Positions 1-64,000 of a stretch of 64,000 bases of DNA are shown here, piece by piece (position 1 is the first letter of the stretch; each line of letters opens with the position of its first letter). A program made the position numbers and the translations under genes. The notes beneath the pieces were generated by a model. That model was given only the letters and a program-made list of their open reading frames with translations, did no database searches and was not told where the DNA came from. The stretch comes from a virus. The stretch is from positions 1 through 64,000 of IMG/VR virus record IMGVR_UViG_3300003323_000257; one strand, 5' to 3'.

Positions 1-148
1 AAGTAACACCGTGATGGAATTGAATGAAGACCGGATTGGTGCAGTGCATGAACTCCTTCAATGCCTTATGGCTTTTATGGTCCAAGCGAACTACTGCATG
101 AACGGTGTCGGCATCGAGAACGGTTTTAAGGTTTACTTGGAGTGTCAT
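1..148 (-). CDS. hypothetical protein, runs off window start (partial)
   Basis: ATG at 148 with GA-rich RBS; downstream of TAGTAAATA motif at 211-219. Confidence 0.55.
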   Translation of the reverse strand, partial: MTLQVNLKTVLDADTVHAVVRLDHKSHKALKEFMHCTNPVFIQFHHGVT

Positions 149-210
149 GATTCTCTTTTCCTTTTCATAGGGAAGTTTTGGAGGTTACTGCTTTTTATGT
201 TACTGCTTTT

Positions 211-219
211 TATTTACTA
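211..219 (-). promoter_or_regulatory. putative phage late promoter TAGTAAATA
   Basis: Motif copy oriented with downstream gene; adjacent to tandem 15-bp duplication gttactgctttttat (184-213). Confidence 0.55.
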
Positions 220-236
220 CTGGGCGGATTGTATTT

Positions 237-728
237 CTATCTACTTGTACAAATGAATGCGATCCATACAGGATTTTTACCAACCATTCGACCTTCTATT
301 TCCATCTTTACTACAGTGGTTCGCGTAGCACGCAGTAATTGCTCGCGCACCTTGGATTGAATCAGAGCGCGAATGATGGGTTCCCACTCATCGCGATGGA
401 ATGATCCCCATACGAGTTCACGACAGGTAGCAGGTCGATTACCAGTCAGTTCATGAACTCCGAGCTTAGCGTCATACGCAGGATCCGATTGATAAATCCT
501 GTTGATGGAATCCAGGTTCTCGTCGTAGAGAAAGCGAAACTGACCTTGGAATGGAATATACAGATAACCTTCAATCTTCATTGTGAGTCCTTCGATAAAT
601 TTACGAGCCTCGTTAAACGCAACGGCGAACTCTCCTTTCGAATGCAAATCAAGTTCTGCTCGGAGCTCCTCAGGAGATAATGTTTCCATTTCAGACAGAA
701 CTTGATTTAAATCGTCTTGCAAGCTCAT
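237..728 (-). CDS. hypothetical protein
   Basis: ORF track; ATG at 728 overlaps upstream stop (ATGA). Confidence 0.7.
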   Translation of the reverse strand: MSLQDDLNQVLSEMETLSPEELRAELDLHSKGEFAVAFNEARKFIEGLTMKIEGYLYIPFQGQFRFLYDENLDSINRIYQSDPAYDAKLGVHELTGNRPATCRELVWGSFHRDEWEPIIRALIQSKVREQLLRATRTTVVKMEIEGRMVGKNPVWIAFICTSR

Positions 729-946
729 ACGCAAACCTTGGAAACAAAGAGTGCGTCGATTGCATCTTGGTTGCGCTGGTAGTGGTTGGCGAACCGCATC
801 AGCACCTCGTCTTCGGACAGGCCGAGCACCTCAGCCAAGCGGCCGATAAATTCCCGGGTTTCACTGCGGTTAGGCAGTTCTTTGGATGGTATGAGAACCC
901 GCATCTCATCGACTGCCATGGCAATTTCGTCGTTGGTTGGTTTCAT
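725..946 (-). CDS. hypothetical protein
   Basis: ORF in operon-like run. Confidence 0.7.
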   Translation of the reverse strand: MKPTNDEIAMAVDEMRVLIPSKELPNRSETREFIGRLAEVLGLSEDEVLMRFANHYQRNQDAIDALFVSKVCV

Positions 947-970
947 CTTATTATATTTCCTTGTTTTATT

Positions 971-1741
971 TTAGAATTCGTCCTTAATGCTACGATTCAG
1001 CCTGCTGATGGCCACCTCAATCAGTTTCTTATATTCGCGATGAATCTCTGGATTCTTTTTACTATGATCATTCAGGCTAGCCTGAATGAACTCAGCAGTC
1101 GTACCCACGAAGCATCCGCGAGTACAGTGGAAAATTGGTTTACCTTTGATCGGATCATAGTTGGCCCGGAAGACTGTTAAGGTTCCGCCTTCACTGCCGA
1201 CGTTGTTGAACGTCACAAAATGGTCAAGGGATTCAATGAAGGCACTGTTGACCCGCGTACGGCCTTCGATCCTCACTCGCCCACGGATTCGGCTGTTCCC
1301 GTCCACGAGGACGCAATCGGAGATTAAAACATTTCCGAGGACCTCGCTAGAGCCAGTGACCCTCGCATTGCCTTGAATCCGACAGGCGCCACCAACGTAG
1401 GCATCCATCCACAAATTAGCTGCGTCACAGATGACCGCAGACCCTGCTGCTTTGGACTCGTTAAACATCTTTGCACGATCTTTCAGGACTGCGAAACCAA
1501 ACAGCTGGGAGTTGTGCGTCATGACGGCATCGTCAATTACCTGCGCATTTTCGTATGCCATGGCGTCATCTTCGATCCAGCATGAGCCGTAGTGAGACAG
1601 ATTGCGAGCGTGTTCAATCCAGCCGCCGAGATCACCTTCATCTACGCGATTTCCGACACGGCGTAAAGCACGGATGCGCCTCAACTTACGACCTTCGTGA
1701 ACTTTGATTTCACCAGTGAATGCGTATTTTCTTTTACTCAT
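971..1741 (-). CDS. left-handed beta-helix (hexapeptide repeat) phage protein, polymer-forming cytoskeletal-like family
   Basis: N-terminal LRRIRALR..GDLGGWIE..NLSH.G.CWI motif followed by hexapeptide repeats (GNARVT/GSSEVL/GNVLIS). Confidence 0.75.
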   Translation of the reverse strand: MSKRKYAFTGEIKVHEGRKLRRIRALRRVGNRVDEGDLGGWIEHARNLSHYGSCWIEDDAMAYENAQVIDDAVMTHNSQLFGFAVLKDRAKMFNESKAAGSAVICDAANLWMDAYVGGACRIQGNARVTGSSEVLGNVLISDCVLVDGNSRIRGRVRIEGRTRVNSAFIESLDHFVTFNNVGSEGGTLTVFRANYDPIKGKPIFHCTRGCFVGTTAEFIQASLNDHSKKNPEIHREYKKLIEVAISRLNRSIKDEF

Positions 1742-2061
1742 TTTCCATCCTCGTAGACATAATCGACTGTTACGTGAGTGAAGTCCAGTTGCTTGTACGG
1801 TGTCTTAGACTTCAGGAGTTTTTTGCATTTGTCTTGGTCCAAGACCAAGCGGTGTCTGCTGCGAACACTCACCTGCTTCTGATAAAGGGCGCCATTGAAC
1901 TGCCACGACTTACCCTTATTTACTTTCAGCAGAAAGGCTTCCAGCTGTTCGGCCTCCTTCTCCAGTTCGCGTAGTGCGGCCTTGCGTTTGGTGATTTCCT
2001 GGGACAGCTTTTGGAAGCGCTCAGCCCAGTCCTTGGGTTGTTTGTCGGATACGAACTTCAT
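1738..2061 (-). CDS. hypothetical coiled-coil protein
   Basis: RBS AGGAG, ATGA overlap. Confidence 0.75.
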   Translation of the reverse strand: MKFVSDKQPKDWAERFQKLSQEITKRKAALRELEKEAEQLEAFLLKVNKGKSWQFNGALYQKQVSVRSRHRLVLDQDKCKKLLKSKTPYKQLDFTHVTVDYVYEDGK

Positions 2062-2073
2062 GGTAGTTCTCCT

Positions 2074-2274
2074 TTAGTGTTTGTCAGATACATCCAGCTC
2101 TACGCTTTCCAAGGAAGCCCTGAAGTAGTTAGCGCCAGCTGTGAATCCTTCAGCAAGGAGTGTGGCCACAACGTTATCGTTGATATCTGCGAGAAGATCA
2201 GGATGATCTCGTTTTGCGTTGTCCATTAGTTGCTTCAAAATCTCATCAGACTTCTTGGTAGTCTTTTTGCTCAT
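2074..2274 (-). CDS. hypothetical protein
   Basis: RBS AGGAG. Confidence 0.7.
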   Translation of the reverse strand: MSKKTTKKSDEILKQLMDNAKRDHPDLLADINDNVVATLLAEGFTAGANYFRASLESVELDVSDKH

Positions 2275-2283
2275 TTTTTACTC

Positions 2284-2511
2284 CTAGAAATTTATCTGAA
2301 TCTTCCAGTAACTCGTCCAGCCATTATGCCACGACCAGTATTCGGCGCTGAACTTTCGGTATGGATTCTCGTTCAGACCTTTACCGTCCTCGCCTGCCTT
2401 GTAGCCTTCGACGGCTGCTTCCTTTTTAAATGGAGGATTCAACACCTCCACCTTGGTGATGATCAACTCGCATGACGAGTTCATGTTAGGGATACTCCAT
2501 GCTGTAGCCAT
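2284..2511 (-). CDS. Rmf/CrpP-like small protein
   Basis: AAVEGYKAGEDGKGLNENPY...WSWHNGW pattern; ATG at 2511 with AAGGAG RBS. Confidence 0.55.
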   Translation of the reverse strand: MATAWSIPNMNSSCELIITKVEVLNPPFKKEAAVEGYKAGEDGKGLNENPYRKFSAEYWSWHNGWTSYWKIQINF

Positions 2512-2524
2512 TTCTATCTCCTTC

Positions 2525-2728
2525 TTACACGTAAAGAGGAAGGCCTTTGTAGAGCGGCCCTTCGTGAACACTGAAGTACTGCTCTTCCTTCCAGTAGTCG
2601 AGCCAGCCGCTGCGCCACGCAAAGTATGCGGCTTGGTAATCACGCTGGGACCACGGATTGTTCTCCAGCTTTTTGCCCTCTGCGCAAGCACGGTAGCCTT
2701 CGTTGGAGATTTCTTTGAGATCGGCCAT
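2525..2728 (-). CDS. Rmf/CrpP-like small protein (paralog)
   Basis: EGYRACAEGKKLENNPW...AWRSGW pattern. Confidence 0.55.
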   Translation of the reverse strand: MADLKEISNEGYRACAEGKKLENNPWSQRDYQAAYFAWRSGWLDYWKEEQYFSVHEGPLYKGLPLYV

Positions 2729-2740
2729 TTGATTTTTCCT

Positions 2741-2974
2741 TTAGTGGGTGTTGTGTGGCACCTTGAAGAGGGGATTGAGCACGCGCTCGGTGAACTCGCT
2801 AGGAGCACTATCCGGCCAGTCCAGCAGGACTTGATTGGCGTGTCCAGTTACGACAAACATATGTGACCGTACAGGATCGCACGCCTCCTTCTGGATCAAA
2901 TAATTGTCGTTGTCGATGTGTTCAAAATCCCAGCCGGCGTCGACCAGGTCAGCACGATTGAATTCGAGTTGCAT
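2741..2974 (-). CDS. hypothetical protein
   Basis: ORF in run. Confidence 0.7.
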   Translation of the reverse strand: MQLEFNRADLVDAGWDFEHIDNDNYLIQKEACDPVRSHMFVVTGHANQVLLDWPDSAPSEFTERVLNPLFKVPHNTH

Positions 2975-2985
2975 GATCGTTCCAA

Positions 2986-3219
2986 TCAGAGAAGAAATTC
3001 TTCGTCGGAAGAATCGTTGACGTTATGGAAGCGTTCGACATCAACGTGTTCGCCGCATTTTTCCCATTTCGTTACAGATATGGAATAACCTTCTTCCTTC
3101 GGGAAGGCTTTGAAAAACACAAGCAAGATTTTCTTGAGTTGAAGGGGATTGGTGACGCTGCGTTCCGCGGTAGCAAAGAAATGCTTACCATCCAGGGCAA
3201 CATTGATTTCGTAATACAT
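2986..3219 (-). CDS. hypothetical phage protein
   Basis: RBS AAGGAG. Confidence 0.75.
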   Translation of the reverse strand: MYYEINVALDGKHFFATAERSVTNPLQLKKILLVFFKAFPKEEGYSISVTKWEKCGEHVDVERFHNVNDSSDEEFLL

Positions 3220-3313
3220 GATGGCTCCTTTTCATAGGGAGTGGAAACGGTATAAATCGTTTCAGTGGAAGTGCCTAAAAATCAGGCACTTTTGGACAGG
3301 TACTGCTGTGTAC

Positions 3314-3322
3314 ATTATATCA
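3314..3322 (-). promoter_or_regulatory. putative extended -10 (TGnTATAAT) host sigma70 promoter
   Basis: Minus strand reads tgTGATATAAT; same string at 14113-14123. Confidence 0.55.
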
Positions 3323-3371
3323 CATTCCCGGCGCTCCTTGTAGGGTAGAGTCGGAAAAACAACACCTAAAA

Positions 3372-3390
3372 CTGCCTGATTTTTAGGCAG
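3372..3390 (-). terminator. putative intrinsic terminator
   Basis: ctgcct-loop-aggcag followed by tttt immediately after stop at 3392. Confidence 0.55.
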
Positions 3391-3391
3391 T

Positions 3392-3736
3392 TCATTGTCT
3401 ACCAGTGAGATAGGCCAAGCTGAATACTGCGAACATTTTGTGCCTTTGCCAATTCTGTAGTCTGTGGGCTTCTACCTGCGCAGCGTGCTGCGACGTGTGC
3501 CTATAGGGGTCGGTAGAGAACTGCACACGTTGGTCTGACCTTATCTTCCCAACTATGTGATAGTTGGAGAACGCTGTTGGAAAATCTCCTATTCGCTGAG
3601 CGTCAATAACCGCTGCCTCGATTTCAGGGCTACTCAATCCACGTTCACGTAGTAATGCCAATGTAACCAATACTTCACGCGCTACGGTTGGGTAGTCTTT
3701 CAACACACCTGCCACGTGTTTAAGGTCCACGTTCAT
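3392..3736 (-). CDS. hypothetical protein
   Basis: ATGA overlap at 3733-3736. Confidence 0.7.
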   Translation of the reverse strand: MNVDLKHVAGVLKDYPTVAREVLVTLALLRERGLSSPEIEAAVIDAQRIGDFPTAFSNYHIVGKIRSDQRVQFSTDPYRHTSQHAAQVEAHRLQNWQRHKMFAVFSLAYLTGRQ

Positions 3737-4065
3737 TTCGATGCCTCTCGACTTGGATTGAATGACGATACTTGTTGGTAGACTGCGCATATAGCGCCGG
3801 TCTTCAAAGCTTGATCACGTTGCGCTGCGCGTGCCTCATCCTTGAATGCGAACGTTCCTACTTCAGGTGGAAAACATGGATTGCCATTATGAATTTCTGC
3901 GATCACGAATGTACCGCGAGACGGCGTGTAGTTGGTACCTGCTTTAAACGCCGCCCATAGTTTCTGCGTCATGGGATTAATATAATGACCATGACGATCC
4001 GTAATACATTGATCTGTGGTTAGACGCAATGCGTGTTCGAATGCTAGGCGAGTAAAGCTTTTCAT
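3733..4065 (-). CDS. hypothetical protein
   Basis: ATGA overlaps both sides. Confidence 0.7.
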   Translation of the reverse strand: MKSFTRLAFEHALRLTTDQCITDRHGHYINPMTQKLWAAFKAGTNYTPSRGTFVIAEIHNGNPCFPPEVGTFAFKDEARAAQRDQALKTGAICAVYQQVSSFNPSREASK

Positions 4066-4343
4066 TTTGAACCTTTGAAAGATTTGAGAGACGGGAGTCC
4101 GAGTATTGCTTTGATGGTATGAATTGGAATACCTGACATCTCGTGGAATCGAATGATCAGAGCAGGCCCCATGTTTTGAACATTGTGTCTCAGATGGGAT
4201 ACGTATGCAGGAGAGGTACCCATAGTACGGGCAAGTTCGCTGTCAGAATCGATATCAAGGCGTTCCTTAACAAGGTCGATAATGTCGGCTTGCGCTGTAG
4301 GGCGTGGCGTGGAGGAGGGAGGAGGGAATTGTATGGGGTTCAT
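4062..4343 (-). CDS. XRE/Cro-like HTH DNA-binding protein
   Basis: SDSELARTMGTSPAYVSHLRH...LIIRFHEMSGIPI; ATG 4343 after GTTTCAATAGGAAG. Confidence 0.7.
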   Translation of the reverse strand: MNPIQFPPPSSTPRPTAQADIIDLVKERLDIDSDSELARTMGTSPAYVSHLRHNVQNMGPALIIRFHEMSGIPIHTIKAILGLPSLKSFKGSK

Positions 4344-4344
4344 G

Positions 4345-4563
4345 TCAGGTCTTCCTATTGAAACGTTCCCACATATACTGGACATGCGGGTTTTTGTATT
4401 GATAGTTGCTGTCAATTTCCAGCGTACCGTCTCCAGTAGTGCAGTGGGTTATTTCTCTGATGAGTTTTTCAAAAGAGACTCGCACAAAGACCTTACGGTC
4501 AGGAGCGTCACGTAAAAATTTCAAATAATTTAGTGAACTCGTGTTCGTGTTCTTTTTAATCAT
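4345..4563 (-). CDS. hypothetical protein
   Basis: ATG 4563 after GTTTCAATAGGAAG motif. Confidence 0.65.
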   Translation of the reverse strand: MIKKNTNTSSLNYLKFLRDAPDRKVFVRVSFEKLIREITHCTTGDGTLEIDSNYQYKNPHVQYMWERFNRKT

Positions 4564-4582
4564 GTGCCTTCCTATTGAAACA

Positions 4583-4921
4583 TTAGCGACGCATCCTCGC
4601 AATCTCTTCTGCTGTTCGTTGGTCGAACACAGGAGCATAATTACTCTTGTGAAGTAACGCCACGCCCAATACCTTATCCCCAGTATAGTGCTGTTGCTGC
4701 TTTGGCGCCGTTGAAGTGTATCCTGTATCCAGGGAACGTTCTTTGTTGACACGTGTTGATTCAAGCAACGGAGTACCACGCTTTGATACAGGTACTGCAT
4801 TCGAGGCAACTGCTTTAGCTTTCGCACCTCGTTCCAAAGGTTTAGCATGTTTCTTCAGTAAAGCTTCGAAATCGGCTTGCAGTTGCCGCTGTTTTACATT
4901 GAGCTTCTTTGGCTTTTTCAT
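4583..4921 (-). CDS. conserved myovirus hypothetical protein
   Basis: C-terminal YTGDKVLGVALLHKSNYAPVF...IARMRR motif recalled from T4-like/large phages. Confidence 0.7.
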   Translation of the reverse strand: MKKPKKLNVKQRQLQADFEALLKKHAKPLERGAKAKAVASNAVPVSKRGTPLLESTRVNKERSLDTGYTSTAPKQQQHYTGDKVLGVALLHKSNYAPVFDQRTAEEIARMRR

Positions 4922-5187
4922 TTGATGAAGGATCGTCCGAGTTGGCGAAGGATCTTTGCCGTATCGATACTTGGAACATACGCCCAGTAATCGATTTCGT
5001 CAACTTCGAACCAGCCTCCGTCCGAGTCGAATGAGTTCGAATGTGGATTGTAGATTGCTACGTGAACGCTATTTGACGGCTGGTCGGAGTCCAGCACGAA
5101 CACTTGCGAGCCTTCAACAGGTAGTTCAACTTTTGGATCTTTTGCATTGAACAGTGTTCGAAACATCAAACGTTTTACGATTCTCAT
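4918..5187 (-). CDS. DUF551-like protein
   Basis: LPVEGSQVFV...VAIY...EIDYWAYVP pattern; RBS AGGAGG. Confidence 0.55.
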   Translation of the reverse strand: MRIVKRLMFRTLFNAKDPKVELPVEGSQVFVLDSDQPSNSVHVAIYNPHSNSFDSDGGWFEVDEIDYWAYVPSIDTAKILRQLGRSFIK

Positions 5188-5188
5188 T

Positions 5189-5467
5189 TTACCTCCTTGA
5201 GTTGGACCTCGATGGTTTGACTGGACGACTATCATAAGTGTACCCGATGGTCACGGAAATGCCGAACAGCGTTATGCCCTTAACAGTGTGACCATCGTAG
5301 CGTACGTCTACCTTCTCAAACAAAGGTCGAGAGAAACCGATTCGGAGATTGGATTCCTCTTCGATAAACCACAACTCGTTGTCGAAGTGCTTGTTCAGAA
5401 AATGCTGATGGCGTTTCCACCAGGTCAGCACGATTCCACACGAATGGAACTCGATTCGTTTATTCAT
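5189..5467 (-). CDS. hypothetical protein
   Basis: ATGA overlap, RBS AAGGA. Confidence 0.65.
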   Translation of the reverse strand: MNKRIEFHSCGIVLTWWKRHQHFLNKHFDNELWFIEEESNLRIGFSRPLFEKVDVRYDGHTVKGITLFGISVTIGYTYDSRPVKPSRSNSRR

Positions 5468-5832
5468 GACTGTCCTTTCTTTGCTGCCTTTCGGGCGTCT
5501 ACTTGTTGGTTCCATTCTTTGATGGATAAGACTGGAGGCGGTCCAACAAATTCGACGTTGAGATTGCCGTTGTAGTGTGTGAGATTCCAGTTCATCTTGT
5601 TACCGCACGTAGGGCATTGGAAGCCCCAGGGCTTGCGACGTGTGCGACCGCAATTGGTGCCGAAGCAGTACGGCACATACTTGTCGTCGCTCAGTTTGTC
5701 CATCATGGATTCGTCAATGCTGTCACCACTACGGATCAATACCTTTGGATGGGGTACGATCTCATCAGGTTCACGATGCTTTTCGGCTAAACGCGCGGCC
5801 ATGGCCAGAAGTTCTGGAGAGAGATTATCCAT
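5464..5832 (-). CDS. hypothetical protein with putative Zn ribbon
   Basis: C..TNC...CPTC. Confidence 0.7.
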   Translation of the reverse strand: MDNLSPELLAMAARLAEKHREPDEIVPHPKVLIRSGDSIDESMMDKLSDDKYVPYCFGTNCGRTRRKPWGFQCPTCGNKMNWNLTHYNGNLNVEFVGPPPVLSIKEWNQQVDARKAAKKGQS

Positions 5833-6230
5833 TAGTCATCTTCTCCAAAAGCAGAGTTGCCGACTTCAATGACCTTCAATGAATCTTCAGAAAAGCCACA
5901 GCACATCGCCCCGTTATAAGAAGCTTTGAGAGAAGCTTTGAGGAAATCATGCCTTGGACTTTCGGGTTGATTTTTCAACTCTTCGTATTTACGACAAATC
6001 GATTTATCGAAAGACAACGTGTACAGAGGAGTACCATCGCAGTCTCGCGCATGAGCAACAACCCACAAACGCAATCCTGCGTGATGATTCGACTTGTAAT
6101 CAGTCGGACTGTTCTCACCAAGCACTTCCACCAAAGACAACAAAGGTATTTTGTGTTGGGTCTCCAGATTGTTTTCCCTTCTGGTTTTACCGTTTGCCTC
6201 TACTTCGTTATAAACGATATTGATTTCCAT
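5832..6230 (-). CDS. hypothetical protein
   Basis: RBS AAGGA before ATG 6230. Confidence 0.7.
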   Translation of the reverse strand: MEINIVYNEVEANGKTRRENNLETQHKIPLLSLVEVLGENSPTDYKSNHHAGLRLWVVAHARDCDGTPLYTLSFDKSICRKYEELKNQPESPRHDFLKASLKASYNGAMCCGFSEDSLKVIEVGNSAFGEDD

Positions 6231-6290
6231 GTTTTGTCCTTTAGTATTCATCATATTGCGCAAAGCTCTGTGATAAATTGTATGGATTAT

Positions 6291-7013
6291 TCATTCGGTC
6301 TCCATGTTCAGAACGGTAAGCGCTTGGCGGATTTGGATTTCACTGGCGGCAGGGAACAGCTCCAGTAAGGCTTTGAGTTTCGAACTCAGTCGATCAGTGT
6401 CGGTTGATTCCGGACCGTTTGTCTCACGATTCGGAAATTCAAGATATCGATCAACCAGTGCCTTGTGGTCTAAGCGCACCCAATATCCGTCAGGCTTCTG
6501 ACCACCTCCGGTATTTAATGAACCGAGATAGTTGCGCGCCCACTCATGGAGTAAGGTATACTCGCGTTCATTCTTGATCTTCTTGATGAAGACAGCATCA
6601 GGGTTGATGTGATCAGGGCTTTGACGGAAGCTTACGTTTGCTTTGTCAAAAACACTTGTTCCGAACAGGCCGGAGAGGCGATCCATCTTCCACCGCCAAT
6701 TGTCGTATTCGTCACCCTCTTTTTCGTCCTCGACCTCAGTGTCAGGTTCATCGCCAAAAGTGGGTTCCTGGATTTCGAGAGCCTTACCTACGTGACGTAA
6801 CAAAGAGTTTGGGATGCCTTCTATTGAAAGAAGCAAGGTAACTGCACGTTGCAACGCTTCGATCTGTGCCTGCTGGGCAATGATAACTTCGCGAGCCGTA
6901 GTGTCAACAGCAGTCATGCCCGCGGAGCGGGTTCGTTGTTCTTTGAGCGACACGCACATCCGAGACATATTGCGCATAACGCCTTGATACCAACCTTTAA
7001 AATCTTTAAACAT
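6291..7013 (-). CDS. hypothetical protein
   Basis: 240 aa, RBS AGGAG. Confidence 0.75.
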   Translation of the reverse strand: MFKDFKGWYQGVMRNMSRMCVSLKEQRTRSAGMTAVDTTAREVIIAQQAQIEALQRAVTLLLSIEGIPNSLLRHVGKALEIQEPTFGDEPDTEVEDEKEGDEYDNWRWKMDRLSGLFGTSVFDKANVSFRQSPDHINPDAVFIKKIKNEREYTLLHEWARNYLGSLNTGGGQKPDGYWVRLDHKALVDRYLEFPNRETNGPESTDTDRLSSKLKALLELFPAASEIQIRQALTVLNMETE

Positions 7014-7059
7014 AGGTTCTCCTGTTAATTAACACATCATTTCTACTAGTCTTTACTAT

Positions 7060-7083
7060 CTCGGTCGTGCCGGCACGACCGAG
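7060..7083. repeat. perfect 24-bp palindrome ctcggtcgtgccggcacgaccgag
   Basis: Read directly; intergenic, just after stop at 7088. Confidence 0.8.
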
Positions 7084-7087
7084 CTTT

Positions 7088-7519
7088 TCAAAGGTCTTCA
7101 CCTTCGAAGTACTCTTGCTCATTGTAGTCATTGTAGGAATCCGACAAAGGGCCATCCTCGTCTACAGTACCGAGACCTCGATCAATACCCATTGCTTCGT
7201 CCATGAGATCGCAGTCCAATTCCCATTCGCGACTGGCCGCCAATATGTTAGGATGGAGGCCATCCATGATTTCCTCGGCGAACTTGTCGGCCTGCTTCTT
7301 CTTGGTGAAGTAAGCACCATAGGTCCCGTTCAGATTATGAGCGGCAATGCCTGTGTACTTGTGACGGCGTTTGCCTTTGAATACCTGGCGGTCAGAATAG
7401 AATTCCAGACGTTCAGTAGGAGGATTGGTGAAGCGATTAACATGAACATGGCCCCACACACGATAAAGAATGCGGCCGCTCTTGGCGTACTTCAGCGCCT
7501 TTTCGTAAGAAAGTCTCAT
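7088..7519 (-). CDS. hypothetical protein
   Basis: RBS AGGAG. Confidence 0.7.
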   Translation of the reverse strand: MRLSYEKALKYAKSGRILYRVWGHVHVNRFTNPPTERLEFYSDRQVFKGKRRHKYTGIAAHNLNGTYGAYFTKKKQADKFAEEIMDGLHPNILAASREWELDCDLMDEAMGIDRGLGTVDEDGPLSDSYNDYNEQEYFEGEDL

Positions 7520-7672
7520 TTAAAATCTCCTTATGAATTCAAGGATAACGGTTAATACAAGAGGCACAGGTAAGAGTAGCCACATGACGGTGTCCCAAAA
7601 TTGCTCGCGCTCCCTGCGCTTGGCTTCTTTGCGTGCCTCTTCAAGAAGCTCAGCCAATTCAAGGTCTGTCAT
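7520..7672 (-). CDS. small membrane protein (50 aa, not in ORF track)
   Basis: MTDLELAELLEEARKEAKRREREQFWDTVMWLLLPVPLVLTVILEFIRRF; fills gap, ATGA overlap. Confidence 0.65.
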   Translation of the reverse strand: MTDLELAELLEEARKEAKRREREQFWDTVMWLLLPVPLVLTVILEFIRRF

Positions 7673-8028
7673 TTGAGCCTTTCCAGGTCTTGCTTGACCA
7701 CGGTATCGTACGAGTACCAGAGACTAAGAATTTCCAGTGTCTCCTTTTTCAAAGTAACAGGAGTGTCACCTTCCTCATAATCTTCGAGAGCCTCTGCCCA
7801 CCATTCTGGTTTTAAGTCTTCGAGTTGTTTGACCAAGATTTTTAACGACTTTCTGGACATGGTGAATTTACTCAGATCATTTCCGTCACCTAACATGACA
7901 GGAAGTTTATCGATTTTGCCGAAATTGGCAAGGAGTAACGCCCACATGTAGCCCTCAGTGTCCTCGCAGGTTGCGATGTACGAATTGGTGTTAGTGAGTT
8001 CCCGTTTAACGGAGGTTATGTGCTTCAT
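7669..8028 (-). CDS. hypothetical protein
   Basis: RBS AGGAG. Confidence 0.7.
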   Translation of the reverse strand: MKHITSVKRELTNTNSYIATCEDTEGYMWALLLANFGKIDKLPVMLGDGNDLSKFTMSRKSLKILVKQLEDLKPEWWAEALEDYEEGDTPVTLKKETLEILSLWYSYDTVVKQDLERLK

Positions 8029-8068
8029 TTACTTCTCCTGGAGAGATTGATGAACGTCCGACTGATTA

Positions 8069-8410
8069 TCAGCCGAGGTTATCTGCCAGTTGATTGATTA
8101 GCATTTGGAATGCTAGGCCTGGACGAACGTTGTGTTCCTCGACGTAGTGCAGAAAGCCTGACGGCCAGCGCCATTCGATCTTGCCGATTTTCAGCACAAA
8201 CTCCTCGTGGCCGTTCTTCGCACCACAGATACGACATTTCGAATGTCCTCGGAAGGCTTCAATTTCCACCTTCTTACTGTTCTGCACCTTGGTTAGTGCG
8301 TCCATAAATTCACGGCGACCTAACCACTTGGTCGTGCGCGCTCGTGCCAACGGATAGTGTTTCTCGGATTCGGAAGGGCCTTTGAAATAGCCTTCGTAGA
8401 TGACGTACAT
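8069..8410 (-). CDS. conserved hypothetical protein, putative Zn-binding
   Basis: RGHSKCRICG..NG..E...WRWPSGFLHYVEEHNVRP motif. Confidence 0.75.
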   Translation of the reverse strand: MYVIYEGYFKGPSESEKHYPLARARTTKWLGRREFMDALTKVQNSKKVEIEAFRGHSKCRICGAKNGHEEFVLKIGKIEWRWPSGFLHYVEEHNVRPGLAFQMLINQLADNLG

Positions 8411-8471
8411 GATGATTCTCCTTTAAGATAAAACGATTGCTACTTGCCGACTGTTACTTGTGATGGGTTTA

Positions 8472-9443
8472 TTATCGGTGATGCTTCATTTGCTTCTCAA
8501 CCCGAGCATCCATTTCAGGATCGGCTTCACCTTCAGGCGTGTCCGCAAAGCCTTCGATAGTTTTCTGGCGCACGCGCTCGCCGAGGCCACGATCATCGAA
8601 ACGTTCAACACGAATCGATGGGCCTGAACCAAAGAAGCCGTGCGACACATAGAAGCCGTCAGCACGACCATCGCGGATAGCCGTCAATGCCTCCGCACGA
8701 GTCCATAGGTAGAGATCGTCGCGCCGAGGATTGCGCACTTCATTTACGGCATGAAGGATTTTGGCCAACTTAATCTCGTCATGAATATCAGCGAACTTGA
8801 GTTGGTCGCGCTGGCCGTTGTGATACTTCCAGAAGTTACCGCGTTCGACCAATTCCAGTTTGTCGGCACTAAGATAAACTTCACCGGTGGTGGAACCATC
8901 AGGGAAGGTGCCACCGACTGCATAAGTCAGAGTTTGGTCGTCGAGGTACTGATTATAGTTAATCCGATGAACAGCGAAGATTGGAGCACTCAGTGGAACA
9001 AATTGAAGCCTATTTGCCCAATGATTTGGGTCAATGACTCGCACCACATCGTATTCCCAAAGATCAGTGTACGGCAGATCGCCGATGCGTTTCACTTCTT
9101 TAACGCGATTGTCGTAATCTTTGCCGCCTTCGCTGCGTTCGATCCGACGAGCTTCCTTGATCGTAGGATCAACCCAGACCAGATCGTGTGGGCTGAGTTG
9201 AACTGTGGTCTGCCCATCAGGGAATTGAATGAGTGGGGAAGTGCGGTGACTGTAGATGCCTGGCTCCATGAGCCCCAAGCGGTCTTCGATGAAGGTCGAA
9301 TAATGGAACCCGATGATCGTGCCTTCTTTGCCGTCAGGCAGATTCTTGTAACGATCACTGCACCAGCCGCGGGTTTCTGGATCGACTTGCACCTGAACAC
9401 GGTCGCCAACCTTCATGAATACGTCGAGAACAATCTTTTCCAT
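8472..9443 (-). CDS. hypothetical protein
   Basis: 323 aa, RBS AGGAG. Confidence 0.8.
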   Translation of the reverse strand: MEKIVLDVFMKVGDRVQVQVDPETRGWCSDRYKNLPDGKEGTIIGFHYSTFIEDRLGLMEPGIYSHRTSPLIQFPDGQTTVQLSPHDLVWVDPTIKEARRIERSEGGKDYDNRVKEVKRIGDLPYTDLWEYDVVRVIDPNHWANRLQFVPLSAPIFAVHRINYNQYLDDQTLTYAVGGTFPDGSTTGEVYLSADKLELVERGNFWKYHNGQRDQLKFADIHDEIKLAKILHAVNEVRNPRRDDLYLWTRAEALTAIRDGRADGFYVSHGFFGSGPSIRVERFDDRGLGERVRQKTIEGFADTPEGEADPEMDARVEKQMKHHR

Positions 9444-9493
9444 TTTAAATCTCCTAAGTTTAGATACTACGATTGATACAATGAATGCTTTCC

Positions 9494-9712
9494 TTAATCT
9501 GGCTCTTCGCCGATATCGATTGCCGGAATGATTATCGCAGTGAACGGCCGCTCATTACGAAACCATTTTTTATTCATGACCCTGACCTCCAAATCATCAC
9601 TGAGCGCTTCACAGAATTCACCACAGTGACCAACTGCACCAACCGGTGTGTCGTCAGGCAACGCTTTTACTTCAGGTGAATTGATAAAGTCGCGTAATTC
9701 CTTGAGATTCAT
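9494..9712 (-). CDS. hypothetical protein
   Basis: RBS GGAGG. Confidence 0.65.
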   Translation of the reverse strand: MNLKELRDFINSPEVKALPDDTPVGAVGHCGEFCEALSDDLEVRVMNKKWFRNERPFTAIIIPAIDIGEEPD

Positions 9713-9713
9713 A

Positions 9714-9908
9714 TTACCTCCATTGCATGTCACATGCCCAATTGTTTTCGTCACGGTGACGATTGAATCCGGCCTTCCAGGCTTCTGCTAGATGCTTTGC
9801 CTTCTCGCCTTTATAAATCTCTGGCATAGGGCCGTATGGGTATGCGTCGTATCCTTCTTTGTCCGCGATCTGCATCGCTTGTTCACGTACTGTCAAACGA
9901 ATATTCAT
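9714..9908 (-). CDS. small hypothetical protein, weakly Rmf-like
   Basis: EGYDAYPY...AEAWKAGF. Confidence 0.6.
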   Translation of the reverse strand: MNIRLTVREQAMQIADKEGYDAYPYGPMPEIYKGEKAKHLAEAWKAGFNRHRDENNWACDMQWR

Positions 9909-9920
9909 TTGATTCCTTTC

Positions 9921-10196
9921 TTAGTCACATTTAGCATATACGAGATCGTAGAAGGCTTGAGGATGATTCACGATGTACTCTTGACCAAACAGGTTCTTCA
10001 GTTCAACCACGCACCTGAGCTTACGTTCGTGAGCACCGGCAGCTGAATTAGCTTTGTCGAGGGCCACCTGTGCTTCAATCTTTGCGATCTCCACATCGTA
10101 TTGGTTCGTCGGTGTCATTTTGTAGTGGGTGATCAGAGTGCCGCAGACAAGAGCGACGGCAGCTCCAACGGCGAGGATTAAAAATCGCTTGTTCAC
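9921..10196 (-). CDS. hypothetical membrane-anchored protein
   Basis: N-terminal hydrophobic segment; GTG start with AAGGA. Confidence 0.65.
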   Translation of the reverse strand: MNKRFLILAVGAAVALVCGTLITHYKMTPTNQYDVEIAKIEAQVALDKANSAAGAHERKLRCVVELKNLFGQEYIVNHPQAFYDLVYAKCD

Positions 10197-10207
10197 TTTG
10201 AGTTCCT

Positions 10208-10441
10208 TTAGTAGATTGTGGTTCGGCGCTTCTGAGATTTCGGGAAAAAGACCAACTGAGTTACTGGGTATTGAATAGGTTGGTCAGCTTTCGTTACTGG
10301 TTCTCCGTTTAATAGGATCATGCCACCACTGTTGCACCAGCGGCGCACTTCACTATTCGAAGCTGGTTTACCTGGATGCTCCGAAGAATAAGGCAGCATT
10401 GGTCGCAATGAGATTAAGAAATCGAGAACAGTCTCTTCCAT
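10208..10441 (-). CDS. S4-like RNA-binding domain protein
   Basis: ASNSEVRRWCNSGGMILLNGEPV resembles S4 motif SxSEARRLIxQGGVxxNGExV. Confidence 0.5.
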   Translation of the reverse strand: MEETVLDFLISLRPMLPYSSEHPGKPASNSEVRRWCNSGGMILLNGEPVTKADQPIQYPVTQLVFFPKSQKRRTTIY

Positions 10442-10443
10442 GA

Positions 10444-11001
10444 TTACGCCTTGTTGATCTCGTTGAGGAGACCAATGAAAGCCTTGAAGTCTTTGTTCTC
10501 CAAATCCTTTAAGAAACGACCGACGAATTTCTTTGCTTCCTTCTTGAACTGTTTCAGCGTGGTTATACCGAACTCTTCAGTGTATTCGCAATCGATAAGC
10601 GAATTGTGCGCACATAGCTCCACAAGAACCTCGATGCTATCGCTACTTCCCTCGTCATAAAGTAGTTCGAACGTGAAGTTGAGATTACCAGACTTCGTCG
10701 TCCAAACAAATTCTTCGTTCGGTTGACCGTCTCCAACAAAACCAAGGCCCTCCAAGTAGTCCGCGATTTCTTTTTGAGCCGTAGCCAGTTGCTGTGATTT
10801 ACTCTGACGGTATTTCAGCTTAGCTGGCGATGTCAGATTAGATTCGCGTACCACGACAAGTTCATCCACACAGTGGAGTTCATGATCCTTGATTTTTACC
10901 AAGACCAGGTTTTCACCGATTACGTTGGGAAGGTCCTGCACTTTAGTGCACTCCAGACCTTCGTAGGAAGCCAGTTTGTTTTTCAGGTTAATGAGGTTCA
11001 T
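10444..11001 (-). CDS. hypothetical protein
   Basis: 185 aa in run. Confidence 0.75.
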   Translation of the reverse strand: MNLINLKNKLASYEGLECTKVQDLPNVIGENLVLVKIKDHELHCVDELVVVRESNLTSPAKLKYRQSKSQQLATAQKEIADYLEGLGFVGDGQPNEEFVWTTKSGNLNFTFELLYDEGSSDSIEVLVELCAHNSLIDCEYTEEFGITTLKQFKKEAKKFVGRFLKDLENKDFKAFIGLLNEINKA

Positions 11002-11002
11002 C

Positions 11003-11290
11003 TTATTTCCTTTTCTTGAGTTTGAGAGCCTTCAGGTATTCATCTGAAGACTCGTCCAATTTACTGAGTGTAGTCCACAGCAGAATCTCGTGGTCCGTGA
11101 AGTCCTTACAGGCCTTGAGACATTTGCGATAGCCTGCAGCGCATTCTTCCGCGTATTCGCGCAACGTATCCAGATCAACATACTCAGAGTCTGGATTATC
11201 ATGCATGGCCCTACGTTGCTGTAGGACGAAATGGGCAAGAATAATTTCTGCGGCACGATCTAGTGTTTTTGGGCCGAGCGATTGAACCAT
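11003..11290 (-). CDS. hypothetical protein
   Basis: ORF in run; start uncertain. Confidence 0.6.
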   Translation of the reverse strand: MVQSLGPKTLDRAAEIILAHFVLQQRRAMHDNPDSEYVDLDTLREYAEECAAGYRKCLKACKDFTDHEILLWTTLSKLDESSDEYLKALKLKKRK

Positions 11291-11442
11291 GGTGTAGCCT
11301 CATTAGCAATCATGCTGACTGCCAGATGCCATCGCACCTGCGCAAGCCTAGCTTTGGATGCGTTGGGCATTTCAGAGGCCAACGCTTTCTCTATGTTGTG
11401 TAGCAAAGTAGCGGCCACACTAACTGTTCGTTTTACTCTCAT
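11260..11442 (-). CDS. hypothetical protein
   Basis: RBS GAGGAG. Confidence 0.6.
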   Translation of the reverse strand: MRVKRTVSVAATLLHNIEKALASEMPNASKARLAQVRWHLAVSMIANEATPWFNRSAQKH

Positions 11443-11452
11443 GTTCGCTCCT

Positions 11453-11812
11453 CTAGGTGCACGCTAAGGCCAAGATGGCCAGAGCGGCGTTCCAATCGTC
11501 TTCGTCTGGATGACGTTTTACGAAATGATCCGAGTACTCAAGCTGCTGAGCAATCATGTACGCCCACAGTTTGGGATTTGCATCCTTGAGATGCACAACA
11601 CTTTCCGGCTTTTCCACAACTTGGACTGGTTTGGTATCTCCAATTTTCAACTGAAGACCAATAGCTGTATACCAGCGGCTTTCTCTTTGAGACGCTGCTT
11701 TGATGAATTTCGGCTCGGTGTTAAAGACCATAACGTCGCCATTGGTTTGTGCTACCACATATTTGGCCCAACTAGGTGCGTCAAACGTTTGGTTCTTGTA
11801 CAGGATAATCAT
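11453..11812 (-). CDS. hypothetical protein
   Basis: RBS AAGGA. Confidence 0.7.
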   Translation of the reverse strand: MIILYKNQTFDAPSWAKYVVAQTNGDVMVFNTEPKFIKAASQRESRWYTAIGLQLKIGDTKPVQVVEKPESVVHLKDANPKLWAYMIAQQLEYSDHFVKRHPDEDDWNAALAILALACT

Positions 11813-11835
11813 TTTTATTCCTTTATTGGATTAGA

Positions 11836-12090
11836 TTACAGTCGAACAATTATGCTTCGACGAGGTTTACGTCTGTTCTTAAGACGGTGCACAACTCGCT
11901 GTCTGAGGCTAAGCGAATTATTTGGTGAGGCTTCGCGATTGAGTGACCACCAATTAATGGCTGGTATATAGGAAAGCTTAGCCCATTTAGAAGCACCGCG
12001 TTTATGCTTTTTCGATTGAATGCCAAATCGCAGCAAGTTGTTGCGTATTCGCTTTGGCGGTACGCGCTTACATTGGACACCTTGGTACAT
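11836..12090 (-). CDS. highly basic hypothetical protein
   Basis: K/R-rich; RBS AAGGA before ATG 12090. Confidence 0.6.
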   Translation of the reverse strand: MYQGVQCKRVPPKRIRNNLLRFGIQSKKHKRGASKWAKLSYIPAINWWSLNREASPNNSLSLRQRVVHRLKNRRKPRRSIIVRL

Positions 12091-12101
12091 AATTGATCCT
12101 T

Positions 12102-12353
12102 TCAGTAGAGAGTTACGTGATAGCTGTACCCGCACCGATTGCAGTGCAGACTTACGCAGCCGGTTTCAGGGCCACCGTAGGAATTGTCCTCCAGCTTGTG
12201 GCCTACCTTGGCACACTTGCGCTTACCGATGGCTTGCATAAGTTCACCCATCAAGACTTCGCGCCGGGCGTCCTGCCGTGAGATGTTTTCACCAAACATG
12301 GTTTCGTCAATGTACATTTCGCGGAATTGAGATTTAGCGTAGTGCATATTCAT
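12102..12353 (-). CDS. hypothetical protein with C/H Zn-binding pattern
   Basis: C..VGH...CNRC. Confidence 0.65.
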   Translation of the reverse strand: MNMHYAKSQFREMYIDETMFGENISRQDARREVLMGELMQAIGKRKCAKVGHKLEDNSYGGPETGCVSLHCNRCGYSYHVTLY

Positions 12354-12511
12354 TTCGGTTCCTTTTCTTTTGGGATTTCAAAGAATCTGCGAGTGCGGGC
12401 TACCTTCTCTTCAGCAGACATTTCACGGAGACGCATCTTCCGCAAACCTTCCTCGATACGCTGGCGAAGTTCCTCACCACTGTTCTTATACCTATCGTGA
12501 CGGTTGCCCAT
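12350..12511 (-). CDS. small basic hypothetical protein
   Basis: RBS GGAGG before ATG 12511. Confidence 0.6.
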   Translation of the reverse strand: MGNRHDRYKNSGEELRQRIEEGLRKMRLREMSAEEKVARTRRFFEIPKEKEPK

Positions 12512-12512
12512 A

Positions 12513-12776
12513 TTAATCCTCCAGGTAGACACGCATTTCATCATGCTGAATCCAATCGATTGGATTCAGCTCGTCATACATCTTCTTCGCCTCGGCGCGG
12601 CTAATACGTTTAGCTTTTACGAAAGCTGGTAATGATCCATCGTCATACTTGCTACCGGCTAAACGCATTTTTCCGTATTCCGCGGCATTATTCAAACTGG
12701 TAGCTGTCGTCAGCATGTCATCGTGCACGACATCACTGGATTTGTACTTATAGTAGATGCGGTAGAAGCTCAGCAT
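12513..12776 (-). CDS. hypothetical protein
   Basis: RBS GGAG. Confidence 0.65.
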   Translation of the reverse strand: MLSFYRIYYKYKSSDVVHDDMLTTATSLNNAAEYGKMRLAGSKYDDGSLPAFVKAKRISRAEAKKMYDELNPIDWIQHDEMRVYLED

Positions 12777-13057
12777 TTCGAGTCTCCAACATTGATAAGA
12801 CTGATTATGGAATGCGTGGAGTAAGAAGTAATGATGACCCGTCCGAGTACGCGACGGTTCTCCACGGCGAAGAATTCTTGAACGTCTGCGTGTGCGGTGC
12901 TGTGTTTTGTGATCGACGCGAAACGAATATTGCGCGCCTTAAGTTTCTTCCTCGCTACCTTCATGGTCTCGGCCACGAATAATTCCACTGCATCGGATCG
13001 AACTCGTTTGACTTCAGTGAAGCCTAGATCGGTGAGAAACTTTACGAATGCGTTCAT
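12770..13057 (-). CDS. hypothetical protein
   Basis: Preceded by GTTTCAATCGGA motif. Confidence 0.7.
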   Translation of the reverse strand: MNAFVKFLTDLGFTEVKRVRSDAVELFVAETMKVARKKLKARNIRFASITKHSTAHADVQEFFAVENRRVLGRVIITSYSTHSIISLINVGDSKC

Positions 13058-13075
13058 GATGAATTCCGATTGAAA

Positions 13076-13396
13076 CTAGTAGGAGAATTGGAACAGAGTT
13101 ACTACAGGAGGGAGATTGCCGCACACGCTGACCTGCATGCGACCAAGCAGATTGCCAGAGTGAGATGCACGAACTTCGTAGGTGTGAGCACCTTCACGAG
13201 CGCGCTCTTTTCGGCACCACTTGAGTAAGTCTTTTACGAGAGGGGATTTGGGGCTGACAGTGAAAGTCGCAGTGCTTTCACTGCAATAGGTGAAGTGAAC
13301 ATTGCTGAAGTCCCAGCTCTCCAACAGAGAGACACAAGCTTTGATGAAATCACCAGGACTTTCGAGGCTTTCGAGGGTGTGAGGAACAGTTTTCAT
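13076..13396 (-). CDS. hypothetical protein
   Basis: Preceded by GTTTCAATCGGAG motif and 11-bp tandem duplication tgatgtactcc. Confidence 0.7.
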   Translation of the reverse strand: MKTVPHTLESLESPGDFIKACVSLLESWDFSNVHFTYCSESTATFTVSPKSPLVKDLLKWCRKERAREGAHTYEVRASHSGNLLGRMQVSVCGNLPPVVTLFQFSY

Positions 13397-13454
13397 GATG
13401 TACTCCTGATGTACTCCGATTGAAACAAATTGATCCTAGTTTTGGAAGGAAGGA

Positions 13455-13649
13455 TTAGAACCAATCACGGCTACCGTGCGTGGCTTGTTGGCCATCGTAG
13501 GTACCTTTGAGCTTTTGCTCGTCCTGTTCGATGTGCCAGAGGAGGGAATGATGGACTTCGTGATCCTTCCGGCCGACCATCTTGTCTGCTTCGTACATGA
13601 AGTAGTTTTGAGTGGCCGCAGTCGGGAAGGTGTATTCGACGTTTTTCAT
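13455..13649 (-). CDS. hypothetical protein
   Basis: Preceded by GTTTCAATCGGAG motif. Confidence 0.65.
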   Translation of the reverse strand: MKNVEYTFPTAATQNYFMYEADKMVGRKDHEVHHSLLWHIEQDEQKLKGTYDGQQATHGSRDWF

Positions 13650-13725
13650 TTTAGATACTCCGATTGAAACGATTTGAGAGAAGGTACTACCCGTTAGTTT
13701 TTATAAACGCAAAGCGGGGCGGCTA

Positions 13726-13744
13726 TTTGTTGTTGGGCCGCCCC
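13726..13744 (-). terminator. putative terminator hairpin
   Basis: ggggcggc...gccgcccc stem just after stop at 13752 (coordinates approximate). Confidence 0.45.
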
Positions 13745-13751
13745 AGGTAGA

Positions 13752-14054
13752 TCACTGATGCACCACGGTCAGCAGATCATGGTTGCCGACATGGGACAGA
13801 GTGATCGTCATGTCCCCGCCGCCTTCCTTCTTCGGAAGCGTGTACCGGAAGACGCTGGCCTTTGCGGATTCCTTCAGGAGCTTGCATGCGCGGCTGCTCA
13901 GCAGATTGGTCATAACGGTCCGGGCGTTTTGGATTTCGACCTTCGTAGTCTTGCCCTTGGTTTTCATTACGAAGCCCTGTTCGTCGTGAACGATGCGAGC
14001 TTTGAAAGTTGCGCGGAGCCAGATGCGAAAAGCGCGTTCAAAAGAGATAGCCAT
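13752..14054 (-). CDS. hypothetical protein
   Basis: RBS AAGGA; first gene after promoter-like intergenic region. Confidence 0.75.
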   Translation of the reverse strand: MAISFERAFRIWLRATFKARIVHDEQGFVMKTKGKTTKVEIQNARTVMTNLLSSRACKLLKESAKASVFRYTLPKKEGGGDMTITLSHVGNHDLLTVVHQ

Positions 14055-14112
14055 GATGTGTTTCCTTTCAATGAGAAAAGTTAAGAGTAGCCAACCATTG
14101 GACTACGTCTTC

Positions 14113-14123
14113 ATTATATCACA
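14113..14123 (-). promoter_or_regulatory. putative extended -10 promoter (tgTGATATAAT)
   Basis: Same string as at 3314-3322; upstream A/T tracts. Confidence 0.55.
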
Positions 14124-14300
14124 AAACTCACCAGAATTGACCTTTCTTGCTCTGAGAAACATCAAGAAAACACCAGAAAATGATCAAAAAGCAACACTTT
14201 TTCTTGCTCTATGAACAGAGCTTCGTAACCAGCAAAAACAAGGGGATTTTAACGGCAGAAATACGCCAAAAACGCACGGAATAGACGATCTTCCAGACGT

Positions 14301-14338
14301 AAAAAAGCCTGCTCAAATCCAGAGGAAAAGAGCAGGCT
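14301..14338 (-). terminator. intrinsic terminator
   Basis: agcctgctc...gagcaggct stem followed by T6 on minus strand, after stop at 14362. Confidence 0.7.
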
Positions 14339-14361
14339 AAAAGCACCTACCTAGTTAAATC

Positions 14362-15087
14362 TTATTTCGACATTTTGGACAGCGAGCTGTTCACCATGGT
14401 AAGCGAGTTGGTGAACGAACGAGGCAGCGAGCGTTGGAGATACCGCAGTTCAGCAGCACTGAACTTGCGACGGCTCTTGATATCGTTCTTGGCCAGTACG
14501 TCTTTGCTCAGGCACAAGCGATCCACCCACATTTTGAAATTCACCGAAATGCCAGGCTCTACGTCTTCAACGCCCTGCGCGGCTAATTCCGCCATGTTGG
14601 TATTCTCGTTATGATCAATGACCACGGTCTTGTTACGACCGGTTCCATGCTCATCATCGTCCTCTTCCACTACCCCGTCAGCGCGGCGAATTTCGGTCTT
14701 GGTATCTGACAGGGTACGAGCCGCACCAGCCTTGCGAATTTGGCGAGCACGTTCCCTGAGCTTTTCCTGTTCCTCGCTTGCACCATCCTGACGCAGCAGC
14801 CTTTCCGCGTCCTCCCTACTAATCAGACCAATCAGACCTTTGTCCACTGCGTTTCGGAATTCAACCGCATTGAGAAGACGGCGACGATTGATCACCCGGG
14901 TGAGTTCCTGAGGCAGCCAGGTCTGAGGCAACAGCAGTCGATCAGGCTGACCGCCGTTCTGACCTGGGATTGAAATCAGGATTTCACCGACTGCACCGAT
15001 ATCCGATTCAGCAGCAATATTGACGCCCCAGATAGGATTGGTCGATTTTGGGTTCTTTTCGAAATAAGAGACTGGTAAAAACTTCAT
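14362..15087 (-). CDS. possible Inh-like (prohead protease inhibitor-like) protein
   Basis: LPQTWLPQELT...LLNAVEFRNAVDKGLIGLISREDAE pattern recalled from Inh-like proteins of large myoviruses; RBS AAGGA. Confidence 0.4.
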   Translation of the reverse strand: MKFLPVSYFEKNPKSTNPIWGVNIAAESDIGAVGEILISIPGQNGGQPDRLLLPQTWLPQELTRVINRRRLLNAVEFRNAVDKGLIGLISREDAERLLRQDGASEEQEKLRERARQIRKAGAARTLSDTKTEIRRADGVVEEDDDEHGTGRNKTVVIDHNENTNMAELAAQGVEDVEPGISVNFKMWVDRLCLSKDVLAKNDIKSRRKFSAAELRYLQRSLPRSFTNSLTMVNSSLSKMSK

Positions 15088-15166
15088 GATATTTTCCTTT
15101 CGTGCAGTGCACATTGTTGTAATGGACCTCAACAGGGCAGGGAGTTAATGGCTGCTCATCGCAGTC

Positions 15167-15394
15167 CTAAACTTGTTCACGAATGGCTTTAATCAATTGT
15201 TGTTCGATGGCTTGTACGTCCTGGCTCTTAGGTATCGGTAGACCTACGAGTTCGGCGTGGTCGGCTATCGTCAAGTCTTGATCACTATACTTGCAAAAAT
15301 TGGTTTGACGGTGTTGCCAAGTACAGTGACCTGGCGGGAGTGGACAACGCGCCACCACCAGCGGCTGTCCAACTACTACGCAGAAGACTTTCAT
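15167..15394 (-). CDS. hypothetical protein
   Basis: RBS GGAGG, downstream of TAGTAAATA. Confidence 0.7.
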   Translation of the reverse strand: MKVFCVVVGQPLVVARCPLPPGHCTWQHRQTNFCKYSDQDLTIADHAELVGLPIPKSQDVQAIEQQLIKAIREQV

Positions 15395-15410
15395 GGTACC
15401 TCCTGCACTT

Positions 15411-15419
15411 TATTTACTA
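15411..15419 (-). promoter_or_regulatory. putative late promoter TAGTAAATA
   Basis: Overlaps stop of upstream gene. Confidence 0.55.
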
Positions 15420-15959
15420 GTACCCTTCGAAATCTCTTCTGGCTTTGATTGGATCTTTGTCGTACAAATTTCTAAGCAAGGCGCAATCCCTTGTAAGAGT
15501 TGGATTTATTTCCCAACTAGCGTAGGAGTGACCTTTCAGTAATTGCCAGCGTTTGTCCTCCGTGTATTCTGGTCCATTGGAGCTAACAACAATAACATCT
15601 ATATTTTCTGCTCTGGCACATTCAAACATCGTGTAGGAACCTTTTATAAACATGGCTTCGTCTATGATCAGCAGATCATAATATTCCAAAGGGTGCGTCC
15701 ATCTATAAAAGATTTCTAGATCAGAAGGTACAGCTATTTCCTTGCGTAGCAACCTCTCTTGGGTCTCCATGCTAGTAGGGTCAGGATCAATTGCAGTGAT
15801 CCACCGTACACGTTTATAGTTTGTGCGACCAAGTAGGTTCCAAACCATTACAGATTTACCACTACGTTGTCCACACTTCAGAAATGAGTAATGTTGTTTT
15901 TCCAGATCGTTAACCATGAAGCCAACAATCTTTGACTGCATTGGATATAGAGTAATCAT
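15417..15959 (-). CDS. stand-alone terminase large-subunit-like ATPase domain protein
   Basis: Walker A GQRSGKS, Walker B LLIIDEA, VVSS, ...ASWEINP...DPIKARRDF; only 180 aa, no nuclease domain. Confidence 0.6.
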   Translation of the reverse strand: MITLYPMQSKIVGFMVNDLEKQHYSFLKCGQRSGKSVMVWNLLGRTNYKRVRWITAIDPDPTSMETQERLLRKEIAVPSDLEIFYRWTHPLEYYDLLIIDEAMFIKGSYTMFECARAENIDVIVVSSNGPEYTEDKRWQLLKGHSYASWEINPTLTRDCALLRNLYDKDPIKARRDFEGY

Positions 15960-16498
15960 TTCTCTACCTTTGCAAGTTGTTTATCGCGTTGAATGATGTC
16001 GGTGCAATCTTTAACACCATGGCAACATTCATCAGGCATTCCTGATGGGAAGCTTTGGCAGCAGTCACTGCAAATCCATGCGCATTCACCTCGTGCAGCT
16101 TTCATATCCCAGTTGGTAAGACTATCCACACTATCCAAAGCTGTTGCCATTTTCGTTCGCTGCGGCATCACAGCTTTTGGAGTATCTGTAGCTTTGGCAA
16201 CCAAAGCTCTTAGATTTATTCGATCATACAAGTTATTGTTCGCTTCTTGTATTGCCTTATTAAACGCCTCAGTCACTTTGCAGGTAGTACGTATGGTCTC
16301 ATCTCGATTATTAAGGGCCTTAAGTCCGGCTAAAATGCCGTCATCAAATTCATCAGCAAAGAACGAATCGGCGCGCACTCTGAGCTGTTCTTCTGTTTCT
16401 TCGCCACGTAGCAAAGCACCAACTGCATAATTGAACCCGGTTTCGAAACGACAGCGTGCAGCCTGTTCTTTACGTTTAGCCAACCATTTAAAAATCAT
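15956..16498 (-). CDS. hypothetical protein with Cys-rich C-terminus
   Basis: CAWICSDCC...CCHG. Confidence 0.7.
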   Translation of the reverse strand: MIFKWLAKRKEQAARCRFETGFNYAVGALLRGEETEEQLRVRADSFFADEFDDGILAGLKALNNRDETIRTTCKVTEAFNKAIQEANNNLYDRINLRALVAKATDTPKAVMPQRTKMATALDSVDSLTNWDMKAARGECAWICSDCCQSFPSGMPDECCHGVKDCTDIIQRDKQLAKVEK

Positions 16499-17507
16499 TG
16501 CGTGCTCCTTTGAGGATTCGTTCTCTTAACTTAGCAGTCTGCTTTTTCAATCGCTGCGGAATAGATTGAGAAGCTAGCCACTCATGGAAAAATTCAGCAG
16601 AGTTTAAAACCAATTCCTGGCCGTGCATAAGATCCTCGGTTAGAATCTGTGTTAAGTCAGCCTTGGTCTTGAAAGATTTATTGATCACTATGTTTGGACG
16701 CGCCGGCACATCCAAATCTGCTCCGTCTTTGACCACCAACTTGATGAGGTGATGAGGATCAGTTGGAAGTGCGTCGATATCAGCGCTGGTCTCCACAACA
16801 CAGTTAAAGAGTTTGTATTTCGGATCGAATGGAATGGAGTTGATTTCGAAATCGTCTGGGCTTGTGTACTTTATGTGGTGAAAGAATTTCGGAAGCGCCT
16901 CACCAAAGTTCGTTTGATATAGCGTACCACTATAGTAGGTGTTTCGTACTTTGTGATTGGTGTGTAGGTGTCCCATGGCAATCACTGCCTTAGACTTTGG
17001 AAGCTCCTCTGCCTCACACTTACGGCCTGAATCCAGTTTGGACCCAAAGACTTCGGTGTGACCGAAATTCAAACAACGAGGATCAAACGCAGTAGAAGGC
17101 CACGGACATATCTTTACTTTTTGCTTACCGAATTCTAGGTAAGTGTCCTCTGTGAAAATGCGAAGGTTCTTCAATCGCATTCTCTGAAGTATTTGAAGTG
17201 AATGACCTTCGTTGGACTCTCGGGCAAGCTTATCGTGGTTGCCTAGATAGACAATAAAGTCCAGGTCCTTGTTGCGTCGAACACCTGCCTCGAAAGCCAA
17301 CATGGCTGCGTAGCTCATGCGAGGATTTTCACAAATGTCACCGTACAGAATTACGTTTGAGATATTGCGCTTGCGCGCCCACGCACATACTCTGTCTACC
17401 TCGCTCCATACATAGTCGTCAGGTGACTCAATATATTTGGCGAGCCCTCCGTGCCCTTTGTCATCGGTTTGATGAAGATCGCCGATCCCACAAGCTTCAA
17501 ATGTCAT
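16488..17507 (-). CDS. Mre11/SbcD-like metallophosphoesterase nuclease (gp47-like recombination endonuclease subunit)
   Basis: GDLH, YGD, GNHD, GH, MGHLH, YSGTLYQTNFGE motifs. Confidence 0.85.
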   Translation of the reverse strand: MTFEACGIGDLHQTDDKGHGGLAKYIESPDDYVWSEVDRVCAWARKRNISNVILYGDICENPRMSYAAMLAFEAGVRRNKDLDFIVYLGNHDKLARESNEGHSLQILQRMRLKNLRIFTEDTYLEFGKQKVKICPWPSTAFDPRCLNFGHTEVFGSKLDSGRKCEAEELPKSKAVIAMGHLHTNHKVRNTYYSGTLYQTNFGEALPKFFHHIKYTSPDDFEINSIPFDPKYKLFNCVVETSADIDALPTDPHHLIKLVVKDGADLDVPARPNIVINKSFKTKADLTQILTEDLMHGQELVLNSAEFFHEWLASQSIPQRLKKQTAKLRERILKGARNDF

Positions 17508-17695
17508 TTGCTGTCCTCTGCGGCTTTCAATTCGCGAAGTTCGTGACTTTCTAATCCGTGCACGTCCTCGTATTCCACGAGTTTCTTTATCAAGTGATTT
17601 ACGTAATCTTGATCGTTGCTGTTCTGAGGTGGATGAGCAGTGAACCAAGCAGCCTCGGTTAGAGCTATCTGGTAGTCCGATTCGGATTCAAACAT
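17504..17695 (-). CDS. hypothetical protein (HigA N-terminal-like helix)
   Basis: ESDYQIAL...LIKKLVEYED. Confidence 0.6.
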   Translation of the reverse strand: MFESESDYQIALTEAAWFTAHPPQNSNDQDYVNHLIKKLVEYEDVHGLESHELRELKAAEDSK

Positions 17696-17709
17696 TTGTA
17701 GGTCTTTCT

Positions 17710-18099
17710 TTATGATCGGCCCAAACGATCCTGGAGTTCACGCACCATTTTGGAGTGCATTACTAAAGAGCCGTTCACGTGATAAATAGGATATTCCAGT
17801 CCGAAGAATTCACGCATCCATTGATTGGTCTTTTCAACCAGTTCAGGATGTTGTAGGCGTTTAAAATCCTTGCTTGGATTCATGCGTTGGCGAACCGAAT
17901 AATTATCGACTACCACGCGTAGATTACCAACGTATCCAACTACCCGAGGTTCCATACTGTCGAATGAAGCACACTGGAAAGTAGGCATCTCGGTGCCGGC
18001 AAAAACCGGCTGTTCGACTTGAGAACCTATCACACGATTATTACGAATCTTTACTGATTCAAGAGCCTTTAGAACTTCCTCAAGGGTTAGCAGTTGCAT
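17710..18099 (-). CDS. hypothetical protein
   Basis: ORF in run. Confidence 0.7.
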   Translation of the reverse strand: MQLLTLEEVLKALESVKIRNNRVIGSQVEQPVFAGTEMPTFQCASFDSMEPRVVGYVGNLRVVVDNYSVRQRMNPSKDFKRLQHPELVEKTNQWMREFFGLEYPIYHVNGSLVMHSKMVRELQDRLGRS

Positions 18100-18114
18100 T
18101 ATCGCCTCTTTGGT

Positions 18115-18957
18115 TTACCATGATGCATCCTTCATCGCGTATTTAGCCAATCCATTTAACACGACATGATCTTTGCCAATTAGGAAAGTAATTTGGCCTG
18201 TGCGTCGTTCCATAACTGCTGGAACACCGAAAAACTCTTTTAATAATTCACAAGCCTCCGAATCCTTACTGGCGCGGACATAGGCTTGTACCAAGTCCTG
18301 CATCTTGAGGGCCGCATCAAATGCCTTCAACATTGATTGAGCAGAATGGTATTCAGCCTCAAGACGCGCAGATAGATCGGAAATAAGTTTGAACGCCTCC
18401 TCGCTAGTGTTGGCATTTTGAACATCTCGCCAGAGATTCTCTGCGTGAACGTGGACCTCGACTGGGTCTTGGCACAGCAATTGGTGTTTAGACTCGTTAA
18501 CCCTGAAGGTATGAAGACAGGTTAAATCTTTTGGGTTTTCAAACGAAAGGTCCGAATCACTACCATAGAAGGAGCTCAGCCAATATACGACTAATCCAGA
18601 TTGTTTGTAGGCCACAAAATCCAGGAGCATGACAGTCCGCCCTGTGTCGTTCTGTGATGGATATTCCAAACGAGGTTCACCTACATGCATCTTATATTTG
18701 AAATCTGGAGAAATGGACTCTGCAATCGAAAGAGCGGACACAAATTTTTCGGCCACCGAGTCAGGCGTGTCATCGTCCTTCAGATACAAACGTAAGGTCA
18801 TTACCTTCATATCGGCCACTGCGCTGGAGTAGCCTGGTTTCAGGAAGTCCAACTTCAGTTCTTCGGTATTAGGAGCTAATCGCGGTATGTTTGGCCACCG
18901 TTCAAGTAGAGCTTCATTGAACTCCGTGTTTATCGCATCAAGGATATTGATGATCAT
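18115..18957 (-). CDS. hypothetical protein
   Basis: 280 aa, RBS GGAGG. Confidence 0.75.
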   Translation of the reverse strand: MIINILDAINTEFNEALLERWPNIPRLAPNTEELKLDFLKPGYSSAVADMKVMTLRLYLKDDDTPDSVAEKFVSALSIAESISPDFKYKMHVGEPRLEYPSQNDTGRTVMLLDFVAYKQSGLVVYWLSSFYGSDSDLSFENPKDLTCLHTFRVNESKHQLLCQDPVEVHVHAENLWRDVQNANTSEEAFKLISDLSARLEAEYHSAQSMLKAFDAALKMQDLVQAYVRASKDSEACELLKEFFGVPAVMERRTGQITFLIGKDHVVLNGLAKYAMKDASW

Positions 18958-18971
18958 TTGGAGACCTCCAA

Positions 18972-19337
18972 TCAGTATGATTTGGACATAGCATCGCGAA
19001 TACCAGCCACGATCTTCTCGACCACGATTACCCTGTTTTCTTCAGCGAAGATTTTCTGAGCAGCTTCATTCACAAGGGCACTCATCTTCTCTGCGAAGTC
19101 GGAAGTAGACACAACCTCTTCAGCGAACTTACGAGCTTGTTGGAAAACAGCGGCCTCAAAGGCTTGTTCGATTGGACTAATGTGGCGAGCGTTGAAATGG
19201 CTACTTTCAGGCTTCTTGGTAACCAGGTGAGTCAACGCCGTACCAATCAGTGCGTCCTTGCCTTGCTGATCCATTGCCTGCACCAAGGCAGTACCGATAA
19301 GTTTTTGCAGTTGTTCGTCGTTAAACTTGAGTTCCAT
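18972..19337 (-). CDS. hypothetical protein
   Basis: RBS AGGA. Confidence 0.75.
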   Translation of the reverse strand: MELKFNDEQLQKLIGTALVQAMDQQGKDALIGTALTHLVTKKPESSHFNARHISPIEQAFEAAVFQQARKFAEEVVSTSDFAEKMSALVNEAAQKIFAEENRVIVVEKIVAGIRDAMSKSY

Positions 19338-19521
19338 TTTGGTTCCTATTTATAAATTGGTTGATGGTAATCTTTAGCAATTGTTTTTGATCTTCGGTCA
19401 ACGATAGATTGTTGTCGATGGCCACCATATCGACCCTCGTTTCGTAGATCAACCGCTTGGTAACAGGACGATCCACATACTTAACGTTCAAGCGTTCGAC
19501 TTCGGATTCGAATTCGTCCAT
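19321..19521 (-). CDS. hypothetical protein
   Basis: ORF in run. Confidence 0.6.
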   Translation of the reverse strand: MDEFESEVERLNVKYVDRPVTKRLIYETRVDMVAIDNNLSLTEDQKQLLKITINQFINRNQNGTQV

Positions 19522-19880
19522 GCCTTCTCCATTTTGTGGATTTCATCGTCAAGCTGGTTCACAACAATTAATCGATCGGTAGGAGTAAGTTGATCGTCAC
19601 GGATTGCTCCCATGCGCATCAACTTAAGTTGGGCCAGCAATGCGGTGCTGTCGATACTCATGGACAACACCATACGAATTGTTTCCTGCGTGTGTTCCAA
19701 GTACGATTTCTCATTCAGGTATCCAGCAAGTCGCTCTCCATATTTACGAGCCTCAGGATCATCATCGTTATGGAAATTCCCTGAGATGAACAGCTTGACT
19801 CCATTCGTGTTCTCAATGTAATAGGTGTGCAATGCCTGATTTGGATTTGAATGGAATTTCCAATCATTGGTGTCAAACAT
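19488..19880 (-). CDS. hypothetical protein
   Basis: RBS AAGGA before ATG 19880. Confidence 0.7.
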   Translation of the reverse strand: MFDTNDWKFHSNPNQALHTYYIENTNGVKLFISGNFHNDDDPEARKYGERLAGYLNEKSYLEHTQETIRMVLSMSIDSTALLAQLKLMRMGAIRDDQLTPTDRLIVVNQLDDEIHKMEKAWTNSNPKSNA

Positions 19881-19881
19881 T

Positions 19882-20454
19882 TTAGTCCTTTCTGTAGCTA
19901 ACCTTCTTGAGTGCTTGTGGATTGGCATGAAACCAACGAGGCTCTCTCCTGGATTCCAAATGCGTTTCGCCATCATAGGTCCAACACATGCAGTACTGAA
20001 TGGAGAATCCAAACTTGAATCGATCTGCCTTACCGATGTTCCACAGATTAGGTCCACGCCAAAACACTACTGCCTCATCCTCGGTATGAAACAGATCATG
20101 TTCGATTTGAGCCAGTCGATCAAACAATCCGTTGTCCAACTGCTGAGAGGACAGGTGAGAGTGTTCAATCAAATAGGACTGAGAACCGTTGGAATGTTCA
20201 ATCCTAGGATGGTCTCGGTTAGGCCAGTACACGAATTGAGTATTCTGCAGACGCTTCCAACGAGTACGATCCAATTCATGGAGAACCGCATTGATGTCCA
20301 TTGAATGGTTCTTTAATGCGTCCTCTGTCTGTTCAAGAAGTTTGGAAATCTCCTGTGCTGTTTCGGTCCAATCAATGAATCTATTGTCCACCAGTAGTTT
20401 GATCTTTCGGTAAGCCTCTGCCTGAATTGAATCGCGTTCGTTGTCGGATATCAT
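19882..20454 (-). CDS. hypothetical protein
   Basis: ATGA overlap. Confidence 0.7.
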   Translation of the reverse strand: MISDNERDSIQAEAYRKIKLLVDNRFIDWTETAQEISKLLEQTEDALKNHSMDINAVLHELDRTRWKRLQNTQFVYWPNRDHPRIEHSNGSQSYLIEHSHLSSQQLDNGLFDRLAQIEHDLFHTEDEAVVFWRGPNLWNIGKADRFKFGFSIQYCMCWTYDGETHLESRREPRWFHANPQALKKVSYRKD

Positions 20455-20957
20455 GACTTATATCTTTCAACCTCGGTAAGCTCAAGACATTTAAGGATCA
20501 AGGGATCGATGTATCCTGAGGAGTTTATTAAGGTGTTACCTACAAAGTTGATCGTTTTGCTGCCTACAAGGCCTAGCGCACCTGCCGCTGTATTGCCATT
20601 ACCTACTATGTACGTGACTTGATCATCGGCGACCAGTTCTCGAATAACCTTCACACAATTAATGAGCACTGAAATAAAAGGTTGTGGGCTAAGAAACTCG
20701 GGTATAACCTGTGGCTCTCGAATCATCGGATAACTGGAAGTTGGAAAGAGTGCAGGGCTATCGGGAGGTTTACCTAATCTAGTTAGGTGTTCGTCGAGGA
20801 GATCGCGCATCATCGTAATTTGTTTGATTACGTCTTGCTTGGTTTCCTCCTCTGTATTCCCAGCGCCCTCAACAGTATAGTAATGAGTCGAAGAAGGGTT
20901 CAACACGAATTGGCCACGGTAAAGAGGCCATCCGTCAACTTTTCTGTATTTGATCAT
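20451..20957 (-). CDS. hypothetical protein
   Basis: RBS GAGG. Confidence 0.7.
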   Translation of the reverse strand: MIKYRKVDGWPLYRGQFVLNPSSTHYYTVEGAGNTEEETKQDVIKQITMMRDLLDEHLTRLGKPPDSPALFPTSSYPMIREPQVIPEFLSPQPFISVLINCVKVIRELVADDQVTYIVGNGNTAAGALGLVGSKTINFVGNTLINSSGYIDPLILKCLELTEVERYKS

Positions 20958-20985
20958 TCAATAGTTCCTCATTCGGCTCTGGCAA

Positions 20986-21351
20986 TCACTTTGCTTTAAT
21001 GAGTTCTTCCACTTGTCGAATAAGGTCTTCACGAGTCATTGAACGATCTCGTTTGATTTTCACACCAAATTCCCTGTCGACCTCGTTAAACAACACGAAT
21101 TGATGATCGCTGAATGGCCGCCAACACGTGTGCTGTCTAACTCGCTTGTCTATTAAAGCCATGCGATTAACAACAGATTCGGAGATGATATCGCGGTCGC
21201 GTTGATCAATCTTTACGGCCAGCATTTCCATCTGTTCAATAGCCACACGACCAACAGCCTCGGCACCCAGCTTCTTTTCAACAGCAGCCATAATAGGCTG
21301 GGTATAAATCACCGTCAGATTCTTAACCTCATCGTCTGATATGAGCATCAT
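20986..21351 (-). CDS. hypothetical protein
   Basis: ATGA overlap. Confidence 0.7.
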   Translation of the reverse strand: MMLISDDEVKNLTVIYTQPIMAAVEKKLGAEAVGRVAIEQMEMLAVKIDQRDRDIISESVVNRMALIDKRVRQHTCWRPFSDHQFVLFNEVDREFGVKIKRDRSMTREDLIRQVEELIKAK

Positions 21352-21539
21352 TTTGTGGCCTCGTCTGCAACAATAATTTGTTGGTCACATACAGGACACT
21401 TGATGAAGTAGTGTACTTGATTGCGGTGCATTTCCTTACGGGCCTCAATTGGAAGGAATTCCACTTCGGTGTGACAGTAGGTGCAAGTCCCTTGAATAGG
21501 ATTCTGATCAGGTGGCGTGCCGCGTTTAATGATCTTCAT
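21348..21539 (-). CDS. small Zn-ribbon protein
   Basis: CTYC...CPVC. Confidence 0.7.
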   Translation of the reverse strand: MKIIKRGTPPDQNPIQGTCTYCHTEVEFLPIEARKEMHRNQVHYFIKCPVCDQQIIVADEATK

Positions 21540-21907
21540 GGATTGTACTCCGGCACGTGATGTTTCATGTAAAGTTGAAAGAACGGAAGCTTCAAGGAAT
21601 TCTTCCAGTCCAAGGTATAGTTGATATTTACGTCCTTGGTAGGTTGAAATTCCAGGTAGTCAAAGAGTTCGCACAGCAGTTCGGTCGGATCATCACGATT
21701 GACTACGAAAGAAGAAGGTAGAGCATTCCACAACTCATTGAACTTTTCTTCAGCGGACTTAATTGAGGCTTCCAATTTGTCACGTCGTTTGTGGTAGGCG
21801 TCCATAACCTCAACACATCGCTCGGCCAACCTACCTTCAGTTGTGTCTGAACATATAACATCGAGGTCTCTGAATGCTGCTAAACGCAGGGCGTCAAAAT
21901 GATTCAT
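21536..21907 (-). CDS. hypothetical protein
   Basis: ATGA overlaps. Confidence 0.7.
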   Translation of the reverse strand: MNHFDALRLAAFRDLDVICSDTTEGRLAERCVEVMDAYHKRRDKLEASIKSAEEKFNELWNALPSSFVVNRDDPTELLCELFDYLEFQPTKDVNINYTLDWKNSLKLPFFQLYMKHHVPEYNP

Positions 21908-22344
21908 TTTAGTGCCTCCCTAATTTTGGCCAATACACCGTCTTGATTTGGATCGTTGATAAACTTACGGATTTTATTTAAGGTCTCTGAATCTTTACGC
22001 AGAACCTCCAGAGACATTGCATTGACTTGATAGTCAGCTTTTGGCAGTTTGAAGCCAACAACGTCGGATTCAACGTAGGCTACAGGTGAATCCACACTGG
22101 CGACTGTTTCAAATTTCTTGAAGACCTGGGCCAGCTTCGCCTTCTGTTCCTCAGTAATCTTTGGCATTGGGAATCCTACACAAGCATGAAGGCCTGAAGC
22201 TCCGCACACACCACACTTGGCGGCCAATCCAGTGTTGGCTTCACTTAAGGTTTTCACCGATGCCCATTGAGGACACTTGTCACACCAATTGCTTGGATTC
22301 GATCCGCACTCAATGTCCTTCTCATCACATACATAAACTGTCAT
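21904..22344 (-). CDS. Cys-rich hypothetical protein
   Basis: Multiple CxxC; RBS AAGGA. Confidence 0.7.
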   Translation of the reverse strand: MTVYVCDEKDIECGSNPSNWCDKCPQWASVKTLSEANTGLAAKCGVCGASGLHACVGFPMPKITEEQKAKLAQVFKKFETVASVDSPVAYVESDVVGFKLPKADYQVNAMSLEVLRKDSETLNKIRKFINDPNQDGVLAKIREALK

Positions 22345-22354
22345 GTCAGTTCCT

Positions 22355-22657
22355 TTATTGTGCAGTCTCTTTAAGAGTAGAAGTCAAGCCTTTGCTACCG
22401 AGGTATAGGTTGATCTGAAGTTTGAGCATCTTTTCAAAGTCTGGAGTGTCCACCCAATCGTGAACCTTCTCGGTAAGGTCGTGCACAATAGCGCGTGCCA
22501 CACGCTCTTTGCTTTGGAGCATAACACCTTTGATTCTTTCCTTAAGTTCGTCAGTAATCGGAAACACATGACCGTCCTTGAGGAGTTCATTGGCGTAGTC
22601 CTTCAGCATGTTATCGGTGATGAAGGAGCCTACGGTTAAAGTTGGATGAAAAACCAT
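22355..22657 (-). CDS. hypothetical protein
   Basis: RBS AAGGA. Confidence 0.7.
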   Translation of the reverse strand: MVFHPTLTVGSFITDNMLKDYANELLKDGHVFPITDELKERIKGVMLQSKERVARAIVHDLTEKVHDWVDTPDFEKMLKLQINLYLGSKGLTSTLKETAQ

Positions 22658-22669
22658 TTAAGTTCCTTT

Positions 22670-23008
22670 TCAGGGTTTCATATAAGGTTGGACATCAGAT
22701 TCAACTCCAGCGAGAGCTTCAATATCTCTGAGTGGCATTCCTGACCATACGTGTAGCTTGATCAACCAAATGTTAGGCATCTCACGAATGTCGTGCTTGA
22801 CCTTGGAGACATGAGATTTGGTAATACCTAAGGAGGCTTCCATTTCTTTTGGAAGCAGTCCACCTCGTATGCCCCTTCCTACAGCTCTATCGGTATAGCC
22901 AGCGTACAGTTTGCATTCGCTGATTAACGCCTCAATAGCGGTATCGTATTCACGGGTACGTCCGTCCTTGTGAACGACAACGTAATGCTCATTGTGGACG
23001 ACCTGCAT
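22670..23008 (-). CDS. HTH DNA-binding protein, paralog 1 of tandem triplet
   Basis: LGITKSHVSKVKH...WLIKLHVWSGMPLRDIEALAG. Confidence 0.7.
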   Translation of the reverse strand: MQVVHNEHYVVVHKDGRTREYDTAIEALISECKLYAGYTDRAVGRGIRGGLLPKEMEASLGITKSHVSKVKHDIREMPNIWLIKLHVWSGMPLRDIEALAGVESDVQPYMKP

Positions 23009-23363
23009 TTAGCCTCCAGTGTGGTTGAATTTCGGATTCAATGCCGGCTAAGGCTTCGAGGTCTTTCAAAGGCAACCCTGACCAGATGTGCAGCTTGATA
23101 AGCCAGTGATTGGGCATTTTCTCCTTACCGTTTTTGACCCGTGACACACTGGACAATGGAATCTGTGTCTCGATCTGCATTTGTTTCGGCAGTAAACCTC
23201 CGCCTGGATGTTTGTTCTTCGCATCCACTGAAACAAATTTGGCCGCCAGCTTGCATTCGCTGATTAAGGCTTCCACTGCTGTAGGGTATTCGCGGGCCTC
23301 ATTGTTAACCCTAACAACTACTCGACCTTTTCGAACACCTTCGGTTATGTGTTGGACTTCCAT
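22989..23363 (-). CDS. HTH DNA-binding protein, paralog 2
   Basis: TQIPLSSVSRVKNG...WLIKLHIWSGLPLKDLEALAG. Confidence 0.7.
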   Translation of the reverse strand: MEVQHITEGVRKGRVVVRVNNEAREYPTAVEALISECKLAAKFVSVDAKNKHPGGGLLPKQMQIETQIPLSSVSRVKNGKEKMPNHWLIKLHIWSGLPLKDLEALAGIESEIQPHWRLNAGRPQ

Positions 23364-23364
23364 T

Positions 23365-23685
23365 TTAAAGACTCCTATGAGGTTGGACATCAGAAACAGT
23401 GCCCGCTAGTTGTTCAATATCTTGAAGAGGCATACCGGACCACACGTGAAGCCTTAACAACCAGTCCTGTGGAATTTTAATCCTGCCTCGTTTGATTCGT
23501 GCTACCTGTTCAGCGTTAATTTTCGCAGCCACAGCCATTGTTAGCGGAACCGTTCCCCGGTGCTTCACCTTGTAGTTAAGGAACAGTTGAATCTCTTCCA
23601 AGAGGGCTTCGATATGAGTCTGATACTCACGGTAGGCCGTTCCAACGTAGACTCGCACTTTACGGTCAACGACTTTAACTTCCAT
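23365..23685 (-). CDS. HTH DNA-binding protein, paralog 3
   Basis: AKINAEQVARIKRG...WLLRLHVWSGMPLQDIEQLAG. Confidence 0.7.
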   Translation of the reverse strand: MEVKVVDRKVRVYVGTAYREYQTHIEALLEEIQLFLNYKVKHRGTVPLTMAVAAKINAEQVARIKRGRIKIPQDWLLRLHVWSGMPLQDIEQLAGTVSDVQPHRSL

Positions 23686-23724
23686 TTCTATCCTTATTTG
23701 TATGAGTCATAAACGATTTCGTTC

Positions 23725-23733
23725 TATTTACTC
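23725..23733 (-). promoter_or_regulatory. putative late promoter variant GAGTAAATA
   Basis: Upstream of HTH triplet. Confidence 0.5.
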
Positions 23734-23821
23734 TGCGTAGGATGACGTGTCGTCGACAATAAAATCTACGCAGCTTCAGACTGCGTAACATGACGTGATG
23801 TTGACAAGTAATCCTACGCAA
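23733..23821. repeat. two imperfect 41-bp direct repeats, each with inverted ends (tgcgta...tacgca), period 48 bp
   Basis: 23733-23773 ctgcgtaggatgacgtgtcgtcgacaataaaatctacgcag; 23781-23821 ctgcgtaacatgacgtgatgttgacaagtaatcctacgcaa. Confidence 0.8.
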
Positions 23822-24704
23822 CACCTGAGTGCTTTTGAGGCCGGGCAAATCCCTGTTCATTCAAAAGAATAAAATGATAGAGTCGTTCAAATCTCCAAAT
23901 TGCAGAATTATGTTTTCCCATAGACTTGGTTATTTTAGGGCGCTTATCTCGATGACCTAAGAACCATAATCTAAGTTTTTCGTCTGTCTTATTAAGTTTA
24001 GAACTTACCTGACCATGAACAAAATAACGATGCATGTAGGAGCAAAAGTCTTCAACTGACTTACAGGTAGCCAATTGAATAATGCGATCTATCTTATACT
24101 CTCCAAATGCGTAGTAGTTCAGGTAATTGGCAATACGCGAGTATGCATCAAGACTTGGATCATCACTTGGCATAGGAGCGTCGTGATTTAAGTTTTGCGT
24201 TTCATACCGAGATGCTTTTATGTTCTCATCGTCTTCGTCAATCACAGTCTGCAGGTCGTACCAACCTTTGATTTTAGAAGGCACAAAATTCCATCTTCGT
24301 ATTAGGTAGCGTAAGGTTTCTTCATAATCAAACGAGTCGCCTTCTTCCGCCTCTATACTTCTGTATTCAGCCCAGAATTCAGCTTCTTCAGTCTTTCGCG
24401 TATTGTCGCGCACTTGGCCTGATTTCTCTATCCTAAGATTACAGAATTGAGGCAGTTTAACCGTGCTCGTTTTGTTGAGGACTGTAGTTCGGTGTTGGTT
24501 GATCAGAATAGCTTCTACCAGATATGCTGCACGACGTTTGAGCTTTCGGGCAACAATAGAAATAGCTATACTGTCATAGTCCTGAACCCTTACATAGTTA
24601 TGACCTGCTATGTTTTTAGCTCTTAGAAACTTCTCTCCGTCTTCTGATCCTATTCCTACATACACCACCCTATCATTTACAGTATAGGTATAAACGTAAT
24701 TCAT
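23814..24704 (-). CDS. GIY-YIG-like nuclease domain protein
   Basis: N-terminal YVYTYTVNDRVVYVGIGS...R...E.ILI...LN pattern. Confidence 0.55.
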   Translation of the reverse strand: MNYVYTYTVNDRVVYVGIGSEDGEKFLRAKNIAGHNYVRVQDYDSIAISIVARKLKRRAAYLVEAILINQHRTTVLNKTSTVKLPQFCNLRIEKSGQVRDNTRKTEEAEFWAEYRSIEAEEGDSFDYEETLRYLIRRWNFVPSKIKGWYDLQTVIDEDDENIKASRYETQNLNHDAPMPSDDPSLDAYSRIANYLNYYAFGEYKIDRIIQLATCKSVEDFCSYMHRYFVHGQVSSKLNKTDEKLRLWFLGHRDKRPKITKSMGKHNSAIWRFERLYHFILLNEQGFARPQKHSGVA

Positions 24705-25894
24705 ACCAACCCCATGTCCAGCTCCATCTTATATGGGTGCGGATTCAAATTCAATTTGGTGTCCAGTGCCCTGGAGTCCCACAGCTTGGCAAACTCTTGG
24801 TCATCCAGCTCTTTCAATGTCCGCGCCCGCATTAAAGCCATGTAGACTCTGCGGGTCACCAACTTGTTTGCTTCCCTTTCCTTCCCGTCCTTACCAAGAG
24901 TTTTGAACTCCGGTAATTCACCCGCCATCACTTTCTTGTAATCGAACGACCACATATGGAGCATGAGAGTTCGGTGCAACGCCCAGTCAAACTCAACCTT
25001 TAGCCATGCATGCCATTTACCATCATAGTTCTTCTCTACGTAGTCCCGAAGGTCCGCCAAAGTTTGAATCTTTCGCCCATCTATTCTGTGTGATCTAAAC
25101 CACCCGTAGTTCAAATTCAGATCAAATCGAATTCGGTTCTTAATATCTTTCGGCACTTCCAGCAGAGATTCCCCGGCTACCGCCCTACGTTCATTGGCAT
25201 CTAGGAGCTGCTGCTCTTTATCATATGCTTGGAACATTGCCTGTTCTTCTCCAGAGGCACTCAATATCCTCAGGCATACACTTGACTTATGCGTCTTATG
25301 TTTCCTTCGCATCTCTAGGTCCAACATATCTAGAAGAGTCTCTGTTTGATTGATGCCATTCTCGTCTTTCTCTACAGAGTGCCCAATTCTATACGCCGTG
25401 GCCATGTCAAGTAATAGCTGCTTCTTGTTCTTTATCTTGTTGGTGTACGTCGCAAACTCCAGGGTATGCAGGTATATATTCAATGCGCGTATCTGGTCTT
25501 TTATTCGACTTGGAATCTCCAACTTACATGAGGTCTCTATCTGCTTTATTGCGCGTATAAACGAGGCCACGATTAATCTGTCTGCTTCAGGGAAACCGTA
25601 TGTATTCTCACCTGTTAGGAACGCCACTGGATTACCACGAATATTCAGGAAGTATATGTTATCTTTCCGGTGATCTCTTGTTAGAGAAACCTCTAGTCCT
25701 GATTCTTCGTTTAACCCGTATACGTTCACATACATCTTATCTCCATCTTGTATTCCTCCTGCTTTTAGTAGAACTCTACGTACTATAGCTGCCTCGGAAT
25801 CTCTTATCTCCACTGAACCATTTAACTTAGATCCTCCCAATAATCCATCCAGCGTTACCTTACGTTTTTTCAGTTTCTTCTGTGGGGTCTTCAT
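24701..25894 (-). CDS. phage/plasmid replication protein gpII/X (Phage_CRI/Rep_trans)-like protein
   Basis: IRGNPVAFLTGENTYG resembles GNPxKFLQGHNxFG; AYDKE and RIRFDLNL resemble YxK and LRxELxL catalytic-region motifs. Confidence 0.5.
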   Translation of the reverse strand: MKTPQKKLKKRKVTLDGLLGGSKLNGSVEIRDSEAAIVRRVLLKAGGIQDGDKMYVNVYGLNEESGLEVSLTRDHRKDNIYFLNIRGNPVAFLTGENTYGFPEADRLIVASFIRAIKQIETSCKLEIPSRIKDQIRALNIYLHTLEFATYTNKIKNKKQLLLDMATAYRIGHSVEKDENGINQTETLLDMLDLEMRRKHKTHKSSVCLRILSASGEEQAMFQAYDKEQQLLDANERRAVAGESLLEVPKDIKNRIRFDLNLNYGWFRSHRIDGRKIQTLADLRDYVEKNYDGKWHAWLKVEFDWALHRTLMLHMWSFDYKKVMAGELPEFKTLGKDGKEREANKLVTRRVYMALMRARTLKELDDQEFAKLWDSRALDTKLNLNPHPYKMELDMGLV

Positions 25895-25939
25895 TTTCTA
25901 TTGATTTTCTCCATTGAATGGTGATGTTACGTAAAAAAC

Positions 25940-25973
25940 TACGTGACAGCTATGCTCATAATATACGTGACAG
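25940..25973. repeat. direct repeat tacgtgacag x2 between promoter and Rep-like start
   Basis: Read directly (25940-25949, 25964-25973). Confidence 0.7.
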
Positions 25974-25974
25974 T

Positions 25975-25983
25975 TATTTACTA
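25975..25983 (-). promoter_or_regulatory. putative late promoter TAGTAAATA (leftward)
   Basis: Divergent partner at 26057-26065. Confidence 0.6.
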
Positions 25984-26056
25984 GTGATCGCATAGCTCGT
26001 TTGTCATACATCATCTAGCAATCTATCATCTAGTCATTCGTTTGTTACGCCTAGAC

Positions 26057-26065
26057 TAGTAAATA
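26057..26065 (+). promoter_or_regulatory. putative late promoter TAGTAAATA (rightward)
   Basis: Followed by RBS AAGGAG and ATG 26089. Confidence 0.6.
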
Positions 26066-26088
26066 CAGTACGAAAAGGAGACCCAGGG

Positions 26089-26247
26089 ATGAACAACGTA
26101 ATCGACCTGAAAGAATACAGAGAACGTAAGCGCCTACAGAACGTAGCGGCTAAATCCACAAAGTGGAAAAGTTACTACTGGGTGAGCCTTACATTTCCTA
26201 AGACTACCATAAAGAAGGATACGCATGCAGATACAACCAATAAATAA
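26089..26247 (+). CDS. small basic protein (52 aa, not in ORF track)
   Basis: MNNVIDLKEYRERKR...; RBS AAGGAG. Confidence 0.65.
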   Translation: MNNVIDLKEYRERKRLQNVAAKSTKWKSYYWVSLTFPKTTIKKDTHADTTNK

Positions 26248-26578
26248 ACGCATCACTCTTGAGTCCATGAGAACCAGCAAGGCCTTGGTCTGGCCATCGA
26301 ACATCACGTGGATGGCAGGTGATAAACCTCTGCCTAACCCGGAGAATGTCGAGTTCTTCCGCGTGCATACCTCGTGGGATGGATACACATCGGTGATTGC
26401 GATGCCTAAGCCAACCTCTGGAGGCCTTCGTAGGAATAAACCTCGTATGTGGTGGTGCACCACGGATCGTCTCTGGAAATGTCAACGAGGTTTTATACAA
26501 GGGAGAGGCACCACTCAGTCCTACGCCTATCATGACTGCGTAGTACAGACCACCAAGAGGAACCTATGGCACTGGTAA
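26225..26578 (+). CDS. hypothetical protein (KPR..W.C..G.G family)
   Basis: KPRMWWC...WKC..GFIQGRGTTQSYAY. Confidence 0.6.
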   Translation: MQIQPINKRITLESMRTSKALVWPSNITWMAGDKPLPNPENVEFFRVHTSWDGYTSVIAMPKPTSGGLRRNKPRMWWCTTDRLWKCQRGFIQGRGTTQSYAYHDCVVQTTKRNLWHW

Positions 26579-26588
26579 GGAGACTAAC

Positions 26589-26798
26589 GTGATTGTAATA
26601 TGGTTATATGTTGTACCTGCTGTGATAATGTTGATTGGAATGTGTTCAGCATATTTTCGTGGCGAGTATCAAACATGGAGCTGGCCTTGGGCATTCGTAC
26701 CTATCTATAACCTTATCATCTCCGTATTGGCGCTTCTTGGTATCGTGCTGACATTGGTGACCGATCCAAAATATTTCTTCAAGAGGTGGCCTAAATGA
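26589..26798 (+). CDS. membrane protein
   Basis: Two hydrophobic segments; RBS AAGGAG. Confidence 0.7.
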   Translation: MIVIWLYVVPAVIMLIGMCSAYFRGEYQTWSWPWAFVPIYNLIISVLALLGIVLTLVTDPKYFFKRWPK

Positions 26799-27013
26799 TT
26801 GCTTCAGTACCCGAACTGATGACCAAGCCTCGAATTACCATAAGCTTTCGGCTTAACGATAGGTGCATAATATGGCATTGCAGGACCGCGCGTTTTAGTC
26901 TTGGCGATTGGGGACCAAGTGAATTTACAGGAGTTGGAATAACGCCTAAAGCCGCATGGGATGACCTTATGCTACGCTTACAAGTATCAATTGGCCACTG
27001 GAGCTTTGTATGA
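26795..27013 (+). CDS. hypothetical protein (KPR..W.C..G.G.TP family)
   Basis: KPRI...WHC...GVGITPKAAW. Confidence 0.65.
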   Translation: MIASVPELMTKPRITISFRLNDRCIIWHCRTARFSLGDWGPSEFTGVGITPKAAWDDLMLRLQVSIGHWSFV

Positions 27014-27297
27014 GCCTTCACAGCAGATTACCTAAACCTTACGGCGGTTGTTTCAATCCGCGCACAATACGAAGTAAACTAGAACACCAACTCGATGAAT
27101 TCACGCCAGAGAAATTACCAGAACCGTTCGGCCGGCCGAGATTTCGAAAGCGTAATAGATCGTGGAGATGTGAATTGCCTTGTCAGCTAAGCAGATTTGA
27201 TTCCGTTATCCCGGTGATTATTGTTGGTACTGGGAGTTCACCAAAGGAAGCTTGGTTAATGTTGGTAGCAGATATTCTTAATCAGAGGATCGTATGA
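27010..27297 (+). CDS. hypothetical protein (same family)
   Basis: RPRF...WRC...GTGSSPKEAW. Confidence 0.65.
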   Translation: MSLHSRLPKPYGGCFNPRTIRSKLEHQLDEFTPEKLPEPFGRPRFRKRNRSWRCELPCQLSRFDSVIPVIIVGTGSSPKEAWLMLVADILNQRIV

Positions 27298-27319
27298 GAC
27301 CCAGAAAAATCTTGACCTT

Positions 27320-27622
27320 GTGTGGGTTCTTACCATGACCGACAAAGCAGACAATGACAAGGTGAGGACTTTCTTTCATGCCGTAATGCACGCGAAGCAG
27401 GAGAACAACTACGATACAGTAAATCGGTTGATCAACGAGTTAGTGCCATCTCAGGAAACCTCTTGGGTGTCGATAGCTTATCTGCGCGGTTCCTCCTCAA
27501 TCAAGACCAAGATCATAAAATGGGACGAAGTGTTTCGCACCGTCGAAGTCTTGCTAACCGACAGAGGAGAGAACGCCTGGACCTTGCTGCGTGGCCTACA
27601 CAAACTATTGGAGATCGAATGA
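27320..27622 (+). CDS. hypothetical protein
   Basis: ORF in run; start uncertain. Confidence 0.65.
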   Translation: MWVLTMTDKADNDKVRTFFHAVMHAKQENNYDTVNRLINELVPSQETSWVSIAYLRGSSSIKTKIIKWDEVFRTVEVLLTDRGENAWTLLRGLHKLLEIE

Positions 27623-27870
27623 TTGAATACCTGAAGGTTGGCCTAGCCTTATGGGCCACGAAGTTCTTGGTGGCCTTAGCCATCTTCCTGCTGATCGTAT
27701 TAGTCGGCGTACTCGCTGGTCTATGGACCGTATTTAAGCAGTGGCGATGCCTTCATGCCAACAAGTTCGAGAACATGCAGTGTGACTACATTTGCCGTGA
27801 CTGTGGCAAGAATCTAGGCTTCGTAGGATCCTACGAGAAACGAAAACGAAAGGTAGAATATGACGCTTGA
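27619..27870 (+). CDS. membrane protein with C-terminal Zn finger
   Basis: TM helix then CLH...CRDC. Confidence 0.65.
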   Translation: MIEYLKVGLALWATKFLVALAIFLLIVLVGVLAGLWTVFKQWRCLHANKFENMQCDYICRDCGKNLGFVGSYEKRKRKVEYDA

Positions 27871-28186
27871 TGAAAAACAGATTGACGAAATTTGGGAAGA
27901 ACTCGGTGGCCTTGATCAGTGGATGAAAACTTTTGGCTACCAGCAGTTTGCTCGCCGAATTGAGGAGCAGCTTAATAAGTCCACGGTACCTACCGTTACT
28001 ATGGATGGTCACCAATTGAAGGAAGCTCTTGAATTTATCAACCCAGACGATACGACGGAACCTGATCAACTGGATGACGAACTAACGTTTGGCGTGGTTA
28101 AACACATCGACGATGATGGTAAGGTCTCCAATGGCTTGTGCTGCTGGAATGACGATACCGATGGCGTCTATCCATTACACACCTGA
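27860..28186 (+). CDS. hypothetical protein
   Basis: RBS AAGG. Confidence 0.7.
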   Translation: MTLDEKQIDEIWEELGGLDQWMKTFGYQQFARRIEEQLNKSTVPTVTMDGHQLKEALEFINPDDTTEPDQLDDELTFGVVKHIDDDGKVSNGLCCWNDDTDGVYPLHT

Positions 28187-28193
28187 GGCCCTG

Positions 28194-29069
28194 ATGAATA
28201 CCTATGAAAAGGATTTACCTCCTGAGGTGGTGAAGGCAGCCAAGACTTTAACCGAGTGGGCCGCTAATGCTAACCTGAAACACTGGCGTGTTCTTGGCGT
28301 GCAGGGTGCCTACTCAGTGGACCATGGTTACTTTCAGAATCCAAACTATAAAATCGAAGACTACTCTGTCGACCAATGGTGGATTAAATCTCTGGAAGAA
28401 TTGTGGGCTCACCGCAAAGTTAGTGACGATACGTACAGGGCGGCACGCGTGGCTCTAAACTTTTCTCACCTTGTGTTGAATCCCAAATCACCTCAAAGAT
28501 ATATCGCCCCATCGGAAGTTATCATCATGGGACGCGCCTGGGATGGCAAGACTGCCGACATTGAACTTCCTATCTTTGGCGATGGCTCTTCCCAAGGCCG
28601 ACGTTTGTTTGTCGTGGCCCTGCCAAAACCTGTGGAGCAACCTGACGAGTCAAAGCCTCATTTCTACTGCAGGCCTTGCCATTCATACGAACGTCCTTCG
28701 CCAATATGCTGGAAGTGTGGTGCAGACTGCAAACTGGTCAACACAGAGGAATGGCCGTTGCTCAAGAATCCTGACGTTGAACTGATCAAGGAGCTGGCCC
28801 GTCAAGTAGGATACTGCGTGGCTGAACACGGCTCAAAACAAACCGATATAGATTTGGTTGCTATTCCATGGACGGAAGATGCAGTGTCTCCAGTGGATCT
28901 GTGCTTCCATCTTCAAAACGGATTGCTAAACGATAATGGGCAGGCGCGCTTGTTCCCGTTTGAAAAGAAACCACTCGGCAGATTGGCAACAAACATCCAA
29001 GTAAATGGATGGTATAAGCTAATCGATCTTTCCATCACTCCAAGGGTAAAAGATGATTCCCAAATCTGA
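28194..29069 (+). CDS. multidomain protein: Zn ribbon + C-terminal nucleotidyltransferase-like domain
   Basis: CRPC...CWKC; VAEHGSKQTDIDLVAIPW...KPLGR...IDLSITP. Confidence 0.55.
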   Translation: MNTYEKDLPPEVVKAAKTLTEWAANANLKHWRVLGVQGAYSVDHGYFQNPNYKIEDYSVDQWWIKSLEELWAHRKVSDDTYRAARVALNFSHLVLNPKSPQRYIAPSEVIIMGRAWDGKTADIELPIFGDGSSQGRRLFVVALPKPVEQPDESKPHFYCRPCHSYERPSPICWKCGADCKLVNTEEWPLLKNPDVELIKELARQVGYCVAEHGSKQTDIDLVAIPWTEDAVSPVDLCFHLQNGLLNDNGQARLFPFEKKPLGRLATNIQVNGWYKLIDLSITPRVKDDSQI

Positions 29070-29397
29070 AATGAAGGACCAGCAGTGGTACTGGGGTAAC
29101 GGATATAAATCTAACGTAGGTCAATGGGACGCAACGAATAAATTGTTCTTATTCGGCGTCCCCTCTCCTATTAAAAATCAACCTCCTATGTATATGCGGG
29201 AATTCCATGTACAGGACGAACATGACGGTTGTGTCGGCAAATGTTTTACGCCACTCCTGGAGATTGCCGGACCTAAAGGTGTATGGGAGCCTAAGCAAAG
29301 CATCGACCTTGAAATCAACATGGCTACCATACTAGGAGAGCCGCACCAGCACCTACCTGATAAGGTACAATCATTGTTAGGTGATATAAATGACTGA
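29053..29397 (+). CDS. hypothetical protein
   Basis: ORF in run. Confidence 0.65.
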   Translation: MIPKSEMKDQQWYWGNGYKSNVGQWDATNKLFLFGVPSPIKNQPPMYMREFHVQDEHDGCVGKCFTPLLEIAGPKGVWEPKQSIDLEINMATILGEPHQHLPDKVQSLLGDIND

Positions 29398-29623
29398 TGA
29401 CGAAATCATTAGACACTTCCACGATAACGGGGTTACTGTCATCAAGGACGAACTCATGGTCAGCGTAGGCCGCGCCATTGTGAACGCAAAGGTGGAGGAA
29501 ATGAACAATACCGCAGCGCGTCTGATGGCATTGCTGACTTCACACGAAAACATTAACGAGTTACTTAATCGATTGGAAGAAGGAATCAAAGATGGAAACG
29601 AAGATCACCGATATCAGGGTTGA
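29390..29623 (+). CDS. hypothetical protein
   Basis: ORF in run. Confidence 0.65.
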   Translation: MTDDEIIRHFHDNGVTVIKDELMVSVGRAIVNAKVEEMNNTAARLMALLTSHENINELLNRLEEGIKDGNEDHRYQG

Positions 29624-30629
29624 GATTGGCGAGCACAACGTATCTATAGAGCAATTGGTCCAAGCCTATCAAGGAAGTCTACATAGTATTCCCGCTGAAG
29701 CATCAAAGTGCTACGCAATGTACAAGACCAACGAAGGTCCTGAATACATGGTTTCTGCTATGTGGCATCCTGATACCGTACCAGGTCAAGGAGAACGTTT
29801 GGTGCCTGGCTTCTTCATTCCTGACTCAGTGGTAAAAATCCCATCTCTCGACGAAGTAGTAGAGGATCTTATAGATTACGTAGAGGATAAATATTCAGTT
29901 TCGGATGCCATGAAGACTTATCTCTCCTCTGGTTTTCGTTCTGCTTTGAAAAAGAATCTGCCTCGTATTGATGAATGGAAGCATGCACTGCGAGAAGCCT
30001 GTCACCGAACAGGTATGGAAGAATTCTTCGTTGATAACGATCCTGCGCAGACCATCAAGAATCTGGAAGCATGGCACGAGCATATGGCAAATCCTGTTGA
30101 TAGCTCACGTTTTCAGTCCACCTCAGAACCTGAATCAGGAGAATTGTATCAACACGTAGACGGTGGTATCTACCGATTCGTTATCATGACCAAGGATGTT
30201 GAAGATCAATCCCCTCGTGCAGTATATGAACACCTGTGGCCTTTTGAGACCGCAGTCTGGGACCGTCCATTTGATGAGTGGCGCAAAAAGTTTAGGAAGA
30301 TTCTACCAGAGGTGCTAGTGGAAGCCACCAAGGAAGACCGTGAAAAAGCTCAAAAGAAGGTAACAGAGGCAAAATCTAGACGGCGCATGCAAGAGGCTTT
30401 GGCTTCCACTGAAGTTCTTTGTACGCTTGAAAATAAACCTGTGTTTGAAGGTTCTGTTCTGTACGGTGATAACGGTCGAAAGTTCACGGTCTGTAGAGGA
30501 CAGGGTAGATATCCGCTGTCCTTAAACCCTAATGATGGAAGTGCTGTCCGTTACTTTGCGAAACCTTATCACGATAATGGACAGCAGGCATTATATTGGG
30601 AAGATCCAACCTTAGGGAAAATAAAATGA
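29592..30629 (+). CDS. multidomain protein containing DUF1653-like domain
   Basis: GELYQHVDGGIYR...VYEHL...WDRPFDEW. Confidence 0.65.
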   Translation: METKITDIRVEIGEHNVSIEQLVQAYQGSLHSIPAEASKCYAMYKTNEGPEYMVSAMWHPDTVPGQGERLVPGFFIPDSVVKIPSLDEVVEDLIDYVEDKYSVSDAMKTYLSSGFRSALKKNLPRIDEWKHALREACHRTGMEEFFVDNDPAQTIKNLEAWHEHMANPVDSSRFQSTSEPESGELYQHVDGGIYRFVIMTKDVEDQSPRAVYEHLWPFETAVWDRPFDEWRKKFRKILPEVLVEATKEDREKAQKKVTEAKSRRRMQEALASTEVLCTLENKPVFEGSVLYGDNGRKFTVCRGQGRYPLSLNPNDGSAVRYFAKPYHDNGQQALYWEDPTLGKIK

Positions 30630-30892
30630 GCACATGGTACGCTGCTGACTTTGAAGGTGCTCCGCCTACTATGTCCTCTGGTGATCCGACTTTGCGTAAA
30701 GCCTTGGATCATTTCCTTAAGAATTCTACGGATCAAACCCAGATCACAGAGGACGCATGTAAACCAGGTCCCGATCTCAGCGATCCAAAACAGAACAAAC
30801 GTGACCGTTCTGGAAGTAAGAAGCGCACGTATAAAAACGAGAATCGCAAGAAAGCCAAAGCTGCGCGTAAGGCTAGAAAGGCTAATCGATGA
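30626..30892 (+). CDS. small protein with basic C-terminal tail
   Basis: ...[16 protein letters not shown]. Confidence 0.7.
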   Translation: MSTWYAADFEGAPPTMSSGDPTLRKALDHFLKNSTDQTQITEDACKPGPDLSDPKQNKRDRSGSKKRTYKNENRKKAKAARKARKANR

Positions 30893-31326
30893 ATCATTCT
30901 TGTGGTTACAATGTTGATCCATACTGTGAGGTTTGTAAAGGCGAAGGTACGGTAGATGAAAATCTTCCAATTAAGAGCGACCTGGCAATTGATGGTAGCC
31001 AGTTAGTACAGGGGCCGGCTTGGACGATAGAGCTTTCGCAACCTGAAGGTCAACTAAATGGTATCTATACAGTCTCAACTAGAGACTGGACTAGACCTCC
31101 AGTTGCCGGTGATAGGCTATTGGTTACAAAACAAACTGATCCAAGACTGGATGGAGTCTACGTGATAGGCAGAGGAGACGGTAATTACATATCAGAGCTA
31201 AAGCTTACCGAGGCAAAGCGTTACTCACCAACTCGCAATCGTTCTGGTAACTCCAGCACATCAAAAGACAAGAACCGCAGGAAAGCCAAGGCAGCTCGTA
31301 AAGCCAGAAAGGTATCAAGAAAATGA
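30889..31326 (+). CDS. protein with Zn knuckle and same basic tail
   Basis: CEVCKGEG; ...[17 protein letters not shown]. Confidence 0.7.
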
Positions 31327-31763
31327 CACACGTAACAGCATGCGCAGTAGTGGTAGTGGCAAGACGGCGCGAAATGAATCAGGTGCTACTCGGTAAGCGC
31401 AAGAAAGAAGAAGGCTTCGGCCTGTGGTCGCTACCAGGTGGCAAAATGGATGAAGGTGAAACGCCTAATCAAGCCGTCCGAAGGGAAGCCCTTGAGGAGG
31501 TTAATTTGCAACTGGTCGATCCTCTTCCAGTCTATTTTGAGTTTAATAAGGAAGACCCTAACTACCAATATCTGATGCTCTATTGGATCGATTACATTGA
31601 CGATACCAAACACGATATCAAAATCAAAGCCGATCACGAATTTAGTGAACTGCGTTGGTTCGATATGGAGTGCCTACCTGAAGAAATGTGGGCGTCCGAC
31701 CGTCGCGCAATTCAGCGTGCCGTGGAATACAACTATGACCATATCGGCTCTAATCTACCTTAG
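31323..31763 (+). CDS. NUDIX hydrolase
   Basis: Nudix box [24 protein letters not shown]. Confidence 0.9.
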
Positions 31764-31775
31764 GATGCGGAGATC

Positions 31776-32150
31776 ATGACTGAAGACCAAATAGCGTTGT
31801 TGAAGATGGCGGTGGCCTCGATGCATCGTGAGATACAAGAGGTAACATCCGAGGGTCTCATAATAAAGCAATTGACAGGCGGAGGTGGTCCAGAAACACC
31901 AGTATTATTCAACTCCTGGGTTTCCATTGAAGATGCTATGGCGCTGGCTATCTACCACAAGATGGACATCGGCCACGAGCACCATCCTGTTGGACGAACA
32001 GCCATAACAATCAACATCAGAAACAACGGTGGGCTAATTTACACAGCCTTGCAATCAACTGAGAAAATGAGCGAACACCGGGCGATCTGCAAGGCTGTTA
32101 CTGAAGCTGCTGTTTGGTGTGGACGCCGATTTAAAGGACCTAACGAATGA
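31776..32150 (+). CDS. hypothetical phage protein
   Basis: FNSW...DAMALAI...RAICKAVTEAA pattern. Confidence 0.7.
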   Translation: MTEDQIALLKMAVASMHREIQEVTSEGLIIKQLTGGGGPETPVLFNSWVSIEDAMALAIYHKMDIGHEHHPVGRTAITINIRNNGGLIYTALQSTEKMSEHRAICKAVTEAAVWCGRRFKGPNE

Positions 32151-32722
32151 CTCAATCAAAACGATTAACCTCAATTAGCAAATTCATGAGTTACGTGCTG
32201 AGGCACAAACCAGAATCTGTAGGCCTAAAGTTATCTCCAACTGGATGGGCAGATATCGATGAATTGGTAAAATGCGGTAACCAATCTGTTGTACATGGAC
32301 AAACGTTCACCAAAGAGGACGTATTGGAAGTGGTACGCACGTGTGAAAAGCAACGCTATGCCTTGTCAGAAGACGGTTTGCTTATTCGTGCCAACCAAGG
32401 GCACTCCACAGACGCCGTGGTTCTTGATCTTCCTATCGTTGTTCCTCCTGGCAGGCTTTACCATGGAACTGCTCTTCACCACTATGCCACAATATTGATT
32501 GAAGGCATCCGTTGCATGAATCGGCACCACGTTCACCTTAGTTCTGATTACGATACTGCTCTTCAGGTAGGCCAGCGTCACGGAGAACCATGCGTATTGG
32601 CTATCAATACTGCACGTATGGCCGCAGATGGTGTACTGTTCATGAAATCAGCTAACAGTGTATGGCTAACTGAATATGTCGATCCAAAATACATTCTAAA
32701 ACCAATAAAGGAAAACGCATGA
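32147..32722 (+). CDS. kptA: RNA 2'-phosphotransferase (Tpt1/KptA)
   Basis: SKFMSYVLRHKP, KQRY, IRANQGHS, LYHGT, RHHVHLS, VWLT motifs. Confidence 0.93.
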   Translation: MTQSKRLTSISKFMSYVLRHKPESVGLKLSPTGWADIDELVKCGNQSVVHGQTFTKEDVLEVVRTCEKQRYALSEDGLLIRANQGHSTDAVVLDLPIVVPPGRLYHGTALHHYATILIEGIRCMNRHHVHLSSDYDTALQVGQRHGEPCVLAINTARMAADGVLFMKSANSVWLTEYVDPKYILKPIKENA

Positions 32723-33219
32723 TTACAATCTACAATGATATGGACGGGGTCTATGTGGACTTTGATGCCTTCATCGACAACGAGTTAAGCCTCGGTGCTC
32801 GCAAAGACGACGCCAGAATGTGGAAGGAACTACAGGCGATACCGAACGTTTATCAAAAGATGAAGCCGACTCCATATGCTCGCAAACTGTGGAAAGCAGT
32901 AATGGGCACTGGACTGCGACGTAAGATGCTGACAGCGATTCCTCGCGTTACTTCCATCCCTAGTGCGGAAGAAGACAAACGTAATTGGGTGGCCTTCCAT
33001 AAAGATTCAGTATTCTGCGGCGAAACTCCAGAAGTTTTGATCGGCCCTTACTCCAGAGATAAATGGCGTCATTGCGAACCTGGAGACATCCTGATCGATG
33101 ATCGTGCGGACAACTGCGCTGCGTGGACCACAGCAGGTGGGTTCTCCATTCTGCATGAAGGTGATGTTGATAAGACTATCGAACGCCTAAACTTTTTGGT
33201 CAAACACATAGTAGGATAG
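32719..33219 (+). CDS. 5'(3')-deoxyribonucleotidase, HAD family
   Basis: DMDGVYVDF, LTA, DK.W, LIDDRADNC..W. Confidence 0.85.
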   Translation: MITIYNDMDGVYVDFDAFIDNELSLGARKDDARMWKELQAIPNVYQKMKPTPYARKLWKAVMGTGLRRKMLTAIPRVTSIPSAEEDKRNWVAFHKDSVFCGETPEVLIGPYSRDKWRHCEPGDILIDDRADNCAAWTTAGGFSILHEGDVDKTIERLNFLVKHIVG

Positions 33220-33222
33220 AAC

Positions 33223-33254
33223 AAGAGGAGCTACATAGTGTAGCTCCTCTTTTC
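33223..33254 (+). terminator. intrinsic terminator
   Basis: agaggagctac-atagt-gtagctcctct then tttc. Confidence 0.8.
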
Positions 33255-33261
33255 GTTTGCA

Positions 33262-33270
33262 CAGTAAATA
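33262..33270 (+). promoter_or_regulatory. putative late promoter variant CAGTAAATA
   Basis: Right after terminator, before RBS AAGGAGG. Confidence 0.55.
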
Positions 33271-33342
33271 TGATGTGAAAGGAGGATGTATGACAGCACT
33301 TGAAATATTGGAATCAGCCTATTGTTTGCGGAGATTTCCTAC

Positions 33343-33591
33343 ATGATCCTTTACTACTCGTACTATAATTCCAAACAACAGGTTGCTGTGGAGCGATTGC
33401 TAGAGGACCTCGGCTTTTCGTGCCCAGTAGAAAATAATGTTCGTATGCTGATGGAAATGTCCAAAGGTAAGGCTAATCCGGTGCATGGTTTTGTATTCGT
33501 CCCTCCAGAGAGCCTACCGTTTGATCGCCCTATTACATCAGCCTGGGATTTCTTTGAATGGGTAAAACTTCACGGACTGGTGCCAACCTAA
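33343..33591 (+). CDS. hypothetical protein
   Basis: ATG overlaps stop of 18-aa upstream ORF 33290-33346. Confidence 0.55.
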   Translation: MILYYSYYNSKQQVAVERLLEDLGFSCPVENNVRMLMEMSKGKANPVHGFVFVPPESLPFDRPITSAWDFFEWVKLHGLVPT

Positions 33592-33592
33592 A

Positions 33593-33865
33593 ATGCAAGT
33601 TCCAATCTTTTTATTCCTTAATGAGACCCTCGACGAAGTTGAGGCCAAGCTGCGTGCCGAAACACGTAAGCTAAACACCGACCACGAAACGATCTCGTTC
33701 ATTCTGTTCAGTCACAAAACTTCCAACACCGTGGCCAGTATGCAAGCTGCTTTGTATGATCTTCACCATCACGATTACGCGAAAGCTCTTGTTCTACTAG
33801 GCTATGCCTGGGAGCGTGTAGTAAAAGCACCTACAGGGAAAATACCACTAAGGAGCATCACATGA
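33593..33865 (+). CDS. hypothetical protein
   Basis: ORF in run. Confidence 0.65.
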   Translation: MQVPIFLFLNETLDEVEAKLRAETRKLNTDHETISFILFSHKTSNTVASMQAALYDLHHHDYAKALVLLGYAWERVVKAPTGKIPLRSIT

Positions 33866-34215
33866 ACTGGAACTATATAGGGATCGACGACGACCCGCCT
33901 AAACGAACAAAACTACTGCTGCTGTTGCCAAATCAATTCGTTACGGTAGGTACTGCAAATCATCCTAACTTGGTTGCGTGGCAGCCATTGAATTTCGACA
34001 GCGACCTTGAATGGTTGCAGCAAATATTGCGAGGACTACCTGAACTGAAGATGATCGGATGCATTCGCAAAGATCCTTTTATTCTAAATGAATTAAAGAT
34101 CGCCCTTCTGCACTACGAAGAATCTAACCTTGCTGATTTCACTGACATCATTAGAGCATTGGACAAGAAAGCTCATAATGACGGTGTCCCATGCATCCCA
34201 CATTTCCATCGATGA
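33862..34215 (+). CDS. hypothetical protein
   Basis: RBS AAGGAG. Confidence 0.7.
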   Translation: MNWNYIGIDDDPPKRTKLLLLLPNQFVTVGTANHPNLVAWQPLNFDSDLEWLQQILRGLPELKMIGCIRKDPFILNELKIALLHYEESNLADFTDIIRALDKKAHNDGVPCIPHFHR

Positions 34216-34222
34216 GATTAGT

Positions 34223-34495
34223 ATGCTATCCGATAAACAAGCCTTCTGGTTGTATCGCCATCGAGTTACATTGGCATGCGTATTTGCTACCGTAATCTGC
34301 CTAGTGGTGGTGTTACCAATAGTAGCGTTCATCTATTGGATATTTGGCGGAGAATTCCACCGCGGAGCATCATTCGGCATCTACATAATCTTTAACCTTT
34401 ATATCCTCATCGAGGTCTTCCGTATCGTGCTAAAGAAACACCAAGATATGTCAGAGAAGGCACGCCAAGAAGATGAGTTATTAAATCTTAAGTAA
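34223..34495 (+). CDS. two-TM membrane protein
   Basis: Two hydrophobic helices. Confidence 0.65.
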   Translation: MLSDKQAFWLYRHRVTLACVFATVICLVVVLPIVAFIYWIFGGEFHRGASFGIYIIFNLYILIEVFRIVLKKHQDMSEKARQEDELLNLK

Positions 34496-34498
34496 ATA
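34490..34498 (+). promoter_or_regulatory. putative late promoter variant AAGTAAATA
   Basis: Overlaps upstream stop; followed by GTTTCAAT and RBS GAGGAG. Confidence 0.5.
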
Positions 34499-34526
34499 TA
34501 GTGTTTCAATTCTCGAGGAGTAGAAG

Positions 34527-35060
34527 GTGACAATCAAGCAGGCGTACGAGGTCTACTCGCTTACAGGCGGTGGTTACAACAAGCGGCACCTCCATGGATA
34601 CGCGTGGACAAAAGCTGACGCAAAGGCGTTGGCGTTAGAGGTCTCACCTAAGCGTTATCACATAGGAGTGGTTCATCTGGTAGAAGTCAATGGGCGCTGG
34701 CATAGAGTTAATGTCCATCCAATCGATGAGGTTATCGGAAATGTAGAAGAGGCAGAGACCTCGAGAATCGAACTAGACAATCTACCTGCCCGGCCAATCC
34801 CTGGAATATGGATTCAACTCGAAACGTTTCAGCCTCAGCGTCTTGGCCTAAACATTGAGAAGGCTATTGACCTGATAGCCCTAAAATCTGAACAGCGTAC
34901 GTGTAGGCTCTATACCTTGCGCACAGGCGGATTGCTGCCTGTTACCTTTAAGATCGCAGACTTTCTAAAGTCCTCGAAACTGCAGGAGCAGATTTTCTTC
35001 TGGCTAAAGCACGAAATCGAATACCGAACATCACGAGGAGAACAAGATGACCCTGCCTGA
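34527..35060 (+). CDS. hypothetical protein
   Basis: GTG start with RBS. Confidence 0.7.
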   Translation: MTIKQAYEVYSLTGGGYNKRHLHGYAWTKADAKALALEVSPKRYHIGVVHLVEVNGRWHRVNVHPIDEVIGNVEEAETSRIELDNLPARPIPGIWIQLETFQPQRLGLNIEKAIDLIALKSEQRTCRLYTLRTGGLLPVTFKIADFLKSSKLQEQIFFWLKHEIEYRTSRGEQDDPA

Positions 35061-35262
35061 AGTACTTGATGCAATCTTTGCGACTGACCATGCAATAAGC
35101 CGTCCAGCTCTGTGTGATGATCGTAATTCGTACATCACCTACGAAGGTGAACACTTGCCGATGAAGCTGCGGCGCTTCAACATGCCGCTCCAAACCGACT
35201 GGGTACCGTCTCCGAAAGAATTGATTGCAACTGATTGGTTTGTGGTGCCTATGGGAGACTAA
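35047..35262 (+). CDS. DUF2829/Tad2-like protein
   Basis: MTLPEVLDAI...ISRP...WVPSPKELIATDW matches W.PS..D..A.DW signature. Confidence 0.5.
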   Translation: MTLPEVLDAIFATDHAISRPALCDDRNSYITYEGEHLPMKLRRFNMPLQTDWVPSPKELIATDWFVVPMGD

Positions 35263-35263
35263 C

Positions 35264-35395
35264 GTGTTGCGCAATGCCTTGATATACGTTGGGATGTTTC
35301 TTCTAGGGACAATAATACGATACCCAATCGAGCATCTTATATACGAGAAGGTCTGGCCTTTGACTATGGTTGCTAAATGGTTGGGACTTCACTGA
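35264..35395 (+). CDS. small membrane peptide (43 aa, not in ORF track)
   Basis: VLRNALIYVGMFLLGTIIRYPIEHLIYEKVWPLTMVAKWLGLH; RBS GGAG. Confidence 0.5.
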   Translation: MLRNALIYVGMFLLGTIIRYPIEHLIYEKVWPLTMVAKWLGLH

Positions 35396-35402
35396 GTAAA
35401 TA
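35394..35402 (+). promoter_or_regulatory. putative late promoter variant GAGTAAATA
   Basis: Overlaps upstream stop; RBS AAGGA follows. Confidence 0.5.
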
Positions 35403-35422
35403 GAATTTTTAAAAGGACTTAT

Positions 35423-36007
35423 ATGGACAATATTTCTCAAAACTTTCAAGTTCAAATCATTCGATTTGAAGGTGACACTGCAGTCACAGTAGCCAAAGAC
35501 CTGGCAGCAGCCATCATTACATGGGAACGCGAAATTGATGATGACGAAGAAGATGAAGACGACAAGGACGACGGCTTCCTTGTTCCTGATCACGTCACGC
35601 TTGACGCGGCTGATGAAATCGAGGTGGAGGACTCAGAAGAGGAGCCTGAGGATGAAGACTCTGACGAAGACGACTCCGATGAGGACTCTGATGCAGACGA
35701 AGACGAGGATGACGAGAGCCAGTCTAAGAAATCCAAAGGCGAAGATGTTACTGGTACCCTGTACCTGACCACTACGGTTAACAAGGGAGTGCTCGCTGAT
35801 CTGCGTGACATCCAGGACAGTAACGAAATGCACAGGATTCGCTTTACCTATGGTAATAGCACGGTAGGTTCCATTACACGCGAGTTCACTGTTTATCCTG
35901 ACTTGTTCGTAAGCATGACCGAGGGTAATCGGAATGGATTCCCTGAGGAACAGCCCCTCGAGGTCACTGTATCTTTCGACGTCAACGATTCCGACATCAT
36001 CTACTAA
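35423..36007 (+). CDS. highly acidic protein (D/E tract)
   Basis: EIDDDEEDEDDKDD...EEEPEDEDSDEDDSDEDSDADEDEDDE. Confidence 0.75.
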   Translation: MDNISQNFQVQIIRFEGDTAVTVAKDLAAAIITWEREIDDDEEDEDDKDDGFLVPDHVTLDAADEIEVEDSEEEPEDEDSDEDDSDEDSDADEDEDDESQSKKSKGEDVTGTLYLTTTVNKGVLADLRDIQDSNEMHRIRFTYGNSTVGSITREFTVYPDLFVSMTEGNRNGFPEEQPLEVTVSFDVNDSDIIY

Positions 36008-36013
36008 TACCAA

Positions 36014-37702
36014 ATGGAAATTCCAATTACAGTAGCCTGCTATAAGGCAGCTAAAGCCAAAATGGGGGATGACCTCCCAACGTTATTCACCCACCGCAAG
36101 AAAGACGGCGACACCATTACGTTGCCTATCTACGATCTTGATCTGGACAAGCTAACGACTCTTACAGGATTCCTGAAATCACACAAGGATGATTCGTATT
36201 CCAAAATCGCCAAGCTGTGCAGGTCGCTAAAGGACCCGACCAACAAAAAGATCGAGGCCTTGGAGGAGCTACCTGCTTTGATTATTGGCTTCCTCAAGGC
36301 ACAGGACACCAAGACTCTTCATTCGTTGCACGCGGAGCTGCGTGGCGTGGCCTATCTTCCGATGAGTGTGAAGTTTCATCCGGAGGTACGTGAGGGTAAG
36401 TACCAGACGCGACGTGAAGCCTATGTAGAGTTCGAATACTGCTATAACTCTCGCCATGGCTACTCCACTGATTCGTTCACTGTGCGTAAACGTGATGCCT
36501 ATGGTACAGTCCCTGAATTGTTTAGGCGCCATAACCTGATGGCTCCTGATGAATCAATGGTCGAGGACTATGAGAAGATCAAGAAACGATATCTCAAATA
36601 CTCCGACATGCACGGCGAACAATTCGAGTGCCGCGGTAATGCGTTCGCCACTGGCGGGGCTCACTGGTGGCGAGAGGACGAGCTTGAACTGACCATCTTC
36701 GGAAAGCCTTCAAAAGGTGTGTTGGACACCGAACATGGCATAAACAAGTACAACAGAAACTACGCGAAGAATACAGTCCAATCCGAAATCTATGACAACT
36801 CCTGGTGTGCGCCGCCTGTACACCCGGTACTTCCAGTGTTCTCGTTGGTGCATCATCGCACTGTATGGGTAAACGTAGGTAACATGCGTCCTTACGAGTA
36901 CGATGACAAGGTTCAGGACAAGTTGATTCTTCCAGATACACACCGTCGGTTGGTCAACGCACTGGTCTCCAACCTAGAAGCCTTGCGTGATGAATCCGAA
37001 GGTAACGACAAATCAAAACTCATTAAAGCCAAGGCATCTTCATCTGTCATTCTGAATTACGGTCCGCCCGGTACAGGCAAGACTTTAACTGCTGAAGTTT
37101 ACGCTGAAACTATTGAGCGTCCTTTGTATGAGATTCAATGCGCACAAATCGGTAGTAATCCAGAGGACATCGAAAAGAATCTGTCAAAGATTCTGGAACG
37201 TTCCTTGCGATTGAAGATGCCGTTGCTGATTAATGAAGCTGACGCATTCGTTGGTGCACGTGGTAAATCAATCGAACAAGATGCTATCGTTGCTGTGTTC
37301 CTGCGCTTGCTGGAGTATCACACCGGTCTGGTATTCTTGACGACCAATCGTGACCAGGACATTGATGACGCTATCAAGTCCCGTTGTATCGCCATGATTG
37401 AATTCAAAGCGCCGGCACGTAAGGAACGCCTCAATCTGTGGAAAATGCAGCTCGAACAGTTCAACCTGGAACTCAGCAAACCTGATCTGCTGAAGGCCGT
37501 CAGAGCTTTCCCTACCATCGTAGGACGAGACATCCAAAATCTGATCAAGTTGACTTCTCGCGTGTGCAAGGCAACCAAGACAGAATTCTGTTTTGAGGAG
37601 CTGCGCTATAACGCAGTCTTCCGAGGCATCAAGGTTCTGACCGATGCAGAAATGGTTGCTGAGCGTGAAAAGGAAGAAGCCGCCAAAGAGGTGAAAGACT
37701 AA
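36014..37702 (+). CDS. AAA+ ATPase
   Basis: Walker A GPPGTGKT, Walker B LLINEAD, FLRLLEY, FLTTNR...DDAIKSR. Confidence 0.9.
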   Translation: MEIPITVACYKAAKAKMGDDLPTLFTHRKKDGDTITLPIYDLDLDKLTTLTGFLKSHKDDSYSKIAKLCRSLKDPTNKKIEALEELPALIIGFLKAQDTKTLHSLHAELRGVAYLPMSVKFHPEVREGKYQTRREAYVEFEYCYNSRHGYSTDSFTVRKRDAYGTVPELFRRHNLMAPDESMVEDYEKIKKRYLKYSDMHGEQFECRGNAFATGGAHWWREDELELTIFGKPSKGVLDTEHGINKYNRNYAKNTVQSEIYDNSWCAPPVHPVLPVFSLVHHRTVWVNVGNMRPYEYDDKVQDKLILPDTHRRLVNALVSNLEALRDESEGNDKSKLIKAKASSSVILNYGPPGTGKTLTAEVYAETIERPLYEIQCAQIGSNPEDIEKNLSKILERSLRLKMPLLINEADAFVGARGKSIEQDAIVAVFLRLLEYHTGLVFLTTNRDQDIDDAIKSRCIAMIEFKAPARKERLNLWKMQLEQFNLELSKPDLLKAVRAFPTIVGRDIQNLIKLTSRVCKATKTEFCFEELRYNAVFRGIKVLTDAEMVAEREKEEAAKEVKD

Positions 37703-37712
37703 TCATGGTCAC

Positions 37713-38063
37713 GTGCAGAGGATTGCTGTGAAGACTTCTGAACCCTTGATCCTACATCCTGATCTTGGACAGGATCTTTTAGTCCTTCCACATAACAAAC
37801 GAGGGAACAAACTTCGCAAGAATGTGGCAACAGGTCGACTTAAAGTAAGCGAAGGGCATCTAGGCACTGTTCAAGGCATGACAATCAAACTTCCGCCTGC
37901 TCGCATACTAACCTGTAGCTTTTCTATAAGCAAGGAAGACTTGGACGGCCTTAATCCTTTTCGCACAACTATGGAGATCGTGAAATGGAAGAATCCAAAG
38001 AACGAAATCTTGAAGTTCAACAAGCGCAAGAAGCAGAAACGTCAGCGCACTGGCCGCAGGTAA
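37713..38063 (+). CDS. hypothetical protein with basic tail
   Basis: ORF in run. Confidence 0.6.
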   Translation: MQRIAVKTSEPLILHPDLGQDLLVLPHNKRGNKLRKNVATGRLKVSEGHLGTVQGMTIKLPPARILTCSFSISKEDLDGLNPFRTTMEIVKWKNPKNEILKFNKRKKQKRQRTGRR

Positions 38064-38368
38064 CAAGTCGTCAGTGGTCTACTGAACAGGACGGGCCGCA
38101 CGATAGGCCTGTCGACATCTGGTACAACGGCAGTTGGGTGCCTGCGTTCTTCAAAGACATCAAGGCAGGAGATTTCTTTCTGATCTTGGATCATAACCTG
38201 GACCCAGGTAAATGCTTTCACGCAATGTCTGACTGCAAACGCTGCGGCACCGCCAATGGCCATTCAAACTTTATCATCATGAAGGGTATGGAGATTGTGC
38301 AGGCTCCGACCATTAAGGACATTACTGCATTAAACCTAGAGAATCACAAACCAAAGGAACTTAAATGA
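37985..38368 (+). CDS. hypothetical protein (true start probably internal)
   Basis: ORF track; overlaps previous gene. Confidence 0.5.
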   Translation: MEESKERNLEVQQAQEAETSAHWPQVTSRQWSTEQDGPHDRPVDIWYNGSWVPAFFKDIKAGDFFLILDHNLDPGKCFHAMSDCKRCGTANGHSNFIIMKGMEIVQAPTIKDITALNLENHKPKELK

Positions 38369-38859
38369 GTCAATTAAGTCAAGCTGTACAAGAGGCAATT
38401 CAGAAGGACCTTCCAGGTCTTGCCGCCGGAGAACTGAAGACCTTTATTGCAAAGGCGGAGCAGACCGAAAAAGAATTGACTGAAGCCAGGGCGCTTCTAG
38501 TAATTCGAAATAAGACCATCGCGGAGCAAACGGTTCAACTTGAGCAACATAAAGCGTTGAACGAGCGCCAGGCTGAACTGAATAAATATAGCAGCGAGCT
38601 TCAACAGAAAGAATTAGCGCTCCTGAAGCGTGAGGCCGTCCTGGAAGCAAAGATCGCAACAGCTGAACTTAATGGCGTCAAGGAAACTATGGATGCTTTC
38701 CTTAAGAACACCACTGTGCGCAAGACAGTCATTGCCGATGTATCGAAGCCTGTTGACGGCATGCCTTCTTCGCAATATGCCTCAGGCTCTGCAGGTACGC
38801 TGCAACGCAACTACGACGGCCGTCCTGATACCACAACCACCACGGAGACTGAAGAATGA
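38365..38859 (+). CDS. coiled-coil hypothetical protein
   Basis: ATGA overlap; heptad-like helix. Confidence 0.75.
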   Translation: MSQLSQAVQEAIQKDLPGLAAGELKTFIAKAEQTEKELTEARALLVIRNKTIAEQTVQLEQHKALNERQAELNKYSSELQQKELALLKREAVLEAKIATAELNGVKETMDAFLKNTTVRKTVIADVSKPVDGMPSSQYASGSAGTLQRNYDGRPDTTTTTETEE

Positions 38860-39191
38860 GCAATTCACTGACTCGATTGGATCCTAATGCCGTAAAGGCT
38901 ATGATCACCAGCACTACCTATCACCGCAGCCCTTCCGGTAAAGCCATCATCTGCGAGATCATGATTAATGGTGGATACTCCTGCATCGGCATCGGTCGCG
39001 TTATTGACATGGATAACGATAACGAAGAGATCGGAAAGCAAGCCGCACATGCCGAGGCTATGGAAGAAGTGTTTTCATATGCCGCTGTTGTAATGGCTGA
39101 ACGTATGCGCAATGACGAAGTTCCAAATGCCAATGTCGATCTACTGCAAGCCTATGCTAATACCCATGGGGGTCAACCCCGCCTCATCTAA
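38856..39191 (+). CDS. Phage_gp49_66-family-like protein (possible Acb4-type sponge)
   Basis: ITSTTYH...ICEIMINGGYSCIG...D.EIGKQAAHAEAM pattern. Confidence 0.55.
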   Translation: MSNSLTRLDPNAVKAMITSTTYHRSPSGKAIICEIMINGGYSCIGIGRVIDMDNDNEEIGKQAAHAEAMEEVFSYAAVVMAERMRNDEVPNANVDLLQAYANTHGGQPRLI

Positions 39192-39205
39192 TCAGAAAGA
39201 ATAAA

Positions 39206-39712
39206 ATGCCTGCAAAGAAAATCAAAGCTCAAACCGAAACTGCTCACCTGAATGCTAATCCAAAGAACGCAGCACGCCTTCAGGAGTCGATTGGACAGGT
39301 TAAATCGAACAGTAAGCGTAAAACCGTCAGCTTGACGCCAGGTAGCATCGATATGGATGACCTGGCCCGACGAGTTGCGCGAATCCAAAGTGGTCCTATC
39401 ATTGGACAGACAAATGAAAAGTCAGTGGTCTCTCCTGCGTACGCGGCATCGGACATTCCAGGGAAAATGTCTCCTATTGATGGTGCATTTGAAGACCTGT
39501 TCTTCAATATGAATAATCTGGAGGCGGCAACGAGTGAACTTTTGTCCTCCATTAACTCTGTTCTTCTGTATCCAGCAACCGACGATGAAGCTAAATGCGG
39601 ACCTGATGAACCTACCGTATCTTCGGTGCACCAACAACTTCGCAACATCACTCAGCGAGTACGTAATGTTACGCAACGTTTAAACGACGCACGCGGAGCA
39701 GTCCAGCTGTAA
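39206..39712 (+). CDS. protein with N-terminal YefM-antitoxin-like peptide and C-terminal helical domain
   Basis: ETAHLNANPKNAARLQESIGQVKS vs YefM [24 protein letters not shown]. Confidence 0.5.
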   Translation: MPAKKIKAQTETAHLNANPKNAARLQESIGQVKSNSKRKTVSLTPGSIDMDDLARRVARIQSGPIIGQTNEKSVVSPAYAASDIPGKMSPIDGAFEDLFFNMNNLEAATSELLSSINSVLLYPATDDEAKCGPDEPTVSSVHQQLRNITQRVRNVTQRLNDARGAVQL

Positions 39713-39717
39713 TCAAA

Positions 39718-39745
39718 CAAGGGAGCCCAATTTGGGCTCCCTTTG
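39718..39745 (+). terminator. intrinsic terminator
   Basis: agggagccca-att-tgggctccct ttg. Confidence 0.75.
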
Positions 39746-39752
39746 TCATTTG

Positions 39753-39761
39753 TAGTAAATA
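39753..39761 (+). promoter_or_regulatory. putative late promoter TAGTAAATA
   Basis: After terminator, before RBS AGGAG. Confidence 0.6.
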
Positions 39762-39782
39762 ATAGTGTTAATCATTTAGGAG

Positions 39783-40298
39783 ATGGTCATGAAGATGCTA
39801 TACGTGGTCCCTTACCTTCCAGGAGACATACAAGATGACAACCACTTTAGGGTCGAGCACCATCACTCCCTAGGACTGAGTGGCACTACCTGCATTCTCA
39901 GTGGTGGCCGCGAACGAGAAGTGCGATGTACCTCTAGGAAAGCTCTTAACTGGGAGATGCACAAGTGTGAAACCATCCTTGTGCACTTGAAGCCGTTACC
40001 AAAATCAGTAATCCTTAAATATCAGTTAAAGAATCTGGACACACTCGATATTTTGAAATGGCTCTCCAAATATCCTAGTTCTCTAGATGAATTGCGTAAA
40101 CAGATTCCTTTAAAGCCTTATGGTCAAGAACCTAACCCATTTTGTTCCATCATTGGTCCGTCGAAATTGATGCATAAGAAGTTGACTAAATTATGGAATC
40201 AAGACTTGATATGTTTTCGCACCAAGCATGGAAGAATTCTATACGAGTTGACTAACAAAGGTCGGTACACACTAAGTCAATTACTGGAGGTAAAATGA
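39783..40298 (+). CDS. hypothetical protein, possible C-terminal winged helix
   Basis: ...ILYELTNKGRYTL. Confidence 0.65.
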   Translation: MVMKMLYVVPYLPGDIQDDNHFRVEHHHSLGLSGTTCILSGGREREVRCTSRKALNWEMHKCETILVHLKPLPKSVILKYQLKNLDTLDILKWLSKYPSSLDELRKQIPLKPYGQEPNPFCSIIGPSKLMHKKLTKLWNQDLICFRTKHGRILYELTNKGRYTLSQLLEVK

Positions 40299-40798
40299 TC
40301 GAACTAAAACGTGTTCCATTTGTAGGGGATGAGCGCATCTTGAATATGGTAGATACAATCCGTCCACGTACCAAGATCAAGGTGGAGCATACCGCTGATG
40401 TATTCACAGGTAACATCGTTGTCATTGAAGGAACAGAATACAAAATTCGTTCAGTGAATCCTCACGGTCCTGTCTCCAAGGGCAACTGCTTCATTCGTGT
40501 TTCTCGCACCTCAAAAGAGAAACGTCTACAGGCGAAGGATCTGTGTGTCTACACGATCCTAAAGTTTCTTGCTGTTGCAAAGAAACCTGTGACGTGGTCT
40601 ATGGAAGTTCCAAAGGAAGATACCGTTGCCTATGCACTAACTGAGATAGATAGCACAAACGTTAAAGTTTTGCTCCGTAAGATGGCTAGCTTAAAAAGGC
40701 AAGGATACGTTAGCGGTTGTGCGTGTGGGTGTCACGGACGTTTTGAAATAACGGATCAAGGACATGCAGCATTAATTGAACTTCAAAACGAGATTTAA
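40295..40798 (+). CDS. hypothetical protein with C-terminal wHTH-like GCACGCHG motif
   Basis: KMASLKRQGYVSGCACGCHGRFEITDQG. Confidence 0.7.
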   Translation: MIELKRVPFVGDERILNMVDTIRPRTKIKVEHTADVFTGNIVVIEGTEYKIRSVNPHGPVSKGNCFIRVSRTSKEKRLQAKDLCVYTILKFLAVAKKPVTWSMEVPKEDTVAYALTEIDSTNVKVLLRKMASLKRQGYVSGCACGCHGRFEITDQGHAALIELQNEI

Positions 40799-40799
40799 T

Positions 40800-43700
40800 A
40801 TGCTTGAAACCAGATTTTTATTCCCGTTTGACCAAGAAGGCGCCTACGAACTAAGCATACCTAAATGTGCTTCCTGGGAATCTTCCAAGACCAAGATTTT
40901 GGTCTTGCTGCAGACGGTTGATGGGCGTGATCTTAAAGCCAAAGGTATGCTGGCCGACAAGATGGTGCGACAATGCTTCACCAATGCACTGAAATACGCG
41001 CAGACCTACGCACGGACCTACAAGGAGGAATTGAAGCAGTCTGCTTATGTGGTTGCTCCGTTCAATCGCAAACGCCACCTGAACCTTAAAGGTGCGGCTC
41101 GAAAAAGCGCTGAACTAGAATTCGCAGAACACGCCCACAAGCTGATTAAGAAGCTAAAGCCGACACACGTTCTGATTTCTGGTGACGAGGCGTTTCATGC
41201 CATGTGGCCTAAAATAGAACACCACACCTACAAGCGTGGCTGGGTTCATGATCTTGAATCGAAAGGTCATAAGGTAAAGGTTACATCGACTCTTGACTTC
41301 TCTCGTCTGTTGGAGAAAAAAGGTGAATACGCTAACCTGTTAGGTTTCTGGTGCAGGCACTTCGCGCACCTAATGCTCGGCCGTCACCCTCATTCGTTAA
41401 AAGGATTAGAACCTACCGTAAGGTACGTGGACACTATCGAGAAGTTCGACCGTCTCATGGACCGTATGGAAGACGAGTCTGAGTTTTCGACTGACACGGA
41501 GACACGTGACCTCTCTGTGCTAGGTAATGCCATCTATACGATTCAATTCGCCTTGGGGTCCAACCCAAGTGTTGGATACGTGATCCCAGTGGACCATCCT
41601 CTGCAGGATTGCTGGACCAAAGAACAGCGCAAGCATATCAAAAAACGACTGCGCAAGTTGTTTGCGTCTAAAAAGAAAAAGCTTATCGTCGGCATGAACA
41701 TCATGTATGACCTTAGGGTTATCCGCAGGTGTCTAAAGATTCCAATCATCTGGCATGACGTATGGGAGATCACCGCAGGTGAGCATGACCTGGACGAGAA
41801 CATTACAGAACTTGCCAACTTTAATTCCAAGCCAGGTAATCTGGCGGCCATCTTAGGTTCGTACGAATGTTCCTTCTATTGGGACAACTCTTTTGGTAAG
41901 GAAGATCGTTCAACCATCGCTGCTGTTAAGCCTACAGATAAAGGCTTCCAGCGATACGGAGCAATGGACGTTGTTAGTCTTCTGCACATCAAGCCACAAC
42001 AGATTAAAAGGGCGGCGCACCAATTCATCGAGGGACAGTCCTATAAGCCTTATTACGTAAGGCACATGATTGACCAAATGGGTGACACCGCCCATCAATT
42101 GTCACACCTTCGTGAAGACGGATCCTTGGTGGACGTTAATTATCTTCGACACCTGGTCTCCCCAGAAAGTCCTTTGAAGACTGAGATGAAACGACTGGCC
42201 TCGGAGTTTAGGCTGTTCCCTGAGGTGCAGGAGGCTAATCAGCGAATTCTTGGCGAATCTGGAATGAAGGCCAAAGGTTTGTTCGGAAAGTCCAAGGCTG
42301 CCGCCAAATGGGCGCTTTCGATGACCAAGCCTGCCCACCTTAGGGTTCTGTTCTTTGATGTGATGGGTATGGAGCCTGTCAACGAGACTGTCCAAGGAGA
42401 GAAATCAGTAGACAAGGCGTTCGTCACCGAAAACGAGGCGCGTAATCCTGTGGTGGCTGCTTATGGTGAGCACGCAAAACTTGGCAAATTGCTGTCAACC
42501 TATGCCAAGGGTTGGTTGAAGAAATTACGTTCCAATCGCGACTCAGCGGAAGATCAACATTTACGTGCTGACTATTCCTTCTTTGACGTAGCAACTGGAC
42601 GCCTGAACTCCAAGAATCCTAACCTGCAACAAATTCCTTCGCGTGGCAAGCTGGCAAAGATCATCAAAAAGATGTTCGTGGCCAAGAAGGGTACATTGCT
42701 GGTTCGTTACGACTATTCTGCACACGAGGTTCGTGTGTGGTCCTACGTAGGCAAGGATCAAATCCTCGCGGGCATCTTCAAGGTCGGTCAGAAGCTCCGA
42801 CAGCAATTCATTGTTGATCCCTCAGAAGAAAACGCGAAGGCTATCAAACTCAAGGGTGACATTCACATTCTGAACGTCAAACGGTTACTCGGCAAAATTG
42901 TCGATAAGAGCCATCCACTTCGAGACGCCATTAAAGCTGTTATCTTTGGTCTGCTGTACGGCAAGTCTGCTGAGACTTTAGGTGAGGACACGAAGCTCGG
43001 TGACAAGCAAGCTCTGATGAAAATCATCGGAGACAAAGAGGCTGACGTTAAGGCAAAGAAGGAAGCAGAGAAAAACCTGCGCGCACTTATGGCAGAGGAC
43101 CGCACTTCTTACGCGCAAGGTCTGATTGATAAGGTCTTCCAAGAATTTAAGGGAGGAGCCAAGTGGACCAACAAAATGAAAAAGTTGGTCGAGACCGAGT
43201 ACTACGTTTATAGCCCTATTGGAAGGATGCGCCGTCTGTACGCAGCAATGACTGGCGATCGCGGTATCGTTAATCAGCAGATTCGTAGGGGCTCTAACGC
43301 ACCTATTCAAGGGTTCGCTTCTGAGATTGGCATCAAGGCTGGCCGTTTAATTATGGAACTCTACTACAAGGAGCTGCCTAAGTTTTGTGAGTTCCTCGAT
43401 ATAGAATACGACGACTGGGAGTTGCGTGTTCCTTATAATCGAGTTGTCCATGATGCATCATACTATTCCGTTATGTATTCGATGGTAATTCCATTCACTC
43501 ACATATTACAATATGCTGCGACTTATGGAGTAACTGAAGTCTACGCAAAGGAGTTCAACGTTGAATTTCCTGTAGAGCCAGAGATCGAGATGGAATTTGG
43601 GGTCCGTGACGATTCCACCCACAAGTGGGACTGGAGTATTCCTAACATTGTTGACTCTATCGTTAAGTCAATTGACCAAGCCGAGGAACTGAATTTGTTG

Positions 43701-43871
43701 GAAGGTTCAAAAGATGAAGTCTTGAAGACCATTTTCGAACCATGGCGGAATAAGAAAATGAGGACTTACCTGCAGTCGAAATATCCGTTGCTAGGTGTAA
43801 AAAATCTTGACCGTCAGATAACAGAGGCACTTACCGTGGTTTATGGAAAGAAAGGGAAGGAGACTGCCTGA
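40800..43871 (+). CDS. polA: DNA polymerase family A with 3'-5' exonuclease and N-terminal extra (UDG-like?) domain
   Basis: Exo I DTET, Exo II NIMYD, Exo III YGAMD; PNLQQIP; motif A DYSAHEVR; motif B RDAIKAVIFGLLYG; NAPIQG; motif C VHD. Confidence 0.93.
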   Translation: MLETRFLFPFDQEGAYELSIPKCASWESSKTKILVLLQTVDGRDLKAKGMLADKMVRQCFTNALKYAQTYARTYKEELKQSAYVVAPFNRKRHLNLKGAARKSAELEFAEHAHKLIKKLKPTHVLISGDEAFHAMWPKIEHHTYKRGWVHDLESKGHKVKVTSTLDFSRLLEKKGEYANLLGFWCRHFAHLMLGRHPHSLKGLEPTVRYVDTIEKFDRLMDRMEDESEFSTDTETRDLSVLGNAIYTIQFALGSNPSVGYVIPVDHPLQDCWTKEQRKHIKKRLRKLFASKKKKLIVGMNIMYDLRVIRRCLKIPIIWHDVWEITAGEHDLDENITELANFNSKPGNLAAILGSYECSFYWDNSFGKEDRSTIAAVKPTDKGFQRYGAMDVVSLLHIKPQQIKRAAHQFIEGQSYKPYYVRHMIDQMGDTAHQLSHLREDGSLVDVNYLRHLVSPESPLKTEMKRLASEFRLFPEVQEANQRILGESGMKAKGLFGKSKAAAKWALSMTKPAHLRVLFFDVMGMEPVNETVQGEKSVDKAFVTENEARNPVVAAYGEHAKLGKLLSTYAKGWLKKLRSNRDSAEDQHLRADYSFFDVATGRLNSKNPNLQQIPSRGKLAKIIKKMFVAKKGTLLVRYDYSAHEVRVWSYVGKDQILAGIFKVGQKLRQQFIVDPSEENAKAIKLKGDIHILNVKRLLGKIVDKSHPLRDAIKAVIFGLLYGKSAETLGEDTKLGDKQALMKIIGDKEADVKAKKEAEKNLRALMAEDRTSYAQGLIDKVFQEFKGGAKWTNKMKKLVETEYYVYSPIGRMRRLYAAMTGDRGIVNQQIRRGSNAPIQGFASEIGIKAGRLIMELYYKELPKFCEFLDIEYDDWELRVPYNRVVHDASYYSVMYSMVIPFTHILQYAATYGVTEVYAKEFNVEFPVEPEIEMEFGVRDDSTHKWDWSIPNIVDSIVKSIDQAEELNLLEGSKDEVLKTIFEPWRNKKMRTYLQSKYPLLGVKNLDRQITEALTVVYGKKGKETA

Positions 43872-44581
43872 TGCAGCCTTTATCTTCACAGGAAAGAGAG
43901 CTGTCCCCTATTGAACTTCGCAAGCGTCGACGTAAGATAGTAGTAGTTCTAGGTTTTCGTCGCAGTGATTTTGAACTCTGGTTAAGGAAATGGAAAACCT
44001 TTTGCTATTGGGCCGAGGAACGAACTTCCATTAACAAGCTGCATTTTCCTCTGTACCTAGTAAAAGCACACGAGGCTGGTATAAAACGTCCTACGCAAAT
44101 AGGAAGAAAGCGCAATCAATTCCAACTTGGACGGATAGGAGATAAAGGTGGCTATACCAAAGCTAATTGTCGATTCATAACAGTCCAACAGAACCAGGAA
44201 GAGCGCAAGCTTAATGGTGGAACTGCTATAGCAGTTGAGAAGGCAGCAAGAATACGAAGAGGACAAACGAAAGAGACCGATGAACACATAGCATCCATGG
44301 CTGAAAAGTTACGTGGGCGCTCTATGCAGGATCATGAGTACCTAGCTGCGGCCGGTAGAAAGCGAGGTCGTGCCTTTAAAGTAAAATCACCCTCAGGAAA
44401 ACGCATTACAGGTCAAAGTTTAAATGCTCTCTGCAAGGAATATGGATTAAATCAATCCATGATGAGCAAACTTTGTCGCGGGGATATTGAAACGTATAAA
44501 GGTTGGACTGGTAGGTACACCGAGCCGTTAAAACCATGGTATCGTATAAAGGAGAAGGGATGCAAGAAAGCCGCTACGTAA
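43871..44581 (+). CDS. free-standing HNH/His-Me-type homing endonuclease with C-terminal NUMOD1/IENR1-like HTH
   Basis: LGRIGDKGGYTKANCRFITVQQN; C-terminal SLNALCKEYGLNQSMMSKLCRG...KGW. Confidence 0.65.
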   Translation: MQPLSSQERELSPIELRKRRRKIVVVLGFRRSDFELWLRKWKTFCYWAEERTSINKLHFPLYLVKAHEAGIKRPTQIGRKRNQFQLGRIGDKGGYTKANCRFITVQQNQEERKLNGGTAIAVEKAARIRRGQTKETDEHIASMAEKLRGRSMQDHEYLAAAGRKRGRAFKVKSPSGKRITGQSLNALCKEYGLNQSMMSKLCRGDIETYKGWTGRYTEPLKPWYRIKEKGCKKAAT

Positions 44582-44919
44582 TGCAGGCTTTTGATGAACA
44601 AACATGGTCGATCTTGGATTCTGAAACCAACAAGGTGTATGCGTTGGCTTTGACTGAACTGGCGAATTTTAGAGTCCACATTGCACTAGCTGAAGTATCC
44701 CTGAATTCTCACACAGCTCGTTATATGATGTACCTGCGTGAGATTCTAGGGGTGCACCTTCAAGTAAGCGATCAAAACGTAGGTCGTGATGTTTTGACCT
44801 ACGTGCTTCAAGAACTTCAGCTAGGTGCTGATATCGCAAACCCTGTTGAAATGGCTATTCGATTATCTGCTGATCTTCACGGACAGCCTATTGAGTGGCC
44901 TGTTTCACCATCTCATTAG
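44560..44919 (+). CDS. hypothetical protein
   Basis: RBS AAGGAG. Confidence 0.7.
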   Translation: MQESRYVMQAFDEQTWSILDSETNKVYALALTELANFRVHIALAEVSLNSHTARYMMYLREILGVHLQVSDQNVGRDVLTYVLQELQLGADIANPVEMAIRLSADLHGQPIEWPVSPSH

Positions 44920-44930
44920 AGGCCTCACAA

Positions 44931-45611
44931 ATGACCATTCTAGGTTCCCTTGTTTTACATTCAGACCGACCTGTCCCTGAATTCGAATTGCCTGAACTTA
45001 AGGGACTACATAAGCGAGAAGGGCACCATGTCGGGTCCCGACACAACGGAAGCTTCCGAGAGTACTTCGACCTAGAACCCCTTGAACTGTTGGTTCCACA
45101 GAGATACAAACGTATGACTGTTCTGGCCTCCGACAACGTGAAACACGAATTGTCTGCTGAGCTTTCTACGCTGGACTCGCAGTTCGAAGGTGCTCGTCAA
45201 TTATTCAAGCTCCAGAAGTTGTTGGACCGCTTTCAAGGCCAATGGTTCTCGGTAGTCAACGTCTCCAATTTTGGTGCTGATGGTACGGCCCAAAGCGGTG
45301 GATTCTATCTATTGAGTTCAGATCATCCTCTGCACATCGCACTGGTCTTCGATTCCAATTCAGGATCAGTTCAATTGGTGTGGGCAACGTTTGATTTCAA
45401 ACGTTCCTTAAGAGAGCAACAAGGCTTCAATTATTCCTTCTTTCTCCTACCAACTGAAAGGCGTATGCCCTTGTTTGTGCCCTCTCAAGCCTTATGTAGT
45501 AAATGGTGGAGACTAACGCAAAGTTTTGATGGCCAACGGTACGGACTGTTAAAGGCCTGTAACGCCATCGAAATGATCCTTTACAAAAATCCTCACGCCG
45601 CAAAGCTATGA
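44931..45611 (+). CDS. hypothetical protein
   Basis: RBS GAGG. Confidence 0.7.
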   Translation: MTILGSLVLHSDRPVPEFELPELKGLHKREGHHVGSRHNGSFREYFDLEPLELLVPQRYKRMTVLASDNVKHELSAELSTLDSQFEGARQLFKLQKLLDRFQGQWFSVVNVSNFGADGTAQSGGFYLLSSDHPLHIALVFDSNSGSVQLVWATFDFKRSLREQQGFNYSFFLLPTERRMPLFVPSQALCSKWWRLTQSFDGQRYGLLKACNAIEMILYKNPHAAKL

Positions 45612-46615
45612 ACTATGTCGAAACTCAGTCCAAGTTAGATTTCGTACGTAATCAACTGTCACAGTACGCTGGCCCTAAAAAGGAGCAAAGTGGATCGATC
45701 TTCGTCCTCTGTCCCTTCCACTCCGAGCGCACTCCATCGTTCAGGATTTTCGTAAACGAGACTACCAAGAATCCTGGATATGGAAAATGCTATGGCTGCG
45801 GCCAATACGGAGGATGGGATAAATTGGCTCCAATGTTAGGCCTCAAACCTTTCAAAAAGGAGAAGCCTACTGAGGAGTACGCTAATTTTAGGTTACTTCC
45901 TGACGAGGAGGCGGAAGAAGAGCAGGATTTCGTTCAGGAGCCGATGAAGTTTAGTGATCTTCCGAAGAACAAACGTTGGCGTGGCATATCAACTAATCTG
46001 CTGATTGACTTAGGTGCCCGAGTGTGTCGACCGATCAATAAAGAATATGGCTTGCTGAAACCACGTCTGTGGTTACCTGTTTACATTAACGAAGAACTTA
46101 GGGGCTACATCAAAGCCCGCTTCAGGAAACATCCTGATTGGCCGTCATACATAAATGCCAAAGGTCCGTGGTCAAAGACTCACGGCCTATTTCCTTTTGA
46201 CCACTCCATCAAGCTAATGCGTTCCCTTGAGTCCAAGACTATGGTTCTCGTTGAGGGTCAACGAGATGCATTAAGATTGATCTCTCACGGTATACCTGCT
46301 TTGTGTATTCTAGGCACTCAAAGTTGGAGCTCCTCTAAGGCCAAATTGTTGGAGCTCGCTGGAGTGGAGAAGCTTATCCTTCTGTTTGACGGAGATGATG
46401 CAGGCAAAGAAGCGACTGAACTTATTTTACCAAAGGTGCAATTCATGTTCAGTGTGAAGACCCTAAAGCTGTGGTCTATGAAGGGTAGTCCTTACATTCA
46501 ATTCAAAGACGAGGAGCATCCTAGCAAGGCCGCAAAGAAGGCAGACGTAACCTTGTGGGACCCTGGCAATATGCCAGAATGGATAATCAACAAAATCAAA
46601 CGAATATATTTCTAG
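45608..46615 (+). CDS. DNA primase (Zn finger + TOPRIM)
   Basis: CPFHSERTPS...CYGC; VEGQRDA; FDGDDAG. Confidence 0.9.
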   Translation: MNYVETQSKLDFVRNQLSQYAGPKKEQSGSIFVLCPFHSERTPSFRIFVNETTKNPGYGKCYGCGQYGGWDKLAPMLGLKPFKKEKPTEEYANFRLLPDEEAEEEQDFVQEPMKFSDLPKNKRWRGISTNLLIDLGARVCRPINKEYGLLKPRLWLPVYINEELRGYIKARFRKHPDWPSYINAKGPWSKTHGLFPFDHSIKLMRSLESKTMVLVEGQRDALRLISHGIPALCILGTQSWSSSKAKLLELAGVEKLILLFDGDDAGKEATELILPKVQFMFSVKTLKLWSMKGSPYIQFKDEEHPSKAAKKADVTLWDPGNMPEWIINKIKRIYF

Positions 46616-46625
46616 GAGTACCATC

Positions 46626-47204
46626 ATGTTTATGGCCGCTAAGTTATTCTTCTCTACCTCATTAGGTAAATCTCTTCTATTGGTTTTGGCCTTCGCGCTC
46701 ACAGTGTTCGCTGCTTTCGAGTTAGGATCCAGCCACGGTTACTCCGATGGACACACGAAAGGCTTCAATGAAGGTCGAGCTTCACGTGATCCTGAAGTGC
46801 AGCACCTGCAAGACAACGTGGTAGCCTTATCAAAACTGATTAACGATGAACGCCTAGCTCAGGCCACCAAGATTGATAAACTGCAGTCTGATGCCGCCAA
46901 TCAAGCTGTGGAGACCTCTAAGAAACTCAATCAGCAAATACGCGAACGTGACAAGATTATTCAGAACTACAAAAATCAAGTACCTCCAGAGATTCAGCAG
47001 CACTGCGCGCTTTCCATGGAAACAGTTCAGGCCATCAACAAGTTAATTGACAATGCAAATGGAGTTCGAAATGAAGGACCTGTCCAAGGTGATACTGCTA
47101 CTGATAATAGTTCCTCTGGTCCTCCTGTGGATAGCCCTCACGCTAGCAACGGAGGACGAACAAATACCGATTCAAATAATAAAGGTCAAGGAGAAAACAA
47201 ATGA
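46626..47204 (+). CDS. inner-membrane spanin (Rz-like)
   Basis: N-terminal TM, coiled coil, single Cys; directly upstream of lipoprotein. Confidence 0.65.
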   Translation: MFMAAKLFFSTSLGKSLLLVLAFALTVFAAFELGSSHGYSDGHTKGFNEGRASRDPEVQHLQDNVVALSKLINDERLAQATKIDKLQSDAANQAVETSKKLNQQIRERDKIIQNYKNQVPPEIQQHCALSMETVQAINKLIDNANGVRNEGPVQGDTATDNSSSGPPVDSPHASNGGRTNTDSNNKGQGENK

Positions 47205-47494
47205 ATAGGATTAGTTTGTGGCTACTGGCTCCCTTGCTTTTGGTAGGCTGTGCGGATCAACCAGTCAAGCAAAAACCTTTGGAAGACGTGGTGCTAGTGC
47301 CTGAGAAGAAGACGGTATCGATCCCTGACGAGACATTACGAGAGTGCGATCCTCTGCCAAAAATGGAGGAGCGAAAGTACACAGAAGCTGAAACGCTTGA
47401 TTTTATGCAGTCCCTGGTTACCAACCAATCCGACTGCCGCAAAAGGAAGAGCGACGAAACGCAAACTCTAAAGAAGGCGTTCAATAGTAAATAA
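47201..47494 (+). CDS. outer-membrane spanin lipoprotein (Rz1-like)
   Basis: Lipobox LVGC, Pro-rich, two further Cys. Confidence 0.7.
   Translation: MNRISLWLLAPLLLVGCADQPVKQKPLEDVVLVPEKKTVSIPDETLRECDPLPKMEERKYTEAETLDFMQSLVTNQSDCRKRKSDETQTLKKAFNSK
47485..47493 (+). promoter_or_regulatory. putative late promoter TAGTAAATA upstream of queD
   Basis: Embedded in 3' end of o-spanin gene. Confidence 0.55.
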
Positions 47495-47569
47495 TTGGTA
47501 TCAAGGAGCCTTACAGAACTCATACCGAACTGTCAGGCTTTTCTCACCTTCGTTATGGAGTTCCTTTAA

Positions 47570-48019
47570 ATGCATTATTCGACTAAGACGTATGGGCATG
47601 AGATCGGCCTATCCTGTGTATTTCGTCAATGGAGGGCTGAAAGCCATTGCCGTTTGGCCCATGGTTATGCACTTTCCTTTAAGTTCATATTCGCTGCTGA
47701 AGAATTAGACCACAGAGGGTGGGTTTGCGATTTTGGAGGACTGAAACCTCTAAAAGGTATTCTTGAAGACACCTTCGACCATACTTTCCTGGTAGCTGAA
47801 GATGATCCTAAGTTCGATGTAATAATGGATCTTGATCGAGTTCACGGTATTGCAAAAGTAGTGCCTGTCCCTGCGGCTGGATGTGAACGCACTGCCGAAA
47901 TGGTCTACGAGGTGGCAGAACAATGGCTCAAGGATGCAGGGTACAGTCCTCGCGTTCGCTTGGTATCTGTGGAAGTTTCCGAACACGGTGCAAACAGCGC
48001 CATTTACACGAAAGATTAA
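47570..48019 (+). CDS. queD: 6-carboxy-5,6,7,8-tetrahydropterin synthase
   Basis: STKTYGH...HCRLAHGY...DFGGLK...FDH...CE..AE...V.VSE...N.A. Confidence 0.9.
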   Translation: MHYSTKTYGHEIGLSCVFRQWRAESHCRLAHGYALSFKFIFAAEELDHRGWVCDFGGLKPLKGILEDTFDHTFLVAEDDPKFDVIMDLDRVHGIAKVVPVPAAGCERTAEMVYEVAEQWLKDAGYSPRVRLVSVEVSEHGANSAIYTKD

Positions 48020-48020
48020 C

Positions 48021-48377
48021 ATGGGAAAGAAACTAGTTTGGGTAACCTTTCAGCGCAAAGGCTTTCACTTCTATCCAGGTGCACCTAGTGAGGTAGCATA
48101 TCTGCAGGATCGTCATCGCCATTTATTCAAGTTCAAGGTGAAGATTGAAGTCTTCCACGATGACCGTGAAATCGAGTTCCACATGTTCCTGAACAAGATC
48201 GAAAGCTGGTACGACAGCGGAGCACTGGAACTCAATCATAAGTCCTGTGAAATGCTGGCAGATGATCTGCACGCCAAGCTTAACAAAGAGTATGGCGGGA
48301 CCGGCAGGCCTCGCGAGTGCGTTATCGAGGTGTCTGAAGATGGGGAGTGTGGCGCTGAGTGCCACTACATGGTATGA
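48021..48377 (+). CDS. dpdL: QueD-like T-fold protein, DpdL-type (candidate CDG decarboxylase)
   Basis: LQDRHRHLF = LxxxHRHxF signature; SCEMLA; VSEDGE. Confidence 0.65.
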   Translation: MGKKLVWVTFQRKGFHFYPGAPSEVAYLQDRHRHLFKFKVKIEVFHDDREIEFHMFLNKIESWYDSGALELNHKSCEMLADDLHAKLNKEYGGTGRPRECVIEVSEDGECGAECHYMV

Positions 48378-48919
48378 AAGACAGCTCCGCCGTAAAGGAC
48401 TTTACTGGCTTAAAGTTTCCGCCTGCATCGATTGAATACGCAATGTTCGAGGGCTTTGAGCAAGAAGGTCCGTTAAAAGGAAAGTTCACGTTGTTCATTG
48501 TAGGTCCTATGCCTTATGAAGATATCCTGGCTCAACTGTCCATTAAGGACTATGACCAAATTTATTTCGGTGCAGGTGGCCGCTTCGATTACCACCCAAA
48601 ATCTGTTGAAGTCGTTTACAAGAATATCAATTCGGACGTTATCGTTACTGTGGAGAATCCAGTAATAGATTTTGACTTGATGGACTCCTGCGAGAACTTA
48701 CATTGGATGTGCCCTATGGTCTGGCATGGTGAAGCTGTTCCGAATGCGATGGCATCTTTGGCCAAGCTCAGTGAAAAGCCACGCTACTATGATGACACCA
48801 TTATAGTGAAGATTGACACTGGGTTGGCCACCTATTCTGCTTACTACGGCGCTTTAAAGCACTCCAGCTATGGTGACTACTCTGCTGACAAGCTGATAAT
48901 GCAAAAGGAAAGACAATGA
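48374..48919 (+). CDS. conserved hypothetical protein of deazaguanine cluster
   Basis: ATGA-coupled both sides; F.G.E.EG...TLFIVG...IYFGA. Confidence 0.75.
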   Translation: MKDSSAVKDFTGLKFPPASIEYAMFEGFEQEGPLKGKFTLFIVGPMPYEDILAQLSIKDYDQIYFGAGGRFDYHPKSVEVVYKNINSDVIVTVENPVIDFDLMDSCENLHWMCPMVWHGEAVPNAMASLAKLSEKPRYYDDTIIVKIDTGLATYSAYYGALKHSSYGDYSADKLIMQKERQ

Positions 48920-50085
48920 AGATTTTTTACATGGGACTAGAGAAGGTAGAGTCTCGCTACAGTCATCAGCTCACTGATTGGAACACCTCGGAATTCGAAC
49001 GCCTAGGTGTACCTTATCGAGTTGTGACTGGCTCGGAAATTCCAGCAGTGCAAGGTCAGATCGTTAATGGTTCGGTTCTTGATGCACACGGACGTACCTA
49101 CTATGCGATGACTCAAATGTCTTCCTTGGTAGCGATGATGCAAGCTGGCGAAGTAACTGAAAACGATGTGGTCTTCTTTGAGGACATGTTCACACCGGGT
49201 ATCGAAAGCCTGGCGTACATTATGGCCCAAACACCAGATAAATATCGGCCACGAGTGTACGTTCGTTGTCTGGCTCAAACTATTGATCCAGACGATTTCG
49301 TTCATCGTACTGGCATGTTTGATTGGATGCGACATTTCGAACTAATGTTGGATTCCTTCATCACTGGTATCCTGGTGGCTTCTGAAGAAATGGTTGCCCA
49401 TCTTCGTATCGCAGGATTCAAGTCCAACATTTATGTTACAGGTCTCCCGTTCGGCAAACAGGAAGTTCGTTCGCGAGTACCTCACTTGAAGGCTCTGTCC
49501 GATCGCCCTAAAGTTGTGTCATTCGCTTCACGCTGGGACGATGAAAAGCAACCATTCTTCTTCCTCCAAGTAATGGATGCGGTAAAGCAGTTGGATCCCT
49601 CTATCCAATTTCAGATCCTTACTGGAAACAAGACACTGAAGTCCAACAACGAGAAGGCCTTGCATGCTGCTAGGTCGTACGATAACAGTTGGCTTACCAT
49701 CAAAGAAGGTCTGACCAAGAATGAGTACTATCAGGAACTGGCAAACTCACGCTTGCTTATGAATACCGCACTCCAAGACTGGGTGTCAAACACAATCTCT
49801 GAAGCGGACACCCTAGGGTGTATGACTTTGTTCCCTGCGTATAGGTCCTTCCCTGAAACAGTCGGTAACCGTCCAGAGCACCTATATCTGCCATGGTCTG
49901 TGGAAGATGCTGCAGCAAAGCTGGTTAAACTAATTAATCTGGAAATGACCCAGCCTGACATTGGTAAGATTTCAGATTATCAAGACCGCTCAATTGTGAG
50001 GACAGTGAAAGTACTAAAGGGCGGCCAATCATGGGCGCGCAATACCTTAGGTTACCGTCAGCACGTCGCACGTACCAAATTCTAG
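48916..50085 (+). CDS. GT-B fold (GT4-like) glycosyltransferase
   Basis: FASRWDDEKQPFFF...YYQELANSRLL...EADTLGC..L.P...SFPE. Confidence 0.8.
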   Translation: MKIFYMGLEKVESRYSHQLTDWNTSEFERLGVPYRVVTGSEIPAVQGQIVNGSVLDAHGRTYYAMTQMSSLVAMMQAGEVTENDVVFFEDMFTPGIESLAYIMAQTPDKYRPRVYVRCLAQTIDPDDFVHRTGMFDWMRHFELMLDSFITGILVASEEMVAHLRIAGFKSNIYVTGLPFGKQEVRSRVPHLKALSDRPKVVSFASRWDDEKQPFFFLQVMDAVKQLDPSIQFQILTGNKTLKSNNEKALHAARSYDNSWLTIKEGLTKNEYYQELANSRLLMNTALQDWVSNTISEADTLGCMTLFPAYRSFPETVGNRPEHLYLPWSVEDAAAKLVKLINLEMTQPDIGKISDYQDRSIVRTVKVLKGGQSWARNTLGYRQHVARTKF

Positions 50086-50091
50086 TAAATA
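50083..50091 (+). promoter_or_regulatory. TAGTAAATA motif overlapping GT stop codon
   Basis: Read directly. Confidence 0.5.
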
Positions 50092-50100
50092 GAGGTACCT

Positions 50101-50130
50101 AGGCTGAGCCAGTCAAGGCTCAGCCTTTTC
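50101..50130 (+). terminator. terminator-like hairpin
   Basis: aggctgagcc-agtcaa-ggctcagcct tttc. Confidence 0.65.
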
Positions 50131-50147
50131 CTACCTATGAGGTTCAA

Positions 50148-50948
50148 ATGGACGCACCAAAAATTCGTAAATTCGGCATTATCGGTACCTCTTGTGCCGG
50201 TAAGACCACTCTGGCCCATACCTTGGTCGGCCGTCTTAAGTCATACGGTATCCTTGCTGATGGCTTGTTTAGCCAGGACCGGAAGTTCTCGTTTGATAAA
50301 AAATATATCGAAACAGAGGAAGCTCAGAATTGGATGATCTGCAATCTGATCGCGAAAGAGGTGGACCTGAGCCTACATGGAGACGTGGAAGTGTTGATCA
50401 CTGATAGGACTCCTATTGATCTGTTTGCCTACTACTCTCACCAACATAACACGCGATTGAGCGAAGCTTGCTGGAACTACGCTAAAGAGTGGGCTAAGAC
50501 CTACGATGCCTTGTACTTTCTGGAACCTCTTCCTTACCAGGATGATGGAAAGCGCCCATCGGATGATTTCAGGCTGGCTGTAGACGCGGAACTTCGTTTC
50601 CTAATTAAGATGATTCCTAACGTGTATCAGTTAGGACGGCATGAAGTTATGAATGACATCCTAAAGAGGATTGGCTTTAAAAAGCCTGGAGTGAAGATGG
50701 ACTTTACTCCCAAGGATGCTCAGACTCTGGCCAACCATATTCAACGCTCCTTGGTGGTCAAGCGCTCGGAAATAAAGGATGCACTTTCTGATTACGACGT
50801 GTGGATCTTAGCAGGATTGGACTTCAACATTCAATCTGTAAGATCCTATGCATCAGGTCTGTTTGGAACTTTCGTTCCCCTGGAAATCAACCTTGCTGTT
50901 TCTACGGAAACTCTAACTTTTGAATTCGACCGTTATGACCCAGAATAA
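50148..50948 (+). CDS. P-loop NTPase/kinase (NadR/AAA_28, TMP-kinase-like) with C-terminal extension
   Basis: GTSCAGKTT; ITDRTPID; YDALYFLEPLPYQDDGKR. Confidence 0.8.
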   Translation: MDAPKIRKFGIIGTSCAGKTTLAHTLVGRLKSYGILADGLFSQDRKFSFDKKYIETEEAQNWMICNLIAKEVDLSLHGDVEVLITDRTPIDLFAYYSHQHNTRLSEACWNYAKEWAKTYDALYFLEPLPYQDDGKRPSDDFRLAVDAELRFLIKMIPNVYQLGRHEVMNDILKRIGFKKPGVKMDFTPKDAQTLANHIQRSLVVKRSEIKDALSDYDVWILAGLDFNIQSVRSYASGLFGTFVPLEINLAVSTETLTFEFDRYDPE

Positions 50949-52359
50949 TAAAAGGCGGCCCTTTGGATACGTGTTGGCTGCCATAACTGCGCGCTCTCCA
51001 TCGTCTTTCATTGGCGTCAAATACGAAGACAACTCTAAGAAGCCGTATCTGTGGAAGCGAACACGCTTTAACGGATTGACCACTCATTGGACTCCTGATC
51101 GCACCATCTACTATGGCTCGCCTGGACCAAGGGCGAACGCTATTCCTACTGTTGACCTGGACGTAGTGTTTCCAATTAGCGCTCCGACAGAACCAGAGGT
51201 ATTGGTGAACGCCGGATTCGACTACGCTATGGCCTCTCCGCACCATGTTAGTGCTGGATCGGAGACCCGGAGAAACGATAAGGTAAAGCTGTTCTGTGAC
51301 TCAGGTGGGTTCCAGTTAATCAGTGGAGCCTTGGACTGGGTGGACATGGATGAATTGGCAGACACGTACAACAGAACCATCGATTACGGAATTGGCCTAG
51401 ACATACCTACGCCAGGTGAGCTACAGAAAGACTTCCTGATGCGTATGTGTGACGTGATGATCAAGAACAATCGCTATCTACGCAGCAAAGTTGTACCTGA
51501 AGTAGAGATTTATGACGTGAGTCACGGTAACACCTTACAGTTGAGAGCCAAGTTTTTGGATCGCGTATTGGCCGAAAAGAAGAAGGAACGTCGCGATGGT
51601 CAAGGATTGGCGATCGGTGCTATCGCGCAAAACTTTAAGGATGGCGGTCAGCGCCAAACTGTGGTTACTGGGTCGGTTAATCTCATATACACACTGTTAA
51701 AATCCAAAGGCCTGTACGAGAGATATCACGTATTAGGAACAACGAATTCGTTTTTTCAATTTCTGTACCACGTGCTTCTCCATTATGAAGTGGCCCCACA
51801 CATTACGGCGGACTCGACGTCCTACGTTTTGCCTGCGACGTATAATCTGATGATCGCCAACAAATTGGCTCCAGACCATTCCTTGTTATCGTTGGAGCTT
51901 CCAAAAGAGGAGCGCTCCTATACGTTGAACTGTAACTGTCCTGTGTGTTATCACGTAAAATATGCGCGTGAGTACCAGCTAATGTACATGACTAATACCT
52001 TACATGGTATGTATGCAACGGCCAACCAACGCGACCGAATCGAGGAAATAGCAGGAGAATACTTGAGGGGACGTATTGGACTAAATGAAGCGCTCTCGGT
52101 GTGTACCGGTGAACCTGCTTCGTCTCTCAAGGTGTACACAGCCATCGTAAAGTTTGCTATCGAGGCCGCCGAAAAAGGTTTTAAAGAAGCCTGGCTTTAC
52201 CATGAGAAAACATTGAATGGCTTAATGCGAGGTTCAGTCTCCACAGGCGGTTTGTTCAACAAAGGCACCAAGGCAATGTCTTCTAAGGCTAAGCGACTGG
52301 ACTCCATCCTTACTCGCTTTGAAGAGTTCCATGCAGCTAAAACAAAGGGACGCAAATGA
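50935..52359 (+). CDS. dpdA: TGT-fold DNA-guanine transglycosylase (DpdA family)
   Basis: FCDSGGFQ, LDIP, SHG, YHVLG, ADSTS, CNCPVC...H Zn site. Confidence 0.8.
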   Translation: MTQNNKRRPFGYVLAAITARSPSSFIGVKYEDNSKKPYLWKRTRFNGLTTHWTPDRTIYYGSPGPRANAIPTVDLDVVFPISAPTEPEVLVNAGFDYAMASPHHVSAGSETRRNDKVKLFCDSGGFQLISGALDWVDMDELADTYNRTIDYGIGLDIPTPGELQKDFLMRMCDVMIKNNRYLRSKVVPEVEIYDVSHGNTLQLRAKFLDRVLAEKKKERRDGQGLAIGAIAQNFKDGGQRQTVVTGSVNLIYTLLKSKGLYERYHVLGTTNSFFQFLYHVLLHYEVAPHITADSTSYVLPATYNLMIANKLAPDHSLLSLELPKEERSYTLNCNCPVCYHVKYAREYQLMYMTNTLHGMYATANQRDRIEEIAGEYLRGRIGLNEALSVCTGEPASSLKVYTAIVKFAIEAAEKGFKEAWLYHEKTLNGLMRGSVSTGGLFNKGTKAMSSKAKRLDSILTRFEEFHAAKTKGRK

Positions 52360-52847
52360 AGATACTCAAGGTTCGTAATCTGTACGGCTACCCTTCGTAC
52401 ACCGACGCCATTGTGGAGTACAGCAAGTCCATAGGAGCTTCTCTTATTCTGGATCGCACTTCTTTGTTGAAGGCTCCCAAGGAGTGGAGGATGTCCAATA
52501 AGCCAAAAATCTTGGTCGACTCCTTCACGGCCTTCCTGCAAAGCGAGGTTCCTATCATTGGCTACAAGAATGATAGAGGTGTGTATCTCAAGGATTCGCG
52601 ATTACCCCATCGAGAGCATTTGGTAGACAACGTATGTCAGGTGAAGATACCTTCCAATCTGAAGCGCGTTCCATCTAAAGTGCTGGCCTCCGCTTTGAAA
52701 GCCAAGGTCAAAAAAGACTTCCTGGACTCTATTGATCCTGAGGATCCTAACTATAAAGTGGTCAAGGGCATGATAACGATTCACCTCCCTGCGTCCTTAA
52801 AGGACCCATTCACCAAAGTAAATAAGAAGACAAAGGAGAACACATGA
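52356..52847 (+). CDS. basic hypothetical protein within deazaguanine cluster
   Basis: ATGA-coupled to dpdA and queE. Confidence 0.75.
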   Translation: MKILKVRNLYGYPSYTDAIVEYSKSIGASLILDRTSLLKAPKEWRMSNKPKILVDSFTAFLQSEVPIIGYKNDRGVYLKDSRLPHREHLVDNVCQVKIPSNLKRVPSKVLASALKAKVKKDFLDSIDPEDPNYKVVKGMITIHLPASLKDPFTKVNKKTKENT

Positions 52848-53647
52848 AAACCATCATGATTCAAAACCAAGATCGAAATATGAGTGCACGAGATTACCCG
52901 GACTCCACATTTCTACGTGTAACCTCAATGTTCCGAACCCTGCAAGGTGAAGGTCCATTCGCAGGCTTTCCAGCCGTGTTCCTTCGACTATCTGGATGTA
53001 ACTATGGTAGCAAAACGGATATGTGCACCTGGTGTGATACTTCCTTCCAATTTGACCATGGGCAGCTGCATACGATTGACCAGGTAGTAGCAGAGCTAAA
53101 TCATTTGGAAGGACGTCAGCCTTCTGACATTCTGGTAATCACTGGAGGGGAACCAACTCTTCAAAAAACTTTGCTAGGACTGATTTCAAAGGTATGGGCC
53201 AACAAATATTTCAAAACCATTCAAGTGGAAACCAATGGTACGCAGCCAAAGTTCTTTGAAGATGCTGAAGAGATGGGTCTCCTAGGTAAGGATAAAGTCA
53301 CCTTTGTAGTCTCACCGAAAGCTAACGAACGGCTCAAGAAATATCCTCAGGTTCACCCTAAGGTTAAATGGTGGGCGGATTGCTATAAGTTTGTCCTGTC
53401 TGCTGAAGAAGGTGACGCGCATCACGAAATTCCTGAATGGGCATTAACCGAGAAACATAAGCCTGTGTATGTAAGCCCTATGACAGTATACCTAAAACCA
53501 TATCAGGGTGAGGTGTCCTCTATTTGGGACGCTGACCTGGTGGATCAGGAACGCACCGCAGCAAACTACGCATACGCCGCTGCTTACGCCTTAAAACATA
53601 ACCTGCGTCTGAGTGTGCAAATGCACACCCTGACTGCCATAGCTTAA
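52844..53647 (+). CDS. queE: 7-carboxy-7-deazaguanine synthase (radical SAM)
   Basis: TLQGEG..AG.PAVFLRLSGC...CTWCDT; ITGGEP; ETNGT; VVSPK; LSVQMH. Confidence 0.92.
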   Translation: MKTIMIQNQDRNMSARDYPDSTFLRVTSMFRTLQGEGPFAGFPAVFLRLSGCNYGSKTDMCTWCDTSFQFDHGQLHTIDQVVAELNHLEGRQPSDILVITGGEPTLQKTLLGLISKVWANKYFKTIQVETNGTQPKFFEDAEEMGLLGKDKVTFVVSPKANERLKKYPQVHPKVKWWADCYKFVLSAEEGDAHHEIPEWALTEKHKPVYVSPMTVYLKPYQGEVSSIWDADLVDQERTAANYAYAAAYALKHNLRLSVQMHTLTAIA

Positions 53648-53656
53648 AGGACAAAC

Positions 53657-54325
53657 ATGAGTAAGACCAACGCTCAACTGGGACAGCAGATACACAAACA
53701 CCTGGAGGTGCTAGGTATCGAGACCCCTATGTTTGAAAATTCTCCGTCCGACCAGCTTAATATGATTACCAAGCTGGATCGCGTAGAGAAGCATTTTGCG
53801 GAGATCATGAAGTTACTCCAACTTAATCTTAATGATGACTCTCTAAGAGAGACACCAAGGCGAGTGGCAAAAATGTTTTTGAACGAGATTTTCTCCGGTC
53901 TTGATTACAATAATTTCCCTAAGTGCACCGTGATCGATAACAAGATGGGTGCTGACGAAATGGTGATCGAACGTAACATCACCATGAACTCCACTTGTGA
54001 ACATCATCTGTTGCCTATTATCGGGAAGGCACACGTAGCATACATTCCAGGTGCTAAGGTACTTGGTCTGTCCAAGATGAATCGGATTGTTCAGTTCTTC
54101 GCTGCACGTCCTCAAGTTCAGGAACGGTTGACTCTGCAAATTCATGCCGCCCTGTGTTTCATTCTTGAAACCAAAGACGTTGCGGTGGTAATCGAAGCCG
54201 AGCATATGTGTGTAAAGACCAGGGGCGTAGAGGACGCTTGCAGTGACACAGTGACTTCCAAAGTAAGTGGTGTATTCCGTAACCCAGTAACTCGTAATGA
54301 GTTCATCACCTTTACACGAAAATGA
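53657..54325 (+). CDS. folE: GTP cyclohydrolase I
   Basis: ETPRRVAK; STCEHH; GLSKMNR; RPQVQERLT; HMCV..RGV. Confidence 0.95.
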
Positions 54326-54843
54326 GCATACACATAACTGAACACGGCCGTGATCTGGTGATCCTAGATATCGACGGCTGTTTATTGGACTCGGACTCGC
54401 GTCTACCGCATTTGCTGGCAGGTGATCGTGAGACCTACGACTCTCTCCATCCCACGGATCGTACGTGGCCGGCAGGCCATGCAGTGTACCGCATGTTTCA
54501 ACGCCATCCAGACGTAACGGTGTTGTTCGTTACTGCTAGGCAGGAAAATGCCAGGCACTATACAATGGAGCAGCTTAACCGAGCATTAGGTAGCAGCTCT
54601 CCTGTTATGCCTTGGCAACTGCTGATGCGCCCTACAGGGTGTTCCGATCCAGATATTATCTTGAAGCCTCGTTTGATAGAGGAGGCTGGATGGTCTTTGG
54701 AGCGTATTCTTGTGGTAGTTGAAGACAGCGACGCCACTGTTGCTATGTGGCGATCCAAAGGAATTGAATGTTGGCAGCCGCGTTCAAGCACCCACAACAT
54801 AAACACAGTGCAGCTGGCAATCGATTTAAACACTAGTAAATAA
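54322..54843 (+). CDS. HAD phosphatase, polynucleotide kinase/phosphatase (PseT C-terminal)-like
   Basis: LDIDGCL; FVTAR; LLMRP..D...K; VEDS...[13 protein letters not shown]. Confidence 0.8.
54834..54842 (+). promoter_or_regulatory. putative late promoter TAGTAAATA
   Basis: Embedded at 3' end of HAD gene; RBS GAGG follows. Confidence 0.6.
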
Positions 54844-54879
54844 CTTACGTACCACCCAACATCAAACGAGGATACACAA

Positions 54880-55845
54880 ATGACGACTGACCAAGATTTC
54901 AACATCGCTGATTTGAATTTTCTGACCGAGGGATCGGTTTTCACCCGAGAGGACGGTCGGATGGCTCGCTTCCTGTTCCTGACCAACCAATCTCTGTCGG
55001 AAAAAATGAAGCAGAAGTTTCCACCGCAAGTGGTTTATGCAGACGAGAACGATAATATTCTCAGCTGCGACATCGACCGTTTCCTGGCTAAACGCAAGTT
55101 TGTTAATGTCATTCCTGAGTTGGAAGAACGCCTGCTCAATCTGCTTGCTGCCACCTCTTCGGAATCTGAAGAAACTCTGGACCTGGACTCCGATGATGAC
55201 CAACTGATCATCGAGGATACAGAATCGAGTGAATCCCAAGAAGGCGATCAACCTGCAGGAGACGATTTCATTGACAGCGATGAGAAACCTGTGGTTACTT
55301 TGCTTGCATCTCGTGATGATCTGCCTGTGGTAATCAATGTGGACCAATTTACTCAAGCCGTGTCGTCCTATCAGCAGAATCCAGGTGTCGAACCAGGCAC
55401 GCTGCAGCACACGCTGTTTATCCGCGAAGAGCCAGGCATTAGCAGCGAAACCATCTACGCTGCATTTAGCCCTACGCACGCGGACAAGAACGTTACCTAT
55501 GAGTTTCAAGTGGAGTACGAAGGTGAGAAGCGCACCGTCGAATGGGATACTTTCGCAGGTATCTATCCTGCAATCTTCTTCGGAAGCCGTATGTTCCAAG
55601 TGATCTTCTACGGTCCGCGAGTTCCTGCTGCAAGCTTGGTGGCCGCCGAGGAGTTGGCTCAGGAAAACACTGAGGTTATTACCGCTGCACCTGACGTGGA
55701 AATTCAACAAGGTCAACTGGTAGCCATCAATGAAGCCGGTCAAGCGGTTCCGGCGCAAGCTATTTCTAATCCTGCGGCTCAACCTGTTCAAGTGCAGGTA
55801 CAGCCTGTGGCGCAGGTTCAAGTCCAAGTGCAGGCCGCACAGTAA
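54880..55845 (+). CDS. acidic protein with Q/V-rich C-terminal tail
   Basis: ...QPVQVQVQPVAQVQVQVQAAQ; monocistronic between promoter and terminator. Confidence 0.75.
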   Translation: MTTDQDFNIADLNFLTEGSVFTREDGRMARFLFLTNQSLSEKMKQKFPPQVVYADENDNILSCDIDRFLAKRKFVNVIPELEERLLNLLAATSSESEETLDLDSDDDQLIIEDTESSESQEGDQPAGDDFIDSDEKPVVTLLASRDDLPVVINVDQFTQAVSSYQQNPGVEPGTLQHTLFIREEPGISSETIYAAFSPTHADKNVTYEFQVEYEGEKRTVEWDTFAGIYPAIFFGSRMFQVIFYGPRVPAASLVAAEELAQENTEVITAAPDVEIQQGQLVAINEAGQAVPAQAISNPAAQPVQVQVQPVAQVQVQVQAAQ

Positions 55846-55852
55846 CATACAC

Positions 55853-55899
55853 AAAGCCCAGTCATGGTCCTAAGAGCTGTGGCTGGGCTTTTTCTTTTT
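55853..55899 (+). terminator. intrinsic terminator
   Basis: aaagcccag...ctgggcttt then T-rich tail. Confidence 0.75.
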
Positions 55900-55910
55900 A
55901 GGAGTACAAG

Positions 55911-56930
55911 TTGAAAGTACGCAAAGGTGATTACTGTGTGGCTCGTCAGGAGCAAGGAAAAGACTACCTGTTCAAGGCCCTAGCTGATTCCGATGCCAAA
56001 TCGGTTGAAGCTGTGTTGGAAAAGGACTGCCATATTCAAGGCATGCGACACACTTTGACTGTCGCTTTGTCTGATGTGGTGGTCAATCTTGGTCCTGATC
56101 CACATCCAGGTAAGGTCTACGGCCACGATGTAGGGTCCGTGCATCGTAAACGTGTAACCCACAAAGCATTTGGTGATGTACACTTCTTTTATCGGCCAGA
56201 GAAGCAGGTCATTACCGACCTCAGCGAAGCGATGACCAAAGTTGGTGCGGCCTTAAAGAAACAAGGGACTTCCTTTTTGTTGTCCAACGTGGTATTCGAA
56301 GTCCTGCCTTTTAATGGTGAGAAATACGCAGGTCGATTCATGATGTCAAAGAACGACAAAATACCAAAGCGTATTCAGATTCGTCCAGAAATTATGCCGG
56401 CCTCCGAATATGCTTACGTGCTATATCATGAGCTTGGCCACAACCTGCACATGGATTTTTGCAAGGCCTCAAAGAAGTTGAACGCTCAGTGGCTAAAACT
56501 GTTCAACACCTCTATTAGGGTAGAAACCATTAAGAAGGATAAAAGCCTGCACTTAATGAATGCTTTGATGGCAGGCGAAGAGTGTCCTTCTGACTTTAAA
56601 CGAGGTCTGGACGAGGACGACGCCTTGGCCTTCAAATGGATCATTCGGACGATCCAGCAGGTAAATGGGTTAGCCATTCAAGACCTAGACACCTTGTTTG
56701 AAGCCGATATGAAGGAGGAGATCGCCAAGGTATGGCCAGTGCGCAACATCCCTCGAAAAGAATTGGCTCCTATCATCTCTGATTACGCTGCGGTGAGCTT
56801 TAAGGAGACGTTCGCTGAAGCCTACGCATTCTACATGACAAAGAAGAAACTGCCTGAATCCATCGTTAAACTTCTTGAACGCTCCATTTCCTACGCAAAG
56901 GCCAATCATGACAAAACTGGCGAAAGCTGA
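55911..56930 (+). CDS. zincin-like metallopeptidase domain protein
   Basis: LYHELGH (HExxH) and distal ETFAEAYAFY. Confidence 0.6.
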   Translation: MKVRKGDYCVARQEQGKDYLFKALADSDAKSVEAVLEKDCHIQGMRHTLTVALSDVVVNLGPDPHPGKVYGHDVGSVHRKRVTHKAFGDVHFFYRPEKQVITDLSEAMTKVGAALKKQGTSFLLSNVVFEVLPFNGEKYAGRFMMSKNDKIPKRIQIRPEIMPASEYAYVLYHELGHNLHMDFCKASKKLNAQWLKLFNTSIRVETIKKDKSLHLMNALMAGEECPSDFKRGLDEDDALAFKWIIRTIQQVNGLAIQDLDTLFEADMKEEIAKVWPVRNIPRKELAPIISDYAAVSFKETFAEAYAFYMTKKKLPESIVKLLERSISYAKANHDKTGES

Positions 56931-57156
56931 TATTGACGCAGAAGATTGGGAACCGAGTCTTTCTTATCCAGAAAATGAAGTAGAGTGCATGCAAGGTCAT
57001 CGGTTTCTTAGTCATTCCAAATTTAGCGGACGTTTGGTTGCTATCGTCTCCCGTAATCCGTGCCCTGTGTGTCGTGGCTACATGCTGAGGGCTTCCCATG
57101 GCGTACCAGAGCGCCAGAGTCTGACTCGTAAAGACGTAGGTGACATCGATGGATAA
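56908..57156 (+). CDS. small Zn-ribbon protein
   Basis: CMQGH...CPVC. Confidence 0.65.
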   Translation: MTKLAKADIDAEDWEPSLSYPENEVECMQGHRFLSHSKFSGRLVAIVSRNPCPVCRGYMLRASHGVPERQSLTRKDVGDIDG

Positions 57157-57592
57157 GAACTATATTGATTGGGTGATCAATTCATCCAAATGGTTGTTTG
57201 AGGAAACGGAGAAACGTTTGAAGTACTCTCCATTTGACCACAATCAATTCCACTGGTGGTTGATTCATTCCAAAGGACCTCACTTCTTTGCTCTCCGTGA
57301 TCTCCTGAGAAAAGATGGATACACCTTCTTCGTCACTGCTGAACCTATTGCTCTTACTACCTTAGAGAACTCTGTTGTATTGACGGCCTTTTGCGTAAGT
57401 GAATCCACAGCACAGGTTAGAGTTCGCGGTCAATGGTTGCCTCGTAGCCAAATGCCATTGTATGTGGAAGCAGGGCAATGGGATTGCCCTCAGATGAATC
57501 CTCTGTTTGATTGGACAGAAGATCAAGCCTGGGCCTATCTCATTGATCGTAAGATCGTCCTACCTGAAGATTTTGGTAAGGAGATCGAATGA
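57140..57592 (+). CDS. hypothetical protein with PAPS-reductase-like C-terminal motif
   Basis: MNPLFDWTEDQAWAYL. Confidence 0.55.
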   Translation: MTSMDKNYIDWVINSSKWLFEETEKRLKYSPFDHNQFHWWLIHSKGPHFFALRDLLRKDGYTFFVTAEPIALTTLENSVVLTAFCVSESTAQVRVRGQWLPRSQMPLYVEAGQWDCPQMNPLFDWTEDQAWAYLIDRKIVLPEDFGKEIE

Positions 57593-57756
57593 AGCTATTT
57601 AAACCACAAAACGCTGAGGATTTTAATCGTGATCTTCTGGAAGAAGCACAACGAGAAATAGTTAAACACCTGGCTGCAGTGGAGTATAGCCAGGCAATGA
57701 TCAAGTTGTACCAAGAGCGTATTACACGACTGGAGCCTAGCCATGCTAAGAGCTAA
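57589..57756 (+). CDS. small hypothetical protein (55 aa, not in ORF track)
   Basis: RBS AAGGAG, ATGA overlap. Confidence 0.6.
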   Translation: MKLFKPQNAEDFNRDLLEEAQREIVKHLAAVEYSQAMIKLYQERITRLEPSHAKS

Positions 57757-58216
57757 CTTCATTGAAGTACGAGTCCGTGACGCGGTACGCGATGAGATGC
57801 GCAAACGATTGGCTTCAAGAAAATATCTGTCGAAATCGTATCGAGCATACCTGAGTCGTTTTCGTCGTCTTCATTGTCTGGAGTACCGTCAAGAAGGTGA
57901 AACTCCAATAGAGGCTTTCGGTCGGGTAATGAACGAACACCTTATCATGATGGCTAGCCGTCCTGGATTCGCGAGGCTGATGTTGGATAAAGACAGTCTG
58001 ATGATGCAGCAGTACAGAGAGGATCAAGCGAAGATAAAAGAAAAAGTCGACCACATTCTTGCACAGTTGCTTCCGTATGACCGTCGACTCAACTATGATC
58101 GTCACTGCATTGGCGGCCACATCACGGACATCGATAAAGGCTTTAATCCAAGGTACGGCACTTCTTTGACGGAAATCATCCTTGGTAGAAGTTATTCACC
58201 TTGTCCGGAGACGTAA
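57743..58216 (+). CDS. hypothetical protein
   Basis: RBS GGAG. Confidence 0.65.
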   Translation: MLRANFIEVRVRDAVRDEMRKRLASRKYLSKSYRAYLSRFRRLHCLEYRQEGETPIEAFGRVMNEHLIMMASRPGFARLMLDKDSLMMQQYREDQAKIKEKVDHILAQLLPYDRRLNYDRHCIGGHITDIDKGFNPRYGTSLTEIILGRSYSPCPET

Positions 58217-58540
58217 ATGGAAACTATCGATTTCACTCCTCATGATATCATCAAGGAAGTTACCAAAATAGGTGACGTTTCTGAGATTAGCCTCAGCAAG
58301 GATCTATTGAAACGATTAACCAATGGGCTGCATAAGCAGAAGGGTAATCCATTCGATAACTACTTCGATTACAACCATATGGAACCTAGTCGAAGGGGGT
58401 CAAAGAAAGTCCCTGTAGGCTATATGTTCGGTATGTTAGTCCTTGTCGACACCGACCTCATCGACAAAACTTTGATTCTCACTGGAGGACAAACTCAAAT
58501 GCGATTCATCGTTCGAGACCTACCATGTCCAGAATCCTAA
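58217..58540 (+). CDS. hypothetical protein
   Basis: RBS GGAG. Confidence 0.7.
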   Translation: METIDFTPHDIIKEVTKIGDVSEISLSKDLLKRLTNGLHKQKGNPFDNYFDYNHMEPSRRGSKKVPVGYMFGMLVLVDTDLIDKTLILTGGQTQMRFIVRDLPCPES

Positions 58541-58749
58541 CTGACACCGAAGCTCTTCACCGACTTTCCATTGGTGAAACCTTATACGTAGGCATCTGGG
58601 CGTACACGCGAAGTAGCCGCTACATGACGTGTGGGTGCTGCGACGACTCGGACGACTTCGAGGACATTGACGAGGCTATGGACAGCCTGCGCAAATGCAC
58701 CGACAACTTCACTCAATCATTCATCAATCTAAAGGAAGACAATGAGTAA
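58525..58749 (+). CDS. hypothetical protein
   Basis: CGCC motif. Confidence 0.65.
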   Translation: MSRILTDTEALHRLSIGETLYVGIWAYTRSSRYMTCGCCDDSDDFEDIDEAMDSLRKCTDNFTQSFINLKEDNE

Positions 58750-59668
58750 CTTACTGACCGACCGTGAGAATCAAATCAAAGTTAAGATCATCGCTGATTC
58801 CGTGGCACCGAATGGTGCGCGAATCACAAGCTACGAACTGGAATACCATCGCTACATTCATGCTGAATTCATGACGCACCGTGTGTTCTCCAAGAATGCG
58901 GCATCGTCGCGAGCTATCCCTGCCGCCAAACTTCTTCAATTGGTGCGAGATGAACCTATGCTGCCTGTACACCTCGGTATGAATCAGGGCGGCATGCAGG
59001 CTCAGCAGGAACTTCCGCCTGACGTACAGCAACGCATTCTGGATGTATGGGAAGAACTGGGCGGCATCATCGCTGACAAGGTGGAGTACTTGGCCTCGTT
59101 GGGTCTGCACAAGCAGGTTGTAAATCGTCCACTGGAGTCCATGCTGCCGATCAAGGTAATCGCCACAGGTACCGAGTACAACAACTTCTTCGAACTACGC
59201 GATTCCCAATATGCGCAGCCGGAGTTTCGCGTCCTGGCGCACAAGATGCGTGTGGCACGTGACGAATCAACTCCTACTCCATTAGCATACGGCGAATGGC
59301 ATCTTCCATACGTTACTACTGAAGATCGCCTGTGGGCAAAAATCAATGTTAAGAATGTCGACCGTACTCTTTGCTGGCTTTCGTCTGCGCGTTGTGCCCG
59401 TGTAACCCACGCACTAGGTGGCCTAACTTCCAAGACAATTGAGGAAGAGATCGGAAAAGGCAAGGAGTTGTTTGCTGTCAAACATATGAGTCCGTTTGAG
59501 CACATTGCTACACCTGCAGACTTCAGTACAGCTACTGAAGATGATGTAAAGGCTCTGATTGACCACCTGGCAACACCTGAATCAACTTGTCCTGCTGTCT
59601 TCGACGTACGCAATCTGCGCGGTTGGCGCTCCATGCGCTCCTACATCGAAAACGGTGAACTTCAATGA
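58742..59668 (+). CDS. thyX: flavin-dependent thymidylate synthase
   Basis: YHRYIHAEFMTHRVFSKNAASSRAIP; HKQVVNR; FFELR...AQPE; SARCARV; HMSPFEH. Confidence 0.9.
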   Translation: MSNLLTDRENQIKVKIIADSVAPNGARITSYELEYHRYIHAEFMTHRVFSKNAASSRAIPAAKLLQLVRDEPMLPVHLGMNQGGMQAQQELPPDVQQRILDVWEELGGIIADKVEYLASLGLHKQVVNRPLESMLPIKVIATGTEYNNFFELRDSQYAQPEFRVLAHKMRVARDESTPTPLAYGEWHLPYVTTEDRLWAKINVKNVDRTLCWLSSARCARVTHALGGLTSKTIEEEIGKGKELFAVKHMSPFEHIATPADFSTATEDDVKALIDHLATPESTCPAVFDVRNLRGWRSMRSYIENGELQ

Positions 59669-59958
59669 AAACCGTATTACATATCAAGGTGGGTTCAGAC
59701 GAGTATCCAGATCCAACTCCTGAGGATCTTGTGTCCGTCTTGGACGAATACACGGCACTATCAGAGACTCCATGGCCTACAGAAGAGTTTCATCTTAGTT
59801 CTGGTGAAGCCTTACTTTGGAAGATTCCAGATACCTACTCCGACGAGGAGCGTGCACATCTAAAATCTATGGTGGACTACGCACTCCGAGATACGCGAGG
59901 TGCCACCATAGTTACAAAACGAGATATTCAGTTCTATAAGAAAGGGGAAAAGCAATGA
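59665..59958 (+). CDS. hypothetical protein
   Basis: ATGA overlap. Confidence 0.7.
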   Translation: MKTVLHIKVGSDEYPDPTPEDLVSVLDEYTALSETPWPTEEFHLSSGEALLWKIPDTYSDEERAHLKSMVDYALRDTRGATIVTKRDIQFYKKGEKQ

Positions 59959-61088
59959 GTGACTTGAAAGATGGTGAACCAACCGGTCTGTTAAATCACG
60001 ATGGTAGCATGATGGAGGTTAACTGCTACGTGCACGATCAAACAGGCGAAAAGCATCGCTGTGGTGTTCGTTGGGTGCCTATTACTGATGAAATAAAAGA
60101 AAAAATCATCAACGGTAATACTCAAACAGTAAGTATGGGTGCCATTGTGTCCGACGACATGAAAGCACGTATGCCAACGGAAGACCATCTAGCTGAAGTG
60201 GAAGCTAAAGCATGGAACAAACCTGACAAGTGGCCTTATATTGAAATAGGGAAAGAAGTCATGATACATGATGGTGGTGTTTGGACAGCTGCGGTTAAAG
60301 ATCGTGTATCACTGATTAACGTGCCTCCAGGCACAAATCATCAAAGGGCTAAGGAATGTCTGGCCGCCCACGAATCCTTAATTAAGGGTAAAGGTCTAAC
60401 CACCACCAAGATACCTGAGCCAGGACCAAATTATGGAACTGCAGACAATCCATTGTTAGCCGAAGCTACAAAGCAAACGGTAGAAGAAAATTCTGTAGGA
60501 AGCAAAGGCACCATACACTCTCCGTTTGAACGCGGTGCACAGTCCTTGTGGTCAAAGAAAATCAATAATGAGGTCGTTGGATTTCAACCGGACTCTGTAA
60601 GCTTGACTACAGAAGGCGTTCAAATGTGCGGGCGCGGTTTCGTGAACACTGGTACCAGTCATTTAGAAACCGAAATCACTGTAGGTCCAGGCTTAACGTC
60701 TCCAGATAGCGTTGTTACTTACGATCCGACACCAGAACAGCGTAAGGAAATCGCACGCGAATACGCGCTGTCGATTATCACTGAATTTGAGTTCCGTGCC
60801 AAGGCTGCAGAACATTCTGGACACAACGTCAATTACTACTCGGTCCCTGTGCGCAATCCAAAACGTCCGGAGCGCCTTCCATACATCTTCGAAGTCGAAG
60901 ATTTGATACAAGCGCTCCGACTGAACTTCCATGAAGGCACAGTGTTGAAATCGTTGATTCGCTCTGCTACTGAACGAGAACTCGGTTTGGTTAAACAAGG
61001 AGGTGACTCCATTCGTGATGCAGAGAAAATGATACATAGTTCGCAGGAACTTCTGCGAGATCGTAAGTTGACACGAGATTCGAAATGA
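59955..61088 (+). CDS. multidomain protein with C-terminal DUF3310-like domain
   Basis: YY...EVEDLIQALRLNFHEGTVLKSLIR...RDAEK. Confidence 0.6.
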   Translation: MSDLKDGEPTGLLNHDGSMMEVNCYVHDQTGEKHRCGVRWVPITDEIKEKIINGNTQTVSMGAIVSDDMKARMPTEDHLAEVEAKAWNKPDKWPYIEIGKEVMIHDGGVWTAAVKDRVSLINVPPGTNHQRAKECLAAHESLIKGKGLTTTKIPEPGPNYGTADNPLLAEATKQTVEENSVGSKGTIHSPFERGAQSLWSKKINNEVVGFQPDSVSLTTEGVQMCGRGFVNTGTSHLETEITVGPGLTSPDSVVTYDPTPEQRKEIAREYALSIITEFEFRAKAAEHSGHNVNYYSVPVRNPKRPERLPYIFEVEDLIQALRLNFHEGTVLKSLIRSATERELGLVKQGGDSIRDAEKMIHSSQELLRDRKLTRDSK

Positions 61089-61522
61089 CTACCAACTACA
61101 GCACCAGAACCCGTCAACGTAACGTAGACTACAGGGCTATCCTAGATTATGTAAGGAAAAATCCTAACGTTACCGCTTCTGCTGTAGTGCAAGCCTTTCC
61201 TCATTTATCTGTGGCCAAAGTTGAAAAAGCAATGACTGTACTTCAACGGATGAACTTCTTATATGTCTCTCGTAAGGAGAAGTCACATGGAGTTTCTTAC
61301 CGCCATTACTATTCGGTAGCAGATTATAGTGAAGAATATTTGGACCAGGAGCTGCCCTTGGAGCGACCAAAAGACTACATTAGGTCATATAAGGTGAAAC
61401 CTAAATCCTATGTGGTGTCTAACGTTGCACGAGATCCATTGGACACCTATTTGATGGGTTCTGGTGAAGCCCCGAGTTTAGCCTTTCACAGGAGTCAATA
61501 TGTCTCTACTGCATCCAAATAG
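61085..61522 (+). CDS. winged-HTH protein with RDPL...G.AP.L.F motif
   Basis: ILDYVRKNPNVTASAV...; RDPLDTYLMGSGEAPSLAF. Confidence 0.65.
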   Translation: MTTNYSTRTRQRNVDYRAILDYVRKNPNVTASAVVQAFPHLSVAKVEKAMTVLQRMNFLYVSRKEKSHGVSYRHYYSVADYSEEYLDQELPLERPKDYIRSYKVKPKSYVVSNVARDPLDTYLMGSGEAPSLAFHRSQYVSTASK

Positions 61523-61994
61523 AAAGCCTACCAAAGCTACGCTGGATCGGCACCACAAATGGATGAAGGCCATTCAGTTTATGGAAGACATGCAGGAGGC
61601 CACCACTGTTGATCTGGCCGTCTATACGGATCAATCTCCATCTGCCGGTAGAAATATGGTTCGAGCCTTTGTGGAGGCAAAACTAATAGAGCATGTACGC
61701 AATGAGCCTGGAGGACGCGGTAAGGAACATGCAGTCTACCGTATCGTAGCAGGAGCCAAGGTAAAAGCCTCGCAACTTTATCCTACAGAAATAGAAGGTA
61801 AGGAATTCGCCCCAAGAGTTCCTACCCGGACTCCAGGTCAGCACCTGATGGCCGATGAGTACCGTCCTCCACAACCTTTGAGTTCAGTGCGTGTGCGCAG
61901 AGATCCTTTGGTAATTGCTTTGTGTGGTCATGGTAGGGCCCCTAGTCTGAATTTCATGGATTCAAATCAGGGAGGTGAAAATGCTGACGCTTAA
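61500..61994 (+). CDS. winged-HTH protein paralog
   Basis: ATTVDLAV...; RDPLVIALCGHGRAPSLNF. Confidence 0.65.
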   Translation: MSLLHPNRKPTKATLDRHHKWMKAIQFMEDMQEATTVDLAVYTDQSPSAGRNMVRAFVEAKLIEHVRNEPGGRGKEHAVYRIVAGAKVKASQLYPTEIEGKEFAPRVPTRTPGQHLMADEYRPPQPLSSVRVRRDPLVIALCGHGRAPSLNFMDSNQGGENADA

Positions 61995-62406
61995 ACAGTT
62001 CATGACCAAAACAGACGAAGGACGCAAACAGCGCGCTCAGTACGTTCGAATCGTTGGTCTTAAAACCGGCTACCTCAAATCAGGATTAGGATATGTGGCG
62101 TGTAAGTCCTATTCAACTCATAAGGTAAATGAGCAAGGCCGTTTGGTTCGTGTTCCGAACCCTGAGCACCACATTACAGTGATTACGTTTATCGATAAAA
62201 AGCTACACGTACACCATGCGTGTTCTTGCCAAGACAATTTGTTCCGATGGGAGTGGGCGAACACGCAGAAGAATGCATCCGAAATCGAATACTCCAACGG
62301 TGAGCCTCCTACCACTACCAATCCTCGCTTCAAAAACTCTTTGTGCAAGCACGGGGTTGCTCTGGTAGAGAGAATTCGTCCTAAACTTCCTCCTGGTACT
62401 GTATGA
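61981..62406 (+). CDS. SWIM-type zinc-finger protein
   Basis: CSC...CKH. Confidence 0.75.
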   Translation: MLTLKQFMTKTDEGRKQRAQYVRIVGLKTGYLKSGLGYVACKSYSTHKVNEQGRLVRVPNPEHHITVITFIDKKLHVHHACSCQDNLFRWEWANTQKNASEIEYSNGEPPTTTNPRFKNSLCKHGVALVERIRPKLPPGTV

Positions 62407-63377
62407 GCGCGCAATACGAACACTCTATAGTCTTCCAAAGGATGAAGACTGTAAAAGAAAAAATCCAAACCAACTATACCAGTCTTCAGTATCTACAGAC
62501 GTTAAACCATTTCTTATGGAAAGCCTTGCAACCGATTGCTATTGAGTGTCCTGAATTCTTTAAGGGCTACCTATGCAAGGTAGTAGCTCGTCAGACCATT
62601 AAGGCCAGTGCTAAATTTACTTCCAATGATCGGCAGAAACTTCCTGTACAGCTATTCAATTGCTTAAGGTCTACCGACCAGAAAATGCTGGACCTAGCCA
62701 AGGATATGCACGTTAACCGAGGTTTGCTGTTTGGTTTGATTTCGTTCTTTTTGAACCACGTGGAGACCTATAAAAGGCTACATGAGAAAGCGGCCTTGTC
62801 AGTTCGTACCCGAAGTATCTGTTGGCAAGTGGAACGCCAGCTAGGATTGCGCGACGGAGGGGAACTATATCAGGCTATTCTAGAAGTTGAATACTGGTCA
62901 ATAAAGGCACGAACCTGGAAAGAGCAAATCATCGAGAAGTACACTCGCATGGCCCTTCTGCAGGCACAGGCGACATATAAGGACTACAACCATGTGGTAC
63001 GCTTAGACGACATTGTCCAGATTTACCTTATGGTTGTGTCCAGGGCTATTGATCGATGTGATTCGCGCCACGGGGTTATTACAACCTTCATGCAGTCTTG
63101 GTTCAAGTCTGCCAAATCCGAGGTGGCAAAACTTGCTGAGGGTCATCAGGATAGTTCGTACGAAGGATTAATCGATGAGCACGGCGATGCTGTTCACGAC
63201 ATACTAGGAGTGTCTGCTCCTGATATGTCGTTCGAAATGTGGCAGCACATAGCATATATAGGCAGACAGGTTGACCCTGAGGGACTGGTTCGTACCAAGC
63301 TGAACATTCCTCAGTACGTAAGTCTTAAACATCGGAAGCTATTACAGGAATTCGTCTATGAAGGACCGCCAGGATGA
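62403..63377 (+). CDS. divergent sigma70-family RNA polymerase sigma factor
   Basis: IIEKYTRMALLQAQATYK...LDDIVQ...RAIDRCDSRHGVITTFMQSW resembles sigma region 2. Confidence 0.6.
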   Translation: MSAQYEHSIVFQRMKTVKEKIQTNYTSLQYLQTLNHFLWKALQPIAIECPEFFKGYLCKVVARQTIKASAKFTSNDRQKLPVQLFNCLRSTDQKMLDLAKDMHVNRGLLFGLISFFLNHVETYKRLHEKAALSVRTRSICWQVERQLGLRDGGELYQAILEVEYWSIKARTWKEQIIEKYTRMALLQAQATYKDYNHVVRLDDIVQIYLMVVSRAIDRCDSRHGVITTFMQSWFKSAKSEVAKLAEGHQDSSYEGLIDEHGDAVHDILGVSAPDMSFEMWQHIAYIGRQVDPEGLVRTKLNIPQYVSLKHRKLLQEFVYEGPPG

Positions 63378-63730
63378 GCAATGACTTAATGACCGCGGCG
63401 CTTCAAGCTCAGGTATCTGATCTCAAGAGGTCGCAGAAGCATGCAAACGAAATGGTTTCACGCTTGATGGCACAGTCAATGACTGAAGAACAGCGCATTG
63501 GGGTCTTCGAGACCGTGATGAAGCATTTGACCGAGAACGATAACTGCAAGGCCAACCAACTGACAGGCATCATACGAACCACTCTGTTTGGTCTTAATGA
63601 TGTTGCGCAGACTACGACTGATGAGGCCACCAAATCACGGCTCATCGAGATGATTAAGGCTCTCAATGTATCCATCGGCTACGAAGAAACTGCGCGTATG
63701 GTCGTCGAGAAATCTCAATCATTGTGCTAG
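63374..63730 (+). CDS. hypothetical protein
   Basis: ATGA overlap. Confidence 0.7.
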   Translation: MSNDLMTAALQAQVSDLKRSQKHANEMVSRLMAQSMTEEQRIGVFETVMKHLTENDNCKANQLTGIIRTTLFGLNDVAQTTTDEATKSRLIEMIKALNVSIGYEETARMVVEKSQSLC

Positions 63731-63736
63731 TAAATA
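63728..63736 (+). promoter_or_regulatory. putative late promoter TAGTAAATA
   Basis: Overlaps upstream TAG stop. Confidence 0.6.
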
Positions 63737-63829
63737 AATCTGCGTCATTGAGACGCTTCGCTTCCTGGATGGGCGTCCATCGCCAGGCGTTAGTGGGCAA
63801 CGAAACCACTCAACCAAAGGAGAAGTACC

Positions 63830-64000
63830 ATGAAACAAACCAATACCCCAATCGGTCACGAGTTTCTGAATAGGCTGTCGGACGATCAGATCGTCAAGGC
63901 TGTACGACATAATATTCCGATCTTCATGGGAGAGCGTAATAGCAAAGGCGGTCTGAGTTTCAAATGCCCAGCCTGCAAACGCAAACATCATCACGACGCT
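63830..64000 (+). CDS. hypothetical Zn-finger protein, partial (runs off window end)
   Basis: RBS AAGGAG; ...CPACKRKHHH. Confidence 0.65.
   Translation, partial: MKQTNTPIGHEFLNRLSDDQIVKAVRHNIPIFMGERNSKGGLSFKCPACKRKHHHDA

Follow-up and report, generated by a model that had tools for sequence, protein, structure and literature searches.

A 7-deazaguanine gene cluster without QueC

Which DNA base is made by a phage 7-deazaguanine cluster that also encodes a glycosyltransferase, a kinase-like protein and a phosphatase? The cluster lies in a 64,000-nucleotide stretch, here called the window, from the record of a large phage that is uncultured. At 47570–54843 on the plus strand, ten tightly packed open reading frames encode, in order, QueD, a DpdL-like protein, orf186, a glycosyltransferase (GT), a P-loop protein, a DpdA-type transglycosylase, orf163, QueE, FolE and a HAD phosphatase, all ten as laid out in a preliminary description of this DNA. 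The queD/dpdL, queE/folE and GT/P-loop gaps are 1, 9 and 62 nt, while ATGA overlaps join dpdL to orf186 (start 48374), orf186 to the GT, dpdA to orf163, orf163 to queE and folE to the HAD gene. The motif TAGTAAATA, described earlier as bounding the cluster, is real: the window has nine exact copies where 0.34 would be expected, each in the same orientation as the genes, including a promoter-like copy upstream of unit 1 (47485–47493, +) and one at the 3' boundary preceding the next gene (54834–54842, +). An internal copy between the GT and P-loop genes (50083–50091, +), absent from that description, divides the cluster into two units, the second beginning there. Replication genes (polA, primase and ThyX) surround the cluster. 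The window matched nothing in Rfam, preQ1 riboswitches included, and a megablast search of the cluster against GenBank phages gave no match.

FolE, QueD and QueE convert GTP to 7-carboxy-7-deazaguanine (CDG), and this trio is fully encoded: the 6-carboxytetrahydropterin synthase QueD (47570–48019, +; PF01242, 8.9e-17; phrog_2389, 2.5e-41), the radical-SAM CDG synthase QueE (52844–53647, +; Radical_SAM; phrog_2076, 6.4e-43; TIGR04349, 1.6e-19) and the GTP cyclohydrolase I FolE (53657–54325, +; PF01227, 3.6e-62; NF006824, 298 bits). The DpdL-like T-fold protein (48021–48377, +; true start the ATG at 48021) contains LQDRHRHLF, in agreement with the LxxxHRHxF signature that replaces the CxxxHGH of QueD, with loss of its catalytic Cys (Cui et al. 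2023, PMC10516641). tblastn matched it to the DpdL of ACP17 (5e-33) and of phiST (3e-6), residues H16, H32, H34 and S75-C76-E77 are invariant, and FolE, QueD, QueE and DpdA accompany it without QueC, the company expected of a DpdL. Judged by sequence, the protein is a member of the DpdL family, itself only proposed to be a CDG decarboxylase.

The DpdA-type DNA guanine transglycosylase (50935–52359, +; alternative GTG start 50971) is a basic protein of 474 aa (pI 9.1). Its single sequence gave no Pfam match, and a single-sequence pattern scan of viral contigs returned zero relatives; a profile of its 17-member family matched the archaeosine TGT 1iq8 (3.6e-7) across DSGGFQL and the CxCxxC..H zinc site, with DSGGFQ, D281-S282 and C321/C323/C326/H345 invariant. 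These family matches bear out the earlier call of a 7-deazaguanine cluster with DpdA and DpdL, and QueC, PRTase and ThyA-type synthases are all lacking from the 134-kb record (57% complete).

A seemingly variable slot for the extra genes

The closest described system is that of the Cellulophaga phage phiST (Cui, Hutinet et al., NAR 2023, PMC10516641), which, like the window, encodes FolE, QueD, QueE, a DpdL with LxxxHRHxF and a TGT-superfamily DpdA, has no QueC, and is expected to serve anti-restriction. Its DNA carries plain dDG, in full replacement (PMC10516641). A GT, an orf186-family protein, a P-loop kinase and a HAD, all present in the window, are each missing from phiST within 8 kb. Its cluster includes a MazG-like pyrophosphatase, and its DpdA3 is 259 aa long, against 474 aa in the window, and unmatched by the profile of the window family.

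Achromobacter phage Motura shares the backbone of the window (primase 46%, QueD 66%, FolE 60% and DpdA, annotated 'tRNA guanine transglycosylase', 33% identity) and the order queD ... dpdA-x-queE-x-folE. Between queD and dpdA, Motura has a slot with QueC and an AsnB-like amidotransferase, where the window has DpdL, orf186, the GT and the P-loop kinase; Motura has no GT, DpdL or kinase. Because the same slot is filled by QueC and an amidotransferase there, the GT-type genes look like a swappable tailoring module. Classical QueC-type phage clusters make dPreQ0, dADG and dG+, whereas the window cluster is without QueC.

The glycosyltransferase family accompanies DpdL

Gene neighbourhoods were surveyed at 80 loci of the closest GT relatives, a set that may over-represent one phage clade, and co-occurrence was counted in the 56 viral loci having full flanks. 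DpdL was present in 56/56, FolE in 54/56, a DpdA-like gene, homologous to the window DpdA (hhalign probability 97%), in 53/56, and the orf186 family in 51/56; QueC was present in none. The association spans rearranged gene orders and unrelated backbones (PA5oct, ACP17, BCSR5, BUDD and BUCT-ZZ01), and the cultured phages that carry it represent several families and differ in gene order and polymerase (these five, with PA5oct as a group, and X1). Genes for sugar tailoring adjoin the GT in a lineage-specific manner: an extended SDR in 51/56 loci, although none in the window's own record, and a PIG-L-like deacetylase in BCSR5. A purine PRTase is found in 46/56 loci, in PA5oct-type clusters. Many GT carriers are aquatic phages, the cyanophage BUCT-ZZ01 included.

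Co-occurrence of GT-B genes with dpdA/dpdL in related phages had been set beforehand as the test on which the proposal could fail; it held, with DpdL at every locus. The GT is thus strongly linked to the deazaguanine pathway and is not a chance neighbour. The family, with over 7,500 relatives, is nearly confined to phages: 185,579 prokaryote species genomes yielded 8 matches, all on MAG contigs, 6 of them with phage-type neighbours. The earlier statement that no characterised deazaguanine pathway uses a GT agrees with our literature search, which found no paper describing one.

Phage early regions are mosaic, and this cluster sits among polA, primase and ThyX; the extra genes might accordingly be unrelated passengers in a conserved replication-module hot spot. 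We regard this as very improbable, given the constancy of the GT–DpdL pairing over rearranged orders and unrelated backbones, the ATGA translational coupling, and a fusion of the kinase to orf186 (below). For the GT, orf186 and the kinase, a passenger status is already disfavoured.

The two genes formerly called orphans fared differently. The basic orf163 (52356–52847, +; pI 9.8), coupled to dpdA, is a true lineage orphan, with no family, relatives in zero searched loci and a low-confidence Atlas model. The 181-aa orf186 protein (48374–48919, +; alternative GTG start 48359; Cluster-5 HMM, 1.3e-7) belongs instead to a family of 930 representatives and forms part of the conserved core of the GT/DpdL module. 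Its AF2 model (pLDDT 64) has no clear fold match: the top Foldseek match was E. coli QueE (E 0.12, probability 0.94, TM 0.38), the best VIA Z was 6.7, to STAS domains, and a PDB profile search and Atlas gave nothing significant. A reading of orf186 as a stripped-down QueE is unsupported by sequence, since hhalign against the QueE profile gave a probability of 0.6%, not above that of controls. Longer family members have no Pfam domain, except where gene calling has probably fused one to part of a portal gene.

The glycosyltransferase is predicted to be GT4-like

The GT gene (48916–50085, +) encodes a predicted GT4-like, retaining-type enzyme of a phage-restricted family. Its AF2 model (pLDDT 86) has a two-Rossmann GT-B fold and superposes on GT4 enzymes with Z of 24–27, VIA giving 26.9 to SPS (6kih; rmsd 3.6, 343 aligned), 26.6 to BshA (3mbo) and 25.7 to MshA. 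T4 BGT and AGT were absent from its best 50 Foldseek or VIA matches. By this model, the protein is of GT-B fold and GT4-like. On its own, the window sequence matches PF13692 at 17 bits against a Pfam cut-off of 27; Glycos_transf_1 (PF00534) was matched by 33 of 36 relatives (best 2.4e-8). The family invariants R206, K211 and D288-x7-E296 resemble, by eye, the donor and EX7E residues of GT4 enzymes. A search of the GT profile against PDB sequences gave nothing significant, and none of the 36 relatives matched DUF3524, which we take to be the N-terminal domain of the queuosine mannosyltransferase QTMAN/GTDC1, at E<=1. The predicted complex of GT and DpdL scored 0.03 against a mark of 0.32.

The matches to tetrahydrobiopterin glucosyltransferases (5ze7 and 9v0l; Z 23.6–24.0) bring up the possibility that a pterin glycoside, an auxiliary metabolite apart from DNA modification, is the product of the GT, DpdL and FolE. 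Cyanobacterial biopterin glucoside provides a precedent, made by FolE, a PTPS-type T-fold enzyme and BGluT; DpdL is a paralogue of the PTPS/QueD fold, and carriers are often aquatic phages, one cyanophage among them. However, two dozen other GT4 enzymes match the GT at least as closely as BGluT does (top Z 26.9), DpdL is without the catalytic Cys of CxxxHGH, and the co-occurring SDR is an extended one of NDP-sugar type rather than a sepiapterin reductase, and is missing from the window record. The GT also stands beside DpdA-like genes and QueE in phages of Pseudomonas, Burkholderia, Xanthomonas and Acidovorax, hosts that do not make pterin glycosides. We therefore hold a pterin product to be quite improbable.

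A lineage-restricted kinase and a PNKP-type phosphatase

The P-loop kinase-like protein (50148–50948, +) matches AAA_28 (PF13521, 37 bits against a cut-off of 27) and has a conserved acidic C-terminal domain with SDxDxW. It also matches phrog_2107 'thymidylate kinase' (4e-12), and its family the kinase-type models AAA_18 and AAA_33, the latter weakly in 8 of 28 relatives. Against PDB sequences its profile gave nothing significant. A single-sequence pattern scan of viral contigs found zero relatives and an alignment search found two loci. The kinase lies inside the deazaguanine clusters of BCSR5, L092 and L093, and within four differently arranged clusters in all; 39 relatives share contigs with DpdA relatives, the co-location of kinase, DpdA and GT being read from identical longest-contig sizes together with L092 and L093. 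In two relatives (P0141 and P0149) it is fused to an orf186 domain. Synteny and fusion thus tie the kinase to the pathway, always in such clusters, but as a lineage-restricted member: it occurs in 0/56 full-flank loci of the PA5oct type, which form the large majority, and its earlier assignment to the pathway is supported in part.

The HAD phosphatase (54322–54843, +) is of the PNKP-phosphatase type (PF25109 HAD_PNKP, 54.4 bits against a cut-off of 27.6; motif I DIDGC) and matches the PHROG polynucleotide kinase families phrog_415 and phrog_505. A homolog directly follows folE in BCSR5, in favour of the earlier placing of the HAD in the pathway, but it is shared with that phage only and is found in 0/56 PA5oct-type loci; its tie to the pathway is weak. 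Being of the polynucleotide 3'-phosphatase type, it might serve DNA repair instead.

Together, the P-loop and HAD proteins might form a split pair resembling T4 PNKP, with no role in making the base, which would mend the nicks or abasic-site breaks that exchanging bases on a mass scale creates, or else act against anticodon nucleases of the host. The 3'-phosphatase domain (PF25109, DIDGC) is present, as are the PHROG matches and the weak AAA_33 matches among kinase relatives. The two genes, however, are unfused and 3.4 kb apart, with no fused or adjacent PNK-type kinase; the best match of the P-loop protein is AAA_28 rather than the PNK kinase models; its sole known fusion partner is orf186, a member of the GT/DpdL core; and L092 and L093 carry the kinase without a HAD of the window type. 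We consider an end-healing role improbable.

A proposed route to a sugar-bearing 7-deazaguanine

From gene content, we favour a QueC-less 7-deazaguanine DNA modification in which DpdL, orf186 and the GT, joined in this lineage by the kinase and HAD, would fill the slot and the product would be sugar-decorated; we put this at about one chance in two. In this route, FolE, QueD and QueE would supply CDG from GTP, as established for these enzymes, and DpdL, with orf186, would turn CDG into the 7-deazaguanine core, as has been suggested for phiST. The GT may then glycosylate the deazaguanine with an NDP-sugar of the host, acting before insertion on a nucleotide or on the free base, in the manner of huimycin, or after insertion on the DNA, and DpdA, by its family membership, would exchange guanine in phage DNA for the product, giving a sugar-bearing 7-deazaguanine that blocks restriction. 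More speculatively, the kinase and HAD could act by the classic logic of kinase, retaining GT and phosphatase, the acceptor being phosphorylated, glycosylated and dephosphorylated. With a likelihood slightly below that of the favoured route, the DNA of this lineage and of the much larger GT/DpdL clade (PA5oct, ACP17, BCSR5 and BUCT-ZZ01) may carry a glycosylated 7-deazaguanine, made here perhaps via a phosphorylated intermediate.

Several known systems offer partial parallels. The actinomycete 7-deazapurine glycosides huimycin and dapiramicin share with the window a FolE–QueD–QueE core and a glycosyltransferase, and in huimycin HuiG uses UDP-GlcNAc to place the sugar on free 7-deazaguanine, a precedent for glycosylation of the base; unlike the window, these pathways pass through QueC and preQ0, have no DpdA and yield a secreted small molecule, and the window GT is likened to HuiG by role only. 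The T4 alpha- and beta-glucosyltransferases resemble it in GT-B fold and, in line with the role predicted here, place a sugar on a non-canonical phage DNA base, by which restriction is evaded, but act on 5-hmC made at the dNTP level, and the window record (57% complete) is without a ThyA-type hydroxymethylase. The best structural matches of the GT belong to retaining GT4/GT20 enzymes paired with a phosphatase (MshA, BshA, SPS/SPP and OtsA/OtsB); their order of phosphorylated acceptor, sugar transfer and HAD phosphatase would account for the window trio, and the PIG-L-like deacetylase of BCSR5 parallels MshB/BshB. The GT nevertheless has no sequence-level match to any solved GT, and the HAD is of PNKP type, unlike those systems.

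Counted against a sugar on deazaguanine is that DG lacks an evident hydroxyl group to act as acceptor. Unlike the basic DpdA, the GT, kinase, orf186 and HAD are neutral or acidic proteins; since the nearest structural neighbours of the GT are also small-molecule GT4 enzymes, a step at the level of DNA is not directly supported. Moreover, phiST makes plain dDG with DpdL and DpdA3 but no GT; dDG formation hence does not depend on the GT, and what the GT makes does not have to enter DNA. The DNA could accordingly contain plain dDG, with the kinase and HAD editing nucleotide pools or serving a pre-replicative route (an NMP-kinase-like step to deaza-dGTP, removal of dGMP, or recycling of guanine or GTP) and the GT product transient or outside DNA. 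The 'thymidylate kinase', AAA_18 and AAA_33 matches, the MazG-like pyrophosphatase of phiST, the purine PRTase of PA5oct-type loci and the ADG nucleoside cited for infected Campylobacter (Cui 2023, PMC10516641) fit such a route. It leaves unexplained, however, the constant company of a near-phage-only GT with DpdL and DpdA and the variation of sugar-tailoring genes beside it, and DpdA is present, for which post-replicative insertion has been argued (PMC10516641). On balance we judge plain dDG unlikely.

If the sugar-decorated product is confirmed, it would represent a new class of DNA base and the first report, from DNA of any kind, of a purine bearing a sugar. Sugar-decorated DNA bases known so far are pyrimidines (hmC and hmU), and to our knowledge the eight known deazaguanine DNA bases bear small 7-substituents or none, and no sugar. 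Such a base would bear on restriction and CRISPR evasion, recognition by type IV and END-type defences, sequencing artefacts and enzyme tools. Aquatic and soil phages carry the module very widely, as the size of the GT family indicates, and it occurs in cultured phages, so that the prediction is directly testable by mass spectrometry; among them is PA5oct, a candidate for therapy, in which a modified G of unassigned chemistry has been described (PMC12191111). The GT module may also account for the failure of DpdL and DpdA alone to yield dDG in E. coli. Finally, the fusion of the kinase to orf186 provides the first functional handle on the 930-cluster orf186 family.

Organization of the cluster and its core enzymes

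Ten ORFs on the + strand fill 47570-54843, bearing out the ten-gene cluster of the preliminary description. QueD, QueE, FolE, the HAD phosphatase and an AAA_28 P-loop protein were assigned via Pfam, PHROG and NCBIfam. Five junctions are ATGA overlaps and two are gaps of 1 nt and 9 nt, while the glycosyltransferase (GT) and P-loop genes are separated by 62 nt. The motif TAGTAAATA, a candidate phage promoter in view of its resemblance to the T4 late promoter TATAAATA, has nine copies in the window, where 0.34 would be expected. The copies lie at 211, 15411 and 25975 on the - strand and at 26057, 39753, 47485, 50083, 54834 and 63728 on the + strand, each co-oriented with the local genes. As previously described, motif copies bound the cluster (47485 and 54834); the copy at 50083 divides it, so that the locus reads as two promoter-headed units and not a single one. 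The leader ahead of queD (47494-47569) gave no Rfam match, and hence no preQ1 riboswitch, and no Rfam family reached its gathering score anywhere in the window.

The DpdL-like gene starts with the ATG at 48021, one base past the queD stop, and by tblastn matches the DpdL of phage ACP17 (5e-33) and of Cellulophaga phage phiST (3e-6). Its product contains LQDRHRHLF, fitting the signature LxxxHRHxF of DpdL, a QueD paralogue and proposed decarboxylase of 7-carboxy-7-deazaguanine (CDG) (Cui et al. 2023, PMC10516641). The 474-aa DpdA-type protein had no Pfam match as a single sequence. A profile of its family (17 relatives) matched the archaeosine tRNA-guanine transglycosylase 1iq8 (3.6e-7), in an alignment that takes in the zinc site CxCxxC..H as well as the invariant DSGGFQL, and one relative has a precomputed PF01702 match. 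From these similarities we assign the protein as a DpdA-type enzyme.

The glycosyltransferase and its linkage to DpdL and DpdA

The AF2 model of the GT (pLDDT 86, pTM 0.86) predicts a GT-B enzyme whose nearest structural neighbours are retaining GT4/GT20 enzymes, most of which use small acceptors. Structural matches include sucrose-phosphate synthase (SPS; Z 26.9), BshA (Z 26.6), MshA (Z 25.7), and TreT, PimA, OtsA and tetrahydrobiopterin glucosyltransferase (Z 23-25); the top 50 contain no T4 DNA glucosyltransferase. No solved protein was matched at the sequence level. Glycos_transf_1 was matched by 33 of 36 relatives, and R206, K211, D288 and E296 are invariant in the family alignment. The family has >7,500 members, at 50-69% identity, and is nearly absent from prokaryotes: 185,579 species genomes yielded eight matches, all on MAG contigs, six with phage-type neighbours (five with a family-B polymerase) and two being short fragments.

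A neighbourhood survey of the best 80 viral GT loci, in which ORFs were clustered and the loci searched with the cluster HMMs, upheld the proposal that the GT accompanies dpdA and dpdL. Counts were restricted to the 56 loci whose 8-kb flanks were complete: DpdL was found in 56, FolE in 54, a DpdA-like protein of 480-540 aa in 53, the family of orf186 (181 aa in the window) in 51, an extended (NDP-sugar type) SDR in 51, QueE in 48 and a purine PRTase in 46; QueC, the P-loop kinase and the HAD phosphatase were each found in 0/56. Profile comparison shows this DpdA-like protein to be a homologue of the window's own DpdA family (hhalign probability 97%, E 5e-11). In GenBank, the GT lies beside or near DpdL in BUCT-ZZ01 (Kyanoviridae), the PA5oct group, ACP17, BUDD, X1 and BCSR5. 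Gene order varies among these phages, and while the window encodes a family-A replicase, that of PA5oct, ACP17 and the viral GT loci belongs to family B; since gene orders and replicases differ, mere inherited synteny is an unlikely explanation of the linkage. In phiST, RHph_I1_18, Ahp1 and Bakedbeans, the 8-9 kb to either side of DpdL contained no GT. In the Vibrio phage Bakedbeans, DpdL appears as the C-terminal part of the 383-aa gp176 (8221-9372 of its locus), which may be a fusion to another N-terminal domain.

The kinase, the phosphatase and the orphan genes

All 39 relatives of the P-loop kinase belong to AAA_28, and their common C-terminal domain is conserved, KP..K and SDxDxW being invariant. 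Relatives lie on contigs that match in size those carrying DpdA and GT relatives. Kinase genes also lie inside the deazaguanine clusters of two further viral loci, L092 and L093; the tightly coupled L092 operon reads PRT-QueE-QueD-FolE-kinase-422 aa-orf186-GT-DpdL. P0141 and P0149, two of the kinase relatives, are fused at the C-terminus to an orf186 domain (BLASTP 2e-11), which links the kinase with the core module. The orf186 family comprises 930 representative clusters; Pfam has no model for it, and neither structural nor profile comparison gave a convincing match. In another locus, L002 (10182-11442), two orf186 paralogues stand in tandem, the second with a long low-complexity tail.

The HAD protein has an intact motif I and is common only to the window and BCSR5 clusters. 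A calcineurin-type phosphoesterase heads the L092 operon (5349-6272) and may be a non-homologous substitute for it. The claim that kinase and phosphatase belong to the pathway thus fares unevenly: the fusion and the L092 and L093 clusters favour the kinase, the HAD protein is shared with BCSR5 alone, and neither occurs in the 56 loci.

The product of orf163, an orphan coupled to dpdA, is basic, as are DpdA and the replication proteins; the GT, kinase, orf186, HAD and DpdL proteins resemble QueD and QueE in being acidic or neutral. Charge is a weak hint that these five may act on small molecules.

An apparently swappable tailoring slot

Achromobacter phage Motura has a backbone in common with the window, as seen in its primase (46% identity), DpdA (33%), QueD (66%) and FolE (60%), but has QueC and an AsnB-like amidotransferase between queD and dpdA and is without DpdL, orf186, GT, kinase and HAD. 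Burkholderia phage BCSR5 has the window's full gene set: QueD, QueE and FolE are present, with counterparts of DpdL (67% identity), the P-loop protein (35%), the GT (24% by tblastn; HMM E 3e-133), DpdA (25%) and HAD (32%, just 3' of folE). Such gene contents are what an exchangeable tailoring module would show. Between the BCSR5 kinase and GT (5976-7343 of its locus) lie PAPS-reductase-like and PIG-L (LmbE-type de-N-acetylase)-like genes. With the PIG-L-like gene near the GT, the arrangement is reminiscent of MshA/MshB and BshA/BshB and, by analogy, hints at a GlcNAc-derived sugar.

Proposed pathway

FolE, QueD and QueE together produce CDG; enzymes of the DpdA type replace guanine in DNA by a 7-deazaguanine. 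Based on the gene families, their conservation, the kinase-orf186 fusion and the slot swap, we propose that DpdL, together with orf186, yields a 7-deazaguanine (DG) core, that the GT puts a sugar on a deazaguanine species, a transfer that the kinase and HAD protein may flank on the model of the MshA, SPS and OtsA systems, and that the glycosylated product would end in phage DNA. A precedent for a sugar on the free 7-deazaguanine base is huimycin HuiG, which glycosylates it with UDP-GlcNAc; T4 is a precedent for sugar-decorated phage DNA. The extended SDR and PIG-L-like deacetylase vary beside the GT, suggesting a sugar under diversifying selection, as might be expected for an exposed DNA decoration. 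Against a sugar-decorated base, DG is without an obvious hydroxyl and phiST, whose DNA is fully dDG (Cui et al. 2023, PMC10516641), needs no GT for it. To the overall reading, a sugar-decorated deazaguanine, we give even odds (about 0.5); a sugar adduct in virion DNA, specifically, we hold to be somewhat less probable. The extra genes first described are confirmed as an observation, and their interpretation as a pathway is supported in part.

A literature search found no paper connecting a GT with DpdL/DpdA systems, in agreement with the earlier statement that no characterized deazaguanine DNA pathway is known to use a GT-B enzyme. PA5oct is resistant to enzymes whose sites contain G, and END nucleases that sense G modification target it; the chemistry of its G modification was not identified (PMC12191111). 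Expression of ACP17 or phiST dpdL and dpdA in E. coli gave no dDG, for which missing further enzymes were suggested (Cui et al. 2023, PMC10516641); in ACP17 both GT and orf186 adjoin DpdL. The predicted sugar-bearing deazaguanine is directly testable in cultured phages.

Genome setting

The window covers the initial 64 kb of an IMG/VR record that totals 133,922 bp and whose CheckV completeness of 57% suggests a phage genome of about 200 kb or larger. QueC, purine PRTase, extended SDR and ThyA-type genes were not found in this 57% complete record. Gene direction switches at 25900-26250, being leftward before ~25.9 kb and rightward after ~26.2 kb; AT skew changes sign there, and the TAGTAAATA copies at 25975 and 26057 are opposed. 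The cluster lies within the rightward replication module, with polA (family-A DNA polymerase, 40776-43871), an HNH endonuclease gene abutting its stop (43871-44581), primase (45608-46615) and ThyX (58742-59668).

Directly after the cluster, 54880-55845 encodes an extremely acidic 321-aa protein (pI 4.06, net charge -36), without a family and common to BCSR5 and Motura; the gene has a full-length mirror ORF on the opposite strand and is followed by a strong terminator-like hairpin at 55853-55891. A 377-aa protein (59955-61088), without a Pfam match, matches several PHROGs over its C-terminal ~90 residues, one of them annotated 3'-phosphatase/5'-polynucleotide kinase.

Follow-up and report, generated by a model that had tools for sequence, protein, structure and literature searches.

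Why should a phage carry a glycosyltransferase gene inside a cluster for 7-deazaguanine synthesis, and on what would the encoded enzyme act? The question is raised by the window analysed here, which comprises positions 1-64,000 of the IMG/VR record IMGVR_UViG_3300003323_000257, a sequence of 133,922 bp (~57% complete by CheckV) from an uncultured PolA phage. An earlier note made from the letters of the window had drawn attention to a GT4-like glycosyltransferase (GT) in a deazaguanine operon, and had suggested a deazapurine as one possible acceptor.

The glycosyltransferase gene and its surroundings

The GT gene is embedded in a QueC-less, DpdL-type (phiST-type) 7-deazaguanine system consisting of queD, dpdL, folE, queE, and a gene for a TGT-fold DpdA (Table 1). 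The FolE, QueD, and QueE that such a module requires are all identified by Pfam and PHROG. QueC (PF06508) has no match in the 134-kb record (~57% complete), and is likewise absent from the five complete GT-carrying genomes examined. The dpdL product has the motif LQDRHRHLF in place of the QueD motif CxxxHGH, in agreement with the published DpdL signature LxxxHRHxF (PMC10516641). It is 67% identical to its homolog in Burkholderia phage BCSR5, and also matches the DpdL proteins of phages ACP17 and phiST.

Table 1 Features of the deazaguanine gene cluster in the window
Feature	Position	Strand	Basis or remark
TAGTAAATA motif, promoter-like phage motif	47485..47493	+	77 nt 5' of queD
queD (6-carboxytetrahydropterin synthase)	47570..48019	+	Pfam PTPS 8.9e-17; phrog_2389 QueD-like 2.5e-41
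dpdL (T-fold QueD paralog, proposed CDG decarboxylase)	48021..48377	+	phrog_17812 4.3e-32; LQDRHRHLF
Orphan, 181 aa	48374..48919	+	ATGA overlaps with dpdL stop and GT start
GT-B, GT4-like retaining glycosyltransferase (predicted), 389 aa	48916..50085	+	Predicted structure and profile alignment
TAGTAAATA over GT stop, then GC-rich hairpin GGCTGAGCC...GGCTCAGCC, then TTTTCC	50083..50127	+	Direct sequence reading
P-loop kinase-like protein (AAA_28)	50148..50948	+	Pfam AAA_28 4.9e-9; phrog_2107 'thymidylate kinase' 4.2e-12
DpdA-type DNA-guanine transglycosylase, TGT fold	50971..52359	+	Alternative TTG start 50920
163-aa protein	52356..52847	+	4-nt overlap with each neighbour
queE (radical-SAM CDG synthase)	52844..53647	+	Pfam Radical_SAM 6.9e-10; phrog_2076 QueE-like 6.4e-43
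folE (GTP cyclohydrolase I)	53657..54325	+	Pfam GTP_cyclohydroI 3.6e-62
HAD phosphatase, PNKP type	54322..54843	+	Pfam HAD_PNKP 2e-14

Since the window DpdA is not detected by Pfam TGT (PF01702), its identity was established from motifs, a profile search, and the fold. An alignment of homologs, which were taken from a homologous-protein search, shows no variation in the DSGGFQ motif, D281-S282, or the CxCxxC...H zinc motif; a related-locus search of viral contigs with this protein returned nothing. The profile search matched ArcTGT (1iq8) at E 3.6e-7. The predicted structure (pLDDT 86) has members of the TGT superfamily as all of its top 50 Foldseek matches, including tRNA-guanine transglycosylases, DpdA (7ui4), and Cap10.

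The 389-aa reading frame and its ATGA coupling to the upstream orphan were as the earlier note described them: the GT start codon overlaps the TGA of the orphan, and is preceded by a ribosome-binding site (AGGAAAG). More than 7500 homologs among 8000 scored candidates, and 818 clusters (50% identity) with E<=1e-3, establish that the GT gene is real. The orphan, most likely starting at 48374 within an ATGA overlap with the dpdL stop, has no match in Pfam, PHROG, or NCBIfam, no homolog in any of 82 related loci, and a poor Atlas structure model. The GT gene does lie between dpdL and dpdA, with the orphan and a P-loop kinase gene also interposed. Nine copies of TAGTAAATA occur in the window (0.34 expected), every one on the coding strand, and the copy over the GT stop together with the hairpin behind it probably marks a transcription-unit boundary between GT and kinase.

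Several further genes of the cluster have counterparts in BCSR5. The kinase is 35% identical to a BCSR5 gene adjoining dpdL, and the HAD phosphatase 32% identical to a gene of the corresponding cluster. The kinase has no BLAST similarity to phiST gp041, and a PDB sequence search with it was uninformative. The 163-aa protein has no family match in Pfam, PHROG, or NCBIfam, and megablast of the cluster against cultured phages returned no match.

Fold and catalytic residues

Assignment of the protein to the GT4-like GT-B enzymes, as proposed from sequence, is borne out by structure rather than by Pfam. The window GT scores below threshold against Glyco_trans_1_4 (17.3 bits, cut-off 27), while its BUDD and BCSR5 orthologs pass the Glycos_transf_1 cut-off of 26.4 (45.7 and 42 bits, respectively) and 34 of 54 relatives match this family at E<=0.01. 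The AlphaFold (AF2) model (pLDDT 95, pTM 0.92) consists of two Rossmann-like domains with an interdomain cleft, as in the GT-B fold. Its Z-scores to GT4 enzymes reach 25 to 27.6 (VIA Z of 27.6 to SPS 6kih, 27.4 to BshA 3mbo, and 27.2 to MshA 3c4q, with 328 to 345 residues aligned). A comparison with the T4 enzymes AGT and BGT, recommended in the earlier note, brought out nothing specific; both fall outside the top 50 PDB matches, and the closest folds are small-molecule GT4 enzymes. A BFVD model annotated as a DNA alpha-GT of cyanophage S-TIM5 ranks 39th (TM 0.50).

In its C-terminal part, the GT has an Arg/Lys pair for donor binding and an E(D)X7E motif, and profile alignment places R206, K211, D288, and E296 at R231, K236, E316, and E324 of MshA. 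Among 54 family members these residues (with D or E at 288) vary little or not at all, and they are kept across six phage lineages; in the multiple alignment, four distant lineages have E at 288. The N-terminal (acceptor) domain has invariant residues of the family's own (R14, Y15, Q67, D90, D127, and E142). Fold and residues suggest an active, retaining, NDP-sugar-dependent enzyme. Members of the family are acidic, with a median pI of 5.7 and a net charge of about -6. Predictions of a complex between GT and DpdA scored 0.00, 0.41, and 0.00 and weigh neither way.

Linkage to DpdL and DpdA across phage lineages

Of the IMG/VR loci, 57 extend for at least 6 kb in both directions from the GT gene, and all of these contain DpdL and a DpdA-type TGT; FolE is present in 55 and QueE in 48. 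An equivalog-level GalE gene follows immediately 3' of GT in 52. In phages BUCT-ZZ01, BUDD, PA5oct, BCSR5, and ACP17, the GT ortholog is 0 to 3 genes from DpdL and DpdA; in PA5oct the gene set is DpdA-GT-DpdL, and in ACP17 GT sits exactly between dpdL and dpdA. The clusters sit among replication genes, and the hosts include Pseudomonas, Burkholderia, and Xanthomonas.

The pairing of GT with DpdL and DpdA recurs in six lineages: the PolA phage of the window, T4-like aquatic phages, BUDD/X1, BCSR5, PA5oct, and ACP17. Because a single T4-like clade contributes many of the linked loci, the independent observations number about six and not 80. The phages differ in their polymerases and have three types of DpdA that cannot be aligned with one another. 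The window GT is cyanophage-like (51%) and its DpdL BCSR5-like, suggesting that the genes have been shuffled while their linkage was kept. The family is essentially confined to phages, as a search of representative genomes of 185,579 species with a 12-row GT alignment yielded only 7 loci, all on T4-like phage contigs.

DpdL is present in all 17 phage records with a GT ortholog (15 found by tblastn, and two of ACP17, one of them searched with a profile). DpdL also occurs in phages without GT, namely phiST, RHph_I1_18, Ahp1, and Bakedbeans, and the DNA of phiST has fully plain dDG (PMC10516641). This one-sided association is consistent with GT acting in a step downstream of DpdL. In BCSR5, a PIG-L deacetylase-like gene recognised by Pfam lies 5' of GT and has a homolog in BUDD.

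A more distant relative in phage PhiXhv-15 is in a sugar cluster with GlmS, a PIG-L deacetylase, and an oxidoreductase, and occurs without DpdL. The PhiXhv and Ep032 tblastn matches were at one point set apart as separate GT4 enzymes. This was dropped, because they have several N-domain residues in common with the family and are better regarded as a remote branch placed in a different sugar context.

Alternative explanations

Phage DNA glycosyltransferases were described in the earlier note as acting on hm5C and hm5U handles. Such handles are used, but the list is out of date, since these enzymes act on 5-hydroxycytosine too, and all characterised ones use 5hmC, 5hmU, or 5hoC (PMC13326640). 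The GT might thus act on a hydroxylated pyrimidine made by genes outside the window, its clustering with deazaguanine genes being incidental. The record is only ~57% complete, and PA5oct encodes a ThyA homolog, which leaves some room for this. However, the absence of a hydroxymethylase noted for the window extends to the whole 133,922-bp record, in which no ThyA-family gene (PF00303) was found at ~57% completeness, and to four of the five complete GT-carrying genomes (BCSR5, BUDD, ACP17, and BUCT-ZZ01). As the 5hoC route needs a ThyA homolog, it too is lacking where ThyA is absent. Searches for Tet/JBP (PF12851) gave no match, but control genomes gave none either, so that this result is uninformative. 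The ThyX reported for the window has a match at 58838-59257, albeit a marginal one (24.3 bits). With the linkage specific to DpdL and DpdA in every lineage, a pyrimidine acceptor is very improbable, and the claim of a GT in a deazaguanine module that lacks a pyrimidine hydroxymethyl handle is strongly supported by the six-lineage linkage and the absence of ThyA.

Three other roles would leave the sugar off DNA. The GT could glycosylate a soluble pterin or deazapurine metabolite in the manner of BGluT, the tetrahydrobiopterin glucosyltransferase of cyanobacteria, with FolE and QueD/DpdL feeding a small molecule that never enters DNA. BGluT is a clear structural match (Z 24.2 to 24.5, Foldseek rank 48), FolE and a PTPS-fold protein are the most constant neighbours, and the acidic family resembles small-molecule enzymes. 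Yet BGluT is no closer than dozens of GT4 enzymes, with more than 30 other GT4 entries ranked above it. A DNA- or tRNA-type transglycosylase is beside GT in all 57 full loci, QueE, whose product is CDG and not a pterin, is usually present, and the clusters lie among replication genes in phages of the diverse hosts named above; we regard this role as unlikely. A helper function is a further alternative. When ACP17 dpdL and dpdA were expressed together in E. coli, dDG was not formed, which led the authors to suspect that enzymes were missing (PMC10516641). The gene between them is GT, which could assist in making or inserting 7-deazaguanine, for example by way of a short-lived glycosyl intermediate or by scaffolding DpdL or DpdA, and leave plain dDG as the final base. 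But phiST attains full dDG replacement without GT (although its reconstitution in E. coli failed as well), and a GalE and a deacetylase as partners point to a sugar retained in the final product, so that a helper is a poor prospect. We give even less credence to a moron-like function in superinfection exclusion, in which the GT would modify a protein, the host envelope, or a polysaccharide apart from any DNA modification. Most GT4 enzymes make glycoconjugates, surface polysaccharide remodelling has been proposed for cyanophage GT clusters (PMC7824862), and the PhiXhv-15 relative adjoins sugar genes. Against this, the GT is translationally coupled within the queD-dpdL operon and is the sole GT1-domain gene of the record, where other polysaccharide genes were not found, and the synteny with DpdL and DpdA is strict over lineages with different hosts and envelopes.

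A proposed route to a sugar-bearing deazaguanine

The reading that we prefer, with a probability of roughly 55%, is that the GT is a dedicated accessory enzyme decorating the 7-deazaguanine of a QueC-less, DpdL-type DNA-replacement pathway. FolE, QueD, and QueE would convert GTP to 7-carboxy-7-deazaguanine by established chemistry, and DpdL would decarboxylate this to 7-deazaguanine, a step that has been proposed in print but not validated. The TGT-fold DpdA, judging by its family membership, would swap guanine in phage DNA for 7-deazaguanine. The GT would then transfer a hexose from a UDP-sugar to the deazaguanine, giving a sugar-bearing deazapurine that may shield the DNA from nucleases. The fold, the conserved catalytic residues, the identities of the neighbours, and the conserved linkage are observed, whereas the nature of the sugar, its acceptor and attachment atom, and the time of transfer are inferred. 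As to this last point, we modestly favour a transfer that takes place in the major groove once the base is in DNA; the alternative is that the free base or a nucleotide is glycosylated before it is inserted.

For want of a hydroxyl handle on 7-deazaguanine, the sugar would be attached in an unusual way, either as a C- or N-glycoside or via an unrecognised intermediate. A specific form, to which we give slightly less than even odds, is a hexose on 7-deazaguanine in phage DNA, possibly joined by a C-glycosidic bond to the pyrrole ring at its nucleophilic C7 or C8, with Gal or Glc in the GalE-linked clade and GlcNAc or GlcN in the deacetylase-linked clade. Counting against the preferred reading, we know of no chemistry that glycosylates 7-deazaguanine, whose C7 offers no O or N handle, and the GT4 enzymes known to us use O, S, or Se nucleophiles. 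The acidic family and its small-molecule structural relatives are also unlike a typical DNA-binding enzyme. Nevertheless, the pairing of GT with deazaguanine genes in at least six unrelated phage groups makes it probable that these phages carry a sugar-bearing purine in their DNA.

Significance

No description of a sugar-bearing 7-deazaguanine or of a deazaguanine-linked GT in phage DNA was found in the literature. To our knowledge, all known glycosylated DNA bases are pyrimidines with a hydroxyl handle. If correct, the proposed route would extend DNA glycosylation to purine analogues, provide the first sugar-bearing purine-type base in natural DNA, and represent a new type of reaction for a retaining GT4 enzyme. 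The sugar would also be a further layer of protection, and might account for the restriction-enzyme resistance of phages such as PA5oct, whose DNA resists cleavage at several G-containing sites and has a modification that has not been chemically identified (PMC12191111). The failure to reconstitute the ACP17 pair may likewise be explained by the gene between dpdL and dpdA, which was left out. Thousands of members of the GT family are found in aquatic viral metagenomes, suggesting that the modification could be common in nature, and cultured phages that carry the gene (PA5oct, ACP17, BCSR5, BUDD/X1, and BUCT-ZZ01) make the idea directly testable.

Comparison with known systems

The T4 alpha- and beta-glucosyltransferases and other phage DNA glycosyltransferases resemble the window GT in being phage-encoded, base-modification-linked GT-B proteins with UDP-sugar donors (predicted for the window GT), and nuclease protection is the expected role in both. 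The window GT differs in its setting without a hydroxylated pyrimidine pathway, in a structure nearer to GT4 small-molecule enzymes than to AGT and BGT, and in its proposed acceptor, a purine analogue that offers no hydroxyl handle.

The GT4 enzymes of mycothiol and bacillithiol synthesis, MshA and BshA, belong to the best structural matches, at Z about 27, and have the R/K diphosphate-binding pair and E(D)X7E in common with the window GT. The GT and PIG-L deacetylase-like genes of BCSR5 parallel the MshA-MshB and BshA-BshB pairs. However, identity is only 10% to 13%, the N-domain invariants are the family's own, and the context is DNA modification and not thiol synthesis.

The GT4-type mannosyltransferase QTMAN (GTDC1) modifies queuosine in vertebrate tRNA. 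It is the closest functional analogy, being a GT-B enzyme that glycosylates a 7-deazaguanine derivative within a nucleic acid, although its acceptor is a hydroxyl of the cyclopentenediol side chain, a group that dDG lacks. A resemblance of the window GT to QTMAN is not supported, as QTMAN_N (PF12038) has no match in the genome at E<=1 and none among 54 GT family members at E<=0.01.

The system most like that of the window is the dDG system of phiST (FolE, QueD, QueE, DpdL, and DpdA3, without QueC; Cui, Hutinet et al., NAR 2023, PMC10516641), which has the same biosynthetic core adjoining replication genes. Both have a DpdL with LxxxHRHxF, a TGT-fold transglycosylase, and a P-loop ATPase or kinase in the region, and both lack QueC. 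At 462 aa, the window DpdA greatly exceeds phiST gp042 (259 aa) in size, and BLAST does not align the two. Whereas phiST makes plain dDG and has no member of the GT family, the window adds to this core the GT, the orphan, and the HAD phosphatase.

Gene organization of the deazaguanine module

The glycosyltransferase gene (GT) sits inside a deazaguanine operon, as an earlier note on this DNA had proposed, and has queD, dpdL, DpdA, queE, and folE around it. It is a 389-aa open frame whose ATG, in the context AGGAAAGACAATGA, comes after a ribosome-binding site and shares bases with the TGA that ends the orphan gene before it, confirming the ATGA coupling claimed in that note. The most likely start of the orphan overlaps the dpdL stop in the same ATGA arrangement, and a single base separates the end of queD from the start of dpdL, so that the four genes from queD to GT are closely coupled as a single block. 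With more than 7500 homologs scored and 818 clusters at 50% identity in an exhaustive search (E<=1e-3), GT is not a chance open reading frame. By sequence, its relatives constitute a discrete family rather than the general GT4 universe.

The motif LQDRHRHLF in the window dpdL corresponds to the LxxxHRHxF signature that defines DpdL, a proposed 7-carboxy-7-deazaguanine (CDG) decarboxylase (Cui, Hutinet and colleagues, PMC10516641). The window DpdA has no match to Pfam TGT; in its family alignment DSGGFQ, an Asp-Ser pair, and a CxCxxC...H zinc site are all invariant, and its profile matches archaeosine TGT (E 3.6e-7). The top 50 structures retrieved with its model (pLDDT 86) all belong to the TGT superfamily, including tRNA-guanine transglycosylases, bacterial DpdA, and Cap10. 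No QueC was found in the 133,922-bp record, and none scored above the cut-off in the five complete GT genomes. Judged from gene content, the module is a QueC-less, DpdL-type deazaguanine system.

The window contains nine copies of the sequence TAGTAAATA, where 0.34 are expected. Every copy lies on the local coding strand in front of a gene block, and the sequence is probably a phage promoter motif similar to the T4 late TATAAATA. One copy precedes queD; a second shares bases with the GT stop, and a GC-rich hairpin and a short T run come after it. GT is probably the last gene of the module's first transcription unit. Near 26 kb the strand of TAGTAAATA and the AT skew both switch, which is consistent with divergent transcription from there. 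A strong terminator-like intrinsic hairpin (16 pairs plus a T run) is present downstream of the module, past an open reading frame.

Features of the deazaguanine module and putative transcription signals in the window
Feature	Position	Strand	Basis or remark
Family-A DNA polymerase and primase	upstream		
queD	47570-48019	+	family matches
dpdL	48021-48377	+	LQDRHRHLF
Orphan	48374-48919	+	without family match
GT	48916-50085	+	structure model
P-loop kinase (AAA_28)	50148-50948	+	family matches
TGT-fold DpdA	50971-52359	+	motifs, profile, fold
163-aa protein	52356-52847	+	without family match
queE	52844-53647	+	family matches
folE	53657-54325	+	family match
PNKP-type HAD phosphatase	54322-54843	+	family match
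Open reading frame	54880-55845		
Terminator-like hairpin	55853-55891		16 pairs, T run
TAGTAAATA copies	211, 15411, 25975	-	
TAGTAAATA copies	26057, 39753, 47485 (ahead of queD), 50083 (GT stop), 54834, 63728	+	

Predicted fold and catalytic residues

The only Pfam match of the window GT is a sub-threshold one to Glyco_trans_1_4, and PHROGs and NCBIfam gave no match; the orthologs of phages BUDD and BCSR5 score above the Glycos_transf_1 cut-off. An AlphaFold model built from 54 relatives (pLDDT 95, pTM 0.92) has a GT-B fold, and its best structural matches are retaining GT4 enzymes (Z 25-27.6 across about 320-345 residues), led by sucrose-phosphate synthase, BshA, and MshA and followed by glycogen synthase, TarM, and PimA. 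In a profile alignment with MshA, R206 and K211 correspond to the diphosphate-binding R231 and K236, and D288 and E296 to the EX7E glutamates E316 and E324. All four residues are invariant or nearly so within the family, and position 288 is Glu in four distant phage lineages, which restores the canonical EX7E motif. The fold and these conserved residues, which bear out the GT4-like identity first assigned to the protein, predict an active, sugar-nucleotide-dependent transferase of the retaining type. In the N-terminal (acceptor) domain, R14, Y15, Q67, D90, A120, D127, and E142 are invariant in all six lineages (the window phage, T4-like aquatic phages, BUDD/X1, BCSR5, PA5oct, and ACP17), which argues for an acceptor common to the family.

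Linkage of GT with DpdL and DpdA

To look at gene neighbourhoods, we fetched 80 IMG/VR loci encoding GT relatives at 49-57% identity and profile-searched them, counting neighbours in the 57 loci where GT has 6 kb or more of sequence on either side. DpdL and a TGT-like DpdA are present in every one (57/57 each), accompanied by FolE (55), GalE (52), QueE (48), a purine-type phosphoribosyltransferase (46), and GMP reductase (34). Most of these loci come from one T4-like clade with a family-B polymerase and are therefore not independent. Independent lineages were drawn from cultured phages and the window. The gene order is DpdA-DpdL-GT in Synechococcus phage BUCT-ZZ01, GT-DpdA-DpdL in Xanthomonas phages BUDD and X1, DpdL-kinase-...-GT-DpdA in Burkholderia phage BCSR5, and DpdA-GT-DpdL in both the PA5oct-like Pseudomonas jumbo phages and Acidovorax phage ACP17. 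The ACP17 ortholog (342 aa), invisible to tblastn with the window protein, was recovered by structure (TM 0.76-0.85) and profile (E 1.8e-31). It lies exactly between dpdL and the DpdA-like gene (L093 5698-8381), two genes for which a published reconstitution by co-expression was unsuccessful (PMC10516641).

The GT lineages carry at least three DpdA types that are mutually unalignable by BLAST. The window module shares DpdL (67% identity), kinase (35%), DpdA (25%), and HAD phosphatase (32%) with BCSR5, whereas its GT is 51% identical to the cyanophage type and 24% to that of BCSR5, indicating that the genes have been reassorted. Despite this reassortment, GT keeps the company of DpdL and DpdA in the genomes compared. 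DpdL occurs in 29 of 50,697 phage records, and the 17 with true GT orthologs (15 from tblastn plus two ACP17 records; KY979132.2 was profile-searched) all fall within these 29. When phiST, RHph_I1_18, Ahp1, and Bakedbeans were profile-searched over their whole genomes, DpdL was found in each and GT in none. From its distribution, GT requires a DpdL context and DpdL does not need GT, a one-way dependence consistent with GT acting at a step beyond the DpdL product. Across prokaryotes, represented by a single genome per species (185,579 species), the family occurs only seven times. All seven contigs, binned with Rickettsiales, Haliscomenobacter, Chitinophagales, Phycisphaerae, and others, show PolB-DpdA-DpdL-GT-GalE, the order of T4-like phages, and are phage contigs binned into MAGs.

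In Rhizobium phage RHph_I1_18, a protein annotated as Appr-1-p processing (macro domain) family directly follows dpdL (L095 9402-10226) and may be responsible for a different decoration or for processing.

Sugar supply and accessory genes

In the T4-like clade the gene directly 3' of GT is a UDP-glucose 4-epimerase at equivalog level (TIGR01179, 333.7 bits versus a cut-off of 262.3). Directly upstream of GT in BCSR5 (L084 5155-6993) are a PAPS-reductase-like PP-loop protein, a PIG-L family deacetylase-like protein, and a small unknown protein; each has a homolog at the corresponding place in BUDD (L002 5374-6947), where the one of PIG-L is without a Pfam match of its own. Such partners argue that GT moves a sugar that is retained in the product and whose identity differs among clades. 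The window phage encodes neither GalE nor a PIG-L deacetylase and would thus depend on host UDP-sugars.

The P-loop kinase and PNKP-type HAD phosphatase are common to the window and BCSR5 (L084 4245-5171 and 13214-13729), and phiST has a P-loop ATPase (AAA_18) between DpdL and DpdA3 (L094 6299-6796), a position matching the window kinase. Kinase and phosphatase may together be a component of DpdL-type systems that has gone unrecognised, and their presence hints at a phosphorylated intermediate.

Xanthomonas phage PhiXhv-15 (L085 3618-7704, L098 4519-8103) encodes a distant GT relative with R14, D90, D127, F128, W137, and E142, next to GlmS, a PIG-L deacetylase, and a GFO/IDH/MocA oxidoreductase. 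No DpdL was found in this phage by tblastn; at a separate locus, FolE and a gene annotated as GTP 3',8-cyclase adjoin a DNA polymerase.

Proposed role and alternative explanations

The best-supported reading of the genomic evidence is that GT is a glycosyltransferase dedicated to the DpdL-type deazaguanine pathway; the tie to DpdL and DpdA suggested in the earlier note holds, and the deazapurine acceptor stays putative. A pyrimidine hydroxymethylase encoded elsewhere would offer a different acceptor. No ThyA-family gene was found in the 134-kb record, which is about 57% complete, or in the complete genomes of BCSR5, BUDD, ACP17, and BUCT-ZZ01; PA5oct is the only one of the five complete GT genomes that has one. 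The recently described 5-hydroxycytosine route likewise needs a ThyA homolog (PMC13326640). A Tet/JBP search carries no weight, as its controls gave no match. The window match to ThyX, cited earlier for normal dTMP synthesis, exists but is marginal.

A pterin glycosyltransferase similar to BGluT would fit the structural comparison (Z about 24), as would dozens of other GT4 enzymes, and this role leaves the invariable DpdA partner unexplained. Glycosylation of a protein or surface glycan does not fit the translational coupling of GT or the synteny held across hosts. The failed ACP17 dpdL/dpdA reconstitution (PMC10516641) suggests that GT could be a helper required for plain 2'-deoxy-7-deazaguanosine (dDG), against which stands the full replacement by dDG in phiST without GT.

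If GT is instead the pathway's dedicated transferase, its chemistry would be unusual. The C7 of 7-deazaguanine has no hydroxyl, and C7 and C8 of its pyrrole ring are nucleophilic. The sugar would therefore attach to carbon (C7 or C8), to a ring or exocyclic nitrogen, or via an intermediate so far unrecognised, and we know of no precedent for any of these among retaining GT4 enzymes. The parallel to DpdM and to every known phage DNA glycosyltransferase favours DNA as the acceptor, as does the location amid replication genes; the family's acidity (median pI 5.7) and the enzymes closest to it in structure favour a small molecule. On balance we lean modestly towards transfer on DNA over a free base or nucleotide. 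There is a substantial chance that GT encodes a new class of DNA base modification.

Comparison with known systems

The pairing of GT with a deacetylase-like gene in BCSR5 and its homolog in BUDD recalls MshA/MshB and BshA/BshB, in which GlcNAc transfer is followed by de-N-acetylation, and by analogy suggests transfer of a GlcNAc that subsequently loses its acetyl group and may then be acylated. In a locus typical of about 50 IMG/VR loci (L029 9106-16742), the genes past GT encode GalE and GMP reductase (both equivalog-level), FolE, a xanthine/guanine-type phosphoribosyltransferase, a YhhQ-type preQ0/preQ1 transporter, and QueE. Such a gene set is reminiscent of how tubercidin and toyocamycin are made and suggests deazapurine chemistry at the nucleotide level in the T4-like loci. 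The resemblance of GT to QTMAN is functional only, and the QTMAN_N Pfam domain has no match in the window phage genome. In the full-text literature on deazaguanine, DpdA, or DpdL together with glycosyltransferase or glycosylation, a set outside which the 2024 MMBR review falls, no description of the GT enzyme or of a glycosylated deazaguanine in DNA was found. PA5oct DNA withstands cutting at several G-containing restriction sites, and its modification has had no chemical determination (PMC12191111). The sole chemically characterised QueC-less DpdL-type system is that of phiST, in which all dG is replaced by dDG (302,000 per 10^6 nucleotides; PMC10516641). The window feature, as its genes present it, is a DpdL-type deazaguanine pathway to which a dedicated GT has been added.
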